DNA of 64,000 nt, taken from the IMG/VR virus record IMGVR_UViG_3300029305_012082, positions 32,001 to 96,000 of that record. The stretch is one strand, 5' to 3'. Source of the DNA: a virus (Duplodnaviria; Caudoviricetes). The notes beneath the pieces are model-generated. The model worked only from the letters and a program-made list of their open reading frames with translations, had not been told where the DNA came from and did no database searches. Below, one piece after another: positions 1-64,000 of the stretch; within the stretch, counting starts at the first letter, position 1, and every line of letters begins with the position of its first letter. Made by a program: the position numbers and the translations under genes.

Positions 1-2438
1 CCAAGATCAAGATCGAATTCAATCCGCTGTGGTCTTTGAGCGATGTAGAACAAGCTGATCTCGACAACAAACGGGCAAACACCGAGTTGGTGAAGGCACA
101 AACCGCACAAGCATACATCGACATGCAGGTCTACGATCCAAGCGAGATCAGAAAGAAGCTTGCCCAAGCAAATGACTTCGAAATCGATGATGTAATTAGC
201 GAAGAGGATCTGGAAGAAGATTTCTTTGCTTCTTTGGAAGAAACGGCTGAACCTACAACTAGGTTGGCTGCAAACCCCGACGCTGTCCACGAGACAAAGA
301 CAGCGGCTGAAGGTAGTACGCCTACGAATGCGCCGGCAGCAACGAAGCTTCCTCAGGATATGACGGCGCAGGAAATCGGAGAGGTAGCAAAGAACACCGA
401 TGAAGATGATGCAGTGTGGAATCCTTTTGGCGTTGGCGTTCTTGTAATAAAGGATGGAAAAATTCTTACTGGAACGAGGCACAATGACTCCGGATATGGA
501 CTCATCGGAGGCCCCGGTGGTCATGGAGAAGAAGGTGAAAGCCCTGAAGAGGCAGCTTTTCGTGAAACCGAGGAAGAATTCGGTATCAGCGCAAAAGAAC
601 TGATCCCCATTGGATTAGGCCCTTTTGAACCCGAAAGTGGGCTGCAATCTCATCTTTTCATCTGCACAGAATATGACGGTGAACCCGACTGTGTTGATAT
701 GGAGATGGTCAATCCCAAATTCCGCACCTTGGAAGAATTGGAACAGCTGGATGCGTCCCTGTTCCCACCGTTCAAGGACAGCTTAGAGATCCTGAAAAGG
801 GAACTCTGTGGAAAACGGGATGACGGTGGCCCCGGCTCCGGTAACTGGGGACATGCTGGTAGACCCGGTAAAAAGGGTGGCTCTTCAGGAGGTGGCGGTG
901 CACATAACCGCATGGGATCTTCTGAGGAAGGATATACTTCCTTCTCCAAGGAAAAAAAGAAGATGGCAAAGCCGCACAAGCTCTCTCACGAAGAACTTTC
1001 CAAGTGTCCCAATGGTACTGTCATCGCTGGCATGGCTGGTCACTACAAAAAAGCCAAGATTGAAGTTTGGAACAACGAGACGTTCGACTATGAATTTAAG
1101 GAAGGCTTCGTCAGCGATGACTGGGGAGATTTCCTTGAAATCGATCAGGTAATTTCTGCTGCCGGTAACGATTCCTATGGTCTCGCAATTCCCGACAGCG
1201 CCAACAAGAACTACCTCAAACCGAAGGGAGATCCTTTCTCTGACGAACGGAGAACCAACGCATTCAAGGCATCTGAAGCTCGTGATGCTGATGACCTGCT
1301 CAGAGAGAAAAGTGGACATATTTGGCGAGGACTGGATGATGCATCCAAAGATGCCCTCGTTGGATACACGGGCGAAACATACTTTGATATAAACAGCGGC
1401 TTACGAAATGGCTATAATGTATCAGACAGCATCCGGAAAGACACGGAACTCTTGACAAATGCAATTTCTCAATCTGTTCTGGATAGAGACATGTATCTGT
1501 TCCGTGGCACTAGCAGCAGCGCGGCAGAGAAACTTTTCGGCTTAAAATCTGGCGATCTCGCTACTTGGAGCGGTCAGATCGAAGATCTGAGCACATTGGT
1601 CGGAACACGAGGTATCGACAACGGCTTTTTGTCCTGCGGAACGTCTGAAGGCAAAGGATTCACCAGCCGAGATGTCCAGTTGAAGATATACTGTCCTGCC
1701 GGAACACAGGCACTTTACGCCGAACCCTTCTCTGCATTCGGACGTGGCGATCAGCGAAGCTGGGATGGTATCAGCAAGCAGAATTCCTTCTCTTCTGAAA
1801 ACGAAACAATCCTTCAAAGAGGATGTGAGCTGCGTATTGTTGGTGCGGAATGGTCTGGAAACAAGGCTATTCTGGAAGTTGAAGTGCTATCCCAGATGAA
1901 TAATACCATCAAATCAGATGGAGATGACCTAGATGGCTTCTCAAAATCATCGAATCCTGATAATCTCGAAAAACATCTTGACTTTTACGGTCAATCAGCT
2001 ACGATAAAGTCACAAGATAACTTCGATGGCGGCTCCGGCTCCGGAAACCATGGACACAGAGGTGTTAAGGGTCAACGGGGAGGATCTGCAGCAAAGTCCT
2101 CCCATCCCAAAGTCACAAAGTTCACAACCCAGAATGGGAGAATGAAGATTACTTCAGATCTTAAAGTCAAAGCGAGTAAATCTGGGAAAGTATCTGTTAC
2201 GATAAAAGCGGGACAGGAAATCGAAGGGATTTATTCTTTTGCTGGGAAGGGGTCGAATGCAAATCTTGTGGTATCCGGCACACTGTCCAAACAATATGGA
2301 GGCAAACCGAAAGACTGGTCCCACTTGTGTGGTTATGCAACCGTTGTCAATTCAAACGGAAGCCAAGAACGGGCGGAGATCCACTGGTTTGAGCATGAAA
2401 CGGTAGGCCAGATAAATTTCAAAGTTAAAAAAAGGTAG
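1..2438 (+). CDS. 5'-truncated portal-like protein (DUF1073-type C-terminus) fused to Nudix, VIP2/C3-like ADP-ribosyltransferase and a C-terminal putative toxin domain
   Basis: Frame is open from base 3 (KIKIEFNPLWSLSDVEQA...YDPSEIR, portal-like end), so the start lies outside the window. Nudix box GGHGEEGESPEEAAFRETEEEFG; ART motifs YTG..INSGLR, LFRG, FLSC, ENE; lies upstream of head genes. Confidence 0.8.
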   Translation, partial: KIKIEFNPLWSLSDVEQADLDNKRANTELVKAQTAQAYIDMQVYDPSEIRKKLAQANDFEIDDVISEEDLEEDFFASLEETAEPTTRLAANPDAVHETKTAAEGSTPTNAPAATKLPQDMTAQEIGEVAKNTDEDDAVWNPFGVGVLVIKDGKILTGTRHNDSGYGLIGGPGGHGEEGESPEEAAFRETEEEFGISAKELIPIGLGPFEPESGLQSHLFICTEYDGEPDCVDMEMVNPKFRTLEELEQLDASLFPPFKDSLEILKRELCGKRDDGGPGSGNWGHAGRPGKKGGSSGGGGAHNRMGSSEEGYTSFSKEKKKMAKPHKLSHEELSKCPNGTVIAGMAGHYKKAKIEVWNNETFDYEFKEGFVSDDWGDFLEIDQVISAAGNDSYGLAIPDSANKNYLKPKGDPFSDERRTNAFKASEARDADDLLREKSGHIWRGLDDASKDALVGYTGETYFDINSGLRNGYNVSDSIRKDTELLTNAISQSVLDRDMYLFRGTSSSAAEKLFGLKSGDLATWSGQIEDLSTLVGTRGIDNGFLSCGTSEGKGFTSRDVQLKIYCPAGTQALYAEPFSAFGRGDQRSWDGISKQNSFSSENETILQRGCELRIVGAEWSGNKAILEVEVLSQMNNTIKSDGDDLDGFSKSSNPDNLEKHLDFYGQSATIKSQDNFDGGSGSGNHGHRGVKGQRGGSAAKSSHPKVTKFTTQNGRMKITSDLKVKASKSGKVSVTIKAGQEIEGIYSFAGKGSNANLVVSGTLSKQYGGKPKDWSHLCGYATVVNSNGSQERAEIHWFEHETVGQINFKVKKR
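1978..2005 (+). promoter_or_regulatory. copy of the phage promoter motif inside the portal fusion ORF
   Basis: TTGACT-16nt-TACGAT followed by AAAGTCACA, as at 51209. Confidence 0.6.
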
Positions 2439-2447
2439 GGGATTTCG

Positions 2448-2606
2448 ATGACAGGAATTTGGAGAGGCGATACTGATCCTCTGGAGCTTATCCATGGGAA
2501 AGAGTACGAAATTATCGGAGAAGGTTTCGACGGTACATTTTTCGAAGTGGTTGACGAAACGGGGGAGGCATTCTTGTATCCTGCGGAAGATTTCGAAATC
2601 GTTTAA
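2448..2606 (+). CDS. 52-aa acidic protein, putative immunity/antitoxin partner
   Basis: Manual translation MTGIWRGDTDPLELIHGKEYEII...VVDETGEAFLYPAEDFEIV; starts 9 nt after the fusion ORF; absent from ORF track. Confidence 0.7.
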   Translation: MTGIWRGDTDPLELIHGKEYEIIGEGFDGTFFEVVDETGEAFLYPAEDFEIV

Positions 2607-2648
2607 TAGCGGTTCTTGAAATAATTTCTAGGCATATAGAAAAACCAC

Positions 2649-2676
2649 TTGACTAGGTCGGTAGGTAAGTTACGAT
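2649..2676 (+). promoter_or_regulatory. phage promoter motif
   Basis: TTGACT-AGGTCGGTAGGTAAGT-TACGAT. Confidence 0.75.
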
Positions 2677-2714
2677 AAAGTCAAGATGATACTACCGAGC
2701 AAGGAGGGGTTAAA

Positions 2715-2945
2715 ATGGCAAGATGGGACAATGAAGAGTTTGCGCTCCAGCGCCCTGATGAAAACCGGATTATCTGCAAGGATTGTGTGTTTAGAGAAAA
2801 AGATCGTCAGTTTGGCAAGAGTGTTATCTGCGGATGCACACTTGACATCTGTCAAGTTTATTCGAACAGCAATCCGAAGCCGCACGATATTCTTTTCAAG
2901 AACAAACCCTGTGGGTATTATGTGAGCGAGAATGATGAAGACTAA
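2715..2945 (+). CDS. small Cys-rich, possibly metal-binding protein
   Basis: AAGGAGG RBS; CKDC...C...C pattern. Confidence 0.7.
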   Translation: MARWDNEEFALQRPDENRIICKDCVFREKDRQFGKSVICGCTLDICQVYSNSNPKPHDILFKNKPCGYYVSENDED

Positions 2946-2975
2946 GATCAGAAGCAGAGTAAAGGAAAAGGAACT

Positions 2976-3767
2976 ATGATTGGTGCAATTGTAGGAGATA
3001 TTGTAGGCTCCATTTATGAATTCGATAATCACAGAGGCAAGGAGTTTCCTTTGTTCGGAAAAGGATGCTTCGCAACAGATGACAGCATTATGACTTTGGC
3101 GATTGCCAAGGCGGTTATGCTCAGTAAGCCGGATCACAGTGATCTTGGCAGAAATGCCGTCAAGCACATGCGAGAAGTTGGTCAGCCGTACCCATCTTGC
3201 GGGTATGGAGGCCGGTTTTTTCAGTGGATGTACAGCGACAATCCAGCCCCGTACAACAGCTTCGGAAACGGGGCCGCCATGAGAGTTAGTCCTGTTGCAT
3301 ACGAAGCGAAGTCGTTGGAAGATGTGAAGCTGATGTCTCGGCTTGTGACTGAGGTAACTCACAATCATCCCGAAGGGATTAAAGGCGCAGAGGCTGTAGC
3401 GGTGGCCACATGGCTTGCGCTTCATGATTTCGATAAAAGCGAAATCGATCATTATATCCGGGAGAACTACTATCCGATGGATTTCACGATTGATGAGATC
3501 CGTCCGACATATCGGTTCAATGAAACCTGTCAGGATACTGTCCCCCAAGCGATCAAGGCATTTTTGGAGTCCGAAAACTTCGAGGATGCGATCCGGATTG
3601 CGATTTCTGTTGGCGGTGACAGCGACACTTTAGCGTCTATTACTGGAGCAATAGCCGGTGCGTACTACGGTGTGCCCTCGGCAATCAAAATTCAAGCAAA
3701 TCGGTATCTCGATGATCGGCTTTCTGTGATTTTAAGGGATTTTTGTTTGCGTTACGGCGCAGCATGA
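2976..3767 (+). CDS. ADP-ribosylglycohydrolase (ARH/DraG/Tri1 family)
   Basis: GAIVGDIVGS, TDD, GNGAAMRVSP, THNHPEG and GGDSDT motifs. Confidence 0.95.
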   Translation: MIGAIVGDIVGSIYEFDNHRGKEFPLFGKGCFATDDSIMTLAIAKAVMLSKPDHSDLGRNAVKHMREVGQPYPSCGYGGRFFQWMYSDNPAPYNSFGNGAAMRVSPVAYEAKSLEDVKLMSRLVTEVTHNHPEGIKGAEAVAVATWLALHDFDKSEIDHYIRENYYPMDFTIDEIRPTYRFNETCQDTVPQAIKAFLESENFEDAIRIAISVGGDSDTLASITGAIAGAYYGVPSAIKIQANRYLDDRLSVILRDFCLRYGAA

Positions 3768-3772
3768 TAATG

Positions 3773-3803
3773 AAGCGGGTTGGCATTTGCCGACCCGCTT
3801 TTA
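3773..3803 (+). terminator. intrinsic terminator
   Basis: AAGCGGGTTGGC/GCCGACCCGCTT stem followed by T run. Confidence 0.65.
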
Positions 3804-3825
3804 TAAGGACAATTTCAATGAATAA

Positions 3826-3900
3826 GTCGTGGTAGATCAGAAGGTAGATCACCGGGAAGGCATAGCCCGACAGTCGCAGGTTCAAGTCCTGCCCACGGCA
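3826..3900 (+). tRNA. degenerate tRNA-like element (Met-like; CAT in a 9-nt loop; no CCA)
   Basis: Acceptor GTCGTGG/CCACGGC, D stem GATC/GATC, T arm GCAGG-TTCAAGT-CCTGC; anticodon loop AAGGCATAG is non-canonical. Confidence 0.55.
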
Positions 3901-4003
3901 CAACTCCCGGAAGCGGGGCTATTTTCTACTCCTTTGTAACTTGACGGCTCGGAAAAGACGAGAAGTGCTGTGTAGCGTGGTTGAGCTACACAGTGCGCCT
4001 TAT

Positions 4004-4088
4004 GGGGCAGTGGCGAAATGAAAACGCTGGGGACGATTTCCTCTAGTGCTGTTGCACCTTGTTGGTTCAAATCCAACCTGCCCCACCA
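4004..4088 (+). tRNA. degenerate class II tRNA-like element, anticodon undetermined
   Basis: Acceptor GGGGCAG/CTGCCCC plus ACCA, T arm GTTGG-TTCAAAT-CCAAC, variable stem GTGC/GCAC; irregular anticodon arm. Confidence 0.6.
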
Positions 4089-4188
4089 CCCACGAAAGTG
4101 GGATCTTCCTCTCTTTTTCTTGTTTTGACAGCTCGGAATAGACGGCAATGCCCTGTAGAATTCATTCGCCTCTGCAGGGCAAACATAC

Positions 4189-4264
4189 GCTGCTATAGCT
4201 CAGTCGGTAGAGCAGCTGATTTGTAATCAGCAGGTCGTCGGTTCGAGTCCGACTAGCAGCTCCA
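4189..4264 (+). tRNA. tRNA-Thr(TGT)
   Basis: Full cloverleaf; GCTGA-TTTGTAA-TCAGC; CCA. Confidence 0.95.
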
Positions 4265-4367
4265 CTGTGGTGTGGTGAACCACAGAGGCTTTCATTTCTC
4301 ATTCTTCTGGCAGCTCGGAAAGACGAGCAGTGCTGGACGATCCTCCTATTCGCCCAGCACATCATAT

Positions 4368-4441
4368 GCCGCAGTAGTTCAATGGCAGAACACCAGCCTT
4401 CCAAGCTGGTTGCGCGGGTTCGATTCCCGTTTGCGGCTCCA
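4368..4441 (+). tRNA. tRNA-Gly(TCC)
   Basis: CCAGC-CTTCCAA-GCTGG; CCA. Confidence 0.95.
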
Positions 4442-4666
4442 AATCCGAGGTGTACATGGGCCGTTGCCGACATAAGGCAGCGCAAGCCGGTTGCCGCGCT
4501 ACACGATAGGAGAAAACAGCTGGGTCGCTCCCATCCGACAGCCGGACGGAATACAGACCGATAGTACTGTGACACGACGGACAGCGACGCCGAACAGGCC
4601 AGAACGAGAGGCCGGCAGACACGCCGCCAGCTGACTTAGAGAGCAGAAAAGATGCGTGTCCGATAT

Positions 4667-4741
4667 AGGGGTGTCGCCAAGAGGAAAGGCACGGGACTTT
4701 GACTCCCGTATTCGCAGGTTCGATCCCTGCCATCCCTGCCA
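4667..4741 (+). tRNA. tRNA-Gln(TTG)
   Basis: CGGGA-CTTTGAC-TCCCG; CCA. Confidence 0.93.
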
Positions 4742-4854
4742 AGGACATATATGTCCTTACCAAGAGCCGAAAACAACCTGCTTGCGCGACAACGACTGCG
4801 TACCACGCGGGAACAGTGTAAGCGGGTTCTTTCGGTAATTGCCAACATTGAAAT

Positions 4855-4942
4855 GGGAGCTTCGCCAAGCGGTGAAGGCATCGGTCTTGAAAACCGACAG
4901 GGCAGTAATGTCGCATGGGTTCGAATCCCTTAGCTCCCGCCA
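4855..4942 (+). tRNA. tRNA-Ser(TGA)
   Basis: TCGGT-CTTGAAA-ACCGA; long variable arm; G discriminator plus CCA. Confidence 0.92.
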
Positions 4943-4967
4943 AAACCAACAGTGATGAAGATTTGAC

Positions 4968-5050
4968 CTCCGCATGAAGGAATGGTAGACTAACTTGTCT
5001 CAAAAACAAGTGCCATCGGCGTCCCGGTTCGAGTCCGGGTGCGGAGACCA
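4968..5050 (+). tRNA. tRNA-Leu(CAA)
   Basis: CTTGT-CTCAAAA-ACAAG; variable arm; CCA; weak D stem. Confidence 0.85.
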
Positions 5051-5209
5051 GCCGGTATGCTTCATCTAGACATAGTGTTGGGCGACTGTGACCCGGACTC
5101 TCGGAGTCCTCCTTCCAAAGAAAATCGCAGTCTGATCTTAAAGTGAGGCCGCTTACCCTTGTGGTGGAAAAGTAGCGGGAAAGAACAGAGGCGGGGCTGT
5201 TCATTTCGT

Positions 5210-5286
5210 GGGCCTTTAGCTCAGCGGGTCAGAGCCTCCGGCTCATAACCGGATCGTCCACGGTTCGAATCCGTGAAGGCCCACCA
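5210..5286 (+). tRNA. tRNA with CAT anticodon, probably Ile2 (lysidine type)
   Basis: TCCGG-CTCATAA-CCGGA; GGGCCTT/AAGGCCC acceptor resembles Ile2 rather than fMet. Confidence 0.85.
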
Positions 5287-5481
5287 TAAATGCAAGCGAT
5301 GGATAGATCCGCCAAACACTAGGATCACCAGAGGTCGAGACTCTGGGCTTGCTCATGGCCGCGAGGCTTCTTCCTTTTGTTGTGCATAACGGAGGAAGAT
5401 AAAGAATACCATCTGGACCCGGATTGAGTGAAACGGATGCGACTTTTGCACGAGCGCAGGGCTGAAAAGTTCCGTGGCAAA

Positions 5482-5599
5482 AACAGGAATGCAAATAGTG
5501 GTAAGGATGAGGTGAGGTGCCCGTATAGGAGAGGCAACGCCGACCAACCATTAGGTGTCGAGGCGTTGGGTAGTTCTGAAGGCTATTTGCATTCTTGTT
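5482..5599 (+). ncRNA. putative structured ncRNA
   Basis: 18-bp closing stem AACAGGAATGCAAATAGT/GCTATTTGCATTCTTGTT; inner stem CAACGCC/GGCGTTG. Confidence 0.45.
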
Positions 5600-5695
5600 A
5601 TTGCTGTGAAAAATCCATTCGCATAGTGGCAAATAATGCCGCTATGCTTTTTTGTTGTCCTACAAACGCCCCAAGCAGCAGGGAGGAGATAATCC

Positions 5696-6634
5696 TTGAA
5701 CCATAACCAACACCAACAAGCTGTAAAAAAGGCGGTAAAAGCGAAATTCAGGGGTCACACGACCCTGCACAGCAAGCGAACCCCACTATATCCAGACACG
5801 GCAGAGCGGGAATATATGAGGATCACAGCTGGTTACGTCAGGTTGATGAATCAGGTGTTGAGAGAGAACCTGCCTGAAATAATGACCGAGTACAGAGCGC
5901 AACGAACAGATGGTGTCAGAAACGACGATCTTCGTGACTTGGAATCTTGGCTGAGACAAAAGTTCCGACAAATGGCGCAAGAACTTGAAAAACGGGTTTC
6001 TGTATTCGGGCTAGAGAGACTTGTGGACAAAGTATCCAGAATGACACAACGGATGTCCCTGAGGGAATGGAAAAAGTCGGTTAAAGACACCTTGGGAATT
6101 GATCTCATGGATGACTACTATAGCGGAGAATTCTACGAGTCGATAGTTCACAGGTGGGTGGATGAAAACGTTCTAAAAATCAAAACGCTCCCTCAGAACA
6201 CACTGGATGAGATGCAGCAAATTATACTGCATGGCTTTAAGTCTGGCTCGACGATCAGAGACATCACGAAAGAGATCCAACGTGAATATGGAGTAACCAG
6301 AAGACGGGCAAGAACTCTTGCCAGAGATCAAATTGCAACACTGAATTCGCAGATAACAAAAGCCCAGCAACAAGATGCCGGATGCAACAGATACAGATGG
6401 TCCGATTCCCGTGATTCTCGTGTCCGAGAATGCCACCACGCTTTGAACGGCAAGATCTTCAGCTGGGACGATCCTCCGGAGATGTGGTACACGACCAAGA
6501 AACGAGGAGTTGTTCGCACCGGAAGACGTTGTCATCCCGGCGAAGATTACTGCTGCAGATGCATTGCTATTCCAGTATTCGATTATGAGACACTTGATGT
6601 CCCTATAAAAGAAACAGTAAGTCCCAAGGGGTAA
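5696..6634 (+). CDS. head morphogenesis protein (MuF/SPP1 gp7 family)
   Basis: RARTLARDQ, W...DSRVRECH and HPGEDYCCRC motifs. Confidence 0.92.
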   Translation: MNHNQHQQAVKKAVKAKFRGHTTLHSKRTPLYPDTAEREYMRITAGYVRLMNQVLRENLPEIMTEYRAQRTDGVRNDDLRDLESWLRQKFRQMAQELEKRVSVFGLERLVDKVSRMTQRMSLREWKKSVKDTLGIDLMDDYYSGEFYESIVHRWVDENVLKIKTLPQNTLDEMQQIILHGFKSGSTIRDITKEIQREYGVTRRRARTLARDQIATLNSQITKAQQQDAGCNRYRWSDSRDSRVRECHHALNGKIFSWDDPPEMWYTTKKRGVVRTGRRCHPGEDYCCRCIAIPVFDYETLDVPIKETVSPKG

Positions 6635-6640
6635 ACCACC

Positions 6641-6814
6641 ATGCAGAACAAAGAAAAGATCAACGTTTACATCTATTTCAAAGATGGTAAAACGATTTGC
6701 ATATGCAAACGGTCGAATAAAAAATGTGGTAGAAACTGCACACCGGATGTTGTTGAACGAGACAAATTTGCTGGATGGGAAGACTCGTTCAAAAGAGACC
6801 GCTTTGGTCGTTGA
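6641..6814 (+). CDS. 57-aa Cys-containing hypothetical protein
   Basis: Manual translation MQNKEKINVYIY...ICICKRSNKKCGRNC; 6 nt after MuF. Confidence 0.55.
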   Translation: MQNKEKINVYIYFKDGKTICICKRSNKKCGRNCTPDVVERDKFAGWEDSFKRDRFGR

Positions 6815-6934
6815 GTTCCGTATTCAAGGAAGGCGGTAACACACATGGTAGTATCCGGCATTATAAGGAGCCGAGATCCCCCCAATCTTGCGACAGGACC
6901 TCCCGGCAGAATACTTTGAAAGGAGAAAAGACCC

Positions 6935-7276
6935 ATGAGAAACTACAGAGCAGTCGAAGATGTCAGCAGACATCTTTCGAAGATTTGCGAAAGCATTCAG
7001 AATTTGGCTTGCTCCATTGAGATGTACCAGCACATGGATGGTGATCTGGAAGCAACTTATGAAACTCTCATGCTCGACAAGCTTGAACATCTGCAGATGC
7101 TCACCTTGAAACTGACCGAACTGATTACTTCGGCAGAGGAGAGATCTGACAGTCAGGAGAACTTGGACGAAGGCGGCGGTGCTTTCTTTGCCGGCGAACT
7201 AGACGATGTCAAGAGAGATGAAGCGGCTGATGACAGAGATCCCACTTCCGTTAAAGCTGCGACAGCTGCAGAATAA
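6935..7276 (+). CDS. hypothetical head-region protein
   Basis: AAGGAG RBS; ORF track. Confidence 0.7.
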   Translation: MRNYRAVEDVSRHLSKICESIQNLACSIEMYQHMDGDLEATYETLMLDKLEHLQMLTLKLTELITSAEERSDSQENLDEGGGAFFAGELDDVKRDEAADDRDPTSVKAATAAE

Positions 7277-7304
7277 TCACCATTCTCCGAAAGGAGGGGA
7301 GCGC

Positions 7305-8837
7305 ATGCCCCCTAGCTTAGCAAAGGTGATTCGTCTGGACAATTTGCCATTGAACCAGACTTATTTCACCTCTGAAGGATATCTCGTAGACCGTCCTATT
7401 CTTACAACAACGGGTATATTCGAGTATCACAATGCTGACGGAAGCGTCAGAAGGGAGCTTCGACTCCCAGATGAAGTCTTTTCTGCTGAAAGCCTGAAGT
7501 CGTACAAGGGTCATCCGATTATCATAACCCATGATGCAGGTGAAGTTGACAAAAACAATGTCACCTCCCACCAGATCGGAACCATCCTTACAGAAGGATA
7601 TCGCAGTGGAGACGATGTCAGAGCTGAGATCATCATCCATGATACGGATAAGATGAAAGCAGCAGGACTCAAAGAACTTTCTCTTGGCTATCATGTCGAC
7701 CTAGACGAAACGCCCGGAGAATGGAATGGACAGCGATATGATGCCATTCAAAGAAACATTAGAATCAATCACCTCGCTTTGGTAAGAAACGCCAGAGCAG
7801 GTGAGCAGGCACGTCTGAACATTGACAGCCGTGATCCTGTCAGAAAACTACAAGGAGGAAAAGCAATGGCTAATCCCAAGCAAACTGAGACCAAGCCCAC
7901 TCAGCATGCCGACGGTCTCTTGACTTCAGAGCAGCTGGCTCAGGCAATTTCTGAGTACAAGGCTCGACGCAGTCAACAGCCTGTGCAGGACGAAGACCCC
8001 GTGCCTGCAGAAGAAACTGTCGTTGAAACCGCCGAGGAAACTGTTGTGGACGAAAACGCTGTTAGCGATGTCGAACAAAACGTTCTCACCACAGATGAAA
8101 AGATCTCTGCGATTAAGGAACGACAGGTGGCACGAGCCGGCGGAGAAGGTCCTTCTGATCTTGATGCCGCAAAGAGCGTTATTCTTCAGCAGGATGAGGA
8201 TCTGGCAACTCTGGTTGGTATCATCGATCAGATGAAGGCTGCTGAAGACTACAAGAACGCAAAGAATGATGCCGAGGACGATCAAAAGGACGAAGAAGTC
8301 CTGCCCGAGGACGACGTCAAAAATGATGAACAAGAGCCTGCCACTCCCGAAGAAACTGAAACGCACGAGGATCAAACTGATGTAGAAGATCCTGACGATC
8401 AGGATGATAAGAAGGATGGTGCTGGGTGCAATGAAGACTCTGCCGAAAGTGAGCCGACTACAGAACCTGCAGCCGAAGATGATAAGACCACCCTGAACGA
8501 AGATTCCATCGATGCAATCGTTACTCAGCGAGTGACCCTTGGCATTATGGGCCGCCAGCTGAATTTGGACGGCCTTGAGCACATGCCTGTTCTGGATGCA
8601 AAGAAGGCTATTATCTCCGCTGTCCGTCCCGGCATGCGGCTCGATGGCAAGAGTGAAGATTACATTGCTGCGGCGTTTGACCTTGCAGCTGCTGAAATCG
8701 AAGCTCAAAGTGAAAAGGACACCGCTTATCAAAAGCGACAGATGTTCAACAAGGACTCTGGTGCCGCAGAAGAAGCCGGCACCTCTGCTGCTGACGCTCG
8801 TCAGAGAATGATCGACCGTCAGACCAATAAGATTTAA
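7305..8837 (+). CDS. DUF2213-type prohead protease/scaffold
   Basis: EGYL...TGIFEY, ELSLGY and NHLALVRNARAG motifs; acidic C-terminal half; start moved to ATG after GGAGG. Confidence 0.88.
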   Translation: MPPSLAKVIRLDNLPLNQTYFTSEGYLVDRPILTTTGIFEYHNADGSVRRELRLPDEVFSAESLKSYKGHPIIITHDAGEVDKNNVTSHQIGTILTEGYRSGDDVRAEIIIHDTDKMKAAGLKELSLGYHVDLDETPGEWNGQRYDAIQRNIRINHLALVRNARAGEQARLNIDSRDPVRKLQGGKAMANPKQTETKPTQHADGLLTSEQLAQAISEYKARRSQQPVQDEDPVPAEETVVETAEETVVDENAVSDVEQNVLTTDEKISAIKERQVARAGGEGPSDLDAAKSVILQQDEDLATLVGIIDQMKAAEDYKNAKNDAEDDQKDEEVLPEDDVKNDEQEPATPEETETHEDQTDVEDPDDQDDKKDGAGCNEDSAESEPTTEPAAEDDKTTLNEDSIDAIVTQRVTLGIMGRQLNLDGLEHMPVLDAKKAIISAVRPGMRLDGKSEDYIAAAFDLAAAEIEAQSEKDTAYQKRQMFNKDSGAAEEAGTSAADARQRMIDRQTNKI

Positions 8838-8851
8838 GGAGGAATTCCATT

Positions 8852-9346
8852 ATGAGCGCACAAACCAGATACGGATTCACTACTCCCATTGGCGTCGCAG
8901 GTGGCATTTATGATCTCGCCCCCTACGAAATCAACACATTCCTGAACGAAGAAGAAACCGGCGTTATGAGCTTTGGCGTTGGCGTTGTGAAGGGCACCGC
9001 TCCCGGTGCAAACGTCAAGCTGCCTGCGGAAGGTGCAACTGCTGCTGATTTCGAAGGCATTACCGTCAACAACCGCACAACCGAGTACGGACTGGACGAC
9101 AAGGTCCGTGTTCGCAAGGGTGCCTCTATGGGCGTCATGCGCTATGGTCGTATTTACGGCCGTGTCGCAGCTGATGTTGAACCTGAATACGGCGAAGCCG
9201 TTTACATGGTTGCATCCGGCGAAGAAGCAGGTTTCTTCACCAATGTTGCTTCCGGCAATGTTGCGATCAAGGCACGTTTCGGCGGCAGTGTTGATCCCAT
9301 CCATAAGGTCGCACTGATTGAACTGTTCAATCAAGCACAGGCGTAA
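8852..9346 (+). CDS. capsid cement/decoration protein
   Basis: Lies between scaffold and capsid; FGVGVV...GVMRYGRI pattern. Confidence 0.75.
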   Translation: MSAQTRYGFTTPIGVAGGIYDLAPYEINTFLNEEETGVMSFGVGVVKGTAPGANVKLPAEGATAADFEGITVNNRTTEYGLDDKVRVRKGASMGVMRYGRIYGRVAADVEPEYGEAVYMVASGEEAGFFTNVASGNVAIKARFGGSVDPIHKVALIELFNQAQA

Positions 9347-9358
9347 GCAAGGAGGTAA

Positions 9359-10396
9359 ATGAATATGAGCACTCATACCAACTACAACCCTTCTGAAATG
9401 AAGGCTCTGCAGAATTCTGCTATCCCCACCGCCATCATGGCTTCTCCCGGCACAAGATTTGACAGCGCAGAACAGGCATCTGTTTTCTTTGCACAGGAAC
9501 TGGATCACGTCAAGGCTCAGTCCTACGACGTGGAATATCCTGAACTGACAGCTCTGAGCCTGTTCCCCGTCAGCTCTGAAGTTGACCCCGGCGCTGAGAC
9601 CGTTACTTATCATACCTACGATAAGACCGGCCTCGCAAAGGTCATCGACAACTATTCCACCGATCTGCCCCGTGCAGACGTGAACGGCAAGCCCGTCCAT
9701 GCAATCATCAAGTCCGTCGGCGACTCCTATGGTTACTCCGCACAGGAAATGAGAGCATCCAGACTGGCTGGCAAGTCCCTGGACTCCAGAAAGGCCGAAT
9801 CTGCACGTTTCCAGATCGACAACATTCTGAACAAGATCGCATGGGCCGGCGATGCAGAGTCCGGCCTGATGGGCGTTCTGTCCGAAGGTCAGAATATTCC
9901 TCTGTTCGCCATCGGCGCTGGTGCAAGCGGTGCTACCTCTTGGCTGGAAAAGACCGCAGATGAAATTCTGGCCGATGTTGCCGGTATGCAGAAGCAGGTC
10001 GCAAAGATGACAAAGAACGTTGAGCGTCCTGATACCCTTTGCCTGCCCTCCGATGTCTATCTGCATCTGAGCACTACCAGAATCCCCGACACTACCACCA
10101 CCGTGCTGTCCTTCATCAAGGAACATGCTCCCTATATCAAGAACATCGTTTCTGCCGCCGAGCTGGACAGCGACAGCACCTTCACCAATCCCTATGCTGC
10201 TGAAGAAGACGGTCAGGGCGTTGCATTCCTGTTCAAGAACGACAAGCGCAAGCTGTCTCTGGAAAATCCCATGCCCTTCTATCAGTATCCTCTGCAGGTC
10301 AGAAATCTGGAAACCATCATTCCTTGCGAGGCACGAACTGCCGGCGTCATTGTGTACTATCCCATGTCCGCTCTGATTGCCGTTGGCGTGTCCTGA
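9359..10396 (+). CDS. major capsid protein (DUF2184 type)
   Basis: YDKTGLAK, YGYSAQE, IAWAGD and RTAGVIVYYP motifs; strong codon bias. Confidence 0.9.
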   Translation: MNMSTHTNYNPSEMKALQNSAIPTAIMASPGTRFDSAEQASVFFAQELDHVKAQSYDVEYPELTALSLFPVSSEVDPGAETVTYHTYDKTGLAKVIDNYSTDLPRADVNGKPVHAIIKSVGDSYGYSAQEMRASRLAGKSLDSRKAESARFQIDNILNKIAWAGDAESGLMGVLSEGQNIPLFAIGAGASGATSWLEKTADEILADVAGMQKQVAKMTKNVERPDTLCLPSDVYLHLSTTRIPDTTTTVLSFIKEHAPYIKNIVSAAELDSDSTFTNPYAAEEDGQGVAFLFKNDKRKLSLENPMPFYQYPLQVRNLETIIPCEARTAGVIVYYPMSALIAVGVS

Positions 10397-10411
10397 TTTT
10401 TTTCGGCAACA

Positions 10412-10427
10412 CTTACCGATCGGTAAG
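10412..10427. promoter_or_regulatory. palindromic operator-like site
   Basis: CTTACCGATCGGTAAG; related sites at 41962, 45898, 51559, 57425, 60320. Confidence 0.6.
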
Positions 10428-10437
10428 AGAAATGAAA

Positions 10438-10463
10438 GGGAGGCTACCGCTTGGTAGCCTCCT
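10438..10463 (+). terminator. hairpin after major capsid gene
   Basis: GGAGGCTACC/GGTAGCCTCC stem. Confidence 0.55.
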
Positions 10464-10482
10464 TAACTTTAGGAGGTAAAAC

Positions 10483-10776
10483 ATGATTATCAAAAACACC
10501 AGCCCCAAGATCGTAAACATCGGCACCACAATGCTGCTGCCCGACAAGACCATGACCATCACCCCTGTTGTTGCAAATACTCCCGCAATCAAGGCTTTTA
10601 TCCGAACCAACGTGATTGCTGTCGTTCCTGAAGAAGTTCCGGAACAGGAGCAGCCTGATCCCAACGAAACCGACGACACCGCCGATCCCGAAACCGACGA
10701 CACTCAGGGCACAAAAACACCGAAGCCCAGAGGCCGGAAGAAGAAGGAAGAGGAGACCGAAAATAACGCCGAATAA
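10483..10776 (+). CDS. hypothetical head-associated protein
   Basis: AGGAGG RBS; position after capsid. Confidence 0.75.
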   Translation: MIIKNTSPKIVNIGTTMLLPDKTMTITPVVANTPAIKAFIRTNVIAVVPEEVPEQEQPDPNETDDTADPETDDTQGTKTPKPRGRKKKEEETENNAE

Positions 10777-10789
10777 GGAGTGACCGTCC

Positions 10790-11194
10790 ATGAAAATGTC
10801 AGCCATAGACATGATCCGGTTGATCGGAGCTGAGTTTGTCGACGTCGATGAAGATACGCTCAACGATTGGATCGAAATGGTAAGACCTATGGTAAGCCGT
10901 AAACAATTCGGCAGTCTCTATGAACAAGGACTTGCCTATTTGGTCTGTCACAAAATGAAGATGGCTGGCTATGGAGTCAATCCTTTGGGAGATATGGGAA
11001 CTATCGGCGTCGGCTTCTCCGTAGGAAGTGTTTCAGAAGGCGGCAGCAGTGTAAGCTACGGCGCGAACCAATCGTCGAATCTAGCAACGGATGCCGAGCT
11101 GGGTCTCACAGCCTATGGGGTGCAGTTTTTGCAGATTCGAAGATCCGTTATTGTGCCCATTCATTGTGGTGGGGAGAATGATTTGAATGTTTGA
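10790..11194 (+). CDS. head-tail adaptor (DUF4054-like)
   Basis: [15 protein letters not shown] and TAYGVQF motifs. Confidence 0.8.
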
Positions 11195-11636
11195 TCTGAA
11201 AGACCTTACTCCTGAAGGCAAGAGGTATATGGAGCAGCTTAAACGGCTAACCGAACTTCAAGTCCACGTTGGATTTCAATCGGGAGATGATCCTTATGAA
11301 GACGGAACGGATCTGGTAAGTGTCGCTGCCTATAACGAATTCGGTTCCTCGTCAACTCCGGCCAGACCTTTTATGAAACAGAGCTTCGATAACAACGAAG
11401 ACAAGCTGAAGGCTCAAGGGGCGAAGGCAAACAGAGATCTCGCCAACGGAGCTTCCGCAGAAAGCATCTTAAAAGAGATGGGAGTTGTGGTGAAAGGCAT
11501 TGTTCAGCAGGAAATTGTTGAAGGCGACTTTGCTCCAAACGCTCCCTCTACTGTCCGGAGCAAAGGATCGGGACAACCTCTGATCGACACTGGCCACATG
11601 CGGCAATCGGTCAACTTCGTCATAAAGAAAGGATAG
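11187..11636 (+). CDS. neck/tail completion protein
   Basis: NEFG..PARPF, PNAPST and PLIDTG motifs. Confidence 0.8.
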
Positions 11637-11643
11637 TAGACCG

Positions 11644-12075
11644 ATGAATATTAGGTTATTCAACAAGAAATACTGGGTCAGACGTTTCGAGGAGCAACGA
11701 GAAGTTCGTGGTTATCTCGCATCCGGTTACTCGGACTTTGTTGCAGATTTGAATGTCCACCCTCTGGGGACAGATCAGGTCATGACCCTTCCTGAAGGTC
11801 AGCGAAAAATCAAACGGCTCGAAGCTCACGGCGAGATTCAACTCGTCGTCGCAGATCAAGACAGCAACAGAAAAGGCGATCTTCTATTCTATCACGGAGA
11901 ATGGTTTGAGTGCATCTCATCACAGATGTGGGATCATACGGTCTTATCTCACTATAACTATCAGTTTGTGCTTGTTCCCAGAGATGCAGCACTTTCGACG
12001 GATATCGAACACGATCCAGTAGGAATACCCGGATCTCAAAAGGAGTGTCATTGCCATGAGAGTATCTGCTGCTAA
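11644..12075 (+). CDS. head closure protein
   Basis: Gene order; LPEG...GDLLFYHGEWFE pattern. Confidence 0.65.
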   Translation: MNIRLFNKKYWVRRFEEQREVRGYLASGYSDFVADLNVHPLGTDQVMTLPEGQRKIKRLEAHGEIQLVVADQDSNRKGDLLFYHGEWFECISSQMWDHTVLSHYNYQFVLVPRDAALSTDIEHDPVGIPGSQKECHCHESICC

Positions 12076-12808
12076 AGAACTCTTCCGGACTCTTGTGAAG
12101 AGGTATTTTCCCGGAGCTGTTGTTATTTTTGCGAACCAAAGCCGAGTAGCAAAGCCGCCGATTCCTCTTGTTGTTATAACGCCCGGAGCAGTAAGACGGA
12201 ACCAAACTCCCAATTACTCAATTGTAAACGGCGTCAATGTCGGGTTCTATCATTCGAAGATCCCGATGACTATTGATCTGTTTTCTCCCGGCGATCCAAT
12301 AAAGGATGACGATACAGGGCAGGTTGTTGCATACGCCAATTCTGCAGTGGACGATATGCTTAGTCTTGCAGACTATATCAACTCTCAAGATTCTGTTGAG
12401 TGGTCTCATCAGCATGACGTCAGTATGGTTATAGACGGAGATGTGCAGGATCTGACATCGATCGTTAATGATTCAAACTATGCATACCGCTCAAGAATGG
12501 TCGTCCAGTTTTACTTCACTCAAGCAGCTGTGGGATACTCCGCTGTTCTGTCTGAAGGCAGTATCCACTATCCCACACGCATAGACGATCCGATAACAGG
12601 AGAACCGCAATATACAGATCAAGAACCTGTTACTACGACAAGCCCGACTGGGGATTACGTTGATGAAGCAACAGAAAAAGAGCGAGATGCGGTAATAATT
12701 CCTGTTCAAGAACAGACGCCTAGCGGAGGCGGGTCTGTTGAGCTGGCCGATAAAGAAGCCGGCTACTTCACAAATGTTGTAATCAAGGAGGAAACAGGCA
12801 ATGAGTAA
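12056..12808 (+). CDS. tail terminator/neck protein
   Basis: Position immediately before sheath. Confidence 0.6.
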
Positions 12809-13955
12809 AAATTACGACCAGATTGCAACTGTCAGCATCGACCTCGCCACCCCGCTGGTTGATGACACCAGTTTCGACAATCTCTGTATCGTAGGTCCTC
12901 TGCCCAAGACCGAACCCGATAATGCACCTCCCAAGATCGGCGTTTATGCCTCTTTGGAGGAAGTTGTTTCTGCTGGCTGGGTTGTCGTAGGCGAAGAGGC
13001 TGATCCTGTCGGTCTCGCAGCACTCGCCGCTTTCAGTCAATCTCCCACTCCGTCTAGCATCTACATTGCACCTCTGCAGACGGTTGAAACTGCAGAACTC
13101 GACACAGATGGAAACAACATCTATGTCTCAGAACCTGCCGTTAATGCTGTCCAGAGAGCCTGCGATGTCACTGGCTGGTACGTCCTTTGCACCGCTGGCG
13201 TTGATGCATCTGAGTACGAAGAAATTGCGGCTTATATCGAAACTCAGGACAGAATGTTCTGCTACACAGAACTGGACTGTTTCGAAGATGAGGTTGTAGA
13301 ATTTAAGCCTGCAGTCGGTGACGTGTATTACCGCACCATGTCTATCTACGGAAGACAGTACGCTGGTCAGCCCACAGAAGAAATTCCTGATGCAAACAAG
13401 TACATCAACTGCGCTTGGGTTGCAAAGTGGCTCAACTACGAGTCTGGTACTGAGACATCTGCTTTCAAGTCTCTTTCTGCAATCTATCCCAGTCAGCTCA
13501 CCTCTACAGAAATGGCAGCAATGAAGGCTGGCAATGTCAACTATTTCATTACTGTCGGCAATAAGAAGGTCTCCATGAACGGCAAGGTACGAGCCGGCGA
13601 ATGGGTTGACATCATCCGTTTCCGTGACTGGCTCAAGAACGACATGCAGGTCCGTGTTGTGAACCTGTTTGTCACGACTCCGAAGATCCCCTACACGGAT
13701 AATGGTATCAGTCTGGTGCAGAACCAGATGATCGCCTCTCTCAAGAATGGTCAAGATATTGGCGGCATCGCTCCCGATGAGTTTGACGTAGACGGCAACC
13801 GCATCCCCGGTTACTCTACGTCTGTGCCTCTGGCAGCAAGCATTCCTGCTTCCGACAAGGCATCCCGTGTCCTGACTGGCTGTAAATTCAAGGCAAGACT
13901 CGCCGGCGCAATTCACTTTGCGGAACTCAACGGCAGCTTGACCTACGAAATGTAA
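12801..13955 (+). CDS. tail sheath protein (DUF3383-like)
   Basis: [21 protein letters not shown] and LAGAIH motifs. Confidence 0.88.
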
Positions 13956-13972
13956 GGAAGGAGGCGCAATAA

Positions 13973-14389
13973 ATGGGTAAGATTAAGACTTACAATCCCA
14001 AGGAAGTTACTGTTGCATTCGGTAATCATATCGTCACTGGTTACGCTGATGACAGCTTTTTGTCCATTGATCCCGCAGGTGATGGCATGACAAAGAAAGT
14101 TGGATGCGATGGCGAAATTGTAAGAAGCGTAAACCCTGATGATACGTTTGTCGTTAAGTTGACTCTTCTGCAGACTTCTGATACAAATTCTTTCCTCCAG
14201 CAGAAACTTGCTCAGGACAGAAAGAGCGGAGACGGCATGTTCCCTGTGCTTATTAAGGATCTGAAAGGCGGTATGGTGTTCAGCACTGATGCCGCTTGGC
14301 CGATCAAAGCCACTTCCCGCAGCTTTGGCAAAGAGTCGTCCAACAGAGAGTGGGAGCTTCACACTGGTTCTGGTGAACTTACTGAATAA
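13973..14389 (+). CDS. tail tube protein (DUF3277-like)
   Basis: TYNPKEV, VGCDG and LLQTS..N motifs; follows sheath. Confidence 0.85.
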   Translation: MGKIKTYNPKEVTVAFGNHIVTGYADDSFLSIDPAGDGMTKKVGCDGEIVRSVNPDDTFVVKLTLLQTSDTNSFLQQKLAQDRKSGDGMFPVLIKDLKGGMVFSTDAAWPIKATSRSFGKESSNREWELHTGSGELTE

Positions 14390-14395
14390 AAATAG

Positions 14396-14425
14396 CAGGG
14401 TCGCTCCGCATGAGCGACCCTGTTT
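14396..14425 (+). terminator. hairpin/terminator after tube gene
   Basis: CAGGGTCGCTC/GAGCGACCCTG followed by TTT. Confidence 0.6.
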
Positions 14426-14457
14426 CACCAAGAAGAATGTCTATAGGGGGTAACATA

Positions 14458-15039
14458 ATGGCATTAAAACGAATGGAGGTCGTCACGAAAACCATTGGTG
14501 ACGCAACTTTCTACATCAAGCCTTTTGGCGCATTCACGTCCGCAAATCTGAGCGGAGAACTTGCAAAGATCATTTCCCCGTTTATCGGTGGAATTCTGCC
14601 TGCTGTATCTGCCGTATTTGGCAAACTTGATCTTGATGTTGAAAAAACACAAGCAACAACAACCGAAAATACTGGCGATATTATGGACATGCAACTGGAC
14701 GATGCTATCGGTGCATTTACAGATGCTTTTTCTACTCTCTCTGGCGATAAAATCGAACAACTCATGATGCAGTTGCTCATCAACAACCAGAATATATCCG
14801 TCAATTGCTATGCAACGGAAGATAGACCTCAACTTCTCACCAAAGATCTTGCTGATGAAATTTTCTGTACCGACATTCAGGATATGTATATTCTCTGTTT
14901 TGAGGTTATCAGAATTAACTTCAAGGGTTTTTTCAAGAAGCTCGGAGGCCGATTTGGAAAGCTGCAAGGAATTATTCAGCGGTTGACTCCGAGTACAGCA
15001 AATACGGATACCTCGATGCAAGCCAGTTCTGCGAACTAG
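14458..15039 (+). CDS. tail assembly chaperone (G-like)
   Basis: Between tube and tape measure; contains slippery site. Confidence 0.8.
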   Translation: MALKRMEVVTKTIGDATFYIKPFGAFTSANLSGELAKIISPFIGGILPAVSAVFGKLDLDVEKTQATTTENTGDIMDMQLDDAIGAFTDAFSTLSGDKIEQLMMQLLINNQNISVNCYATEDRPQLLTKDLADEIFCTDIQDMYILCFEVIRINFKGFFKKLGGRFGKLQGIIQRLTPSTANTDTSMQASSAN

Positions 15040-15200
15040 AAATGAGAATGTACACGCTAATCAAGGCGAAGATCGCCTCAAAATCAGAGCTTGATGAAGC
15101 ATACACCCTTGATGAAGCGTTGAAGTTATACGCACTTTATAGCATGGACTGTGACATAGAACGTGCCGTTTCAGAAGAAATGAAGCGACAGTCTGATTAA
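14925..15200 (+). CDS. -1 frameshift extension of tail chaperone (G-T-like)
   Basis: G GGT TTT heptamer at 14925-14931; -1 frame open to TAA at 15198-15200. Confidence 0.75.
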   Translation, partial: GFFQEARRPIWKAARNYSAVDSEYSKYGYLDASQFCELEMRMYTLIKAKIASKSELDEAYTLDEALKLYALYSMDCDIERAVSEEMKRQSD

Positions 15201-15230
15201 AAGATTCTCTCCTTCCGCATATGCGTATTC

Positions 15231-15262
15231 AAAAGACCTCCCATTGGTGTGGGAGGTCTTTT
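15231..15262. terminator. bidirectional terminator
   Basis: AAAAGACCTCCCA/TGGGAGGTCTTTT between convergent genes. Confidence 0.8.
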
Positions 15263-15270
15263 GTTACGGG

Positions 15271-15639
15271 TCAGTATAGAACAGAAAGCAAAAATTTATG
15301 AGTTTTTTCATCAATTTCGCAGAGAGCCTTCTTACCGTCATTGAAAACTATAGATACTTGATAGGTTGTTTTGCTTTTGCCTGATGCTGCTCCGGCAATA
15401 GCACCGACCCCACCGAACAATAATGCTCCAGCAGCCCCTCTTGCGGCTCCACTGATAAGGCTTTTTCTAGACGACTGATCTACGACCTCCCATTCAGAAA
15501 CAGTGTTTTTGTTCACAAAAATCTTTTTTGGGCCGATAAGAAATCTTGGCACAGAAATCAACAGGCCCTTTCTGGCGTTCTTCCATGTTATAACGCCGCC
15601 CTTATAATCGCCAGCAATTACTTGATTCAAATCCGACAC
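15271..15639 (-). CDS. moron-like protein with glycine-zipper segment
   Basis: AAAGGAG RBS on - strand; GAAGALLFGGVGAIAGAASGK; own promoter and terminator. Confidence 0.8.
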   Translation of the reverse strand: MSDLNQVIAGDYKGGVITWKNARKGLLISVPRFLIGPKKIFVNKNTVSEWEVVDQSSRKSLISGAARGAAGALLFGGVGAIAGAASGKSKTTYQVSIVFNDGKKALCEIDEKTHKFLLSVLY

Positions 15640-15668
15640 ACTCCTTTGTAATTAGTGGAAGCGATTTC

Positions 15669-15697
15669 ATTTTAACAGTCTTTCTTCTGTGCGTCAA
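15669..15697 (-). promoter_or_regulatory. sigma-A-type promoter of the reverse gene
   Basis: TTGACG-17nt-TAAAAT with TG extension on - strand. Confidence 0.7.
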
Positions 15698-15727
15698 TCC
15701 TCATATGGTACGAACGGTGGTGTTCTT

Positions 15728-18133
15728 ATGACCCTAGCAGAATTTATTAACGTTGTTGGCTTCAAAGTCAAAGACGGCGATATAAGTAAAGTAAACAACT
15801 CGATCAATACTATAAAAAACACAGCGCAAAAGGCTTTAGGTGCTATAGGAATATCCCTTTCGATTGCAGGGATTACGAGCGTTATAAAGGATTGTGTTTC
15901 CCTCGCGTCTGAAGCCGAGGAAATGCAAAACAAGTTTGATGTCGTGTTCCAAGGCATGAACGAAACCGTAGAGGAATGGGCGAAAAACTACTCAGATGCA
16001 ATAGGTCGAAATGCAAATGACATAAAAACCTACATGGCAGATATGCAAAATCTGGTTGTAGGTTTCATGGGAACTGATATGAGACAAGAAGCCTATGAGC
16101 TTACTCAGTCTATGACAACCCTGGCTTTAGATCTGGCATCCTTCAACAACATAGACGAGGGTATTGCTGTAAACGCAATGCAAAAGGCGGTTATGGGCGA
16201 ATCGGAAGCAGCGAAAACAATCGGTGCTGTCCTCAATGATGTTACACGAGCCGAAGCTATGCATCAGCTTGGGCTTAAAGGAAAGTACGACGCCTTGGAT
16301 CAAGCGACCAAGATGATGGTCAATTACCAAGCAATTCTACTTCAAAGCACTGATGCCGTTGGAGATTGTGAACGAAGTCTTGGTTCATACAGAAGCACCT
16401 TAATTGCATTTCAATCCAAACTCAAAGAGATTAAAACTATAGTTGGTCAATTTTTCATGCCAACTGCACAGAAAATACTCCAAATTGGCACGAAAGGACT
16501 TACCGTCGTTCGCAATTGGGTTCAGAATATAAGTGATTTTGCGGAAGAACTAGGAGGAGCGCACAGAATAATCACGATTATCGGCGGTGCTCTAGCGGGA
16601 ATGTTGTTGGTACGAAACCTCGGCAAAGTAGCAGCTTTAGTGAAAGTTGTTGTCGGGCTTCTTTCTCCCGCCAAGCTTCTTATCGCTGCCATTGCTGCAG
16701 CATTTACTCTTGTGGCTCTAGTCGTAGAGGATTTCTTTGCATTTGTTCAGGGTAAAGACAGCTTGTTTGGTGATTCCTTGAAGAAAGCAGGAATTGATCT
16801 CGCCCAATTCCGCACATCTATTTTACTGTTGAAAAATCGCCTTAAAGATGCATTTGGAGGAATCAAGGATTTTGCTGGTGAAATAGGAACGGGTCTATTT
16901 AATGCGCTCCAACAAATTCTGCCGATCATTGTAGATTTCGTTGTTGCAAAAGGTCCCGGAATCATTGACATCATAAAGAAAGTTGCGCCGCTTATCGGAA
17001 ATCTTGCAAGTGGCAAGCTCTCGATGCTTTTTAGTGTTGCAAAAAAATTGTTGCCCGTTGTTGCAAACGTAGCAAAGACCCTTAGCGGACATCTCGTAAA
17101 CGCAATTTCGACACTTATTCCGTTCATAGGAAATCTTGCTTCCAGTCTGGGCGGATTTTTATTAGAAGCAATACAGACATTGCTGCCTCCACTGGTTGAG
17201 TTTGCGATGAGTATTCTTCCGGTGATTCTTTCGTGTGTAAACGCTATTCTGCCTGTGATTCTTGAGTTCGCACAAGCTGCACTGCCCATAATCATAGACC
17301 TTATAAACCAGCTTCTTCCGGTTCTTCTTCAGATCATAGAGGCGGTTCTTCCTGTGTTGTTATCCTGTATAGAGCAGCTTCTTCCTATCATTCTTCAGCT
17401 TGTTCAAGAACTACTTCCGATTATATTGGAAGTCATAATGATGATTCTGCCACTGCTGGTTCAGGTCATTGAGGCAATATTGCCGGCAATCATGTCGTTC
17501 ATCGAGGAACTTCTTCCTCTTGTCAGTCCACTGATTGAGATAATTGCAAATCTAGCATCTTCTATTCTGCCTGTCATCATCACCTTGCTTGAGTCAATTT
17601 TGCCGATTCTCGAACCGATTCTCGGCATACTTCAGCCAATTGCAGATGTACTGGCTGTAATAATTGATGCTCTCGGAAAGGTTGCTGGAGGTATAGCAAC
17701 AGGGATTCAATGGCTTGTTGATGCTGTGACTGGCGGTGGAAGTGACACAGACGCTTCCAGCACAGTCCCCGGATATGCTGTTGGTACAGATTATTCAGAG
17801 GATACATTTGTCGCAGGCGAAAATGGGCCGGAACTCATAACAGGACAAAGAGGCAAAAAAGTTTTTACCGCCCTCCAAACAGGAAGTATATTTGCTACAG
17901 CCAAGGAAGTAATATCTGCGGCGATCGCTCTGTCAAATATTAGAACAGCTCGGCCAGCAACGGCTGCAAACGTTACAAGTTCTCAATCCACCAGAAATGT
18001 ATTCCAAAATGTATCAATTAGCAATCAGTTTAATGGAGACAAGGCAATCCAGCGTCAGGCAGCTAACACCATGGGAAAATCTGCAAATGACATAACAAGA
18101 GAGCTGGCTCGTGGATTGGCGTATGCAAGATAG
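15728..18133 (+). CDS. tape measure protein
   Basis: Long helical ORF with amphipathic ILP repeats; C-terminal GYAVGT...AGENGPEL motif. Confidence 0.9.
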   Translation: MTLAEFINVVGFKVKDGDISKVNNSINTIKNTAQKALGAIGISLSIAGITSVIKDCVSLASEAEEMQNKFDVVFQGMNETVEEWAKNYSDAIGRNANDIKTYMADMQNLVVGFMGTDMRQEAYELTQSMTTLALDLASFNNIDEGIAVNAMQKAVMGESEAAKTIGAVLNDVTRAEAMHQLGLKGKYDALDQATKMMVNYQAILLQSTDAVGDCERSLGSYRSTLIAFQSKLKEIKTIVGQFFMPTAQKILQIGTKGLTVVRNWVQNISDFAEELGGAHRIITIIGGALAGMLLVRNLGKVAALVKVVVGLLSPAKLLIAAIAAAFTLVALVVEDFFAFVQGKDSLFGDSLKKAGIDLAQFRTSILLLKNRLKDAFGGIKDFAGEIGTGLFNALQQILPIIVDFVVAKGPGIIDIIKKVAPLIGNLASGKLSMLFSVAKKLLPVVANVAKTLSGHLVNAISTLIPFIGNLASSLGGFLLEAIQTLLPPLVEFAMSILPVILSCVNAILPVILEFAQAALPIIIDLINQLLPVLLQIIEAVLPVLLSCIEQLLPIILQLVQELLPIILEVIMMILPLLVQVIEAILPAIMSFIEELLPLVSPLIEIIANLASSILPVIITLLESILPILEPILGILQPIADVLAVIIDALGKVAGGIATGIQWLVDAVTGGGSDTDASSTVPGYAVGTDYSEDTFVAGENGPELITGQRGKKVFTALQTGSIFATAKEVISAAIALSNIRTARPATAANVTSSQSTRNVFQNVSISNQFNGDKAIQRQAANTMGKSANDITRELARGLAYAR

Positions 18134-18141
18134 GTGATAAA

Positions 18142-18786
18142 ATGGCAAAAGCAAAAAGACCAGTAACAGTAGCCGGAATACAATTCGATGCACTTATTAG
18201 TGAAGAAAGATCGTTGACAGCAACTGTACCAACATATTCTGTCGAGTCTGGGTTTTGTGTAAGCGACGCCATCATTCTAGAGCCTGAGACATTGTCTATG
18301 GTGCTATTTCTCACCGATACCCCAGTGACTTGGAGAAGAAACGGTGGGCGTGGAAAGACGGAGAGGATTGTTAGCCAACTCGAAGAACTGTATTATTCTG
18401 CTTATCCTGTAACCATCGTTACTTCGGATAAGACATATACGAACATGGCAATTACAAGCCTTGGACTAAACAAAAGCACAGAGATTGGCTACGCAAGAGA
18501 GATTCCGATTGAATTTCAAAAAATTCGAATAACTACCGCTTCAACGACGACAATCCCTGACTCCTATGGAAAAAGCGGAACAACAGGAGCGCAAGCCGGA
18601 ACAGCAAGCGTTACTACTGAGTCAACTTCGCCCTCGACCGGGGCAAGTACATCCGCAAGAGACACAGAAACAACCGTTTCAGAAAACGGTCAATCTATAG
18701 CAAGAAATATCACACAGATGACCGTTACTGAAACAAAATATCATAATGCACAGGATGTGCTGTGGGAGAAACGGAATGGATTATAG
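18142..18786 (+). CDS. baseplate/tube initiator protein
   Basis: Follows tape measure; FDA...YSVESG..SD pattern. Confidence 0.7.
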   Translation: MAKAKRPVTVAGIQFDALISEERSLTATVPTYSVESGFCVSDAIILEPETLSMVLFLTDTPVTWRRNGGRGKTERIVSQLEELYYSAYPVTIVTSDKTYTNMAITSLGLNKSTEIGYAREIPIEFQKIRITTASTTTIPDSYGKSGTTGAQAGTASVTTESTSPSTGASTSARDTETTVSENGQSIARNITQMTVTETKYHNAQDVLWEKRNGL

Positions 18787-19093
18787 TTTCATCGAAGTTC
18801 CTGATATGAATGATAGCATTTCCCGCATCGTCCTTTCTGGGACACCATACCAGATCCGGTTTACCTACAACGATACCGGAGACTACTGGAAATTTGGGTT
18901 GCTCAACACTCTCGGAGAGCCGATTATTCAAGGAATGAAAATCGTCCCGAGATTCCCGCTAAATATTTTTTACACCGTTGCCAAGATTCCAGCCGGAATA
19001 TTTGGTGTCAGAACAAAACTCGAACGCATTGGTCGCAATGACTTCAAAAACGGAAACGCAAGCTTCATATTTTGCCCTATCGACATTGGGTAA
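18776..19093 (+). CDS. small baseplate protein
   Basis: Gene order; FTYN....W...G.KIVP pattern. Confidence 0.7.
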   Translation: MDYSFIEVPDMNDSISRIVLSGTPYQIRFTYNDTGDYWKFGLLNTLGEPIIQGMKIVPRFPLNIFYTVAKIPAGIFGVRTKLERIGRNDFKNGNASFIFCPIDIG

Positions 19094-19104
19094 AACCTCT
19101 GCTT

Positions 19105-19213
19105 CGGAATTTCCGTGGAATTTCCGTGGAATTTCCCGCGACTTTCCACGGAAATTCCGGCGCAACCGTAACCGTAACCGTAACCGTAACCAATATACCG
19201 TAACTATATATAG
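19105..19213. repeat. iteron-like repeats plus (AACCGT)n microsatellite
   Basis: GGAATTTCC x3 at 11-bp period; perfect 16-bp inverted repeat 19105-19120/19144-19159; AACCGT x4 from 19164; TATATATA. Confidence 0.85.
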
Positions 19214-19291
19214 ATTCTGCGCTAATGCGTGTTTTTTATGAAATTGCAGAATGACCATTGCAATGGTTTGTGATAGATAAGAGGTGAGAGA

Positions 19292-20155
19292 ATGGCAGGT
19301 CTTGAGAATTTTGATCGGCAATATCGTCTGTCTGCCGGCAAGGCCGGGGGCACAGGATTTGAGATCGGCGGAGAAAAGCCTGTTCCGCTGCACATAGATT
19401 TCTCTGTGGAAAGAACCGACCAAGAAACACAGAACACCGCCACTCTCAGCATTTGGAACCTCAATGATGCCCATTTGGCAGCTCTTGAAGAAAAAGACTG
19501 TGTTGTGGCACTTAGAGCAGGATACGGGAACCGTATGCCTCTAATTTTTTCCGGAATCGTAACTCAAGCAGTAACTTCGAATGATGGCGCAGACAGAAAA
19601 ACTGAGCTTGACATAGTAGACAACCTTGTGGAGATCCGAGACACCTATGTAAGCCTCTCGTACAACGGGACTGTCAATTGGAAAACAATTTTTGATGATG
19701 TTTCTTCCCAGATGGGTGTCGCCATCTCCTACTCCTACAATGCCGAGTTTGTCGATATTCCGAATGGATTTAGCTTTGTTGGTATGGCTAGAGACATAAT
19801 GACCAAGGGCTGCGCTTGCTGCGGTCTTGTTTGGAGTCTCCAGAATGGGGTCATGCAAGTGAAAAAGCCCGGGGATGTAATGTCCAAGGAAGTCTATGTT
19901 CTGTCCCCGGAAACTGGACTGCTTGGTATTCCCGCCCGAATCACGGAAGCGTCCGACAAGTCTGACGAAAAAAATACAATCGGCTGGGATGTCGAGTATT
20001 TTATGAACGGCGCAATCAACATAGATGACTATGTTAAGCTTGAGAGCAAAATGGTGACTGGGTATTTCCGCGTCTATTCGTTAAGCATTTCTGGCGATAA
20101 TGTTTCTGGCGACTGGATATGCAAGGCCCGACTGAAAGAGGTGAAGGAATCATGA
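19292..20155 (+). CDS. baseplate hub protein
   Basis: IWNL, LRAGY, WSLQNG and TGLLGIP motifs. Confidence 0.8.
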   Translation: MAGLENFDRQYRLSAGKAGGTGFEIGGEKPVPLHIDFSVERTDQETQNTATLSIWNLNDAHLAALEEKDCVVALRAGYGNRMPLIFSGIVTQAVTSNDGADRKTELDIVDNLVEIRDTYVSLSYNGTVNWKTIFDDVSSQMGVAISYSYNAEFVDIPNGFSFVGMARDIMTKGCACCGLVWSLQNGVMQVKKPGDVMSKEVYVLSPETGLLGIPARITEASDKSDEKNTIGWDVEYFMNGAINIDDYVKLESKMVTGYFRVYSLSISGDNVSGDWICKARLKEVKES

Positions 20156-20748
20156 TGCAGGAGTTTGTCCAAGAGATTACCAACACTGTCAATCAGTCTT
20201 TGAAGGGCGTCCATACAGCAATGCCTGGTACTATCGTCTCATACGATCCCGGAAGCGGAACGGCAACAGTGAAGCCGGCGATGAAGTTCAGGAAGCCAGA
20301 TGGAACAACTATCGACTATCCGCAGATCTCTGGTGTCCCTGTTTCCATTTCTCAGGGATCTGGTGGTCAGGCAACAGTTGCTATCCCCATCAAAGGCGGA
20401 GACGGATGCATGATCGTAGTTTCCGAGCAATCTCTCGATTATTGGATGTATGGACAGGAAACCCCCACTGATCTGCCCTTCGACATGAGCAACGCCATGT
20501 GTATTCCGGGTCTTGCTCCTGCTGCGAATGCTGCCATGCAGAAAGCATGTGCTGAAAACTGCATTGTGATAACGGCCGGAGGAGCAACAACCGTCAAAGT
20601 AAAAGGGGACGAAGTTGAGATCGAAGCTCCTTCCGTCAACATGAAATCGCCACAGGTGAAAATAGAAGGTTCTCTGGAGGTAGGGAGCGGAATGACTGTC
20701 AGTGGTGGGTTGTCTGTAGAGGGAGGCATTGAAGAAACCTTGAAGTGA
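20152..20748 (+). CDS. baseplate spike (Gp138/gpV-like)
   Basis: HTAMPGTIVSYD...VKP, P.KGGD motifs; beta-repeat C-terminus. Confidence 0.82.
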   Translation: MMQEFVQEITNTVNQSLKGVHTAMPGTIVSYDPGSGTATVKPAMKFRKPDGTTIDYPQISGVPVSISQGSGGQATVAIPIKGGDGCMIVVSEQSLDYWMYGQETPTDLPFDMSNAMCIPGLAPAANAAMQKACAENCIVITAGGATTVKVKGDEVEIEAPSVNMKSPQVKIEGSLEVGSGMTVSGGLSVEGGIEETLK

Positions 20749-20887
20749 TCGCCCTACAATTCGCTTCACAGCCGCCCAAATTGCCTCTAACGGGACTTTT
20801 TGGCAGACATCAACTTACAAACAAAGCAAAGAAACTCCGACCTCACAAGACACAGTGGGTTCTCAGCTTATAAACAAAGGGAGGACA

Positions 20888-21244
20888 ATGATGGCCGATA
20901 TTAGGTTGAACAAAGATGGCGATATCGACGTGTCGAAGACAGGTGACATCTACCTCACAAACAGCGTTCGACAGGCGATCCTGATTAAATTGAGATGGAT
21001 TTATGGCGAATGGCGGCTCGGTCCAGAATTAGGTTTCCCTTGGTTTGAACAGGTCTTCATTAAGAACCCGAACACAGATGCGATCAAGGGTTTACTTCGA
21101 GAAAAGATCCTTCAGGTAGAAGGAGTAGATGCGGCGATTGTAACAGAGGTCGAATATAGCCGTGAAAAAAGATCTGCAACCTTCCGCTACACCGTAACGG
21201 TAGGGGAGGAAGTGTTCAAGGAAGAGGTGACGCTTTATGAGTGA
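20888..21244 (+). CDS. baseplate wedge/sheath initiator (gp25-like)
   Basis: RQ...L....GEW.L....G.PW pattern. Confidence 0.78.
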   Translation: MMADIRLNKDGDIDVSKTGDIYLTNSVRQAILIKLRWIYGEWRLGPELGFPWFEQVFIKNPNTDAIKGLLREKILQVEGVDAAIVTEVEYSREKRSATFRYTVTVGEEVFKEEVTLYE

Positions 21245-22679
21245 ATATGGGCTTACACCGAAAGGGCCGAATATCAAAAGACTTGATGAGATCATTGAGT
21301 CCTTGCATAAGAACCTCTCAGAGCGGTGGGGTGTCAATACCCGTCAGAACCCCGAGTCTCTGATAAATCATGTTTTGACAAATGTTGCCGATCAGATCGC
21401 AGAATTGTGGGAGTTTGGAGAGAGTGTTTATTATTCTCAGTATCCTGCCACAGCGGAAGGCATCAATCTGGATAATGCTGCTCAGTACGGCGGCTCCACG
21501 AGAGAGCCGGCGGCGAAATCCTATTACCCCATCCACTGCACAGGCAAAGATGGAACGGTCCTTGCAGCAGGAACGATCATTGCCTCTACCACGAATCCGA
21601 CAACACAGCTGTCTCTTGCCGAGAGCCGGACCATATCGAGATCTGCTTTCAATAAAGCTGCGATAAAAGTGGCATCCCTGCAAACGGGAAATCCGTACAT
21701 AGTAATCATCAACAACAAAGACTACCGGCATACAGCTGGAACCCTCAGTGCTCTTGAAATTCTGAATGGGTTGGCCGAAGAAATGGGCAATGACTTCACC
21801 GTCAGCGTAGATACCGAGAACGAGCTGCTGAATATCGAAGCTGACGCAGGAACAACAAACGACTTGACTCTTTCAGAGAATCTGACCACAGAAACCGTCA
21901 CATCAATCATCACGTTCGGCACTGTCGAAACAGGAAACATTCTGCTTCCGGACGGAGTCATTACGAATATCGTAAAGGCAGATGCCGGCCTCCAAAGCGT
22001 TGTAAATGTCAGCGGCTACATTGCGGGACGAGATGAAGAAAGTGACGCAGAGTTCCGGATGTCATATGCAGATAAGATTTTCAACCGATCCAAGACAATG
22101 CTTGACACCATACGCAGTGCGATTTTGAACAACGTACAAGGCGTCGCTAGTGTTGCTACATACGAGAACGATAGCGACATTACCGACGAATATGGCCGTC
22201 CCCCTCACAGCATCGAAATCGTTGTTGATGGAGGAGACAACTACGAAATTGCACAGCAAATATTCGCAAACAAAGCCGCAGGCATTTCCACACATGGAAA
22301 TGAAGAAGTGACTATAGTAGGTTCCTATGATGAAAATTTCACTATCAAGTTCAGCCGCCCCGAGATTGTCTATGTGTGGTTCCATCTGAAATTGGAGCGA
22401 AATTCTTCTCAGAGCATTCCGGACAATTACGAAGAACTACTGCGATCGGTTGTAACAAAAAATATGGAGAATTTGGACGCAGGAACCGATGTGGTTCCCA
22501 TGCGCTTCATGACCGAACTTTACGATGCTTTCTCAGGCATCAACTACATCGACATTACATTGACAGCAACCTCGAACAAAGAAAAACCGAGCGTGTACAC
22601 AGCTCGAAGCCAAGCAATTACAGCTAGACAGAGAGCCTTCACCAGCGAAGACATGATAACGGTGGATTTCTATGAGTAA
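21237..22679 (+). CDS. baseplate J/Mu gp47-like protein
   Basis: ATAEGINLD, GRDEESDAEFR and PPHSIEIVVDGG motifs. Confidence 0.88.
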   Translation: MSEYGLTPKGPNIKRLDEIIESLHKNLSERWGVNTRQNPESLINHVLTNVADQIAELWEFGESVYYSQYPATAEGINLDNAAQYGGSTREPAAKSYYPIHCTGKDGTVLAAGTIIASTTNPTTQLSLAESRTISRSAFNKAAIKVASLQTGNPYIVIINNKDYRHTAGTLSALEILNGLAEEMGNDFTVSVDTENELLNIEADAGTTNDLTLSENLTTETVTSIITFGTVETGNILLPDGVITNIVKADAGLQSVVNVSGYIAGRDEESDAEFRMSYADKIFNRSKTMLDTIRSAILNNVQGVASVATYENDSDITDEYGRPPHSIEIVVDGGDNYEIAQQIFANKAAGISTHGNEEVTIVGSYDENFTIKFSRPEIVYVWFHLKLERNSSQSIPDNYEELLRSVVTKNMENLDAGTDVVPMRFMTELYDAFSGINYIDITLTATSNKEKPSVYTARSQAITARQRAFTSEDMITVDFYE

Positions 22680-23334
22680 TAGATATGTTGTAAATCTCCA
22701 AAGTGATCTGCTTGAGCAATTTCGAGGAAAGCCGAATATCGAGGCTCTTGTTGAGGTAATTGGCGTTGAACTCCAAGAAGTGTATGATTTTTTCTCTCAA
22801 CTCCTGATCGAGCGAGACATCAAGGTCGCAGTCGGAAAACAGCTGGACGGAATAGGCAGCATTGCAGACATGACCCGCAGCGAGGCGATTGCTCTTGCAA
22901 GAGACGCCAATTACCCCTATACCGATGAAGATGAGATGTATCGAGTATTCCTACTCTACAAAATCTTCGTCAACACGGCAAAGGGGACATATGCCGATGT
23001 TCTAAGATCCATCCACATGTTATGGGAAGGAACACTGACATATGAGGAGGATGCAACAGTTCCTGCGACCATTATCCTGAATTTTGAGCGGTTTAATGGG
23101 CTTGATATTCAGAGACTTCTAAAGGTGCCCATTGTCAAACCTGCAGGCGTTAGAATTCTTTTCCGAGCCACTGGTCGAAAGGATCATTCTTTCTATACTG
23201 CAGGAACAATCACACATAGCAAAAGAATAACCTACACCCAAGAAGAATACGACTTCTCTATCCCTGACATCCTCGTAGACGAAGACCAAAACCTTCTTCT
23301 TGATGAAAATGGTAATATCCTAACCGAAGGCTGA
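22672..23334 (+). CDS. baseplate wedge protein (DUF2612-like)
   Basis: AVGKQLDGIG, DEMYR and KPAGV motifs. Confidence 0.8.
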   Translation: MSNRYVVNLQSDLLEQFRGKPNIEALVEVIGVELQEVYDFFSQLLIERDIKVAVGKQLDGIGSIADMTRSEAIALARDANYPYTDEDEMYRVFLLYKIFVNTAKGTYADVLRSIHMLWEGTLTYEEDATVPATIILNFERFNGLDIQRLLKVPIVKPAGVRILFRATGRKDHSFYTAGTITHSKRITYTQEEYDFSIPDILVDEDQNLLLDENGNILTEG

Positions 23335-23351
23335 CAGGGAGGTAATGAAAT

Positions 23352-24413
23352 ATGTCCATATTCGTTGAAACTACCGACAGTGGCATCGGCTTGATGGTTC
23401 AGGCCCTGTTTGGAGACGCCACTATAGAGTTTACAAGGTTTGAATTCGGGAATGGGGACGTCCCCTCTGAACCCGAAAAGATGACCGAACTGGGCAACAA
23501 AATCTTTGAAAGCCCCGTTGTTGGTGAAATTGTTAAAGGCGAAAACTATGTCGATGTAGCAACGAAATTCGACAACAGAAATGTATCGCACGATTTCACT
23601 CTCACGGAAATTGGAGTATTTGCTATCGATGTGGGCACTCAGGAAGAGGTGATGTTTGCTTACATTCATCTCGGCGACCAAGGCGAACCTGTTCTTAGCA
23701 CTGCGGCAAATAAACTGGTTGAGAATGAGATTGTCGTTCGTATCATTATCGACAAAGCCATAAACGTTACTGCTTCGGTTGCATCCACCATGTATGCATA
23801 TCAAAAGGACTTTGATGACCACTTGAAAGACTACGACAATCCGCACAAGGTCACAAAAGCACAAATTGGGCTTGGTGAAGTTCCGAATACGCATCCCAAA
23901 GACACAGAGATTAAATTTACAGAAGCACAGGAAATCGGAAATATAATGTCAGGAGATACGATCGGAACTGTCTTCGGAAAAATTGCGGCTGCAATCAGAG
24001 CTTTGATTGCCCACATCGCAAACAAAAACAACCCGCATCAGATTACGCCCATGTCTATTGGTGCTGCTGGAGAAGGACACTCACACGCAACTTCCGACAT
24101 TAAAACCGGCGTGCTTACTGTTTTGAGAGGTGGCACAGGGAAGAACAACTGGATAGCCAACAGAATTCTTTTCGCTGCTGCAAGCGATGAACTCGGCCAA
24201 ATCAAGAATCCTGACAAAAAGTCTTTCCTCGTCCAAGGATCTAGTGGAGCACCATATTTTGAAGCCATTTCCGAGTTCGCCTTTTTCTCTACAGGAAAAG
24301 AAGCCCCTGATAGTACGAATATCTTGTGGATTGATACAACTCCTACTACCGGCGGACTTAAATACCACAACGGGACAGAATGGACACATGTGCCTGTTGC
24401 ATATGTGCAGTAA
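23352..24413 (+). CDS. tail fibre/collar protein
   Basis: FTR..FGNG and EIGVFA N-terminus; H....NPH.VT repeats; RGGTG. Confidence 0.82.
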   Translation: MSIFVETTDSGIGLMVQALFGDATIEFTRFEFGNGDVPSEPEKMTELGNKIFESPVVGEIVKGENYVDVATKFDNRNVSHDFTLTEIGVFAIDVGTQEEVMFAYIHLGDQGEPVLSTAANKLVENEIVVRIIIDKAINVTASVASTMYAYQKDFDDHLKDYDNPHKVTKAQIGLGEVPNTHPKDTEIKFTEAQEIGNIMSGDTIGTVFGKIAAAIRALIAHIANKNNPHQITPMSIGAAGEGHSHATSDIKTGVLTVLRGGTGKNNWIANRILFAAASDELGQIKNPDKKSFLVQGSSGAPYFEAISEFAFFSTGKEAPDSTNILWIDTTPTTGGLKYHNGTEWTHVPVAYVQ

Positions 24414-24422
24414 GGAGAGAAT

Positions 24423-24752
24423 ATGAAAACGCTTGTATTTGATATTCCGTATGATCTTTCCAGTTTGATAGAAATGCTCGATTATGAAACGGGAGCATTG
24501 AGAGAACTCCTTGCGTATGCAGCCTCCAAAGGGTTAGAGAACACTACTGCATATCAAAAGTGGGAACAGGACTACCACGCCACCTACAAAGAATTCCAGA
24601 TTGCAAAACAAACTCTGCAGAATGATTATCTGCCCCGTGTCGTCGAAGGAACCGTTTTGAACTGGGAGCTGACTTACTCAACCAACTCGATCGAAGTACA
24701 AGTCTGTCAATGCGAGGGGGAGCAGAATGAAGAAGCACGAGTCGTTCTCTGA
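24423..24752 (+). CDS. small accessory protein of the CXXX-repeat modification cassette
   Basis: AAGGAG RBS; overlaps radical SAM start; resemblance to CXXX-system accessory proteins is from recall only. Confidence 0.6.
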   Translation: MKTLVFDIPYDLSSLIEMLDYETGALRELLAYAASKGLENTTAYQKWEQDYHATYKEFQIAKQTLQNDYLPRVVEGTVLNWELTYSTNSIEVQVCQCEGEQNEEARVVL

Positions 24753-26046
24753 TAAGCTTGGACGGATTTATCACCCGATTGATGCCGATGATACCTTCAA
24801 GGTAAACGATTGGAGAGCAAAAACAATCACATTTCAGATCACAGAGGAATGCAACCTGAATTGCTCCTATTGTTATCAGGGAGCGAAATCTCGAAACAGA
24901 ATGAGTTTTGAGACAGCCAAAGAAATTGTAGACACCCTTTTGGCTGCAGACAGCAGGACGAATCAATATATCACATCGGACAAAATCAGCGGTGTTATCT
25001 TGGATTTCATAGGTGGAGAGCCACTGCTCGAAGTAGATTTGATCGATCAAATCATGGACTATTTTCTGGAACAGGCGTTTTTGCTCAATCACCCTCTGGC
25101 GACCAGATATATGATCTGTATATCTTCGAATGGCACCTTGTATTTCACAGAAAGCGTACAGAGATTTCTGGAAAAATGGGAAGGTCGAATCTCTTTTTCT
25201 GTTAGCGTTGATGGGAACAAGGAACTCCATGATTCCTGCAGAGTCTTTCCTGATGGGACTGGAAGTTATGACCTTGCAATTGCTGCAGCCAAAGACTACA
25301 TGAACAAACATGGCTTCATAGGAAGTAAAATGACGATAGCTCCCGGAAATGTCATGCATGTAAGAAGTGCTGTAAACAGCCTGCTTCAGGAAGGGTATGA
25401 CGAGATTTATCTGAACTGCGTTTTCGAAGAAGGGTGGGAGCTTTCTCATGCCCAAATTCTGTACAGACAGCTCAGAGGACTGGCTGACGATTTGTTGGCT
25501 ATGGAAAATCAACCCTATCTGTCCATATTTGACGAACACATCGGACACCCCATGAAGGAATCAGATAACCAAAACTGGTGCGGTGGGTGCGGAAGCATGC
25601 TTGCGGTCAATTGGAAAGGAGAATTCTTTCCTTGCCTCAGATACATGGGATCTAGCCTGAACGGAGCACAAGAGCCGTTCATAATCGGAGACCTTGAGAA
25701 TGGGATTATGAATTTGCAGGAACACCGCGACAGGGTACAGGAACTCTCTGTCATCGACCGGAAGTCTCAAAGCACAGAGGAGTGCTGGAGCTGCCCCATC
25801 GCATCTGGATGTGCATGGTGTTCGGCATATAACTATCAGGTATATGGAACACCGAATAAAAGAGCGACCTTTATTTGCAAAATGCACCAGGCTAGAGTCT
25901 TAGCAAACGCATACTACTGGAACCTGATATACAAAAAAGAAAACATAGGAACACGGTACTTGTTAGATATTCCTGCTGATTGGGCTGTCGAAATAGTTGG
26001 CGAGAACGAATACGCTATGCTCAAATCTTTGGCGGAGGAGGTGTAG
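24727..26046 (+). CDS. radical SAM/SPASM peptide maturase, CXXX-repeat target type
   Basis: CNLNCSYC and FIGGEPLL; SPASM cysteines CGGCG...PC and CWSC.....CAWC...C. Confidence 0.92.
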   Translation: MKKHESFSDKLGRIYHPIDADDTFKVNDWRAKTITFQITEECNLNCSYCYQGAKSRNRMSFETAKEIVDTLLAADSRTNQYITSDKISGVILDFIGGEPLLEVDLIDQIMDYFLEQAFLLNHPLATRYMICISSNGTLYFTESVQRFLEKWEGRISFSVSVDGNKELHDSCRVFPDGTGSYDLAIAAAKDYMNKHGFIGSKMTIAPGNVMHVRSAVNSLLQEGYDEIYLNCVFEEGWELSHAQILYRQLRGLADDLLAMENQPYLSIFDEHIGHPMKESDNQNWCGGCGSMLAVNWKGEFFPCLRYMGSSLNGAQEPFIIGDLENGIMNLQEHRDRVQELSVIDRKSQSTEECWSCPIASGCAWCSAYNYQVYGTPNKRATFICKMHQARVLANAYYWNLIYKKENIGTRYLLDIPADWAVEIVGENEYAMLKSLAEEV

Positions 26047-26049
26047 TAG

Positions 26050-26721
26050 GTGGCATATATCGACCATGAAAGATTTCTTGATCTCAAAAAGCGAGTACGA
26101 GAAGAATGCCTCAAAAGGTGCTACACTGGATCGGTGCTGATGTATGGAAGTCAAGACTTTGACTTTGAAAACCAACCTGCGGAAGGAAATCTGATTCTTG
26201 GGGAGCATTATGAGAAAATTGCAACCCCCCTCGCTGCGATCAATTCTGACCTAGTTCCAGATTTAGATCCCAAACGAATTGTCTCCGAAGAAGAACTCGC
26301 TATGTTGGAGGCGGCAGTAACTACATTTGAGGCAGAGTCGAAAGCAAGGACAACTCCGGGTGAATGCAAATCGTCCTGCACCGGAACCTGTTATACAGAA
26401 TGCTCCGCATCATGTACCGGAAGTTGTGGTGGAAACTGTTCCGGTGGTTGTCTTACAAGCTGCAATGGGTGCGACGGATGTAGTGGCAGCTGCACCAACG
26501 TATGTTCTGGATGCACAAGTACATGCAAAACGCACTGTACTGGAGGATGCAGCGGTTCCTGCAAGGAGACCTGCACTGTTTCTTGTGGATTTAGGGGTTG
26601 CTCCGGAAGCTGTAGAAATCATTGCTACAATGGTTGCGTTTCTTCTTGCGGTGGAGGCTGCTCAACTTGTGGCAGCAACTGTTCGGGCGTTAGTCTAGTA
26701 GGAACGCAAAGCAGTCATTAA
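26050..26721 (+). CDS. Cys-rich CXXX-repeat protein, probable radical SAM substrate
   Basis: ~105-aa N-domain, then 28 Cys mostly spaced CXXX; 3 nt after the maturase stop. Confidence 0.88.
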   Translation: MAYIDHERFLDLKKRVREECLKRCYTGSVLMYGSQDFDFENQPAEGNLILGEHYEKIATPLAAINSDLVPDLDPKRIVSEEELAMLEAAVTTFEAESKARTTPGECKSSCTGTCYTECSASCTGSCGGNCSGGCLTSCNGCDGCSGSCTNVCSGCTSTCKTHCTGGCSGSCKETCTVSCGFRGCSGSCRNHCYNGCVSSCGGGCSTCGSNCSGVSLVGTQSSH

Positions 26722-26732
26722 GAGGTGACAAC

Positions 26733-27281
26733 ATGAATATTGCATCAAAGTTTGATATAGCTGCCTTGAACCTTTTCGTGGCAGCAAGTGAGGGAACTGT
26801 TTCTACGGAACATAGAATGGAAATTTTCGAAAGCGTTGCTGGCGATCTTGACCTTATGGTCGAGGCCCTTAATGCGTTGATCGTCGGACACAATGCTAGA
26901 GTGTACTCTGGAACGCTTTCTGCGGAGAAGGCTTTTAAGTCCATTAAAGCAGAATACAAAGCAATTGGTTTTGGAGAAATTGTTCCTTTCGATTGCATGG
27001 AAGGTCCTCTTGAGATGCTTTATTATAGAAAAAGCTCAGATGAAATAGATATGGACCACATGTTCGAGATCATCCAGAAGATGTTCCAAAAAAATGAAAC
27101 CTGTCCCAACGAGAGAATTAAGTGTGGCGTATATCAGCTTGCGCTGAGAACAATTACGCACTACAACCTCGTAGCAAAGGACATAAGTTTCTCCAGACAA
27201 GTCATCGATAAAGTAAATTCCTACACACAGGAACAAAAAGATTCCGCTCTTTTGCCCCCTGCCATTGTGACAGAACTGTAG
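26733..27281 (+). CDS. hypothetical protein, possibly part of the radical SAM cassette
   Basis: GAGGTG RBS; tight spacing. Confidence 0.7.
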   Translation: MNIASKFDIAALNLFVAASEGTVSTEHRMEIFESVAGDLDLMVEALNALIVGHNARVYSGTLSAEKAFKSIKAEYKAIGFGEIVPFDCMEGPLEMLYYRKSSDEIDMDHMFEIIQKMFQKNETCPNERIKCGVYQLALRTITHYNLVAKDISFSRQVIDKVNSYTQEQKDSALLPPAIVTEL

Positions 27282-27291
27282 GAGGTATTCT

Positions 27292-27615
27292 ATGGCTATT
27301 GAAAAAATCACAGATAAGCCGGTGGCTGCATCGGCTGAATTGGCAGATCATATTTTGATCGTCATAGACGGAAAGCTCCGAAGGGCTACTGTTGAAACAC
27401 TGGCGGATATTTTGGTGGAAGGGCATATAGTCAAAATCAACGCTGATGTTACTTCTGCCGTCAATGAAGCGACAGAGCTTGCTGATAGAATTAGAACATC
27501 GCTGGATAACGGGGAATTCAACGGAACGCCCGGTGCTGCAGGAATTTATATCGGCAAGGACGAACCGACAGATCCTCACCATCCCGTATGGCTGTACTAT
27601 GATCCCGAAGCATGA
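27292..27615 (+). CDS. tail-associated hypothetical protein
   Basis: AGGAGG RBS; GEFNG...EPTD..VW motifs. Confidence 0.7.
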   Translation: MAIEKITDKPVAASAELADHILIVIDGKLRRATVETLADILVEGHIVKINADVTSAVNEATELADRIRTSLDNGEFNGTPGAAGIYIGKDEPTDPHHPVWLYYDPEA

Positions 27616-27656
27616 TTTGCAAGGATTAGAGAATCCCAAATAAAGGAGTACGGAAC

Positions 27657-28616
27657 ATGGATAAACAGTATGCGAGAAAAAGATCTCCCGTTACAATCGG
27701 AAGGCATGGCGAAAACAAAGCAAGGCAGATTCTGTTCGATATCTCGCGCTGGAAAAAGCTCTACGGGTCTGGAACCGTAGCTCTTTTGCACAGGAGATGT
27801 GGAGACATCGAAGCATATCCTTGTCTCATCGAAATTGACGGAAACTTTGTTGTCTGGACGATCATGGAATCTGACCTTGCCAAAGTTGGACAAGGTCAAT
27901 GCGAACTCCAGTATCTTAAAGGCGAAACGGTCGTCAAATCTGAGGTCTGGGTCACAAAAGTAAATAAATCCCTCACACACTGCGGAAACAGCTGCGATAA
28001 CCCCCAAGACAGCTGGGTGACAAAAGTATTGCAGGCAGGTGCAGCTGTCCTTGAGGCGCAAATGCACCCTCCGATGATTGGAGACAACGGGAACTGGTTG
28101 GTTTGGTCATCCGAGGAAAGCGCATACAAGGACACAGGAATTTCTGCCGGCGGATACAACGATGCAGATAAACTGGATGTAGATCAAGGCGTAGAAAATT
28201 TCGGGAAAGCCATGGTGGTCGGACCAGACGGGCGATTGGTTCCGGCTTATGTGTCTCCCGTCATTTCTGAAGAGCCTCCGGACGATCTTAATGTCGGGGC
28301 ATACATCGACCCGAGAGAGGATTATGAGGAAGAAGAAGGTGTCCCTGTCGCTTCTGGTGGAAGCGTCAGATACGACAACCCTCAAAATCTATCCGAAGAT
28401 CAGAAAAGACAAGCCAGAGAGAATATCGGAGCTTTTGCCTCAAGCCAAGGCGAAGAAAACGCCGAAAAACTCCTGTTTGTAGACAAGAACGGCATTGTCT
28501 CTGTACTAGCCATTGGAGCAGGGCTTGCGATAGTAGGAGGAAAGCTTACTCTTGCAACGCTCGCTACAACAACAGCCATACTGGGCACAGCGAAGCTCGG
28601 AGAAATGATCCTTTAG
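27657..28616 (+). CDS. BppU-like tail/fibre adaptor protein
   Basis: GENKARQILFD N-terminus; IGDNGNW...DTG and QNLSEDQKRQARENIG motifs. Confidence 0.65.
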   Translation: MDKQYARKRSPVTIGRHGENKARQILFDISRWKKLYGSGTVALLHRRCGDIEAYPCLIEIDGNFVVWTIMESDLAKVGQGQCELQYLKGETVVKSEVWVTKVNKSLTHCGNSCDNPQDSWVTKVLQAGAAVLEAQMHPPMIGDNGNWLVWSSEESAYKDTGISAGGYNDADKLDVDQGVENFGKAMVVGPDGRLVPAYVSPVISEEPPDDLNVGAYIDPREDYEEEEGVPVASGGSVRYDNPQNLSEDQKRQARENIGAFASSQGEENAEKLLFVDKNGIVSVLAIGAGLAIVGGKLTLATLATTTAILGTAKLGEMIL

Positions 28617-28630
28617 GAAGGAGGATTTAC

Positions 28631-29131
28631 ATGAGCTACAAAAAACATATTTTTGCAGACGGGCATATACTAAAAGCCGAACATCTCAATGCCATGGAAG
28701 ATCAGATCGCCCAGAACGAATCCAACAATGGCAACTTGGCTGACCTTTCCACAGACTCCAAATCATCCACTGTTTCGGCGATCAATGAACTTAATTCAAA
28801 AAAGGCAAATGCACCAACCAAGGCAGCGGTTGGACAGATACTTGTCGTAAAATCGGTCGACTCAGAAGGACATCCAACAGAGTTTGAGACTATCGCACTT
28901 CCTCAATGTGATTTTGGAGAAGAAGCAAAGATACTGTTGGTGGATATTCTTGGAAGCGCAAAATTTGAATCAGACCAAACATCCAACATTTCTGCTCTGG
29001 CAGAGGCGTTGGGTGTTGTTTTTTCACCTGAGCTTCCTGAAGAAAATGGCGTAGAAAAGGTCGACGAGACGCTGGTTATCACTGACAATGTCGACGCAGT
29101 ACAAGATGGAAACACACTGGTAATATCTTGA
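28631..29131 (+). CDS. tail fibre-associated protein
   Basis: LKAEHLNAMEDQI and SAINEL motifs. Confidence 0.65.
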   Translation: MSYKKHIFADGHILKAEHLNAMEDQIAQNESNNGNLADLSTDSKSSTVSAINELNSKKANAPTKAAVGQILVVKSVDSEGHPTEFETIALPQCDFGEEAKILLVDILGSAKFESDQTSNISALAEALGVVFSPELPEENGVEKVDETLVITDNVDAVQDGNTLVIS

Positions 29132-29144
29132 GAGGAGTGAATTT

Positions 29145-30554
29145 ATGAGCAAAGACGTATTGATCGGCGAACAGACGTATTCAGGAATAACAGACGTGCA
29201 GCTTAAAACCACAACTGGTCAAGCCGCCACGTTCAAAGATGTTGACGAGATCGTCACACCGAGCGGTGAAAAGGAAATCACAGCAAACGGCACATACGAT
29301 ATCACGGGATATGCCAGCGTGGTCGTAAATATTCCGACGGAGGGTGAAGCAATGACGATTAACACAGAAGCAAGCACAACATTTGAACTTGCAAATGGCA
29401 CCGAATTCAGACGGGGAGAGGTAGCGGAACTTGTTCTTACAATCCCCGAGGAACTCCCCACAGCTTTTAGCTGTCAAGTTGCATTTACAAGTGGTGAAAA
29501 CGCAACTAGCATTACAATGCCCACAGATGTCGTAATGCAAGGCGAATCTGTGTCCAATGGAGTTTTCACACCCAAGGCCCATTATCGATATGGTCTCATG
29601 TTCTGGTACGACGGCGAAATCGTGTGGTGTGTCATTTGTGCCGCAGCTCTGGAAGGAGCAGAAGACAATCCTGACGAAGGCGGCAGCGGAGATAATACCG
29701 GAGATGACACCGGCGATACTGGAAATACCGGAGGTTCTGGATCTGGCGGCGAAGATGATAACACCGAGATGACTGGTAGCGGAACGGAGTCTGATCCGTA
29801 CATGATTGCAACTGCAGCACAGTTCGTTGCACTTGGAGAAGAAGTTGATGCCGGCGATACGAAGAGTGGAGTTTATTACGCCGTTGCAAACGACCTCGAT
29901 TTGGATGGCATCGAATGGAACCCCATTGGCGCAAACTATAAGAATACCAACAGTGACACCGACAATAGCGGTAGCTTTGCCGGTACGATTGATGGTCGTG
30001 GTCACGTCATCCGCAATATCAGCATAAACGGCATGCAGTATGCAGGTCTGTTTGGCTCGAACTTTGCCGGTACAGTAATGAACCTTGGACTTGAAGGTGG
30101 CTCCATCAGCACGACTTATGCAAGTTCCACTTGCGGTGCCATTGCACGCAAGGGTTCCGGCAAGATCGTAAATTGCTACGCACGAGTTCCCGGTCAAGCT
30201 GTTACTCGTTCGTCCGGTATCATTGATGAGATCGAAGCTGGCGGCATGGTCCTTGGCTGTTACCAAGCTGCAGCTATCAACAACGGAAATGGCTATGCGA
30301 TCAAGTCTGCTACTACAACAACCGGAACAATTAAGTATTGCCTGTGGGATAGCACATTGACAGAAAAGGGTATTGCCGGGACTTCTTCTTCTGATTCCAA
30401 CAATAACGGTATTACAACCGCAGAGTTTGCAACAGCTCATACAACCCTCAATAATAATCTTTCCGCTGTTGCTGCTGCGGCCGGAATCGATGTTGCCAAG
30501 CTGTGTGCTTGGGAGGCTGGTTCTGACGGTTATCCCAGACTGGTGGTGGCGTGA
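29145..30554 (+). CDS. tail-associated protein with GLUG/M26-like beta-helix region
   Basis: GSGTESDPYMI, WNPIG, FAGTIDGRGHVI and GLFG motifs. Confidence 0.7.
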   Translation: MSKDVLIGEQTYSGITDVQLKTTTGQAATFKDVDEIVTPSGEKEITANGTYDITGYASVVVNIPTEGEAMTINTEASTTFELANGTEFRRGEVAELVLTIPEELPTAFSCQVAFTSGENATSITMPTDVVMQGESVSNGVFTPKAHYRYGLMFWYDGEIVWCVICAAALEGAEDNPDEGGSGDNTGDDTGDTGNTGGSGSGGEDDNTEMTGSGTESDPYMIATAAQFVALGEEVDAGDTKSGVYYAVANDLDLDGIEWNPIGANYKNTNSDTDNSGSFAGTIDGRGHVIRNISINGMQYAGLFGSNFAGTVMNLGLEGGSISTTYASSTCGAIARKGSGKIVNCYARVPGQAVTRSSGIIDEIEAGGMVLGCYQAAAINNGNGYAIKSATTTTGTIKYCLWDSTLTEKGIAGTSSSDSNNNGITTAEFATAHTTLNNNLSAVAAAAGIDVAKLCAWEAGSDGYPRLVVA

Positions 30555-31486
30555 TGAGTCTTACGATGAGACGATTTGCTGCAATTGCTCAACTATCGTC
30601 AGGTAGTGCAGTTGCGCCTGTTCTTCGGTACAAGCTCGGAATTATATCGGACTCTCACTCTGGATACACAAATGCAGTTCCGCATTTAACGGCAACCTTG
30701 AATACGCTTCATAATCGTGGGGCGCAAGAAATCGTCACTTGCGGAGATAGTGCTGTAAATGGTACTCAGGCAGAATGGGAGCAGTATATCAGCACAATCG
30801 AATCGTCCCCGTACAAGAGAACTCAAGTTCATGAGTGCAATGGCAACCACGATGGTGCCGCCCCCGATCTGACCACGTTTAAGCAGTATTCAAACAATGG
30901 AGCTTTGGTGGGAAAAGATCCGTACTTTGCGATCGACCTGTTTGGAGATCGTTTCATTTTCTTGGCTTTCGATGTTGGAACGTCTCCCAGCGGTGGAAAC
31001 TGCTTCTCAACAGCACAGCTTGATTGGCTTGAAGAAGAGCTTCAGGAGCACTACGGCAAAGGGAAGAATGTGTGGATCATTGAACACTCTCTTTTCTATG
31101 GTTGGGGTGCTGGTGATATTATTTCCGCCCCTAGATACCCAAGAGCCTTGTCCCTTTCCTTTGATAGCCATATCCGCCTGAAATCCATTTTGGAAGCACA
31201 TCCCAAGCTTATCTTCCTCCACGGACATACGCATATTAGGCTTGAAGATGTTTCCGAAGGACTCGTTGCCCATGCACTTCCTGCGGATGCCGGATGCAAT
31301 CAGATTCACGTCCCTGCTGTTACCGCAGGTAAGTTTATTGGAGGCAGCGGCGAACCCTCGGCGGATTTTAGTATGGACCCGGAATGCTGGTACTGCGAAG
31401 TTTACACAAACAAGATTGTTTTCATCGGTCTTAACGGCAATACTGGTGAAGAAATAGCAAACGTTTCTCATACTATTGCAGTCTAA
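30551..31486 (+). CDS. calcineurin-like metallophosphoesterase
   Basis: SDSH, CGD, GNHD, H and HGHTH motifs. Confidence 0.88.
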   Translation: MMSLTMRRFAAIAQLSSGSAVAPVLRYKLGIISDSHSGYTNAVPHLTATLNTLHNRGAQEIVTCGDSAVNGTQAEWEQYISTIESSPYKRTQVHECNGNHDGAAPDLTTFKQYSNNGALVGKDPYFAIDLFGDRFIFLAFDVGTSPSGGNCFSTAQLDWLEEELQEHYGKGKNVWIIEHSLFYGWGAGDIISAPRYPRALSLSFDSHIRLKSILEAHPKLIFLHGHTHIRLEDVSEGLVAHALPADAGCNQIHVPAVTAGKFIGGSGEPSADFSMDPECWYCEVYTNKIVFIGLNGNTGEEIANVSHTIAV

Positions 31487-31512
31487 GAGAAGCGAAGAGT
31501 TGAGGTGTGAAA

Positions 31513-33399
31513 ATGGCAAGATATTACGTTCGAAATCCCGACAATCCTCAGGAGTGGCTGCTTGTAGGTGGTAACGCCAAAGGGGCTGTCCTGTACAACA
31601 GACCTCAAACTCTTAGCGAAGAAGCAAAGAGCGTTGCAAGAGACAATATTGGCTCAGCTTCCAAGGCAATCGTCGGCGATCTTAAAAAACTCAACACTTC
31701 GTCAAAGAACGATTTGGTCGAAGCCATAAACGAAATTCTCAGACTTGTTGGAACAGGAGTCGGAGGAACTGTTGATCCGGAACAGATCGAAAGAATTGTC
31801 GAGGATTATTTAGAAAATAATCCGCCCGAAGATGGTCAGGATGGTATTTCTGCAACGCATAGTTGGGAAGGTACTGTCCTGACCATGACAAGTGCAAGCG
31901 GCACATCGAAGGTAGATCTTCAAGGCCCCAAAGGGGATGACGGAATATCACCGCACATCTACCTCGAACAGATCGATGGCGGACATAGAATCACCATTGA
32001 AGATGCTTTCGAAAGAAAAGAGTTTGTCATCAAGAACGGTTCTGACGGGCGAGATGGTGATAATGGCGCAACGCCAGAACTCAAAATTGGCACCGTTACG
32101 ACTGTATCCTACGGGGGTGAGGCAAAAGCAACAATAACGGGAACGGCAGATAAGCCGGTTCTCAACCTATGGCTTCCTTCTGGTCCCGCTGGATCTTCTT
32201 CCGAAGGGGATGACGGAAGAGAAGTTGTCCTTCGTGCTTACGGTGGTTATATCCAATGGCAATATGTTGGTGATACCACTTGGGAAAACATTGTCGCATT
32301 GTCTGAAATATCCGGAGACGATGGTGTAGGCATCGAAAGTGTAGAGCAGACTACTACCTCTGATGAAGACGGTGGCACAAACAAAATTGTACTGAGACTG
32401 TCCGATGGGTCTGAAACTGAAATATCAATAAAGAACGGCTCTGCAGGAACACCGGGCAGAACTCCGGTTAAAGGCGAAGACTACTTTACCGATACAGAAA
32501 AGCAAGAGATTGCCGAAGAAGCATCAAAGCTTGTAACCATCGATCAAGTTCTCCCCACACAAGTCGTTTTCCCCGAAGGACAGACAACGAACTTTGCCAT
32601 CGGCAAGGTAAAACTGTCGAATGGTAGCGCAGAGCTTATTCCTGTAGGAGGAACACTGCAGGACTTCTTCGACAAATTGGTTGAAGAAAAGAACCCCTCT
32701 ACAACTCAGCCGAAAGTAACGCTTACGTTCGATCAGGCAAAGGCTTATGAAGTTGGAACAAAAGTCACTCCTACCTATAAAGCCACCCTCAGCGCAGGTT
32801 CATACACATACGGACCCGCTACAGGAGTTGTAGCATCTGCATGGGAAGTCACTGACACCCAAAACGCTAAAAGAACAACAGCCAGCGGTAGCTTTGATGA
32901 AATCCAAATAGTTGATGATATAAGCTATAAGATTACAGCAAAAGCAACTCACAACGCAGGTGCTGTTCCTGTAACAAACCAGAAGAACCCTTATGCCGCC
33001 GGCCAGATTAAATCCGGAACAAAAAGTGCTACCTCTGGAGCGATGACAGGATATCGAAACGTCTTCTATGGAACAAGAACAGATAAGACAGATCTCACAT
33101 CTGATAAGATCCGCGCTCTCTCTGGAAAATCCGGAAAGGCTCTATCAAATGGAAGCACATTTGTGGTTGATGTTCCTGTTGGAGCCTTGCGTGTTGTTAT
33201 AGCATATCCGGCCACCCTTCAGGATATTTCTTCTGTAAAAGACGTGAACGGCATGAATGCTGAAATTGCTTCAGGTTTCTCGATGATTACACTTGATGTT
33301 TATGGAGTTGATGGATACAAAGCCATTCCGTACAAAGTGTATATCATGGACTTTGCATCCGCAAATGACACGGCAAACACCCTTGCTGTAACAATCTAA
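31513..33399 (+). CDS. tail fibre-like protein with collagen-like linkers
   Basis: GPKGDDG, KNG.DG and TPVKGEDYFT modules. Confidence 0.7.
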   Translation: MARYYVRNPDNPQEWLLVGGNAKGAVLYNRPQTLSEEAKSVARDNIGSASKAIVGDLKKLNTSSKNDLVEAINEILRLVGTGVGGTVDPEQIERIVEDYLENNPPEDGQDGISATHSWEGTVLTMTSASGTSKVDLQGPKGDDGISPHIYLEQIDGGHRITIEDAFERKEFVIKNGSDGRDGDNGATPELKIGTVTTVSYGGEAKATITGTADKPVLNLWLPSGPAGSSSEGDDGREVVLRAYGGYIQWQYVGDTTWENIVALSEISGDDGVGIESVEQTTTSDEDGGTNKIVLRLSDGSETEISIKNGSAGTPGRTPVKGEDYFTDTEKQEIAEEASKLVTIDQVLPTQVVFPEGQTTNFAIGKVKLSNGSAELIPVGGTLQDFFDKLVEEKNPSTTQPKVTLTFDQAKAYEVGTKVTPTYKATLSAGSYTYGPATGVVASAWEVTDTQNAKRTTASGSFDEIQIVDDISYKITAKATHNAGAVPVTNQKNPYAAGQIKSGTKSATSGAMTGYRNVFYGTRTDKTDLTSDKIRALSGKSGKALSNGSTFVVDVPVGALRVVIAYPATLQDISSVKDVNGMNAEIASGFSMITLDVYGVDGYKAIPYKVYIMDFASANDTANTLAVTI

Positions 33400-33411
33400 G
33401 GAGGTGGGGAC

Positions 33412-34965
33412 ATGGCTGATTTCGGAACGCTTAATTTTTCTGTTGCATTCAAACCTACCGGCGCATTTCCCATCAACGCAAATCAGTATTTTGAAAGCTT
33501 GGATGAAGCAAGGGCAGCGGCCGCATCTGCAGAGGAAGTCGGTAGCACAAATACCGTTTATCACTATGGAATGAAGCTCCTTGTTTCTCAGGACGGTGTA
33601 GACACATGGTACACAATCCTGAGAGACGGGACTCTTTCTCCTGAAGGGACAACCGGCCCGTCCGAAGTTGTGCTTGTCATACCCAAGAAATATGACGAGC
33701 TGAAAGAACTCCTGAATAATTCCGCCCTTGTTGCAGGTAGTTTATATCGCATAACCGACTATGTCACCGCAACTACTCAAGAGGCGACCCAGAGCGCAGG
33801 ACATCAATTTGATATCTTGGTTCAAGCTCTTACCGCTAGTACGCTTGCCGAAGAAGCGAAAGCAATCCATCACGATGGAGACGAATACTTCTCAAGCAGC
33901 AATCTTAATGGATGGCAGCTTTGGTACACCATAGACAACGACACAAATCGGTTTGCATGGGCAGACGCTGAAAACGGCAAAGGCGTCATCTATCGACTGA
34001 TAGATGAGTGGGGAAACGAGTGCCCATATGATTTCAAAAACATCATGATGCAAAATCCTCTTGACGCAGATGATTCTGGGTACTATTACACGTTCGACAA
34101 CGCAGGAGGAGATCTTTCCCTCATTGGTGAACTGTGTTTCTCAAACCACATTGACAAATATATAGATGGTGCTCAGAAGATCAACAGGAATATTTTCATC
34201 GCTGCCGGGTTGGAGGTCAGTGGGAACTCCTTTGACACCCAATGCTACAACAATGTTTTCCGCAGAGCAACAAGGCGGTTGAGCTTTGCTCGTGAATGCT
34301 ACGGAAATAACTTTCTGGGGCACAATCATCTGAGCACGTTCGATACAAAGTTCAGAAATAATACTGTCGGCGGAGAAACACAGTCAATCCAAGTTGGGCA
34401 AGGAGCAACCAACAATGTTTTTGCTAACAACATTTACTATTGCTCGTTCGGCAACTATTTCAAAAACAATGTCCTTTGTAGTTATCTGTACTACAGCACT
34501 TTCGGCCATTATATTCAGAACTGCATATTAGGAGAAAGTGCAGAGCTTCCTGGCCAATACATGAGATTTTTGACATTTGAGAACAATGTCACTTACTTGA
34601 ATCTCTACAAGGCGGATACTGCTACAAAATCCTATTTGGAGAATGTAACAATATCCAGCGGCACTTGCGGATCATCTGCTGCGCGAATTATGCTTCTTGT
34701 AGAAGAATTGGCGCAGAAATATGCAATTACTTTCGGCCTGAACACAAAAGGAATTGTCGAAAAATATTGTGCTGCAGACCTGCCCAGTTCTGCAAATAAT
34801 TCAGGAGGAGTTAGTTTCAAAACAGATGAAACTCTCTCTTTGGTCGATGGGGTGCTCTCTGTCAACACGGCTAATTCTGCTGAAGAAGACAACACAAAAC
34901 CCATCACATCAGCTGCTGTTCATACACAGCTCGGCAACATCGAAGCCCTGCTTCAGACAATATGA
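33412..34965 (+). CDS. tail-associated protein with Asn-rich beta-helix
   Basis: YRITDY and GKGVIYRLIDEWGNECPYDFKN; N.F(G) repeats. Confidence 0.65.
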   Translation: MADFGTLNFSVAFKPTGAFPINANQYFESLDEARAAAASAEEVGSTNTVYHYGMKLLVSQDGVDTWYTILRDGTLSPEGTTGPSEVVLVIPKKYDELKELLNNSALVAGSLYRITDYVTATTQEATQSAGHQFDILVQALTASTLAEEAKAIHHDGDEYFSSSNLNGWQLWYTIDNDTNRFAWADAENGKGVIYRLIDEWGNECPYDFKNIMMQNPLDADDSGYYYTFDNAGGDLSLIGELCFSNHIDKYIDGAQKINRNIFIAAGLEVSGNSFDTQCYNNVFRRATRRLSFARECYGNNFLGHNHLSTFDTKFRNNTVGGETQSIQVGQGATNNVFANNIYYCSFGNYFKNNVLCSYLYYSTFGHYIQNCILGESAELPGQYMRFLTFENNVTYLNLYKADTATKSYLENVTISSGTCGSSAARIMLLVEELAQKYAITFGLNTKGIVEKYCAADLPSSANNSGGVSFKTDETLSLVDGVLSVNTANSAEEDNTKPITSAAVHTQLGNIEALLQTI

Positions 34966-34979
34966 TAGGAGTGTGAATC

Positions 34980-35867
34980 ATGAGCATTGCACAACGAATA
35001 AGCACTATTCAAACAGACAGAAACACAATCCGAGCCAAGCTGGTTGAACTCGGTCTGGCAACGAACACAGACAAGCTGACTGCTCTTGCGGCTGCGATCG
35101 AAGATATCGTCAATCAAGGTGCAGTATCTGTCGAGATCAAAGAGGGTACAATCTATACGATTCCGGCTGGTTTCCACAACGGCTCTGGTGTCGTAAAAGC
35201 TATTTCCGACGCAGCCGGCGACGCAGAGACCTACAAGACTCAGGCAAAGGTTGTAACCCCCACAAAGAAACAACAGAGTGTAACGCCCGATGTCGGCTAC
35301 TATGCTCTGGAATCTGTCACTGTCTATCCCATTCCTGACGCATATCAAGATGTTACCAGCGTTACCGCAACGGCAGAAGACACACTTACCGGAAAAATCT
35401 TTGTTGCAGCGGATGGTACTGTTGTAACAGGTACTATGCCCAACAATGGCACTGTAGATAAGATCCTCGACTGTACGACTCTTACCTACACAATCCCGAA
35501 GGGCATGCACAGCGGCACTGGTAAGATCCAGATCATTGTAGAAACAAAAACTGTAACTCCCACCAAGGCCGTACAGGAAATCACTCCTACAGATGGAAAG
35601 GTACTTTCCAAGGTTACAGTTGCGGCTATTCCCGATGCATATCAGGACGTCACTCCCGTTGATGCCACAGCGGCAGATGTGGTTGTTGGAAAGACTATCG
35701 TTGCCGCCGATGGCACCGTGATTGAAGGGGGAATTCCCGTCAATGGCGACGTATCCAGAACAATCGATGGCCTGACAACAACCAGTGTAGAAATTCCTGC
35801 AGGAAGCACTACTGGAGGAACCGTGAGTCTCACAGACGATATTGAAGAAGCTCTTGCGGCTATCTGA
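34980..35867 (+). CDS. tail fibre-like protein with internal duplication
   Basis: TPTK..Q..TP...VTV..IPDAYQDVT occurs twice. Confidence 0.7.
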   Translation: MSIAQRISTIQTDRNTIRAKLVELGLATNTDKLTALAAAIEDIVNQGAVSVEIKEGTIYTIPAGFHNGSGVVKAISDAAGDAETYKTQAKVVTPTKKQQSVTPDVGYYALESVTVYPIPDAYQDVTSVTATAEDTLTGKIFVAADGTVVTGTMPNNGTVDKILDCTTLTYTIPKGMHSGTGKIQIIVETKTVTPTKAVQEITPTDGKVLSKVTVAAIPDAYQDVTPVDATAADVVVGKTIVAADGTVIEGGIPVNGDVSRTIDGLTTTSVEIPAGSTTGGTVSLTDDIEEALAAI

Positions 35868-35908
35868 GCCCCGGGGCGTGAATCGCCCCGCAAGGAAGGA
35901 GGCGCAAC

Positions 35909-36415
35909 ATGAGCATAAAAAGCGAGATTGAAAGGATTCGTTCCGCCGTTTCCGACCAAGAAAGATTAGTTGGGAGAATACAGGAAGAACTCGCAAAAAA
36001 AATAAATGCTTCTCAAGTCAAGACTTGCACCCTTACAGTAGCTTCAGATGGGAACGGAATTGTTACAGCAATCTGTGTCACCAGATTTGAAAACGGCGCA
36101 TTTATTGCAGACAATAGATATACCCCAAACAGCATAGTGCCGCAGACCTTCAGCAATGTGGTTTGCGGCAGTGCTATATATATTGAGATTTGCAACTTCG
36201 AATCCGCTGCGTTTGAAACATCCGGAATCTCTGGCAACCCAATAAGCAACGGATATTTTGGACAGATAACAGCACCTGCCGACAATGAATGTCAAATCCG
36301 AGCCTACGACCCAAACAAGCAAGATCAAGCAGGAGTTATACAGAACGAAAATACACTGATCGTAAATAGCGGTGTTACATCTTCTCAGGATGGAAGTACA
36401 CTGCTAATACTGTAA
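35909..36415 (+). CDS. tail-associated hypothetical protein
   Basis: MSIKSEIERI N-terminus; AAGGAGG RBS. Confidence 0.65.
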   Translation: MSIKSEIERIRSAVSDQERLVGRIQEELAKKINASQVKTCTLTVASDGNGIVTAICVTRFENGAFIADNRYTPNSIVPQTFSNVVCGSAIYIEICNFESAAFETSGISGNPISNGYFGQITAPADNECQIRAYDPNKQDQAGVIQNENTLIVNSGVTSSQDGSTLLIL

Positions 36416-36428
36416 GGAGGTGTGGCGG

Positions 36429-37340
36429 ATGAGTATCCTCGAAAACAATACGAGTAGGTTGCAGCAAATACTAGAAGATATAGAAACTCTTCCGACTGCA
36501 CCCTCTTTGCCTGAACTAGACAATCCGGGCGATGGAAACAAGATGCTCGAAGGGTACAAGTTGATCGGCCAGAACGGTGAGGTTGTCACAGGCACAATCC
36601 CTGTCGAAGAAGGAAAAACCGTTACGCCCGGCGAGACCGAGCAGGTTGCCGTGGAAAGCGGAACATATGTATCCGGTGACATTGTCGTTGCTGCAGTAGA
36701 AAAGGTGGAAGAGGTCGAACAGGCCACCCCTGTTATCTCCGTCACCATTGATGGTATAATCACGGCTAGGGCTACGCAGTCGGCAGGTAAAGTGGCGGCT
36801 GGCACGAAGACCGCCACCAAGCAGATGACGGTTCAAGCGGCTAAGACATGGACACCCGGTGCGACAAACCAGACCATTGCCTCTGGTCGGTATCTCACTG
36901 GTACACAGACCATCAAGGGCGACGCAAACCTGAAAGCAGAAAACATTGTTTCCGGTGTTTCTATCTTTGGGGTTGCTGGTACGGCGGAGACTGGAACGGG
37001 TGGGGGTTCTGAAACAGGGGCTGCCTGCACAGTCCATATTGATAACTCGTCAAGTTATCCTTGCGCTGTTTGTTATGCGAACAGTGATGGAGAAGGAAAG
37101 GCAGTGATCGTAAACGATTGGACTTCCGATCAAATTGATGCGACCGTGGGGGATATTGTCACCTTTTATTCTCCCTTCGATTCTTTTGCGCCCCCATTGG
37201 TGTGTGAGGTACAAGGTTGTAGCTTTTTGGGTACTACAGAATTCGTCTCAGGCATGGTTCAATGTAGGGTTTGTATGTTCCGCCTAACCTCCGAGAATGC
37301 AGATATTTTTGTGTATGATTATACTGGAGACGATACGTGA
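36429..37340 (+). CDS. tail fibre-like protein
   Basis: TPG...QTI..G.YL.G.QTIKGDANL.AENI..GVSIFGV motif. Confidence 0.7.
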   Translation: MSILENNTSRLQQILEDIETLPTAPSLPELDNPGDGNKMLEGYKLIGQNGEVVTGTIPVEEGKTVTPGETEQVAVESGTYVSGDIVVAAVEKVEEVEQATPVISVTIDGIITARATQSAGKVAAGTKTATKQMTVQAAKTWTPGATNQTIASGRYLTGTQTIKGDANLKAENIVSGVSIFGVAGTAETGTGGGSETGAACTVHIDNSSSYPCAVCYANSDGEGKAVIVNDWTSDQIDATVGDIVTFYSPFDSFAPPLVCEVQGCSFLGTTEFVSGMVQCRVCMFRLTSENADIFVYDYTGDDT

Positions 37341-37357
37341 AAACATGAGGTACAGAT

Positions 37358-37627
37358 GTGAAATACTATATTTTCCATGGGGAAGTGCTGCCCCCCGAAG
37401 AAATAACCACATATTTTGGGGATAAAACTACTTATCCCTATGCCCAGAAACTGTACTGTGGTGAAATCACCCTTGACGATATTCCCGAAGACCTTCGGGA
37501 GACGGTACAGACCGCCGTCAACAACCGTATCAACCGGTGGGGTGCGTATGAGGATCAGCTTGTTTCATACAACGACATGAAGGAAGCACTGCAAGAAATT
37601 GATAGAGAGGATAATACAAATGGCTGA
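37358..37627 (+). CDS. small hypothetical protein, possible fibre chaperone
   Basis: GEITLDDIPEDLRETV (XkdX-like). Confidence 0.55.
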   Translation: MKYYIFHGEVLPPEEITTYFGDKTTYPYAQKLYCGEITLDDIPEDLRETVQTAVNNRINRWGAYEDQLVSYNDMKEALQEIDREDNTNG

Positions 37628-38291
37628 TGTTCCTATTTTAAGAATATGGAATCCTGAAACAGGAAGGTATGAAGGCGTTTCTCAGATCAAGGGGGACGAC
37701 GGAAGAGGCATTACATCTGTATCATATGACGAAACAAACGACGAGTGGGTTATTGCTTATACAGATGGAACAACGGATAGACTTGGCGCTTCGTCAAGCA
37801 AGAAATACCCCTACATTTCAGAAATCAATATTTCAGGATCTTCTGTCGAAGTCGTCACAGTAACGGCAAAAGACGAAACGGATGTTCAAACTTTCTCCAT
37901 TCCAAGCAAGCTGAGTGACCTCAAGGGCGACACTACGCACAGAACCGTGACCGATACCCAGATAGACACATGGAATTCAAAGTCATCGTTCTCTGGATCG
38001 TTTAAGGACCTGTCCGATCTTCCGAGTAAAATTGTTAAAGAAATTAACTTCACAACTTACGATGGACTCTGGATATATTATGCCGATGGCTCATCTGCTC
38101 ATTTCCCTCAGGATAATATAAGTGCTCACTCGCACACAGCAGACAAAATTAGTGGCGGCATACTCGGCGGGCAAGTCGCCGCAAACTCACTTCATCAATC
38201 TCCGGGCGAATATCTAGTCCGCAATCAGAAACTCTCTGCTACCGATGATGAGCCTACGGTTGAAGGAGAGATCTGTTGGATTTACTCGTAA
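37620..38291 (+). CDS. tail fibre-like protein
   Basis: IPSKLSDL..D.THRTVTD....WNSKS motif. Confidence 0.65.
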   Translation: MADVPILRIWNPETGRYEGVSQIKGDDGRGITSVSYDETNDEWVIAYTDGTTDRLGASSSKKYPYISEINISGSSVEVVTVTAKDETDVQTFSIPSKLSDLKGDTTHRTVTDTQIDTWNSKSSFSGSFKDLSDLPSKIVKEINFTTYDGLWIYYADGSSAHFPQDNISAHSHTADKISGGILGGQVAANSLHQSPGEYLVRNQKLSATDDEPTVEGEICWIYS

Positions 38292-38303
38292 GGGGGTGAG
38301 TAT

Positions 38304-39098
38304 TTGGCAGAGACATTGTTAGCCATCATCTCCATTACCGGAAATGGAATACAGGACGTAACCTATGTCGAAATTGACGGAGAACAATACTTTGGAGATG
38401 AAGAGATAGAAGTACCCCTTGGCACAGAAGTCCGATGTGCTTACTTTGGTGGATATCTTTATTTGAATGGCGAATTGAGCGACATGAACAGTGAACACAC
38501 GTTTGAGGCTACAGGAAATGTAGGTATCACATTCGTCGATTCTGGCGCATCAATTGAAGTCGAAATGGATAATTCCGAAGGCGATCCAGAACTCACAGGA
38601 GAGCACACGGCGATGGTTGGAGCGACAGTCTATCCAATCACAGAAGGAATCTGCCTTGCAGATGGCACTGGATATAAGATCGACATGGGAAGAACAATGG
38701 TCAATGGCACTATTTATGATGTCTCGTGGAAACGGACGATAAGAATAACTGGTGCCGGACGAGCAAAAAGCTATGACGAAAATTACGATAATTACTACGG
38801 CTGCTTTGTCGAATTAGAAGATGGCACGTCTTATCCGGTTGCAAATGGACAAGTCAGAATTCCAGTTGACGTCACCATAGATGTTAATCAGGGAGATGTT
38901 CTGATTCTCCAAACCACGAATTCTGTCAACCTGAAATCTTATATCTATTTGAACGGAGAAGAACCTGACGGGATCGAGGTATCCACGTCTGGAGGTAGAA
39001 CGGACAAAAGATTTGAATATCGAGTGACAAAGAATGCGACCATTACACTCGAATACAATCTAAATACTTTGCCAAACAGAATTTACATCGAGGATTAA
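38304..39098 (+). CDS. tail-associated hypothetical protein
   Basis: ORF track; beta-rich composition. Confidence 0.6.
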   Translation: MAETLLAIISITGNGIQDVTYVEIDGEQYFGDEEIEVPLGTEVRCAYFGGYLYLNGELSDMNSEHTFEATGNVGITFVDSGASIEVEMDNSEGDPELTGEHTAMVGATVYPITEGICLADGTGYKIDMGRTMVNGTIYDVSWKRTIRITGAGRAKSYDENYDNYYGCFVELEDGTSYPVANGQVRIPVDVTIDVNQGDVLILQTTNSVNLKSYIYLNGEEPDGIEVSTSGGRTDKRFEYRVTKNATITLEYNLNTLPNRIYIED

Positions 39099-39111
39099 GG
39101 AGAGAACACCA

Positions 39112-39459
39112 GTGATCTATATTAACATCAACGGCGATCAATATCCTGCCAAAGTACGCGGATTTGTCAGAGATCCCAATTGGAATAATCGAGACAGCAA
39201 AGAAATCACTTTATCGATGACTTATGAAAATGCACTTGCCATTTTTGTAGACGATGTGGACTGGGAGATTGTCTATCAAGCAAAGAGCTACACCAATGAA
39301 GATGGCGAGACAATAACCCCCGACCCTGCAATCTACGATAATAGCGATTGGTGTCTTGCTGGACCGATCACCGACAATCGGGATGGAACCGTAACAGTTA
39401 AAATGGGAAAAATTACAGCCGAAGAAGCCTTGGCTGAACTTCTGGAGGTATTGGCATGA
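39112..39459 (+). CDS. hypothetical protein
   Basis: AAGGAG RBS; AGPITDNRDGTVTVKMGK. Confidence 0.65.
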   Translation: MIYININGDQYPAKVRGFVRDPNWNNRDSKEITLSMTYENALAIFVDDVDWEIVYQAKSYTNEDGETITPDPAIYDNSDWCLAGPITDNRDGTVTVKMGKITAEEALAELLEVLA

Positions 39460-39635
39460 AACGAAAAGAACTTGATGCACTGAAGACGAAGATCAAGCAG
39501 AAAACAGAAGAGTCTTCCGATCTGCACGCCCTCGTTGAAGCTATCTCTAAGCTTCCTTATGGACAGTTCAAAAAAGTCGCAACTGATGAAGTGCTTGAAA
39601 TACTAACAAAGTATGGCTACGTTGAAGCTTCCTAA
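39456..39635 (+). CDS. 59-aa hypothetical protein
   Basis: GGAGG RBS; ATGA overlap; manual translation MKRKELDALK... Confidence 0.6.
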   Translation: MKRKELDALKTKIKQKTEESSDLHALVEAISKLPYGQFKKVATDEVLEILTKYGYVEAS

Positions 39636-39647
39636 TAACGACGGGAG

Positions 39648-39950
39648 GTGTTCCCATTGGACTTGGCACACGAAGAACGACTGAGCAAGGTCGAAGAAAG
39701 GTCGAAGTCGAACCAGCATCGCCTAGATGAGATGGAGCGACGACAGGACAACCTTGACGATCTCGTTGGAACCGTTAAAGTTCTTGCATCCAGAGAAGAA
39801 ATAGTCGAGAAAGATGTAAAAGAAATTAAAGATGACGTCAAAGAATTGACCAACAGACCGGCAAAAAGGTGGGAAGACATCGTAAGCAAAGCGATTATGA
39901 CCATTGTAGCCGCTGTTGTAGGGTTCATTTTGGCGAAAATCGGACTGTAA
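39648..39950 (+). CDS. XhlA-like lysis protein
   Basis: Coiled coil (VEERSKSNQHRLDEME) plus C-terminal TM helix. Confidence 0.75.
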   Translation: MFPLDLAHEERLSKVEERSKSNQHRLDEMERRQDNLDDLVGTVKVLASREEIVEKDVKEIKDDVKELTNRPAKRWEDIVSKAIMTIVAAVVGFILAKIGL

Positions 39951-39987
39951 CCAAACCGAAAATCCCAGAGAGGAGATATACTTTCGA

Positions 39988-40407
39988 ATGGAAATAAAAG
40001 AATTCTTATCTGCGTTGCTCCAAGCGATACTGATTGCCTCTATACCTGTGGTTGCTACATACATCAAGAAGAGTCTTCAGGCGTTTGCAGAATATCTGAA
40101 ATCAAAAATCGAGAACGACAAATCTAAGCATATTCTGGACGACATCGCAAAAGCTGTCACGGATGCAGTGACATACACGAGCCAGACATATGTTGACGCA
40201 CTCAAGCAGAGCGGATCATTTACCATGGAGAACCAAGGGATTGCACTTCAGAAGTCCTATGACAAAGCAAAAATGCTGCTTGGAGATCAGGCAATTGAGT
40301 ACATCGAACTCACATACGGCAACCTGAAGGAATATCTCACCACCAGAATTGAGGCTGAAGTCAGGAAGCAAAAAGTTTGTGTTCAGGCTGTAGAAGCGAA
40401 GGAGTGA
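39988..40407 (+). CDS. holin (LL-H-like)
   Basis: N-terminal TM helix; AV..TSQTYVDALK and IEAEV motifs. Confidence 0.72.
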   Translation: MEIKEFLSALLQAILIASIPVVATYIKKSLQAFAEYLKSKIENDKSKHILDDIAKAVTDAVTYTSQTYVDALKQSGSFTMENQGIALQKSYDKAKMLLGDQAIEYIELTYGNLKEYLTTRIEAEVRKQKVCVQAVEAKE

Positions 40408-40412
40408 GAAAC

Positions 40413-41237
40413 ATGACTGAATTGGAAAAGCGTCAACAGGTAGTTGATATCATGGCTGGATGGGTTGGCGCAACCAAGGGAAGTGCGGCACATAGAGAAA
40501 TCCTATCTTTGTACAACGGCCGTTATCCTATTGCGAGAGGGTACGCTGTCCAAGAATATGACGATTATTGTGCTACAACGGTAAGTGCTGCCTTCATCAA
40601 GGCTGGGATCGCCGAGTACACAGGGACTGAGTGTGGCGTAGAACGGTTCGTTGAAGTTGCAAAAGAAAAAGGCATATGGATCGAAGATGATGCATTTGTT
40701 CCCCAGTTCGGAGATGCGATTGTCTACGATTGGCAAGACACAGGCGTAGGAGACAGCCAGGGCTGGGCAGACCACATCGGCATCGTCGCTGCAGTGAATG
40801 GAAACCTTGAAACCGTAATTGAAGGCAACATGAGCGGCGGCGTTGTTGGAACCAGATCGATTGAGGTCAATGCAAGATACATACGAGGCTATATCTGCCC
40901 TGACTATGCAAAGATTGTCGGCGTGTCAACCGTTTCTCCGTCTGTTCAGCCACTACCTCAAGTGCCACTGCAGCCGCAGCAAACGCATCCTCAAACAACA
41001 GATCTTAACTACGAAATGTTCAAGAGTTACCTTGCCAAATACAGAGGCGAGGTACGAGACAATGATGCATCTGCGTACAGCGAGGAAGCTCGTATCTGGA
41101 GTGTAGCAATGGGCTTAATCGCTGGCGGAGGCAATGGCGCGGACGGAAAGCCAAATTATATGTGGGAAGATTTTCTCACGAGAGAGCAATTTGTTACCGT
41201 GCTGTACCGGTTCGCTAAGATTATGGGTAGAGCCTAA
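40413..41237 (+). CDS. endolysin, CHAP domain plus SLH-like C-terminus
   Basis: YCATTVS, DHIGIV and EGN motifs; LTREQFVTVLYR. Confidence 0.88.
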   Translation: MTELEKRQQVVDIMAGWVGATKGSAAHREILSLYNGRYPIARGYAVQEYDDYCATTVSAAFIKAGIAEYTGTECGVERFVEVAKEKGIWIEDDAFVPQFGDAIVYDWQDTGVGDSQGWADHIGIVAAVNGNLETVIEGNMSGGVVGTRSIEVNARYIRGYICPDYAKIVGVSTVSPSVQPLPQVPLQPQQTHPQTTDLNYEMFKSYLAKYRGEVRDNDASAYSEEARIWSVAMGLIAGGGNGADGKPNYMWEDFLTREQFVTVLYRFAKIMGRA

Positions 41238-41560
41238 TGAGCGGAAAATATCTCAAGAAAAGAAAAACCAAGGGCAGAAGCACTGATTTCAGCAAACGTC
41301 TGGTATCGGATATCAGGAGTCTCCTTTGGGTTGTGACTATCGGCGGATTAGGGCTTGCCGGTCTTTGCATCATAAAAGGGTACACCGGATCGCTGCCGTG
41401 GTTGTCGGCTATGGTTGGATTGCCTTGGAGTGCCCACGGTGTCGTATGCTCTTTCTACCTTACAATGGCAAAATCAGATCACAAATCTGGAGGGATAACA
41501 TTCGAAGCCGCAGCGGCTAATAACTTCGGAGTTGAAAAGTCGAATAGTCCTTCCATCTGA
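41237..41560 (+). CDS. two-TM membrane protein, holin-like
   Basis: Basic N-terminus; two hydrophobic segments; TAATG coupling. Confidence 0.65.
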   Translation: MSGKYLKKRKTKGRSTDFSKRLVSDIRSLLWVVTIGGLGLAGLCIIKGYTGSLPWLSAMVGLPWSAHGVVCSFYLTMAKSDHKSGGITFEAAAANNFGVEKSNSPSI

Positions 41561-41664
41561 ATACATTAAGCGATCACGGGTTTACCTCCGGCCCGTTTCG
41601 CCCGGTGTTCGTAAGAAAGATATCCCCCTTTTCTTCGACAAAATCGAATACCGGAAATAAATCC

Positions 41665-41705
41665 CCCCCACTTCAGCAATTGCTGGAGTGGGGGCTTTTG
41701 TTTTT
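41665..41705 (+). terminator. terminator ending the late operon
   Basis: CCCCCACTTCAGC/GCTGGAGTGGGGG followed by T run. Confidence 0.8.
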
Positions 41706-41918
41706 GTGGAACAACTCCGCAGAAAAAATCAATGCTCAATTTATACAAAAATGAAAGCTCTGTTTTGACAGAATGTTCCCTGCGGCATTTTAGCAACTTT
41801 TTATACACTTATACCAATGAAAAATAATTACGGCAAAACTCATTCTAAAGTCCCACAAAAGGATTATGATCTAAAATGGCGATTTGAATAAATCTTTTCA
41901 AATATATCGAAATTCCTC

Positions 41919-41977
41919 TTGACTTTACTGATTGGTATGCTACGATATAGTCACAAAAAAGTTTACCGATTGGTAAA
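41919..41977 (+). promoter_or_regulatory. phage promoter plus downstream operator
   Basis: TTGACT-16-TACGAT; TTTACCGATTGGTAAA at 41962. Confidence 0.8.
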
Positions 41978-42037
41978 AAGGAGTTTCAAACGATAAACGC
42001 GGAGATTTATCCGCAATCAAGAAAAGGAGTTCTCAGC

Positions 42038-42388
42038 ATGATAGATCTCAGAAAATATTCGGCTCTCATCCGTGAAATGGTTGCCAAAGAAAACGAAAAA
42101 GACCTCAACTGGAAGTGGTCGGTTAAGTCGATTGGGAAGAAGAAAGCGCGCATTCGCTGGGGCTATCTGGACTATCTGGAAGAGGAACAGAACTGCTTCA
42201 TCCTTTCTGTCGATTGCAACAAGGAAGCCGGAGACTGGATCTGGGCTTGTCTCCCTGACGGAGACCACATTGAATGCTATATGGTTGCTGAGAAACCGAA
42301 TCCGAAGATCGGCGCAGAGCAGACAATCGAGAGCGGCATCAGAGATGCAATTGAGGAAATCGCCTACTATGCACACACCAGATATTGA
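42038..42388 (+). CDS. hypothetical protein
   Basis: AAGGAG RBS. Confidence 0.7.
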   Translation: MIDLRKYSALIREMVAKENEKDLNWKWSVKSIGKKKARIRWGYLDYLEEEQNCFILSVDCNKEAGDWIWACLPDGDHIECYMVAEKPNPKIGAEQTIESGIRDAIEEIAYYAHTRY

Positions 42389-42403
42389 AAGGATGAGAAA
42401 AAG

Positions 42404-42661
42404 ATGAAGAAATACTTAGTTCAGACAAAGCATTCAAACGGCGAGATCGATCTCTCCGAGAACACTGCAGGTCAGATCATCAATTTCTTTGGTTTTCGTG
42501 ACTGCACCGACTGCGACTACGAGGTTTTCGACGGCACAGTTTTCGGCTCCATGATCCGCCTTATCTACGAGCCGGCGGAACACCCTCCGTTCAACTTCCA
42601 CCGTTTCATCAATTCGGCGACCAAGGAAGTCGAGTTTGAAGGTTTCAGCAAAGAGCACTGA
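42404..42661 (+). CDS. hypothetical protein
   Basis: ORF track; operon spacing. Confidence 0.65.
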   Translation: MKKYLVQTKHSNGEIDLSENTAGQIINFFGFRDCTDCDYEVFDGTVFGSMIRLIYEPAEHPPFNFHRFINSATKEVEFEGFSKEH

Positions 42662-42673
42662 GGAGAAAAAGAA

Positions 42674-42871
42674 ATGTTTTATGTACTAGACTTCAGAAGT
42701 CACCAGTTCCGTACCTGCCATACCATACAGGATGTTTTATTGCAAATTAAATACCTTCTTCTTTCAGGCGTATACGAAGATGAAATCGAAATCGTAAGTT
42801 GTTTTCACGATGAAATTAGATTTACGGTTGACGAATTTATCTCTGACAACGAAGGTGGTGCAGCCGTATGA
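42674..42871 (+). CDS. hypothetical protein
   Basis: AGGAG RBS. Confidence 0.65.
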   Translation: MFYVLDFRSHQFRTCHTIQDVLLQIKYLLLSGVYEDEIEIVSCFHDEIRFTVDEFISDNEGGAAV

Positions 42872-43137
42872 TCTTTCTTTGCTACGACCCTGTCGGAAAA
42901 ACCTTAGAAGAAGTTACACGAGAACCAACTGTATATTCGCAAGGAGTTTCTGTTTTTGTTCTTCAATATGAAAACGACACTCTCGGAAAGAGAGCAGCTG
43001 ACGGGTTTTCTTTGAGAGAGATTCTTTGCCGGCACCCGGAGTTGAAAACCGCTTTGGTAGTCAGCCACAACGACTTCTTTGGTGAGTCCGTGTTCCGAGT
43101 CAGAAAGGAGAATTGCATTGAAAGCGAAACGAATTGA
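42868..43137 (+). CDS. hypothetical protein
   Basis: ATGA overlap. Confidence 0.65.
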   Translation: MIFLCYDPVGKTLEEVTREPTVYSQGVSVFVLQYENDTLGKRAADGFSLREILCRHPELKTALVVSHNDFFGESVFRVRKENCIESETN

Positions 43138-43372
43138 AGGTATCGTCTACCGGATCAGGACGACCTACGGAGGCTTCCTGGTGGAGGTTCCCAACGAGGG
43201 CGATACGATAGGCGAGCTCGCCCGGTACTGCGCTAACCTCAGCATGAGCGGTTACATCATTTCGTCCGTAACGAGAGTGCTCGATGCGGACACCGCAACG
43301 CCGAGAGTTTCTGTCCTGACCACAAAGGAATATCGGGACGAAATCAAACGGCTGACCAAGAAGGAGAATTGA
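43118..43372 (+). CDS. hypothetical protein
   Basis: AAGGAG then TTG start. Confidence 0.6.
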   Translation: MKAKRIEGIVYRIRTTYGGFLVEVPNEGDTIGELARYCANLSMSGYIISSVTRVLDADTATPRVSVLTTKEYRDEIKRLTKKEN

Positions 43373-44319
43373 TAATGAAGCTGGATGAAATGTGGAACGG
43401 CCTGAAGCGGATTGCAAACGGCGATTATGTGCTGGAAGGTGATTTGATTGTCACCGAAGACGAAGACTTGGAAGTGGAGCTGAATGACCCGCTGGTTGTC
43501 AATGGCACGGTTGATGTCAAAAAGAGCCTGATTGTCCGTTGTGGCATCAAGGCTGGCGATGGCATCAATGCTGGCTGTGGCATCAAGGCTGGCGATGGCA
43601 TCAATGCTGGAGATAGCATCAATGCTGGCTGTGGCATCAATGCTGGCTGTGGCATCAAGGCTGGCTGTGGCATCGATGCTGGCTGGGGCATCAATGCTGG
43701 AGATGGCATCAATGCTGGCTGGGGCATCAAGGCTGGCTATGGCATCAATGCTGGCTGGGGCATCAATGCTGGCTGGGGCATCAAGGCTGGCTATGGCATC
43801 AATGCTGGCTGGGGCATCAAGGCTGGCTGTGGCATCAATGCTGGCTGGGGCATCGATGCTGGCGATGGCATCAATGCTGGCTGGGACATCAAGGCTGGCG
43901 AGGGCATCAATGCTGGCTGGGGCATCAATGCTGGAGATGACATCAATGCTGGCGATGGCATCAATGCTGGAGATGGCATCAAGGCTGGCTGTGGCATCAA
44001 TGCTGGCTGGGGCATCGATGCTGGCGATGGCATCAATGCTGGCTGGGACATCAAGGCTGGCGAGGGCATCAATGCTGGCTGGGGCATCAATGCTGGAGAT
44101 GACATCAATGCTGGCGATGGCATCAATGCTGGAGATGGCATCAATGCTGGCGATGGCATCAAGGCTGGTACGTACATCTGCTGCGAGAAGCGCATCTTTG
44201 CTGGCCTGTCCGTGTCCAGAACAAGCACAGACTGTGACAAAAAGATCATTTGCGCCGAACTGCTGAAGGGCGAAATTGCCTATGGTGATTTAGAGATTGT
44301 ACAACATAAGGAGGATTGA
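43369..44319 (+). CDS. hexapeptide-repeat (xIxAGx) beta-helix protein
   Basis: 35 tandem 6-aa units; AAGGAG RBS; unique flanks read only in this frame. Confidence 0.8.
   Translation: MIMKLDEMWNGLKRIANGDYVLEGDLIVTEDEDLEVELNDPLVVNGTVDVKKSLIVRCGIKAGDGINAGCGIKAGDGINAGDSINAGCGINAGCGIKAGCGIDAGWGINAGDGINAGWGIKAGYGINAGWGINAGWGIKAGYGINAGWGIKAGCGINAGWGIDAGDGINAGWDIKAGEGINAGWGINAGDDINAGDGINAGDGIKAGCGINAGWGIDAGDGINAGWDIKAGEGINAGWGINAGDDINAGDGINAGDGINAGDGIKAGTYICCEKRIFAGLSVSRTSTDCDKKIICAELLKGEIAYGDLEIVQHKED
43543..44172 (+). repeat. 18-bp tandem repeat x35
   Basis: Consensus GGCATCAATGCTGGCNNN; 162-bp higher-order duplication 43813-43974/43975-44136. Confidence 0.95.
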
Positions 44320-44487
44320 AAATGGTTCAGTGGGTTGTTTTTAAGCGTGGCAAAAAAGAGCTGCTGGCATATACGCTTCAGGGGACGTTCCGTGAGGAAC
44401 GAGAACAAACAATCGAATTGCTTGCCTGCGAACACGGCATTCCGAAAGAAGAAATTTCCGTTACGATCGAGGCAAGGAGGAGATAAA

Positions 44488-45135
44488 ATGAAAGACGCTT
44501 TTATGAAAATTTTCAATGCTCATATTAAACGAGATGGAGCAGACAAATTACTGGAGTGGCTGAAGACTACAGATTTCTTTGAAGCACCGGCATCTACTAA
44601 GTATCATCTGAACCGCCCCGGCGGGTTGCTGGAACATAGTCTTAATGTTTATGCACGACTTCGGCAACTGTACATCAATGAACGGAAACGGGAGAATATT
44701 GACTTTGTCGCCCTGACAGATCATGAAGAAGAAAAGATTGCTATTTGTGGTCTGTTCCATGACTTCTGCAAGATCGGGCTTTATCGGCAAGAACCAAAAA
44801 ATCAGAAAACCTATGATCCGGAAAAAGTTGGTGCCGCGCATCCCAAAAGCATTAAGCATGATGCTCTTGGAGACTTTGTCTGGGAAACTGTCATGGGATA
44901 CACACATGAGGACAATCTGCCCTATGGGCATGGCGAAAAGTCTGTCTACATCCTGTCTGGCTTCATCAAGTTGAGCAGGGAAGAGGCAATGGCGATCCGG
45001 TGGCACATGGGCTTTTCTGATGATACATTCCGAGGCGGTTCTCAGGCGGTTGGTCAAGCATTTGGGATGTACCCTCTGGCTGTTATGCTGCATATGGCGG
45101 ACCTCGCAGCAACCTTCATGGACGAGAAGGAGTAA
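44488..45135 (+). CDS. HD-domain phosphohydrolase
   Basis: APASTKYH...GGLLEHSLNV, HDFCK, HG, WHMG and AD motifs. Confidence 0.88.
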   Translation: MKDAFMKIFNAHIKRDGADKLLEWLKTTDFFEAPASTKYHLNRPGGLLEHSLNVYARLRQLYINERKRENIDFVALTDHEEEKIAICGLFHDFCKIGLYRQEPKNQKTYDPEKVGAAHPKSIKHDALGDFVWETVMGYTHEDNLPYGHGEKSVYILSGFIKLSREEAMAIRWHMGFSDDTFRGGSQAVGQAFGMYPLAVMLHMADLAATFMDEKE

Positions 45136-45342
45136 TTGATGAGTACCGAAACACGAGTAGAAGCTCTCATTAAGATCATTCAAACAGGATCAATCCTATG
45201 CGGACTCGATCTCACTGTGACAGGAAACCAGATTGCGTTTGTAGATCAACGAGAAGGAAAGCTTGTATCTTTCTGGACTCCAGAATATACTTTATCTGAC
45301 AAGTTAGGAAAGGAAGGAGAGAATGAAGGTGTCTCCCACTGA
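45136..45342 (+). CDS. hypothetical protein
   Basis: AAGGAG RBS. Confidence 0.6.
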   Translation: MMSTETRVEALIKIIQTGSILCGLDLTVTGNQIAFVDQREGKLVSFWTPEYTLSDKLGKEGENEGVSH

Positions 45343-45481
45343 TATTTCTTTTATCCTTTTCTATGCCTCTCGAACGTTTCTTGTTCTTTCATTAGGAGTC
45401 TTCTTCAGTGATTACATTATCCCCAGAATTAAATGGCTGGACAGATGGATTAGCCGGTTACCAGCTAACCGTGATGAATAA
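45323..45481 (+). CDS. 52-aa putative membrane protein
   Basis: AAGGAG RBS; manual translation with a hydrophobic core. Confidence 0.5.
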   Translation: MKVSPTDISFILFYASRTFLVLSLGVFFSDYIIPRIKWLDRWISRLPANRDE

Positions 45482-45499
45482 TAGATTGGAGGGCTATCC

Positions 45500-45700
45500 A
45501 TAAATATCGGAGACATTGTAAGTGAGAAGATTGAAGAACTCGGCATTCAGAGAATGGGAAAGGTCATTTTCATTCATCCGAAGGGCAGGTTCTACACCGT
45601 AGAATTCGATCTGGGAAATCAGATCGTTCGACACTGCTACACATTCGACCGACCTGAAGAATATATTGAAAAAGAAAGAGGATACAAGCGAAAAGCGTAG
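45500..45700 (+). CDS. hypothetical protein, possible ATA start
   Basis: GGAGG-7nt-ATA; GKVIFIHPKGRFYTVEF. Confidence 0.5.
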   Translation: MNIGDIVSEKIEELGIQRMGKVIFIHPKGRFYTVEFDLGNQIVRHCYTFDRPEEYIEKERGYKRKA

Positions 45701-45770
45701 ACTAGAATTCGGCTCAATTCATTGTAAAAACGGTCAGGTCTAGAAAAATAAAAATTCTGCATAAAGAATG

Positions 45771-45812
45771 AAATCCCTCGCAAGCCGCATAGGTGCTTGC
45801 GAGGGATTTTTT
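45771..45812 (+). terminator. intrinsic terminator
   Basis: AAATCCCTCGCAAGC/GCTTGCGAGGGATTT followed by T run. Confidence 0.85.
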
Positions 45813-45897
45813 GTTAGAAAAAATTATATGTAGCAGATGAAGGCAAACAAAAGAAAAACTGAACTTTTGAGGGGAAAAAACAGCCGAATAAAGCATA

Positions 45898-45972
45898 TTT
45901 ACCGCATGGTAAAAACAAATAAGCAAAATTTACCGTCATATCTATTGACTAGGTAGGTAGGTATGCTACGAT
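45898..45972 (+). promoter_or_regulatory. operator variant plus phage promoter
   Basis: TTTACCGCATGGTAAA at 45898; TTGACT-AGGTAGGTAGGTATGC-TACGAT at 45945. Confidence 0.75.
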
Positions 45973-46062
45973 ATCATCGAAGAAATACAACAAGAAAAGG
46001 GTGCTACAACACCTAATTCCTGTGGAAGATCGTATCTTTTCGACTATTTAAGGAGGTATAAC

Positions 46063-46332
46063 ATGGTCACACCAGCCCTGGTAAAACAGAAAGCTCAGGC
46101 ACTGAATGCCATTATGGAGGCATTCGAACACTACTATCTTGAAGTATTGGAGATAGGTCACTCGGATATGGATGAAAGAGAAATAAATCTCAGGGATAAT
46201 GGATGCAACGCATTCTACCTTATTCGAGAAATGCTTTCCAACTTGACCGCCATCATGGACGAGTTAGCTGGACATATGGAAGTTTGCAATGCAATTGCTG
46301 CAATTAACAAAAATAAACAGGGAGGAAAATAA
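46063..46332 (+). CDS. hypothetical protein
   Basis: AAGGAGG RBS. Confidence 0.7.
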   Translation: MVTPALVKQKAQALNAIMEAFEHYYLEVLEIGHSDMDEREINLRDNGCNAFYLIREMLSNLTAIMDELAGHMEVCNAIAAINKNKQGGK

Positions 46333-46335
46333 TAA

Positions 46336-46839
46336 ATGGAAAGTGTAAAAGAACTCCAGAAGAACACAGCGGTTATTGAAAGCAAATCTCACTCCATCCG
46401 TGCGATTCTGAAAGATGGAGAAACACTGTTCGCAGCGAGAGATATTCTCCAAGCGTGTGGTATCAAGTATCCGGGGCGATGGATGAATCGTGTAAGGCAC
46501 GAATTCCCCAATAAGTACCCCGAAGAAAAACTCACTTATCCATTCATGACCGATGGAGGATTGAGAGGAATTAAGATGATATTCGTTTCTGAGAATACCG
46601 CTATGAAGATCTTAGAGGCGACACCTTGTACCCAAGAGATGAAGAAATGGCTTATAAAAGATGTGCTTACATACAAAATCGATACAGACGCTCATTGTCG
46701 GCCGGGCACAGCACATGAAGGATTGGTCATTGAAGAAAAAGAACAATGTGCCAATCATTCGGCTGAAGAACTCAACCGAATGATCGATAGGATTTTGATT
46801 GTATTGTTGGAAATGAAAAAAGCTGTTACCATCCAGTAA
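46336..46839 (+). CDS. Bro-N-like DNA-binding/antirepressor protein
   Basis: IRAILKDGETLFAARDILQACG...FVSE...KKWL pattern. Confidence 0.65.
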   Translation: MESVKELQKNTAVIESKSHSIRAILKDGETLFAARDILQACGIKYPGRWMNRVRHEFPNKYPEEKLTYPFMTDGGLRGIKMIFVSENTAMKILEATPCTQEMKKWLIKDVLTYKIDTDAHCRPGTAHEGLVIEEKEQCANHSAEELNRMIDRILIVLLEMKKAVTIQ

Positions 46840-46844
46840 CAAAA

Positions 46845-46873
46845 CAGTCACCATGAAAATCTCATGGTGACTG
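46845..46873. terminator. hairpin after Bro-N-like gene
   Basis: CAGTCACCATGA/TCATGGTGACTG. Confidence 0.55.
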
Positions 46874-47064
46874 CATTTGAAAGATTATACCTTGCGGATA
46901 CGGCGATTCCAGCTTATCACAAACAACAATACATCATTAGGAGCAAGAAAAAAGCTCCATCCTGTAAAATCACAACGACAAAATGTTTCACGGGAAACAC
47001 AACGGTAATTTCTGACCAGAAATCGCTTTACTGTAAAATATTTGTGACTATCACCGATTTACTA

Positions 47065-47092
47065 TTGACATAGACGGTAGGTGTGTTACGAT
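47065..47092 (+). promoter_or_regulatory. phage promoter motif
   Basis: TTGACA-TAGACGGTAGGTGTGT-TACGAT. Confidence 0.75.
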
Positions 47093-47142
47093 AAGTATGA
47101 AGGTAATCACCTTCAATATAAGCCGGGTAGGAGGTAAACGAA

Positions 47143-47280
47143 ATGGAGCCTGATGCCATGACTGTAGCTGAGCTGATTGTTTTTCTGGAAACTCTTGCAG
47201 AGAACGTAGAGCTTAAAGCAGCAACCGGCGCAGACGCAGCGCAGATTATTCGTGAGAAAATCGGAAATCTAAAGGCGTAA
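47143..47280 (+). CDS. 45-aa hypothetical protein
   Basis: AGGAGG RBS; manual translation; followed by GGGGTCAG/CTGACCCC hairpin. Confidence 0.65.
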   Translation: MEPDAMTVAELIVFLETLAENVELKAATGADAAQIIREKIGNLKA

Positions 47281-47402
47281 AAAAGGGGTCAGCTGCAACC
47301 TGACCCCAAATCCCCCAGAACTAAAGAGGGGCGGTGGTGCCTACCCACCACTCGCTCCTCCATAATACCATCAAGGGTAGGAAAAATCAAGGAGGCCGTC
47401 AA

Positions 47403-47570
47403 GTGTTTGCTGTAGTTATTGCATATCCCACAGGAAAGCGAGATCTGATCGATTTTGCATCCTGCCCTGAGGAAGCTGAAGAAATTATAGAAACAGTTTG
47501 CCGCAACAATGGTGGCCGCCAATACCTCTACGAGAAGGGCGTTCGCTTTCAAGTGGAACTGGCATTTTGA
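47403..47570 (+). CDS. hypothetical protein
   Basis: AAGGAGG then GTG start. Confidence 0.55.
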   Translation: MFAVVIAYPTGKRDLIDFASCPEEAEEIIETVCRNNGGRQYLYEKGVRFQVELAF

Positions 47571-47583
47571 GGAGGAATGGTAC

Positions 47584-47949
47584 ATGAGCAGATTGACACG
47601 AGAAGACTGGGAAGTCTACGGTATTTTGAGAAGTGTTCGTGGCAAGAAATATGCTGAGAACTGGCGTCACAGCCGTAATAAGAAAAATGCGGATTATGGG
47701 ATTGGTCTCCCCAGAAAAGATCATGAATGGAGGCTCGTCAAAGAATATGGAATTGATGGCTATCTCATCAAACGCTTTGTTTCTGGACACATGACAGCTG
47801 CCGAAAAAGCCAGATTCGAAGAAGACAATTGGGTTCATGCACCTGCAACGGCCTATGACTGCACTGGAAAGCCGTTTACCAGTTGGATTTCGTTCCACGA
47901 AGTTCCCGAAGGCACATGGGTCTATCACATGATCTCGTTTGATGTTTAA
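47584..47949 (+). CDS. hypothetical protein
   Basis: GAGGAGG RBS; YDCTGKPFT motif. Confidence 0.7.
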   Translation: MSRLTREDWEVYGILRSVRGKKYAENWRHSRNKKNADYGIGLPRKDHEWRLVKEYGIDGYLIKRFVSGHMTAAEKARFEEDNWVHAPATAYDCTGKPFTSWISFHEVPEGTWVYHMISFDV

Positions 47950-47965
47950 GCAAGGAGACACTACA

Positions 47966-48298
47966 ATGGAAAAGAAAATCGTGCTGATATACCCGTCCGA
48001 GGCTGTCGGACTGATCGCAGATCTCGGAAACGGGGAGCCGACTGACAATGGCGACAGAACCAGTAGATACATCAGCGTCGCCAAGGGATACGGCGAGAAG
48101 ATGGGGAAGACGGTCAAGGTAGCCTTGATCGAAGAAAAGGCGCTGTTGCCTCAGAAGGAATGGGGCTATGCGCTCCATATCATCAACGATGTGGACATGA
48201 CCAACTGTCGGCTGATCAGAACTATCGGCCTTTCGGAGGACGAACTCATCCAACTACTCGGAACGATCCTCGAAGAGCTTGAGAAAGGAGCAATGTAA
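47966..48298 (+). CDS. hypothetical protein
   Basis: AAGGAG RBS. Confidence 0.65.
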   Translation: MEKKIVLIYPSEAVGLIADLGNGEPTDNGDRTSRYISVAKGYGEKMGKTVKVALIEEKALLPQKEWGYALHIINDVDMTNCRLIRTIGLSEDELIQLLGTILEELEKGAM

Positions 48299-48300
48299 CG

Positions 48301-48591
48301 ATGAGCTACGAGCAGGCTATGCGGCACTCCCGAAACCACCGCAAGGATCGCTTCACTCAGCAGTGCGGTGGTCCAGTTCACGAGCCTGATGCGACGTGGA
48401 CGCCTGACCAGACAAGAGCGAACGAGCTTTGCTCCCTTGAGCGAATAGCAGAGAGGGAACAGGATTACCCCATCTACATCAAGTCGCTGTCAGGCGGCGT
48501 ATATGTGACCGTGAGTGAGCGTGACAGCTTCGCTACGAAGATCGAGAGCCGGGATGAACTGAATGATTTCATCCGGGATTTAGTGGTGTAA
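48301..48591 (+). CDS. hypothetical protein
   Basis: AAGGAG RBS. Confidence 0.65.
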   Translation: MSYEQAMRHSRNHRKDRFTQQCGGPVHEPDATWTPDQTRANELCSLERIAEREQDYPIYIKSLSGGVYVTVSERDSFATKIESRDELNDFIRDLVV

Positions 48592-48629
48592 ACGAAAATG
48601 GATTTTCCGAAAAATATTCACAGGACCTA

Positions 48630-48657
48630 TTGACTAGGTAGGTAGGTGTTGTAACGT
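48630..48657 (+). promoter_or_regulatory. phage promoter variant
   Basis: TTGACT-AGGTAGGTAGGTGTTG-TAACGT. Confidence 0.65.
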
Positions 48658-48703
48658 AAAGTAAAGAAAACCACACAGAACAACAAGAATGGAGGAAACG
48701 AAA

Positions 48704-48838
48704 ATGCTGATGGAACTTGTTATGGCACTTCTCACCGCCGGAGATGAAAAGGAAAAAGAGAAAGCATACAGAAATCTTGAAAGAGTAGGGGTCGACCGCA
48801 TTACTGCCGACATAATGGCAGCAGAGTTCAAATCGTAA
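48704..48838 (+). CDS. 44-aa hypothetical protein
   Basis: GGAGG RBS; manual translation MLMELVMALL... Confidence 0.6.
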   Translation: MLMELVMALLTAGDEKEKEKAYRNLERVGVDRITADIMAAEFKS

Positions 48839-49017
48839 TCGACAGGATTGGTTCCTTACCTCGTTTTCTGCTGGCAGGGAGCGTCGCATTTAAGCGGCTT
48901 TTGAACTTTCGTGCCTTGCCAATAAAACAACACACCAAAACAAAAAGGCCGATACAAAGCATTCAGCGCCTTCATACAGCCCAACCTTACCGACCGGAAA
49001 ATTCACAGGAGGAATTC

Positions 49018-49389
49018 ATGCGAAAACTTACCAAGAAACAAATCGAGCGGCTTGCCCTAGAAATTAGACGCTTTCTTCTGAATCGTGACATGTGGGTTGA
49101 TGTCACTATCTATTTCAACGGCAAGGCAATCAGCACAGACGACAGAAACGGGAACTTCGGATACAACGATCCGGACAAGCTTTTTATTCTGGAAAACATG
49201 AACCCGAGGGATTACTTCTTGTATGCGGGTGATATCCTCAGCATGAGTTTTGAAGGCGACTTTTACGACGTTCTCAACTATGATTGCTGGCCTGCCGCAA
49301 AAAAACATTTCGAAGACCTTCTCTCCAAATACGGCCTGTATTATGAACTTGGCAATTCGTGGAACCTTACAGTTGCTATGAAAGGATAG
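49018..49389 (+). CDS. hypothetical protein
   Basis: AGGAGG RBS. Confidence 0.7.
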   Translation: MRKLTKKQIERLALEIRRFLLNRDMWVDVTIYFNGKAISTDDRNGNFGYNDPDKLFILENMNPRDYFLYAGDILSMSFEGDFYDVLNYDCWPAAKKHFEDLLSKYGLYYELGNSWNLTVAMKG

Positions 49390-49397
49390 AAAAGAAC

Positions 49398-49772
49398 ATG
49401 AAAAAAAAGAAATCGTTGACCGATCTGCTTTTCAAAAAAGCTGATGATCTCGGCTGGAGCATTTATCGTGACGAATATGGAGATTTGGAATTCAGTAAAC
49501 ATAGCCCTTTGGGAGAAGACTTTTCGTTCTATATTGGAGGCAGAGACATCGTAAAAGAGGTTCTTGAATACTACGAATACTTCGATCCTGATGAACACTG
49601 TAAGATGTGGATTGAAGCGCAGGGGCGTGTAGCGGGGGTGCCCAGAAGTATCCGCGATCTCATTGATGATGCAGAAGCCATCGACGAGATGCTGAAAGAA
49701 CTGGCTTATGCACTCATGGGTGTAGAACAGGAGCTCAGAGATGAAGATGAGGAGGGAGAGGAAGATGATTGA
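49398..49772 (+). CDS. hypothetical acidic protein
   Basis: SPLGEDFSF...FDPDEH pattern. Confidence 0.7.
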   Translation: MKKKKSLTDLLFKKADDLGWSIYRDEYGDLEFSKHSPLGEDFSFYIGGRDIVKEVLEYYEYFDPDEHCKMWIEAQGRVAGVPRSIRDLIDDAEAIDEMLKELAYALMGVEQELRDEDEEGEEDD

Positions 49773-50082
49773 TGCAACCAATTGCCCACATTGCGGCAAG
49801 TTTTCGGCTCCAAGAATTCAATTTACATACGAAGGTGAGCCGTTCTGGGTTTGTCGCCATTGCGGTGTTATGATTTATGACCGCAGATGGTACAAATATG
49901 TTGCCAAAAAGGAAGCAACAGAAATCGTGGAATACCGTGGCCGGCGGGGGTTATTTGTTCTTGATACAGGCGCTGGATACATCGGGATCGACAACTCGAC
50001 TGGAGATGCATGGTTCGAGGAGTTCCCAGATCTCTTTGAGTGCCTGATGTGGCTGGCTGGCGAAAAGGAGGCAGAAGAATGA
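49765..50082 (+). CDS. Zn-ribbon hypothetical protein
   Basis: CPHC...CRHC; IDNSTGDAWFEEF. Confidence 0.7.
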   Translation: MIDATNCPHCGKFSAPRIQFTYEGEPFWVCRHCGVMIYDRRWYKYVAKKEATEIVEYRGRRGLFVLDTGAGYIGIDNSTGDAWFEEFPDLFECLMWLAGEKEAEE

Positions 50083-50477
50083 CAAAAGCAGAACTCCGTG
50101 CGGAACTGATGAAGGGCCGCGCACTGGATGACATTCTGTACTTCATCGACGGTCAGGAGTGCCTGATTTTCAAGGCTGACCGGTTCGTTCCCGGAGATGA
50201 AGTTCTGTACATCCCTGACATCGACTTGAACCAGATCCCGGTCGACCTCAACCTGAGCCGCAATAACTCGATGATGGATGAGGCGTTACACGGTTGGGGT
50301 CCGATGACGGCAGAGGAACAGGTCACGGTCGTTCTTTCGTACTGCTACACCGGTGATGACTTCATCAAAGAGTGCGGCGGAGACGAGGAGAAGGCAAGAT
50401 ACCTGTTCTATTACTGCGATTGGCAGCATCCAAGCTCCGCATACCCTGAGATCTGCGAGTTGGAGGAGGTTGTATGA
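50079..50477 (+). CDS. hypothetical protein
   Basis: AAGGAGG RBS; GQECLIFKA and CDWQHP. Confidence 0.7.
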   Translation: MTKAELRAELMKGRALDDILYFIDGQECLIFKADRFVPGDEVLYIPDIDLNQIPVDLNLSRNNSMMDEALHGWGPMTAEEQVTVVLSYCYTGDDFIKECGGDEEKARYLFYYCDWQHPSSAYPEICELEEVV

Positions 50478-50659
50478 AGCGGTATATTCTGAGGGCGTGG
50501 TATAAAGCAGCATACGGAAAATGGGCAATAGCCGATTTTGTAGTAACTCGTCCAACCGTTTCTCCGGAAGGAGTGTACGCCACAAGCAGAACGGCTTGGG
50601 GTGGAGAAATCCGAAATTTTTATCCGTTACATACAGTGTTGAGCTTGAAGGAGGAATGA
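50474..50659 (+). CDS. hypothetical protein
   Basis: GGAGG RBS; ATGA overlap. Confidence 0.6.
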   Translation: MKRYILRAWYKAAYGKWAIADFVVTRPTVSPEGVYATSRTAWGGEIRNFYPLHTVLSLKEE

Positions 50660-50665
50660 AAACGA

Positions 50666-51175
50666 ATGGGCAGAGGCAACGTATGTGTTTCCGACGATTT
50701 TGAGGGGCTGTACTATGTTGACAATGATTATCTTCATATTTACAGGACGACCGACACCTATCCGGGAGAACCCGAATATAAATCTATGGGAGATCTAGAT
50801 TACGAAGAAATCTGTAGTGATAATTGGGAATTCGACGAGATCCAGAGCCGAATTGAACTTGAAGACACAGAGATAAACCTTACTGCATACTTGAAAGAAC
50901 GTTTCAAAAGCTTTGTAGATTGTAAAAAATGGATAGAGCACGATCGCTATGCGCTCCTAGAAAACAACCTGTTCTACATCGCAGAGGCAGACAATCAGTG
51001 GAGCATGGCTTTTATGCTTATTCAGAAGGATCATCCTTACATGGACCTAAGCGGGCTTCAGCAGCGACATTATCAAACATATCTTGATGGCATCAGAGAC
51101 GGACTGTTCGAAATGTTCCCGACACTCGGCACCTATGCAGGCGCATGGACAAGCGGAACGATCAGACGCCAATAG
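50666..51175 (+). CDS. hypothetical protein
   Basis: AAGGAGG RBS. Confidence 0.7.
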   Translation: MGRGNVCVSDDFEGLYYVDNDYLHIYRTTDTYPGEPEYKSMGDLDYEEICSDNWEFDEIQSRIELEDTEINLTAYLKERFKSFVDCKKWIEHDRYALLENNLFYIAEADNQWSMAFMLIQKDHPYMDLSGLQQRHYQTYLDGIRDGLFEMFPTLGTYAGAWTSGTIRRQ

Positions 51176-51208
51176 GAAGAAAAAACTTCGCATAGGAAGA
51201 TATTCCAC

Positions 51209-51236
51209 TTGACACGGTAGGTAGGTAAGCTACGAT
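51209..51236 (+). promoter_or_regulatory. phage promoter motif
   Basis: TTGACA-CGGTAGGTAGGTAAGC-TACGAT. Confidence 0.78.
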
Positions 51237-51272
51237 AAAGTCACAGAAAACATAGAAAGCCGAGGATATAAA

Positions 51273-51509
51273 ATGGAAGAACGGATCAAAAAGGAAATTG
51301 CTTATCTCGAAATGGAGCTGGACGACCATCAGCAGCGAAGAGACAGACTTGTTTCTGAACTGAAAGGAGATATCCAAACGTATACTGATTATCAGGTTGT
51401 GACATTCCTTCCCGGCAAGATCAAAGACATCGCATATGAACGTCAGAAGATTTCTGAGATTTCTGATCAGATTAGAATGCTCCGTCACCTGCTTGCAAAT
51501 GCAGGTTAA
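51273..51509 (+). CDS. coiled-coil hypothetical protein
   Basis: ORF directly after promoter. Confidence 0.65.
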   Translation: MEERIKKEIAYLEMELDDHQQRRDRLVSELKGDIQTYTDYQVVTFLPGKIKDIAYERQKISEISDQIRMLRHLLANAG

Positions 51510-51558
51510 TAACGCAAATGGGAGTCATCGGCATAGGCCGATAATAATTTCGATCGAC

Positions 51559-51574
51559 TTTACCGATCGGTAAA
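51559..51574. promoter_or_regulatory. palindromic operator-like site
   Basis: TTTACCGATCGGTAAA. Confidence 0.7.
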
Positions 51575-51596
51575 ACTTGAAAAAGGAGATATAAGA

Positions 51597-52379
51597 ATGA
51601 ATGTGAACTGCGGCAACTGTAGCCACCAAATTGTCGGCACTCTTTCTGGTTTAAGAAACGAAGAAGGCTGGCATATCGCATGCCCTGAGTGTGGAACTTC
51701 TGTCACCATGGAGGAACTGCCCCGCCGGATCATCATGGTTTTTGATTTCGATGAAACTGGCGAACACTTCACCGATGACCTTCTCGCAGACACTCGTTCT
51801 CGGGATTTTGAAGCGTTTGAAACCCCCAAGGAGTTTCTGGATTCTTGGAAGGTTCTTGTCCAAAAACCCGATGGGATGTGGTACTGGATTATTGACAATG
51901 GCGAGATCTTCTGTTCCGGACCTGTCGACGTCAACGACATTTACTGCATCGTCGATCATTTTGATGGAGAGCAGCTATTTCAAGGCCGGCCTTCCAAGAT
52001 TCAGGAATTCAATATTACCGTTTCGCAGAAAGTTGTACTCACTGTTGAGGACATTGATGACATTATGGTCGGAGCACTTGAAGGTGGAATCAATTACTGG
52101 TGCAAGGAAGCTGAAGTGATCGAAGAGAAACGGGTTGCGGCATGGGGACACGAGCAGATCGCCAGAGGTGGAGTCTTGATGCTCCACGATAGATATGAAG
52201 ATGAAGTGTACGAGCTTACCAGAACCAAGTTCATTGCTGGCTTCCAAAAATGGTTCGAAAACGGCGGATACGAAAGTGGCGCAGTGAGCGGCGGAAAGGT
52301 TGACTGCTGTTTGATTGATGCGATCGAGGCTGACATGATTGTGCAGTATGCTTTGTTTGGCAAGCTCGTCTATTGTTGA
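51597..52379 (+). CDS. multidomain hypothetical protein with N-terminal Zn ribbon
   Basis: CGNC...CPEC; ALEGGINYW...IDA..AD.IVQYALFG. Confidence 0.7.
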   Translation: MNVNCGNCSHQIVGTLSGLRNEEGWHIACPECGTSVTMEELPRRIIMVFDFDETGEHFTDDLLADTRSRDFEAFETPKEFLDSWKVLVQKPDGMWYWIIDNGEIFCSGPVDVNDIYCIVDHFDGEQLFQGRPSKIQEFNITVSQKVVLTVEDIDDIMVGALEGGINYWCKEAEVIEEKRVAAWGHEQIARGGVLMLHDRYEDEVYELTRTKFIAGFQKWFENGGYESGAVSGGKVDCCLIDAIEADMIVQYALFGKLVYC

Positions 52380-52392
52380 GGGGTTGAGTGCG

Positions 52393-53214
52393 ATGGGAAG
52401 AAAAAGATATGATGACTTATTGGGTATGAAGTTCTCCAACCTTCTGGTCATCAAACAAGCAGAAAGCAGCCGAACCGGCTGCGCTAGGTGGATATGCAGA
52501 TGCGAGCTTTGCGGAAGCGAAACGGCCATTTTTGCATCAAACCTAAAAAACGGAAGAACCAAGATGTGCAAATCTTGTTCAGAGAAAAGAAAGACGACAC
52601 ACGGGTTATCCCGCGACCGAATTTATCCTGTATGGCAAGCCATCCTCCGCAGATGCGAAAACCCGAAAAATGAACACTACCACGACTACGGAGGCAGAGG
52701 AATAGCTGTTTGCGAGGAATGGCACGATCTCAGAACATTTGCTAAATGGGCATATAGCAATGGCTTCGCCCCCTCCGCAAAGAGGGGCGAATGTACGATT
52801 GAGCGCAGAGATGTAAATGGCAATTACTGCCCCGAAAACTGTTTCTGGGCTAACATGAAGACGCAGGGCAGAAACAAGAGAAACAACCGACTGCTTCAGA
52901 CGAGCGAAGGTGACAAAACAATCACAGAACTCTCCGAAAACGCAGGTATTCTCGCAACTACTGTTTCTGGGAGAATAAAACGTGGCTGGAGCATCGAGGC
53001 AGCGCTGAATATACCAGTAGATAAACGCAGAGGAGGACACCGAAAGCCTGTCCTGTGCGTAAATGACGGAAAACTGTATGGATCACTCATAGATGCGGCA
53101 ACAGCGTATGAGCTGAGCTATGACAAAGTGAGGAGAGCCGTCGACACTGACAAGGATGTAGATGGCTATATATTCGCAACGAACTATGAGGAGGGATGCC
53201 AAAATGGATTATGA
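52393..53214 (+). CDS. free-standing HNH-like homing endonuclease with NUMOD1-like tail
   Basis: W.CRC..CG, YGGRGIAVCEEW, TIERRDVNGNYCPENC.W and KPVLC...Y.S..DAA motifs. Confidence 0.8.
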   Translation: MGRKRYDDLLGMKFSNLLVIKQAESSRTGCARWICRCELCGSETAIFASNLKNGRTKMCKSCSEKRKTTHGLSRDRIYPVWQAILRRCENPKNEHYHDYGGRGIAVCEEWHDLRTFAKWAYSNGFAPSAKRGECTIERRDVNGNYCPENCFWANMKTQGRNKRNNRLLQTSEGDKTITELSENAGILATTVSGRIKRGWSIEAALNIPVDKRRGGHRKPVLCVNDGKLYGSLIDAATAYELSYDKVRRAVDTDKDVDGYIFATNYEEGCQNGL

Positions 53215-53374
53215 GACTTTTGTGAAGCTGAAGCAGCTCTGCCAGGAGTGCGAAGGCCGTGGATGCACCTACAATCACGACGGTGAGTGCCGCTTCGCCT
53301 TGGTACACGAGAGGAAGCCTGAAATCAACGACATCGACGGCTGTGTTGACTATGACTATACGGAGGAAAACTGA
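53204..53374 (+). CDS. small Cys-rich protein
   Basis: CQEC...C......C...C pattern. Confidence 0.6.
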   Translation: MDYETFVKLKQLCQECEGRGCTYNHDGECRFALVHERKPEINDIDGCVDYDYTEEN

Positions 53375-53502
53375 TGAGCTACATCGGCGGTGGAATGTAC
53401 GAGGCAACAACATGCCCGATCTGCGGTGAAACAATGTGGAATGGCAAGTGCGAAAATCCCGACTGTTACTTCCACTGGCACCCGATGGATGACGACGATT
53501 GA
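53374..53502 (+). CDS. 42-aa Zn-finger protein
   Basis: GGAGG RBS; CPICG...CENPDC; manual translation. Confidence 0.6.
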   Translation: MSYIGGGMYEATTCPICGETMWNGKCENPDCYFHWHPMDDDD

Positions 53503-53523
53503 AAAACAAAAGGAGAGATCATA

Positions 53524-53832
53524 GTGACGAAGTTTGTAAGGGAGATCCAGCCGCATGTTAAGCTGTATCGAGATGTCAAAAATGGAATCGCCTGGATCGA
53601 AGACGGGCGGTCCGGCCTTGGGATTAGTGTCCATCCCAACATCAGCACCTCGGGGAGCGTAAGGGGCATGAAGGACAGGGGCTACTGGGGCAAGAATGAT
53701 CGGATAGTGAGAAGCCACGGTTGGGTCTATAACATCGACAGGTTTGTCTGCAACAAGGATGACGAGCTTGAAATGATTGTAGCCAACGAATGCATGTGCG
53801 AATCGTGCTGGGAACGAAGAAGACAGGAATAA
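53524..53832 (+). CDS. hypothetical protein
   Basis: AAGGAG RBS; HPNISTSGSVRGMK. Confidence 0.7.
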   Translation: MTKFVREIQPHVKLYRDVKNGIAWIEDGRSGLGISVHPNISTSGSVRGMKDRGYWGKNDRIVRSHGWVYNIDRFVCNKDDELEMIVANECMCESCWERRRQE

Positions 53833-53865
53833 CGTAATCGCCCACCGGGCAGAAAGGATAGCACC

Positions 53866-54330
53866 ATGAGTTACAAAGTGACCATCAACACGGAAGAATA
53901 CAAGCCTCGTCGCTGCAGCAAGACCAACTGGGAGCCTGGCACCATGAACGACTACATGGCCGCCATCAATGGCTGGCACACTACCGAGCGCAGCCTGAAA
54001 GAGGTCGAATGGCGTCTTATGATGTTCCAGGGCTCTTGCCGTCCTGTCTCTGAGTGGGACGAAGAAAAAGGGGATTACTCGGACAGATACCAGCGCTGGG
54101 AATCCAAGAAGTGCAACAAGGTCACTTACCTCGACCGGCTTTGTGGATTTGAGAGAACCCAGAATGTCACCGGATATGGCTTTACCCAGGGCTACTTCAG
54201 CATTGGCAAAGTGCTTGACGAGCTGAAGGCAAAAGGCGTTGTCAGAATCCCCTTTAGCTGGCTTTATGATGCCAGACAATACTGCAAGAACATGAACGGA
54301 TGCTACATGGAGATCCGGAAGGAGGGCTGA
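53866..54330 (+). CDS. hypothetical protein
   Basis: AAAGGA RBS. Confidence 0.7.
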   Translation: MSYKVTINTEEYKPRRCSKTNWEPGTMNDYMAAINGWHTTERSLKEVEWRLMMFQGSCRPVSEWDEEKGDYSDRYQRWESKKCNKVTYLDRLCGFERTQNVTGYGFTQGYFSIGKVLDELKAKGVVRIPFSWLYDARQYCKNMNGCYMEIRKEG

Positions 54331-54332
54331 CA

Positions 54333-54536
54333 ATGGCACGACATTCGTACAGAGGGAAAGACGGGCGTTTTGAACGATGCACGGTTCAGAAGCTTTTCGG
54401 CATCCAAGCGAACGAAAAAGGCAATCAATACCGGTGCCTGAATTGTGGCCATGTGTTTGCCCCTATCATCGAATCAGGGCGCTGCGTTAAATGCCAAAGC
54501 ACCGAGATCACACTGGTAAAGGAGGATTTGTTGTGA
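54333..54536 (+). CDS. Zn-ribbon protein
   Basis: CLNCG...CVKC. Confidence 0.6.
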   Translation: MARHSYRGKDGRFERCTVQKLFGIQANEKGNQYRCLNCGHVFAPIIESGRCVKCQSTEITLVKEDLL

Positions 54537-54612
54537 TTACTTTTACGGACACTTGTGCGAACGTGCCGACAACTGGAGCTTCCGTATTATCACAACCTAA
54601 GGAGAGTAAAAC

Positions 54613-54831
54613 ATGAGAATTCCGAAATATATTGATGATGCTCTGAGAAAGCGGACAAAAGCAGCTCAAGCCTTTAACAAATATGACTGGATTGTGTCTC
54701 ACTGGCTAGACGACCATGGAATTGGGGACGAAATCGACACTGCCAATACTCACGGAGGCGTGGAAAGTATTGTCAATCCTACGGTTGCGGAGAGAATAAT
54801 TCGAAATGCAATCTATTTTAAGGAAGGATGA
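54613..54831 (+). CDS. hypothetical protein
   Basis: AAGGAG RBS. Confidence 0.65.
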   Translation: MRIPKYIDDALRKRTKAAQAFNKYDWIVSHWLDDHGIGDEIDTANTHGGVESIVNPTVAERIIRNAIYFKEG

Positions 54832-55010
54832 TGAAGATGAAGAACAGCGGAAAGATTGTTGCGCTCATTGAGGCGTACATCGAACTCGCTCAGGATAATA
54901 GCTATGACGACAGCAAGATCATCGACGCCTTGACCGACATTTTCAACCGTGAGGAGTTGGAGGAACTCGGGTATGCGGAGTTCGTCCGAGCCTACTTCGA
55001 GGAGGACTGA
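54828..55010 (+). CDS. hypothetical acidic protein
   Basis: ATGA overlap. Confidence 0.6.
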   Translation: MMKMKNSGKIVALIEAYIELAQDNSYDDSKIIDALTDIFNREELEELGYAEFVRAYFEED

Positions 55011-55012
55011 CG

Positions 55013-55291
55013 ATGAAAGATATCCAATGCAAAAACTGTACTCAACTTAAAGCTGCATGGTGCGACAAGAAGATCGACTCCCCCGACCCGGAGCTTGTTC
55101 ATGATTGCCGGGACTTCAAACAGATCACCGAACACGATCACATCTGCGGCATGAGCGACGAAGAAATGGCGTTGTGGCTTTCTAACATCATCCGCAGCTG
55201 TTGGGATTGTTTCATTCGACACACCTGCAATAACAAGAATGCTTGCGCCGACAACTTTCTAGAATGGCTTAGATCGGAAAGGGTGAAGTGA
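55013..55291 (+). CDS. Cys-rich hypothetical protein
   Basis: GAGGAGG RBS; MSDEEMA.WL...WL.SE. Confidence 0.65.
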   Translation: MKDIQCKNCTQLKAAWCDKKIDSPDPELVHDCRDFKQITEHDHICGMSDEEMALWLSNIIRSCWDCFIRHTCNNKNACADNFLEWLRSERVK

Positions 55292-55292
55292 T

Positions 55293-55805
55293 ATAAAAGG
55301 AAAATATGATGCCTTTACGGAGACAGTAGCTGACACTGTTTTCGCAGAAATCAATAAAGGGAAGTGTCTCGATGATTGGATTTCTCTGCTTGTTAATATC
55401 CCTCTTCCGGCCTTCGTTGCAACCGGAGGGAAAATTGTCGTACTTGGCAACGAGAATAAAAGAGTCAAGCGGTATCTGATTACGCTCGTAGAGAATGATA
55501 ATTGGGTGCGTGCCGAAACCACTGCGTCCGCCGGTAGGGATGATCTCATTGCCGCCGTTTCTCGTATTCTCGACCAGCGTGTTACTCAACAAAAGAGTGC
55601 TCGAAAGAAACGGCCCAAATACCGAAAAGGAGACAAAATTCAAAGCCTCGACGAGCTTGCGAGACAGGAGTTCATTTTCTTTCACGATAAGGTCTACCAC
55701 AGAGGATGGTTCGGTTCGTGGCAGCTCTCGTGGTGTGCGGCCAGGATCAAGTTAGGTGAGCTTCAGTATGCGATAAAGGAGGGAAATGATGAAGGCGAGA
55801 AGTAA
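55293..55805 (+). CDS. hypothetical protein, possible ATA start (ORF track starts at 55506)
   Basis: Frame open from 55287; GGGTGA-6nt-ATA. Confidence 0.5.
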   Translation: MKGKYDAFTETVADTVFAEINKGKCLDDWISLLVNIPLPAFVATGGKIVVLGNENKRVKRYLITLVENDNWVRAETTASAGRDDLIAAVSRILDQRVTQQKSARKKRPKYRKGDKIQSLDELARQEFIFFHDKVYHRGWFGSWQLSWCAARIKLGELQYAIKEGNDEGEK

Positions 55806-56232
55806 GATCCGACTGGATGCGGAAAGCATTGGCAGGCTTTGTAATTCGCTGAACGCTTGTGCCGGTGCGGCATGGAGCGTTTTTCCCTCGGCTGCTCGAA
55901 CGATGCTTCTGGCGCAGGGGACGATCTCCGTTCTGCACGACAAGGTCGAGGAGAAAAAGACCGTGCTTGTTTCCGACCTCGACTCTATGTGCCCGCGCTA
56001 CAAGGTTGTAGACGAGCACGGATGGACCATCGGCGAAAAGATCCCGAGCTTCGGATATATGAAACCCGAATACCAGAAGAACGGCCGAATGACCGGCGGA
56101 AGACGCGGCAGTTTTGATGCTCGCCTCTATAAGGGCTCGCCGCCCTGGCTCAAGTATGAGGTCTTCAAGATCGACCACCTCGGCGGAGGTATCACTTTCC
56201 ACGCAAGAAAGAGAGGAGATACCAAGGATTGA
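55786..56232 (+). CDS. hypothetical protein
   Basis: AAGGAGG RBS. Confidence 0.65.
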   Translation: MMKARSKIRLDAESIGRLCNSLNACAGAAWSVFPSAARTMLLAQGTISVLHDKVEEKKTVLVSDLDSMCPRYKVVDEHGWTIGEKIPSFGYMKPEYQKNGRMTGGRRGSFDARLYKGSPPWLKYEVFKIDHLGGGITFHARKRGDTKD

Positions 56233-56298
56233 AACGGAATAGAGTAAAACGAGGATTACCGAGTAGGGCAACCATAGAGGAGAGGGGAGGATATTTTA

Positions 56299-56682
56299 AT
56301 GGTGAACGGGCCTGACAACTACGGCGTATATAGTCAATTCGACATCGCCAAACACAAAGAAACCTTTGTTCATTACTTGGAGGTTATCATTCACTCAGAC
56401 GGACTCGTTGAATATGCCGTTCCCTCGCATCAAAAGAAACTGATACAACTCGCAGCGAGAAAATTGGGAGTTCCGGAAGAAACTATCCCGGGGCTTTGCC
56501 CACAGGAATATCATGGAGACTATATGGTCTGGCTATCAAAAATAACAGGCTGCATTGCTGTGTGGAATGATTTTTACCACGCTTACGAAATTTCGAGAGC
56601 ACAGGCGTTAAAGCTCAGAAGCCTAAAGGTAGCGGGAATTTACCACGGAACCGTTCCACCGCTCCCCGGAGACCGTGTTTGA
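56299..56682 (+). CDS. hypothetical protein
   Basis: GGAGG RBS; YAVPSHQ. Confidence 0.7.
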   Translation: MVNGPDNYGVYSQFDIAKHKETFVHYLEVIIHSDGLVEYAVPSHQKKLIQLAARKLGVPEETIPGLCPQEYHGDYMVWLSKITGCIAVWNDFYHAYEISRAQALKLRSLKVAGIYHGTVPPLPGDRV

Positions 56683-56739
56683 TATGACCGAAAATTCGGA
56701 AATGTGCCAACATCTGTTTTCTTCATCAAGCAAAAATAA

Positions 56740-56768
56740 TTGATTTTGTATTCGTTTCGGTGTATGAT
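56740..56768 (+). promoter_or_regulatory. sigma-A-type promoter of HTH gene
   Basis: TTGATT-17-TATGAT overlapped by TTTGTAT/ATACAAA inverted repeat. Confidence 0.6.
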
Positions 56769-56798
56769 ACAAATAATTTAGAGATAGGAGGTTGTCTG

Positions 56799-57311
56799 AT
56801 GACGGCAAAAGATATCATCGAGGCTGTATCGAAAATCACCCACACAAGCCAGAATGAACTATCGAGAAAGGCAGGCAAACCTGTACAGTGGCTTAATACC
56901 AGAATGACCCGAGGAACCCTGAGAGTTGATGATCTGCTTCAGATTTTAGATGTAGCCGGCATCGACATCACGCTTACGGTGCGAGAAACAGGCGAAATTA
57001 TCAAGCCGTATATTGTCGGATACGGACGAAGAGTGCGCCGCATGGTTGATCGGGTTATCTACGACACTGCAGCAGCAGATGCTCTGTCTAACAGCTTTTT
57101 TGCAGACGGCGTAAACGAGTTCAACGACGATGGCAAGGCATCAGAACTGTACATGGATAGATCCGGTAGATACTTTCTGGCCGAATATACTTCTTGGGAA
57201 GGCGAAAAAGACCGTATCGAACCGGTGTCCGGCGAACGTGCCGCCGCATACATCGCAAAACACGGTACCACTTTGATGAAAAAGCATAATGATGAAAATG
57301 CTCCTCTGTAA
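56799..57311 (+). CDS. XRE-like HTH protein with uncharacterised C-terminal domain
   Basis: SQNELSRKAGKPVQWLNTRM helix-turn-helix; YDT...LY....GRYFL. Confidence 0.7.
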   Translation: MTAKDIIEAVSKITHTSQNELSRKAGKPVQWLNTRMTRGTLRVDDLLQILDVAGIDITLTVRETGEIIKPYIVGYGRRVRRMVDRVIYDTAAADALSNSFFADGVNEFNDDGKASELYMDRSGRYFLAEYTSWEGEKDRIEPVSGERAAAYIAKHGTTLMKKHNDENAPL

Positions 57312-57331
57312 CGAGGAGCATTTTTCTTTTT
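57295..57331 (+). terminator. intrinsic terminator
   Basis: AAAATGCTCCTC/GAGGAGCATTTT followed by T run. Confidence 0.8.
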
Positions 57332-57381
57332 GGCAAATATTTAGATAACAGAAAATATTTCTAGAAACATCGATTTCACTA

Positions 57382-57440
57382 TTGACTTTACCGATAGGTG
57401 TGCTACGATATAGTCACAAAAAACTTTACCGATCGGTAAA
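57382..57440 (+). promoter_or_regulatory. phage promoter plus downstream operator
   Basis: TTGACT-16-TACGAT; TTTACCGATCGGTAAA at 57425; near copy of 41919-41977. Confidence 0.8.
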
Positions 57441-57476
57441 ACAGTTGTACACGGCGGATAGAAAGGGAGAAAAAGA

Positions 57477-57977
57477 ATGCTTTACAGTGAATTCCTTCTT
57501 GGAACAGGCGCAGTAGACAATGTTGCATCCTATAAAGAGTACCGGCGAGTCGAGCGGATCTACATGGAGTCCGATCATTGCTCTAAAGAGGATGCATACC
57601 GGATGGCAAAGGTTGAAACCGTTAAGCAGTTCGAGGCTCGTCAGCGCAAAGCTCGAAAGGCCGAAATCGAATGGGTAAAGAATAATATCATCTCCGCCGC
57701 TGCTTTCATTCGTGCAATGGCAGAAAAGGAAGGAACCGTTTCCGGCATGGGTTATTCTCACCGCACTCCTTGCGGAAATATCTTCGAGCTGAAGCTGAAC
57801 CGTCAGATCAATGGTTGCTCGGTTCTCCTGTACGACTTCTTCGTAAATGGAAAGCAGATCGACACCAGCGAAAGCGGCTACAACCTGCTGCCCAGTGCAG
57901 AGTTCCAGAGTTACCGAGCAAATTGGCACGACAAGACTCGCGAGGAGCTGGAAGACCTTTTCGGATATATTGCATAA
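57477..57977 (+). CDS. hypothetical protein
   Basis: GGGAG RBS after promoter. Confidence 0.7.
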   Translation: MLYSEFLLGTGAVDNVASYKEYRRVERIYMESDHCSKEDAYRMAKVETVKQFEARQRKARKAEIEWVKNNIISAAAFIRAMAEKEGTVSGMGYSHRTPCGNIFELKLNRQINGCSVLLYDFFVNGKQIDTSESGYNLLPSAEFQSYRANWHDKTREELEDLFGYIA

Positions 57978-58017
57978 ATGGAGACAGATTGCAGATACAG
58001 AGAAAGGAGGTGCCAAG

Positions 58018-58188
58018 ATGGCTCTTAGTAAGTTTGCACAGGCGTATCTCGAAGCAGAGAGAAACTTGCGAGATGAGTGCGATGAGATGGTTCGTAGGGG
58101 TGAATGCAGCGAAGACTATGCCGAATTTCGCTTTCAGATGGTGAGAGATGAAATTCTAGAAGCTATGGCTTATGCTGATATGGACTAA
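58018..58188 (+). CDS. hypothetical protein
   Basis: AAGGAGG RBS. Confidence 0.6.
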   Translation: MALSKFAQAYLEAERNLRDECDEMVRRGECSEDYAEFRFQMVRDEILEAMAYADMD

Positions 58189-58239
58189 AACCAAATGCAC
58201 AAAGGAAAAGTTGTTTACCCAAAAGGAGGAAGTCAAAAA

Positions 58240-59013
58240 ATGATTGATGCAGCACAGGACAGAACCTATTTGCACACTTATATCTTGCAGCAGCAGGTTC
58301 TCGACAATATCGCTACCAAACTGGGGGTTGTCTGCTTCAGACCGAACTATCACGCAAAGAAAGGCGATGCAAACACCGTCTTGTTTTACACCAAGGAGGA
58401 TCACGCTCACAATTGTCATGTAGACAGGCAACCCACAACTTATAGCCCTTCTCAGGCTGCAGACCTGCCGTATTTCATCGACGAAAAATATATCTACCGA
58501 GACCATTTCTGGTTCTTTGAGAATACGGACATCAACGGAAGACACGATCTCGACTTTGCGAATTTCGGAATGTTCGATCTCAGAGGACATGAATGGGCCA
58601 AGCGGATTTACGGAGCGGTATGGCTTGCCCTGACAAAGAAGCTGCAGAAAGATTATGTTATTTCCTGCGGAGGGTTCGCACAGATTTTTGAAGCAGACGA
58701 GCGATATAACGATTATAATCGGGATTTGATTGCTTCGTTTGCAATGGCAAAGGGAGAAACTTGGATAGGCAGCTTTAATCTCACCAAAGAAGAACGAGAT
58801 GATGTTCGAAACAACGGCATGTCTGTGTACAGAAAATACGAAGGAGACACGGTTTTGAACTTTGGTTGTTCTTTCATAGTACCGAAAAAGGATGAAAAAC
58901 TTGAGATGGCGATCAAAGCATGGAATGGATTAAACGAGAAGAACACAGTTCGTCCTGAACATCTCCTTAATCTGGTAGAACGTGCAGGAGGAATTTATTT
59001 ACATTGGTTTTGA
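58240..59013 (+). CDS. hypothetical protein
   Basis: AAGGAGG RBS. Confidence 0.7.
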   Translation: MIDAAQDRTYLHTYILQQQVLDNIATKLGVVCFRPNYHAKKGDANTVLFYTKEDHAHNCHVDRQPTTYSPSQAADLPYFIDEKYIYRDHFWFFENTDINGRHDLDFANFGMFDLRGHEWAKRIYGAVWLALTKKLQKDYVISCGGFAQIFEADERYNDYNRDLIASFAMAKGETWIGSFNLTKEERDDVRNNGMSVYRKYEGDTVLNFGCSFIVPKKDEKLEMAIKAWNGLNEKNTVRPEHLLNLVERAGGIYLHWF

Positions 59014-59029
59014 AACAAGGAGGACGAAA

Positions 59030-59494
59030 ATGAACGGATATCAGAAACTGATGCGGAGACATCAAAAAGAATTCAATGAATTTCCTATCCATTTTGCATT
59101 CGGTCAAGAGCAGATTGACAGAAAGATCGAGGAACTTCATCTCAGCAAGGATCCCGGGAAAAGAGCGCAGCAGATCGTATCCATTGGTGCAGGAGGTTTC
59201 GTTCTGAAAGAGGATTTTCCCAGATATGCAGAGATGTGCGAGAGACACGCCAAGGAACGACTCGAAGCAATGGCAGATGATGAGAATGGCGCGACCTACT
59301 TGTACGATATGTTCTACACGGAACTGGTCAATCACGAATATGGATATACCCTCAGCACAGAAGACACCTTATGTGCTCTCGGCTTATCCAGAGAGGACAT
59401 TGAATCGAATCCTGTCATGAAAGAAGCTTTGAGAAAAGCCACTACAGACATTCTGAAAGCTGAAGGATACGAAACAGAAGCGGAGGAAGATTGA
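59030..59494 (+). CDS. hypothetical phage protein
   Basis: FAFGQEQ...GAGGF...ELVNHEY pattern. Confidence 0.7.
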   Translation: MNGYQKLMRRHQKEFNEFPIHFAFGQEQIDRKIEELHLSKDPGKRAQQIVSIGAGGFVLKEDFPRYAEMCERHAKERLEAMADDENGATYLYDMFYTELVNHEYGYTLSTEDTLCALGLSREDIESNPVMKEALRKATTDILKAEGYETEAEED

Positions 59495-59664
59495 TGCGAT
59501 TTGCATTCAAAGTATTTTATCGAACTGATCGTTCCCGCAAAGAAGGGAAATTTCAATATAAGCTGGTTCGTGCAAGAAACCATATCGAAGCCTGCGAGAA
59601 GTTCATGCAGAAATACCCGCATTTGCCTACTCCACTCTATGCAGTCTAAAGGGGTGAAAACTCG

Positions 59665-60306
59665 GTGGAAGAAAAAAGCAACGTAAGGACAGTCCGCTAT
59701 ATTGGAACTCATAATTGCGAAGACCTGTATCGATGCATCGACAACGGGCGTGTGTATATCAGACAGACACTGAACACTTCCAACCCGGTCGGGCTTGTCC
59801 GATGGTTGACCACCAGCAAATGGTCTGGAGGATATGAAGCAAACTGCCCCATCAAATGTGGTATCACAATGCGAGTGATTGATAGGAAGCGCAATGTGCT
59901 TTTCGAAGAAACGGTCGAAAACATTGATGGAGTGTTTGCCGGGAAAGCAGCAGTGAAAAAAGGCAATTCAATGAGCGAGGAAATTGCTAATCATGCCAAT
60001 CGCCTAAAAAAAGAACTCGGCTTGAACCTGCTGAGTTACGAGGCATGGAAGAAAACTATGATGGACGATGCTAAGCATCATGGTTTCACTGGATATTCGG
60101 ATAACTGGCTGTATCCGGAATCCGACTATATGGAGAAGAGCATCATCCAGACTTTTGAAATGCTAGGTGTGCCGGCAGCACTCTCTTGCCAAAGGGCGAG
60201 ACATCGTATTTCCAAAAGAATGTATCTTTGTTATGAAATCATAGATTTGAAAGATAATCTCACCTTTGATCTTTTGGGATATGAAGATTATGGGATCTAT
60301 GAATAA
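59665..60306 (+). CDS. hypothetical protein
   Basis: GGGGTG RBS then GTG start. Confidence 0.65.
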   Translation: MEEKSNVRTVRYIGTHNCEDLYRCIDNGRVYIRQTLNTSNPVGLVRWLTTSKWSGGYEANCPIKCGITMRVIDRKRNVLFEETVENIDGVFAGKAAVKKGNSMSEEIANHANRLKKELGLNLLSYEAWKKTMMDDAKHHGFTGYSDNWLYPESDYMEKSIIQTFEMLGVPAALSCQRARHRISKRMYLCYEIIDLKDNLTFDLLGYEDYGIYE

Positions 60307-60319
60307 TTTTTCGATCAAA

Positions 60320-60337
60320 TTTTACCGATCGGTAAAA
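60320..60337. promoter_or_regulatory. palindromic operator-like site
   Basis: TTTTACCGATCGGTAAAA. Confidence 0.7.
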
Positions 60338-60352
60338 ATGGGAGGAGAACAC

Positions 60353-60583
60353 ATGGAAAGAAACTGGAGACTTGGAGACGACCTTCTTCCGAGCGACAAC
60401 ATTCTCGACGGCCTTACCTTTGATGATCTGATTTTGGCAACCAGACACACGAGTGTCGTAAACCCGAAAACGGTCAGGGAGAACCTGAAGGATATGCTCG
60501 AAGGAAGGCTGGAGGATATGTGGTTCCTGGTCGAGAACAACATGGACATCATCATCCAGGCTGCACTGAAAGGAAGAGGTTAA
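60353..60583 (+). CDS. hypothetical protein
   Basis: GGAGG RBS. Confidence 0.65.
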   Translation: MERNWRLGDDLLPSDNILDGLTFDDLILATRHTSVVNPKTVRENLKDMLEGRLEDMWFLVENNMDIIIQAALKGRG

Positions 60584-60844
60584 ATGGAACGAAAGAAAAT
60601 CGTCATCACCGAAGAAAAGTATGCACCGGTTCTAAAAACAGGAGATCGTTTCGTTGCAAAATCCAAAGGACGTCCCGAAACGGAATTTGAATTCGTTGGA
60701 TTCTCTCCGTTCAACAACTGCAAGTGCCAATACATCATCCTCAAGAATATCGAAACCGGAAACCACCTTGGCGTAGAACGCCTTTGGTTTGACGAGACGT
60801 ACTGCGGAAGAAAAATCACCCTAGTAAAGGAGGGAGAAGATTGA
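60584..60844 (+). CDS. hypothetical protein
   Basis: Adjacent ORF; GAGG RBS. Confidence 0.6.
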   Translation: MERKKIVITEEKYAPVLKTGDRFVAKSKGRPETEFEFVGFSPFNNCKCQYIILKNIETGNHLGVERLWFDETYCGRKITLVKEGED

Positions 60845-61644
60845 AATATTGCAACTGCCTAACGTGTGACGCCTACTTCGAGATGAAGAAAGCCGAAAGA
60901 AGAAAGGGCAGATGGTATGCAAGTTGTCCTGATTGCGGCTGTTTGGCGGAAATCGACATTGACGACTATGTAGTCCCCACCGGGACATACGTCAAAATCT
61001 CGCCCAATCATTATGGCGAGATCGTCAAATGCAGTCACAAAAATGCAAAGGACTACTCCGAGATCCTTTACCTTGTCTTGCTTGAAGACGATGGAGAAGA
61101 AAGCACGTTCTGGGCAAAACGAAGCGATTTTACTCTTGCTGAGGACTGGCGCAAGATCCGGAGAGATGAAAATGGTTTCCACAGGGTATGCCATTATCCG
61201 GCAAACCAAGAATACAGCAATGTCCCGTGCTATAACTGCGCCGATCGCGCAAAGTGCAGCTACGATATTTATGCTCAGCTAAATGCTTATGAAGAATCGG
61301 ACATGCAGCCGGATCTATGCCAGAAGTACGGTCGCCTCAACAAGGAACTCAGGAAATCGGGGCTGACATTTGCGGGTCTCATGGAAATGATCGCAGCACA
61401 CAAGGCTGGAGAGTTGTACAAGCTTCCGTGTCCCATCGGAGGAACCCTATGGAGAGTGCGGTCTCAGGAAAGTAGGCGCGGATGCAAAAGAACGTATTTT
61501 GTCCAGCCCATTACGTTCAACCAGCACAATCTTTTCAAGATCGTGTTCGGTGGCGAATTAAACACCGTTGTCTTTGCAAGCAAAGACGATGCAAAAAATA
61601 GACTGGAGGAACTGAAAATTGAAGACAAAAATTCTGGGCATTAA
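60841..61644 (+). CDS. Zn-ribbon multidomain hypothetical protein
   Basis: CLTC...CPDC; L.AYE...LPC..G and VF.SK.DA motifs. Confidence 0.65.
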   Translation: MKYCNCLTCDAYFEMKKAERRKGRWYASCPDCGCLAEIDIDDYVVPTGTYVKISPNHYGEIVKCSHKNAKDYSEILYLVLLEDDGEESTFWAKRSDFTLAEDWRKIRRDENGFHRVCHYPANQEYSNVPCYNCADRAKCSYDIYAQLNAYEESDMQPDLCQKYGRLNKELRKSGLTFAGLMEMIAAHKAGELYKLPCPIGGTLWRVRSQESRRGCKRTYFVQPITFNQHNLFKIVFGGELNTVVFASKDDAKNRLEELKIEDKNSGH

Positions 61645-62215
61645 GGGTGGTTGGCAGGAGGTCGTTGACAACTGCCGCGCAACTGTATCAAAGCCTCCGC
61701 TCGGTAAAGAACCGAGTGAAGACTTCAAGAGAAAAATCCTGCTCTCCGAACATTCGCCTATCCGTTGCATCTCCGTTCACTGGATCTGGAACGGCATCAA
61801 ATCTTGGATTGCAACACACTGGAGCAGACATAAGTGGGAATGCTTCATTTCGACTCAAAGAACAGACAGAACTGGAGTTAATCGGGATCAGCTCACTCAG
61901 GACAACCCTGTGACCTTCACAGGTGAAGCGAATGTGCAGCAGCTAATCGACACATGGCGCAAGCGTCTCTGCTATCAAGCGTCCGAGGAAACCCGCAAGT
62001 ATGCAGAGGATTTCAAAGAAGCTCTCCACGATCTCGAACCTGAGATTTCTGATGTATTAGTCCCGAATTGCGTTTATCGAGGAGGCTGTCCCGAACTCAC
62101 CTGCTGCGGTTATTATCAAAAGCTTCTTAGAATGAACCCGGATTGTGCTTCTTCTGATCTTCGGAAACGATACGAAGCCTATAACGAGATGTTCCGGAAC
62201 GGGAAAGGTAGATAA
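61619..62215 (+). CDS. thyX: FAD-dependent thymidylate synthase-like protein
   Basis: EHSPIR, THWSRH, STQRTDR, KRLC..A..E and VPNCVYRGGCPE motifs. Confidence 0.8.
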   Translation: MKTKILGIKGGWQEVVDNCRATVSKPPLGKEPSEDFKRKILLSEHSPIRCISVHWIWNGIKSWIATHWSRHKWECFISTQRTDRTGVNRDQLTQDNPVTFTGEANVQQLIDTWRKRLCYQASEETRKYAEDFKEALHDLEPEISDVLVPNCVYRGGCPELTCCGYYQKLLRMNPDCASSDLRKRYEAYNEMFRNGKGR

Positions 62216-62224
62216 AGGCGTAAT

Positions 62225-62674
62225 ATGAGACTAATAAAATGCCCGAAGTGCAAATCTTTTGTAACAACCGAGGACAACCTGCAGCAGCAAATGTTTGCAG
62301 AAGTTAGCCGTTTGTCAGAGCTTGCCAGAAAGGACAAGAAAAACGCTGCAGCTTATTTGTCGGAAGCGAAAACAATCCGGAAAATTCTATCACAGACCAT
62401 TCATCTTTCAGCACAGCTGGATGAAGAACGGTCGAGGCTGGCGAACGAACTCAAAGTTATCGTCCATTACCTGCTTGACAATCACCTTATTACACAAGAA
62501 AAGTTAGACGAGCTGAATAATATTGCAAGATCACACGCTGCAGAAAATCAGAGAAAAGCTTCTGATCGCATGCAGGAACTCTACGGCGATTTCAACAATA
62601 TTATGTCCAACCGCAGCAAATCCGACCCTACAGCTGACAGAGCAATCAGACAGTCTCAGAGGAAAAAACCATGA
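62225..62674 (+). CDS. hypothetical protein
   Basis: CPKC plus helical region. Confidence 0.65.
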   Translation: MRLIKCPKCKSFVTTEDNLQQQMFAEVSRLSELARKDKKNAAAYLSEAKTIRKILSQTIHLSAQLDEERSRLANELKVIVHYLLDNHLITQEKLDELNNIARSHAAENQRKASDRMQELYGDFNNIMSNRSKSDPTADRAIRQSQRKKP

Positions 62675-62791
62675 CAGGCGCAATCTTCCGGCTTTGTGGG
62701 GGTGCATTTGTATTTTGTGATGGGATGTGTCAATCTTGCCCGAGAATGCAGTTCAACACAATAAACGAAACACAAGAGGAGAATATTCGAT

Positions 62792-63403
62792 ATGACCAAT
62801 AAAAGAGTACAAGAACAGGCATATTGTCAATTGACCCTCACTAAGGAGCAAGCAGACATTTTGCAAAAAGCCTGCGAGATGTATGCCAGAGTCAGGATGG
62901 GGCAGTTCTCAGAAATAATTTGGTGCTTACTTGATATCAAGACACCAACTGAAGAGTATTGCAAGAGACGAGATGAAGCTGAACGACTGTTGTATGAAGC
63001 CCGTAAACATATCTATCCTGACCTTTTTGGGAGAGGTCACTCCTATGGAATTGGAAAATTTGAAGATGCTGACATAGCCTTTGATATCCATCAAGTCCTA
63101 AGATATAAAAAAGGGGACCAGAGAGAACCGTTCAGCTACAGACATCTTCCCGAAGTCAAATTGCTTTGCTGTGAGAATAAGACGGAGAATGGAGATGAAG
63201 AGAAACCCAACATCAACAAGATGACCGCTGAAGAAATAAATTCAGTTACAGGAATTGGACCTACTAAGAGTTTGCAGATTGTCAGAGCCAGAAAGCACTG
63301 GCTTCATACAATTGAAGCTGCTGAAGATCTTCTTAAAATAGGGGGCATCGGACACATTACTGTCATGAAAATTGCTGAGAAAGTGAGGTTCGGTACAAAA
63401 TGA
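62792..63403 (+). CDS. protein with C-terminal ComEA-like helix-hairpin-helix domain
   Basis: NINKMTAEEINSVTGIGPTK...DLLKIGGIG. Confidence 0.72.
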   Translation: MTNKRVQEQAYCQLTLTKEQADILQKACEMYARVRMGQFSEIIWCLLDIKTPTEEYCKRRDEAERLLYEARKHIYPDLFGRGHSYGIGKFEDADIAFDIHQVLRYKKGDQREPFSYRHLPEVKLLCCENKTENGDEEKPNINKMTAEEINSVTGIGPTKSLQIVRARKHWLHTIEAAEDLLKIGGIGHITVMKIAEKVRFGTK

Positions 63404-63924
63404 CTACGGAAGAAGTAGCATTCATTCTGCAAATCATAAAAAAAGAAATTGGTGCTATGTATGAAACTCCATATCCTAACAACCACGGGATCCATATGCT
63501 TCATCGACGAGAAAAAGCCTTGGATTTTGCGATTGAAGCCGTTTCAGAGAAAAGCGAAAGTGATAAAAACCTTCCCATCGAACTGAGCGTCCTCAAAAGC
63601 ATGAAGTGGGAACCAGTGTGGCTAGAACATTACTTACGGCATTCAGACAGAATTGAGACTTACGGTGGTTGGGCCATCGTTGATGGAGACTATGCTTGCA
63701 CTCTGAAGCATCTCGATCCGGAACAGTTCGTTGTATTTTCAAAAAGTAATGGTCAGCAACTGTTCATGAAAACAAAAGAATTTGGAATGCCTCAAAAGCA
63801 TCTAGACATTGGCTGGCTTGCGTATAGACGTGAGCCAGATGGAATTTGCAAAACAAAACACGGAGAGATTTACGGGCGAAGAACTCTGACTCTTGACTAT
63901 GTTGATAAGCAGGTAAACGCATGA
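63400..63924 (+). CDS. hypothetical protein
   Basis: ATGA overlap; EPVW...WLAYRREP. Confidence 0.65.
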   Translation: MTTEEVAFILQIIKKEIGAMYETPYPNNHGIHMLHRREKALDFAIEAVSEKSESDKNLPIELSVLKSMKWEPVWLEHYLRHSDRIETYGGWAIVDGDYACTLKHLDPEQFVVFSKSNGQQLFMKTKEFGMPQKHLDIGWLAYRREPDGICKTKHGEIYGRRTLTLDYVDKQVNA

Positions 63925-64000
63925 AAGCAAGTAAAGAAGACCCCAAAACTCCTAGGAACTTTTCCGACAAGACAATGGAATTATACCATGCAGAAGTCGT

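Follow-up and report, generated by a model that had tools for sequence, protein, structure and literature searches.

Why should a phage carry a radical SAM enzyme of a peptide-maturing family, together with a protein that ends in a long tract of cysteines, directly behind a tail-fibre gene? This arrangement is seen in a window of 64,000 nt (the whole stretch of DNA that was analysed) whose source record is a 104,687-bp gut provirus. The initial annotation had proposed that RiPP-type chemistry modifies a virion protein here. We interpret the locus as a phage CXXX-repeat radical SAM system with a two-domain protein of the tail-fibre module as its substrate, not a small exported peptide; we put the probability of this reading at roughly 0.55. 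The initial proposal is favoured by the maturase family of the enzyme, the linkage to tail genes, a motif at the tip of the upstream fibres and fusions of the cysteine tract to fibre-type domains; its unit of four genes did not survive the comparison with other loci.

Gene order and signals in the window

All genes considered here lie on the plus strand. The tape measure, baseplate hub and baseplate wedge genes of a myovirus-type tail (15689..23334) were recognized by PHROG matches: phrog_1535 for the tape measure, phrog_196 (2.7e-67) for the hub, phrog_120 and phrog_6 (6.6e-41) for the wedge; a match to a baseplate protein was seen as well. The tail-fibre gene comes next (23352..24413; 353 aa; phrog_7037 tail fiber, 1.1e-23) and is followed by four genes: a small helper, here called ACC (24423..24752; 109 aa); the radical SAM/SPASM maturase (24727..26046; 439 aa; TIGR04115); its putative target, a protein with an N-domain and a cysteine ladder (26050..26721; 223 aa; GTG start); and a 182-aa protein, P182 (26733..27281). 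The tight coupling of four genes straight after the fibre gene, as first described, was thus confirmed, with spacings of +9 nt between fibre and ACC, -26 nt (an overlap) between ACC and enzyme, +3 nt between enzyme and ladder gene, and +11 nt between ladder gene and P182. A GGAG-type Shine-Dalgarno sequence precedes every start codon of the cassette. We considered a frameshift fusion of ACC and enzyme in the window and rejected it; no obvious slippery site was seen within the 26 nt of overlap and the ATG is preceded by a Shine-Dalgarno sequence, so that ordinary translational coupling was assumed.

The genes downstream (27292..35867; 107, 319, 166, 469, 311, 630, 517 and 295 aa) are fibre-like late genes. 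Of their products, those of 166 and 630 aa have weak to moderate matches to tail or tail-fibre PHROGs, the one of 311 aa is a metallophosphoesterase, and the one of 295 aa matches phrog_13589, as does a 171-aa protein preceding the ladder gene in another phage locus (L055). Since fibre-like genes continue downstream, the cassette is situated inside the fibre module and not at its end.

The scan of 18-36 kb revealed no promoter- or terminator-like site separating the cassette genes, in agreement with the first description, and the frequency of such sites in this region was not above that in shuffled sequences. The GC content of the cassette (0.45-0.46) is the same as that of neighbouring genes. 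The earlier remark that no transporter or protease is present also holds for the whole 104,687-bp record, where neither an ABC transporter (PF00005) nor a C39 peptidase (PF03412) was found.

These observations bear on a different reading of the locus, in which the phage carries a RiPP- or bacteriocin-type product (as a moron or for lysogenic conversion), with the N-domain as a long leader and the ladder as the core; such a product would be freed through lysis of the cell or with the help of host proteases and exporters and would act on competing bacteria or on the animal host. Leaders of such length do exist, in the NHLP and Nif11 types. Here, however, the neighbours of the cassette are tail proteins, not the leader peptidase or exporter by which a classical RiPP cluster is recognized, and a promoter, terminator or GC signature of the moron kind was not seen. 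Further evidence on both sides comes from the relatives of the enzyme and of the ladder protein (see below).

The radical SAM/SPASM enzyme

Judged by its sequence, the enzyme is a bona fide radical SAM/SPASM maturase of the CXXX-repeat family. It scores 465.6 bits against TIGR04115 (cut-off 350; E 1.4e-139) over model positions 1-359 of 359, and a six-frame search of the provirus record gave 466 bits. The assignment as a radical SAM protein with SPASM cysteines, made at the outset, is borne out by the cluster motif CX3CX2C (C42/C46/C49) and by eight C-terminal cysteines in the SPASM region (285, 288, 303, 353, 356, 362, 365 and 384). Against Pfam, Radical_SAM scored 38.7 bits and SPASM 21.1 bits, just below its cut-off of 21.5; the match to phrog_1802 reached 224 bits.

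The next-best families were PapB (NF047865; 171.2 bits, under the cut-off of 340), CcpM, QhpD and the SCIFF maturase, all four of which form thioethers. The nearest solved structure is that of CteB (5WGG; 9.2e-21), a sactionine synthase, to which the radical SAM, bridging and SPASM regions could be aligned. The alignment begins at CteB residue 97; thus, residues 1-96 of CteB, which include its RRE, are without a counterpart in the window enzyme.

At least 127 relatives of the enzyme were retrieved from IMG/VR by two peptide patterns. When genome contigs were searched with an alignment of the enzyme, all matches were distant SPASM enzymes (25-37% identity), uninformative as to host and context. 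Among 399 Clostridia genomes we saw a single cellular member of TIGR04115; it adjoins ABC transporters and is accompanied by neither ladder nor ACC. Set beside this locus, the provirus, with its ladder and ACC but no transporter, does not look like the source of an exported peptide; the occurrence of a relative in a transporter-containing cluster, the definition of the family as a peptide maturase and the fact that the nearest relatives make RiPPs can, on the other hand, be cited for one.

The cysteine-ladder protein

The description of the 223-aa protein as an N-domain of ∼105 aa plus a (CXXX)n tract proved accurate. It has 30 cysteines, 28 of them in the ladder (26365..26682; residues 106-211) and two in the N-domain (Cys 20 and 24). 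The 27 spacings within the ladder comprise 22 of four residues, four of three and one of five. The tract is rich in Cys, Ser, Gly and Thr, with one Asp and three Glu among 111 residues; it starts with the family entry motif C-x3-C-[TS]-G-[LMT]-C and ends 12 residues before the stop codon. No other ORF of the ladder type was present in the window.

Across the family, spacings of four residues make up 76% and spacings of three residues 20%. The ladder varies from 17 to >100 Cys; its sequence is conserved in the first three repeats only, where the entry motif shows G in 93% and L/M in 84% of cases. The composition is 24% Cys with Gly/Ser/Thr filler and 5.4% Asp plus Glu. In 92 of 109 full-size representatives, 4-10 residues lie between the end of the ladder and the C-terminus. 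AF2 gave the ladder a pLDDT <50.

Of the families TIGR04114-04116, named from the outset for CXXX-repeat maturase systems, TIGR04115 was confirmed for the enzyme; the helper had no TIGR04116 match and the ladder stayed under the TIGR04114 cut-off of 20 (the best of four repeat matches scored 15.9 bits; a scan of the whole protein gave no match). A match to PF27846.1 was precomputed for a 99%-identical cluster representative of the window protein, and 5-6 of 16 ladder relatives match TIGR04114 or TIGR04117.

The N-domain (26050..26346; residues 1-99) is predicted to be helical (AF2 pLDDT ∼80-90; helices 6-22, 51-64 and 80-95), has the invariant residues K13, R23, D38 and P43, and belongs to no known family. 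Its N-terminus is hydrophilic, with no signal peptide. An exhaustive profile search produced 539 representative N-domain clusters (a word-based homologue search returned the window's own cluster only), and in nearly all of the best 150 of the 539 the domain is situated at the extreme N-terminus. The profile search against PDB found no significant relative of the N-domain; the wide fold search with the ladder protein gave weak helical matches only (Z at most 5.8), including helical domains of TssK and IglD (Z 3.8-5.4), which we treated as a common helical arrangement and did not accept as fold relatives. The exact sequence of the window protein had no record among contigs, and the GenBank phage set contained no cultured phage with N-domain or ACC.

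In some loci the ladder proteins have no N-domain, and some of these are peptides of 48-195 aa that consist of the ladder only. Recognition, therefore, cannot depend on the N-domain throughout the family. Some ladders could be free peptides, and the ladder-only ORFs count in favour of a released product. On the other hand, the N-domain is conserved, predicted to be folded, and in one protein (P0132) followed by a different, fibre-like C-terminus that is not a ladder, which does not fit the role of a leader.

The small helper

The ACC family was found in 80 of the 84 phage loci described below. Its predicted fold consists of one strand followed by a long helical hairpin and a hairpin of two strands (AF2 pLDDT 89.7). 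In eight loci ACC and the radical SAM protein form a single reading frame, with ACC at the N-terminus, and the same fold makes the N-terminus of 578-aa enzymes in a 313-member cluster.

ACC had no match in Pfam, NCBIfam or PHROG. The window protein did not match TIGR04116 (cut-off 50 bits) even at E up to 10; three of 26 relatives did so weakly, with a best E of 0.0034. A remote kinship to TIGR04116 is possible, size and position being alike. Foldseek against PDB returned nothing at E up to 0.001 and the PDB profile search nothing significant; a wide fold search gave helical-hairpin matches only (Z at most 8.1). There were no RRE entries among the fold matches, and the predicted topology is not that of a winged helix. 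The placement of ACC suggests that it stands where related maturases carry an N-terminal recognition domain; position and fusion would make it a candidate adaptor.

Conservation of the cassette and its link to tail genes

We collected 84 phage loci, which make up 21 lineages when grouped at 70% identity of the enzyme; as many of these phages are related, raw locus counts overstate independence. ACC, enzyme and N-domain/ladder protein occur together in about 80 of the 84 loci. In 81 of 84 a ladder ORF is situated on the strand of the enzyme, no more than about 4 kb away, and the N-domain was found in 74 of 84. The core of the cassette is made of these three genes, with ACC as the first component, the enzyme as the second and the N-domain/ladder protein as the third.

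P182, counted in the initial annotation as part of a four-gene unit, is a lineage-specific accessory. Its homologues occur in 11 loci, all with the gene order of the window and some with two copies; searches of families, of PHROG (family members scanned too) and of PDB profiles gave no match. In the other gene order a gene for 170-200 aa is located between the ladder gene and ACC; its identity with P182 was rejected, BLAST and hhalign being negative (probability below 4%). We dropped P182 from the core since it is present in only 11 loci and has no homology to the positional equivalents of the other order.

The initial annotation had suggested HMM searches and a comparison of synteny across phages, and would have given up its proposal had homologous cassettes shown no link to tail genes. 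The comparison clearly went the other way. With the enzyme placed in TIGR04115 and the ladder gene as its regular neighbour, at least 17 of the 21 lineages have the cassette behind a baseplate or fibre gene, among them phages with myovirus-type as well as siphovirus-type tails. The cassette has two gene orders, each beginning right after the fibre gene. The upstream fibres of at least 29 loci (94-843 aa, otherwise unrelated) have only the C-terminal tip in common, with the consensus 'LLWIDT..GGLKYxNGxxW'; in the window fibre the tip makes up the last ∼35 residues (24306-24404) and reads 'ILWIDT..GGLKYHNGTEWTHVPVAY'. In other types of loci, baseplate-wedge or fibre PHROG matches were found upstream.

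Domain fusions point the same way. The ladder is joined to two ALK/LTK glycine-rich domains in L039 and L058; in P0024 and P0037 jelly-roll-like fibre modules (judged by eye from motifs) are combined with N-domain and ladder; in P0050 the ladder is internal, with a C-terminal globular domain after it. In the siphovirus L128 a 522-aa N-domain/ladder protein occupies the slot of the receptor-binding protein, after TMP, Dit, Tal and an unannotated 650-aa gene; ACC, the radical SAM enzyme, five small unannotated genes and a holin follow it.

This kit recurs next to the fibre genes of many unrelated phages, which makes it probable that they cross-link a tail appendage by means of the enzyme. From the position of the genes and the domain fusions, the ladder protein is probably located in the virion or on the fibre. 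By the same evidence, the peptide-product reading loses ground: ladders are fused to large fibre-type domains or lie inside multi-domain proteins, and the cassette keeps its place behind fibre genes over 21 lineages and both types of tail. We consider it quite unlikely.

One could also imagine a late protein that does not enter the virion, with the modified ladder acting in the infected cell as a fibre assembly factor or chaperone, in counter-defence, or as a redox or metal buffer. Dedicated assembly chaperones are commonly encoded after fibre genes, and the small fast-evolving genes that accompany the cassette (P182 and the 170-200-aa proteins of the other order) look chaperone-like. However, ladders of 17 to >100 Cys and fusions to domains of the receptor-binding type better fit an exposed, diversifying structural element, as does the receptor-binding-protein slot taken in L128, one unannotated gene away from Tal. 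To such an intracellular role we would give a small chance.

Chemistry of the ladder and proposed mechanism

The ladder is very likely the substrate of the enzyme: the enzyme co-occurs with ladders of any length, which suggests that the repeats themselves are acted upon. As to the reaction, thioether formation seems to us a little better than an even bet. PapB-type Cys-to-Asp chemistry cannot be the main reaction, given the few Asp and Glu residues of the ladder.

With the location left as proposed, the chemistry could be of another kind: the ladder would serve as a scaffold for metal, Fe-S clusters or disulfides, similar to a metallothionein or a β-solenoid, or the enzyme would carry out an oxidation of the Cys-to-formylglycine type, an epimerization or C-C linkage, or would modify the entry motif only. 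A tract so rich in Cys and Gly/Ser/Thr filler and so poor in acidic acceptors is compatible with this, as is the restriction of conservation to the first three repeats; SPASM enzymes also include the anSME-type oxidases, to which the window enzyme has a weak match (57.7 bits). Such alternatives are opposed by the four best-scoring characterized relatives, thioether formers without exception, by the sactionine synthase as closest structure, and by the pairing of a dedicated enzyme with ladders of any length. We regard a different chemistry at the same location as unlikely.

For the two-domain substrate in the tail-fibre module, we propose the following course of events. The cassette would be co-transcribed late, together with the fibre genes. 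In the anaerobic cytoplasm of the host, ACC would assist the radical SAM/SPASM enzyme in place of the N-terminal recognition domain of related maturases, and the enzyme would process the C-terminal ladder of the 223-aa protein, beginning at the conserved entry motif. The most likely product would have many small intramolecular thioether cross-links, one per repeat, by which a flexible Cys/Gly/Ser/Thr tract would become a rod or knot that is redox-inert and resists proteases. The helical N-domain would be retained, not removed as a leader, and would anchor the product to the tail apparatus; the shared C-terminal tip of the preceding fibre ('LLWIDT..KYxNGxxW') is its most plausible docking site. 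The ladder would then be a distal appendage serving stability or host contact.

A bolder version of this model is that gut phages of myovirus and siphovirus type, a large group with few members in culture, build a part of their host-recognition apparatus with a polythioether rod, that the N-domain docks on the fibre tip, and that ACC is a new, non-RRE partner of SPASM enzymes; this we hold tentatively, at somewhat less than even odds.

Relation to known systems

The closest described system is the CXXX-repeat peptide modification system of NCBIfam/TIGRFAMs, with the TIGR04115 maturase, the TIGR04114/04117 targets (PF27846), the associated protein TIGR04116, and TIGR04119. The window locus shares with it an enzyme above the curated cut-off, a Cys at every fourth position and a helper of ∼100 aa adjoining the enzyme. 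In contrast, the target in the window has two domains in 223 aa (up to 834 aa in relatives) and is encoded in a tail-fibre module, whereas that system has been defined for peptides, and only bioinformatically; both helper and ladder of the window fall short of the family thresholds. A search of the whole record with TIGR04119 (CXXX_matur, 210 positions) gave no match at E up to 10.

In freyrasin, tandem short Cys repeats are each closed as a small thioether ring by one radical SAM/SPASM enzyme. Its ranthipeptide maturase family, that of PapB, was second best for the window enzyme at 171 bits, below the 340 required; unlike the ladder protein, freyrasin derives from a small leader-core peptide. 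PapB needs an Asp/Glu acceptor (CX3D) that is largely missing from ladders of the window family. Its thioether macrocyclization has been described (PMC12373016).

CteB, a SCIFF maturase, resembles the enzyme as its closest solved structure and in making thioethers on a Cys-rich substrate; the difference is that CteB has an N-terminal RRE, the place of which is taken here by a separate or fused ACC of other predicted topology.

The best precedent for enzymatic stapling of a structural protein is QhpD/QhpC of quinohemoprotein amine dehydrogenase. QhpD forms intramolecular Cys thioethers in QhpC, a protein that stays in place as a structural subunit instead of being exported as a peptide. The window enzyme scored 112 bits against QhpD (TIGR03906), far below the cut-off of 453, and QhpC differs in having 3-4 cross-links to Asp/Glu, no repeat ladder, and a place in a periplasmic enzyme rather than a virus particle.

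A similar layout was seen in SPN3US-like jumbo phages, where proteins with a short N-terminal part and a (CXXX)n tract are encoded between gp167/gp168 (virion or fibre candidates) and the radical SAM proteins gp163/gp164. Their enzymes, however, share only 23% identity with ours, the N-terminal parts of their Cys-repeat proteins show no relationship to the N-domain, and a homologue of ACC is missing. SPN3US gp172 is a 7-kDa virion protein (PMC5694885); we rejected it as a ladder ORF, as it is not among them. The ladder ORFs of SPN3US are un-annotated or mis-annotated in JN641803; therefore, the SPN3US virion proteome is neutral on ladder proteins.

Significance and occurrence

To our knowledge, radical SAM/SPASM cross-linking has so far been seen in small secreted peptides and one enzyme subunit, QhpC; no publication on a CXXX-repeat radical SAM system of phages or tail fibres turned up in a full-text literature search, where a 2020 eLife paper among the hits proved unrelated. 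If the proposed reading is true, this chemistry would extend to virus particles, with the ladder protein as the first radical-SAM-modified structural protein of a virion. Phages of anaerobes would chemically staple a tail appendage before release. This would account for the persistence of a Cys-rich element in the presence of oxygen, proteases and bile outside the cell, and phage biology would gain a new class of receptor-binding or stabilizing elements.

The family is large, with its 539 N-domain clusters and at least 127 enzyme relatives in IMG/VR. With a compact cassette of three genes and natural substrates of up to about 100 putative modification sites per chain, it may be of interest for peptide and protein engineering. 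Genome-mining tools may call such cassettes ranthipeptide clusters in prophages, a pitfall for annotation.

Megablast of 12 kb against GenBank phages gave no match. Seven metagenome runs from animal faeces contain half or more of the window's sampled words, and no RNA run was among those listed; the faecal occurrence is consistent with an anaerobic host, in which a radical SAM enzyme can work.

Organization of the cassette in the window

The window covers positions 32001-96000 of an IMG/VR provirus record 104,687 bp long, and nearly all of its large ORFs lie on the + strand. The gene of a 353-aa fibre protein (23352-24413, +; phrog_7037 tail fiber, 1.1e-23) is preceded by tape measure, baseplate hub and baseplate wedge genes and is directly followed by the gene of a 109-aa helper, ACC (24423-24752, +). 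Then come the genes of a 439-aa radical SAM/SPASM maturase (24727-26046, +), of a 223-aa Cys-rich ladder protein with 30 Cys (26050-26721, +) and of a 182-aa protein, P182 (26733-27281, +); all four ORFs were found where, and with the sizes that, the initial annotation had placed them. The successive intergenic gaps from the fibre gene to P182 are +9, -26, +3 and +11 nt, a strong Shine-Dalgarno sequence precedes each cassette gene start, and the GC content of the cassette is that of neighbouring genes. The earlier remark that the cassette has no obvious promoter or terminator of its own held as well: between 18 and 36 kb, promoter-like and terminator-like sites occurred at the level of shuffled sequence, none of them between the genes. 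A weak terminator-like hairpin (7 pairs, then TTTTAAGT) is situated inside the P182 gene at 26915-26932; it does not rise above what chance gives in this region.

As fibre-like genes come after the cassette too, the cassette lies inside the fibre module. Among these downstream genes we saw a gene of a calcineurin-like metallophosphoesterase (30551-31486; PF12850, 28.6 bits). Elsewhere in the window, a long, strictly periodic 'HQCWLW/HQGWLW' run in one reading frame (43369-44319) probably represents a tandem-repeat coding region, with the repeat protein read off-frame.

The maturase and the exported-peptide alternative

The enzyme matched the full model of TIGR04115, the family of radical SAM peptide maturases with CXXX-repeat targets, at 465.6 bits (curated threshold 350 bits), and it carries CX3CX2C as well as eight SPASM-region cysteines; its initial assignment to this family is thus confirmed. 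The next best families, PapB (171 bits), CcpM, QhpD and the SCIFF maturase, each far under its own cut-off, are thioether-forming throughout. Of solved structures, CteB (5WGG) is the closest, with the alignment beginning at CteB residue 97; residues 1-96, where the RRE of CteB lies, have no counterpart in the window enzyme. Searched across the entire record, TIGR04116 and TIGR04119 had no match even at E 10, and the TIGR04114 repeat scored 15.9 bits, below the model's cut-off of 20. NCBIfam and Pfam (PF27846) curate the CXXX-repeat system, which is defined by bioinformatics alone; a full-text literature search returned no paper tying it to phage tails.

One could think of the ladder protein as an exported peptide. 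Among 399 Clostridia species genomes, the sole TIGR04115 member over the cut-off, a cellular enzyme of 728 aa with a C-terminal extension (G134:C8:3000-22900), does have a transporter setting: its neighbours are ABC transporters, a second radical SAM enzyme and a Nol-like carbamoyltransferase, a classical biosynthetic-cluster context, in a single case. Neither a Cys-ladder ORF nor ACC is present in its surroundings. The lack of a transporter or protease, noted initially for the cassette, extends across the whole provirus, in which no ABC-transporter or C39-peptidase domain was found. Also, the N-terminus of the ladder protein is hydrophilic, and Atlas clusters of the enzyme fusion, of ACC and of the N-domain are 82-100% viral. 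These observations argue against export.

Related loci and the conserved unit

A pattern scan of IMG/VR, derived from the enzyme alignment, yielded at least 127 relatives, with 80 loci retained. In 81 of 84 loci the enzyme gene has a Cys-ladder ORF on its own strand no more than about 4 kb away; iterated HMMs over these 84 loci detected ACC in 80 and the N-domain of the ladder protein in 74, but P182 in just 11. Many of the loci are closely related; all enzymes together fall into 21 lineages at 70% identity.

Two gene orders were observed: (i) fibre, N-domain/ladder protein, a 170-200-aa unknown, ACC, enzyme; (ii) fibre, ACC, enzyme, N-domain/ladder protein, P182, as in the window. P182 has no detectable relation to the middle 170-200-aa protein of the other order. 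Since it also occurs in few loci, the conserved unit comprises three genes rather than the four initially noted, and P182 is a lineage-specific extra. A phage contig from human faeces that bears no annotation (MT835573) has the same genes, with an enzyme 39% identical to that of the window, in a different order: fibre, ladder protein, 202-aa protein, small protein, enzyme, fibre-like genes.

Ladder protein and its N-domain

In the ladder protein, 28 of the 30 Cys fall within residues 106-211, with 27 spacings (22 of four residues, four of three, one of five); it is the only ORF of the window with such a ladder. The ladder is weakly matched by phrog_6085; its predicted disorder is unsurprising in an unmodified repeat. 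Residues 1-99 are predicted to form a helical domain (pLDDT about 80-90), in which K13, R23, D38 and P43 are invariant across 16 diverse relatives. The N-domain, ACC and P182 have no match to a Pfam, NCBIfam or PHROG family.

An exhaustive search of the N-domain profile against 1.84 billion representatives produced 539 clusters, of which 308 had E values of 1e-10 or better; in the best 150 of the 539, the N-domain was almost always at the extreme N-terminus. Of the 109 representatives with 125 aa or more, 92 carried a ladder; those lacking it were mostly frameshifted translations. The ladders begin at residue 108 in the median, have a median of 22 and a maximum of 68 Cys, and usually stop 4-10 residues short of the C-terminus. 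Family-wide, ladders consist of 24% Cys, 20% Gly, 15% Ser, 11% Thr and 5.4% Asp+Glu, and they start with a conserved entry motif, [ST]-[DSG]-C-x3-C-[TS]-G-[LM]-C, a candidate recognition site.

Some loci have ladder-only ORFs or ladder proteins without the N-domain. A 48-aa ladder-only ORF with 10 Cys (L004, 6168-6314) lies between the N-domain/ladder gene and ACC; this ORF type was seen in ∼30 closely related loci (L004-L038 type) that make a single lineage at 70% enzyme identity. It is a possible second, leaderless substrate.

The ACC helper

Eight loci encode ACC and the enzyme as one in-frame fusion, with ACC at the N-terminal end and a short linker between the two. A 313-member ESM Atlas cluster, 88% viral, contains 578-aa 'CXXX-repeat maturases', the N-terminal part of which can be superposed on ACC. 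The AlphaFold2 model of ACC (pLDDT 89.7) has a strand, a long helical hairpin and a two-stranded hairpin; Foldseek, VIA-wide and PDB profile searches with ACC returned generic helical hairpins only. These searches do not show ACC to be a PqqD-like RRE. TIGR04116 was matched weakly by 3 of 26 ACC family members. Its place in the locus and its occurrence as an enzyme fusion make ACC a putative substrate adaptor. A 334-aa protein from the profile search (P0011) has the N-domain, a ladder and an ACC-like C-terminal part in one polypeptide; it is either a true fusion or a read-through/assembly artefact.

Association with tail and fibre genes

The C-terminal tip of the window's fibre is the sole part in common with upstream proteins at other loci. 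At no fewer than 29 loci, in either gene order, upstream proteins of 94-843 aa end with '..LLWIDT..GGLKY(Y/H)NGxxWVxVP..'; loci without this tip motif have baseplate-wedge, tail or tail-fibre PHROG matches directly upstream. The link of homologous cassettes to tail genes, on which the initial reading depended, is therefore observed. In L003, a 196-aa protein before the ladder gene (6241-6831) has 'LWxDT..KYYxxxxxW' at residues 48-104 and again at 147-194. The motif thus acts like a short repeated element.

Loci sampled by way of the N-domain gave the same picture. At two loci (L125, L126) the enzyme and ACC adjoin the N-domain protein gene. A siphovirus (L128) has tape measure, Dit, Tal, a 650-aa protein, a 522-aa protein with N-domain, ladder and C-terminal domain, ACC and enzyme, followed by five small unannotated genes and holin.

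Fusions point the same way. Proteins of 834 aa (L039, 3703-6207) and 816 aa (L058, 2580-5030) have an N-terminal ∼40-Cys ladder, no N-domain, and then two ALK/LTK-type glycine-rich domains (PF12810, E about 1e-90); ACC and enzyme adjoin both fusion genes. Among proteins from the profile search, two (P0024, P0037) have N-domain and ladder joined to what by eye, from sequence motifs, appear to be jelly-roll-like fibre modules; in P0050 the ladder is flanked by the N-domain and a C-terminal domain of 190 aa, and in P0132 the N-domain is combined with a different, fibre-like C-terminus.

Cultured phages

Neither the N-domain nor ACC was found in any cultured phage of the GenBank phage set. SPN3US-like jumbo phages have Cys-repeat ORFs between gp167/gp168 and two radical SAM genes, an arrangement that is a distant analogue of the window cassette. 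In Salmonella phage SPN3US (JN641803, 3395-4424) three such ORFs, of 130 aa (3395-3787), 134 aa (3798-4202) and 68 aa (4218-4424), are found between gp167 and gp165, upstream of both radical SAM genes. Two of the three are unannotated, and gp166 (3871-4206) is an off-frame call overlapping the 134-aa ORF; for this reason the published virion proteome (PMC5694885) could not reveal them. The same annotation problem affects SEGD1 gp169 and gp170.

Proposed mechanism

To the established family membership, co-occurrence, fusion and gene position we add a mechanism whose steps (processing, acceptor, mounting by the N-domain, oxidation resistance) we infer. The cassette would be expressed late, along with the fibre genes, and the ladder would be processed by ACC and the enzyme in the anoxic cytoplasm. 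By analogy with PapB, CcpM, QhpD and SCIFF/CteB, the most likely product would be many small thioether rings, with Asp/Glu presumably ruled out as the main acceptor. The N-domain would be retained and would mount the product on the tail, with the conserved fibre tip as an obvious candidate docking site. QhpD/QhpC is a precedent for a radical SAM enzyme stapling a protein that remains structural. Thioethers would keep the 28-Cys tract inert to oxidation once the particle is outside its anaerobic gut host; at least half of the sampled words of the stretch are present in each of seven metagenome runs from animal faeces.
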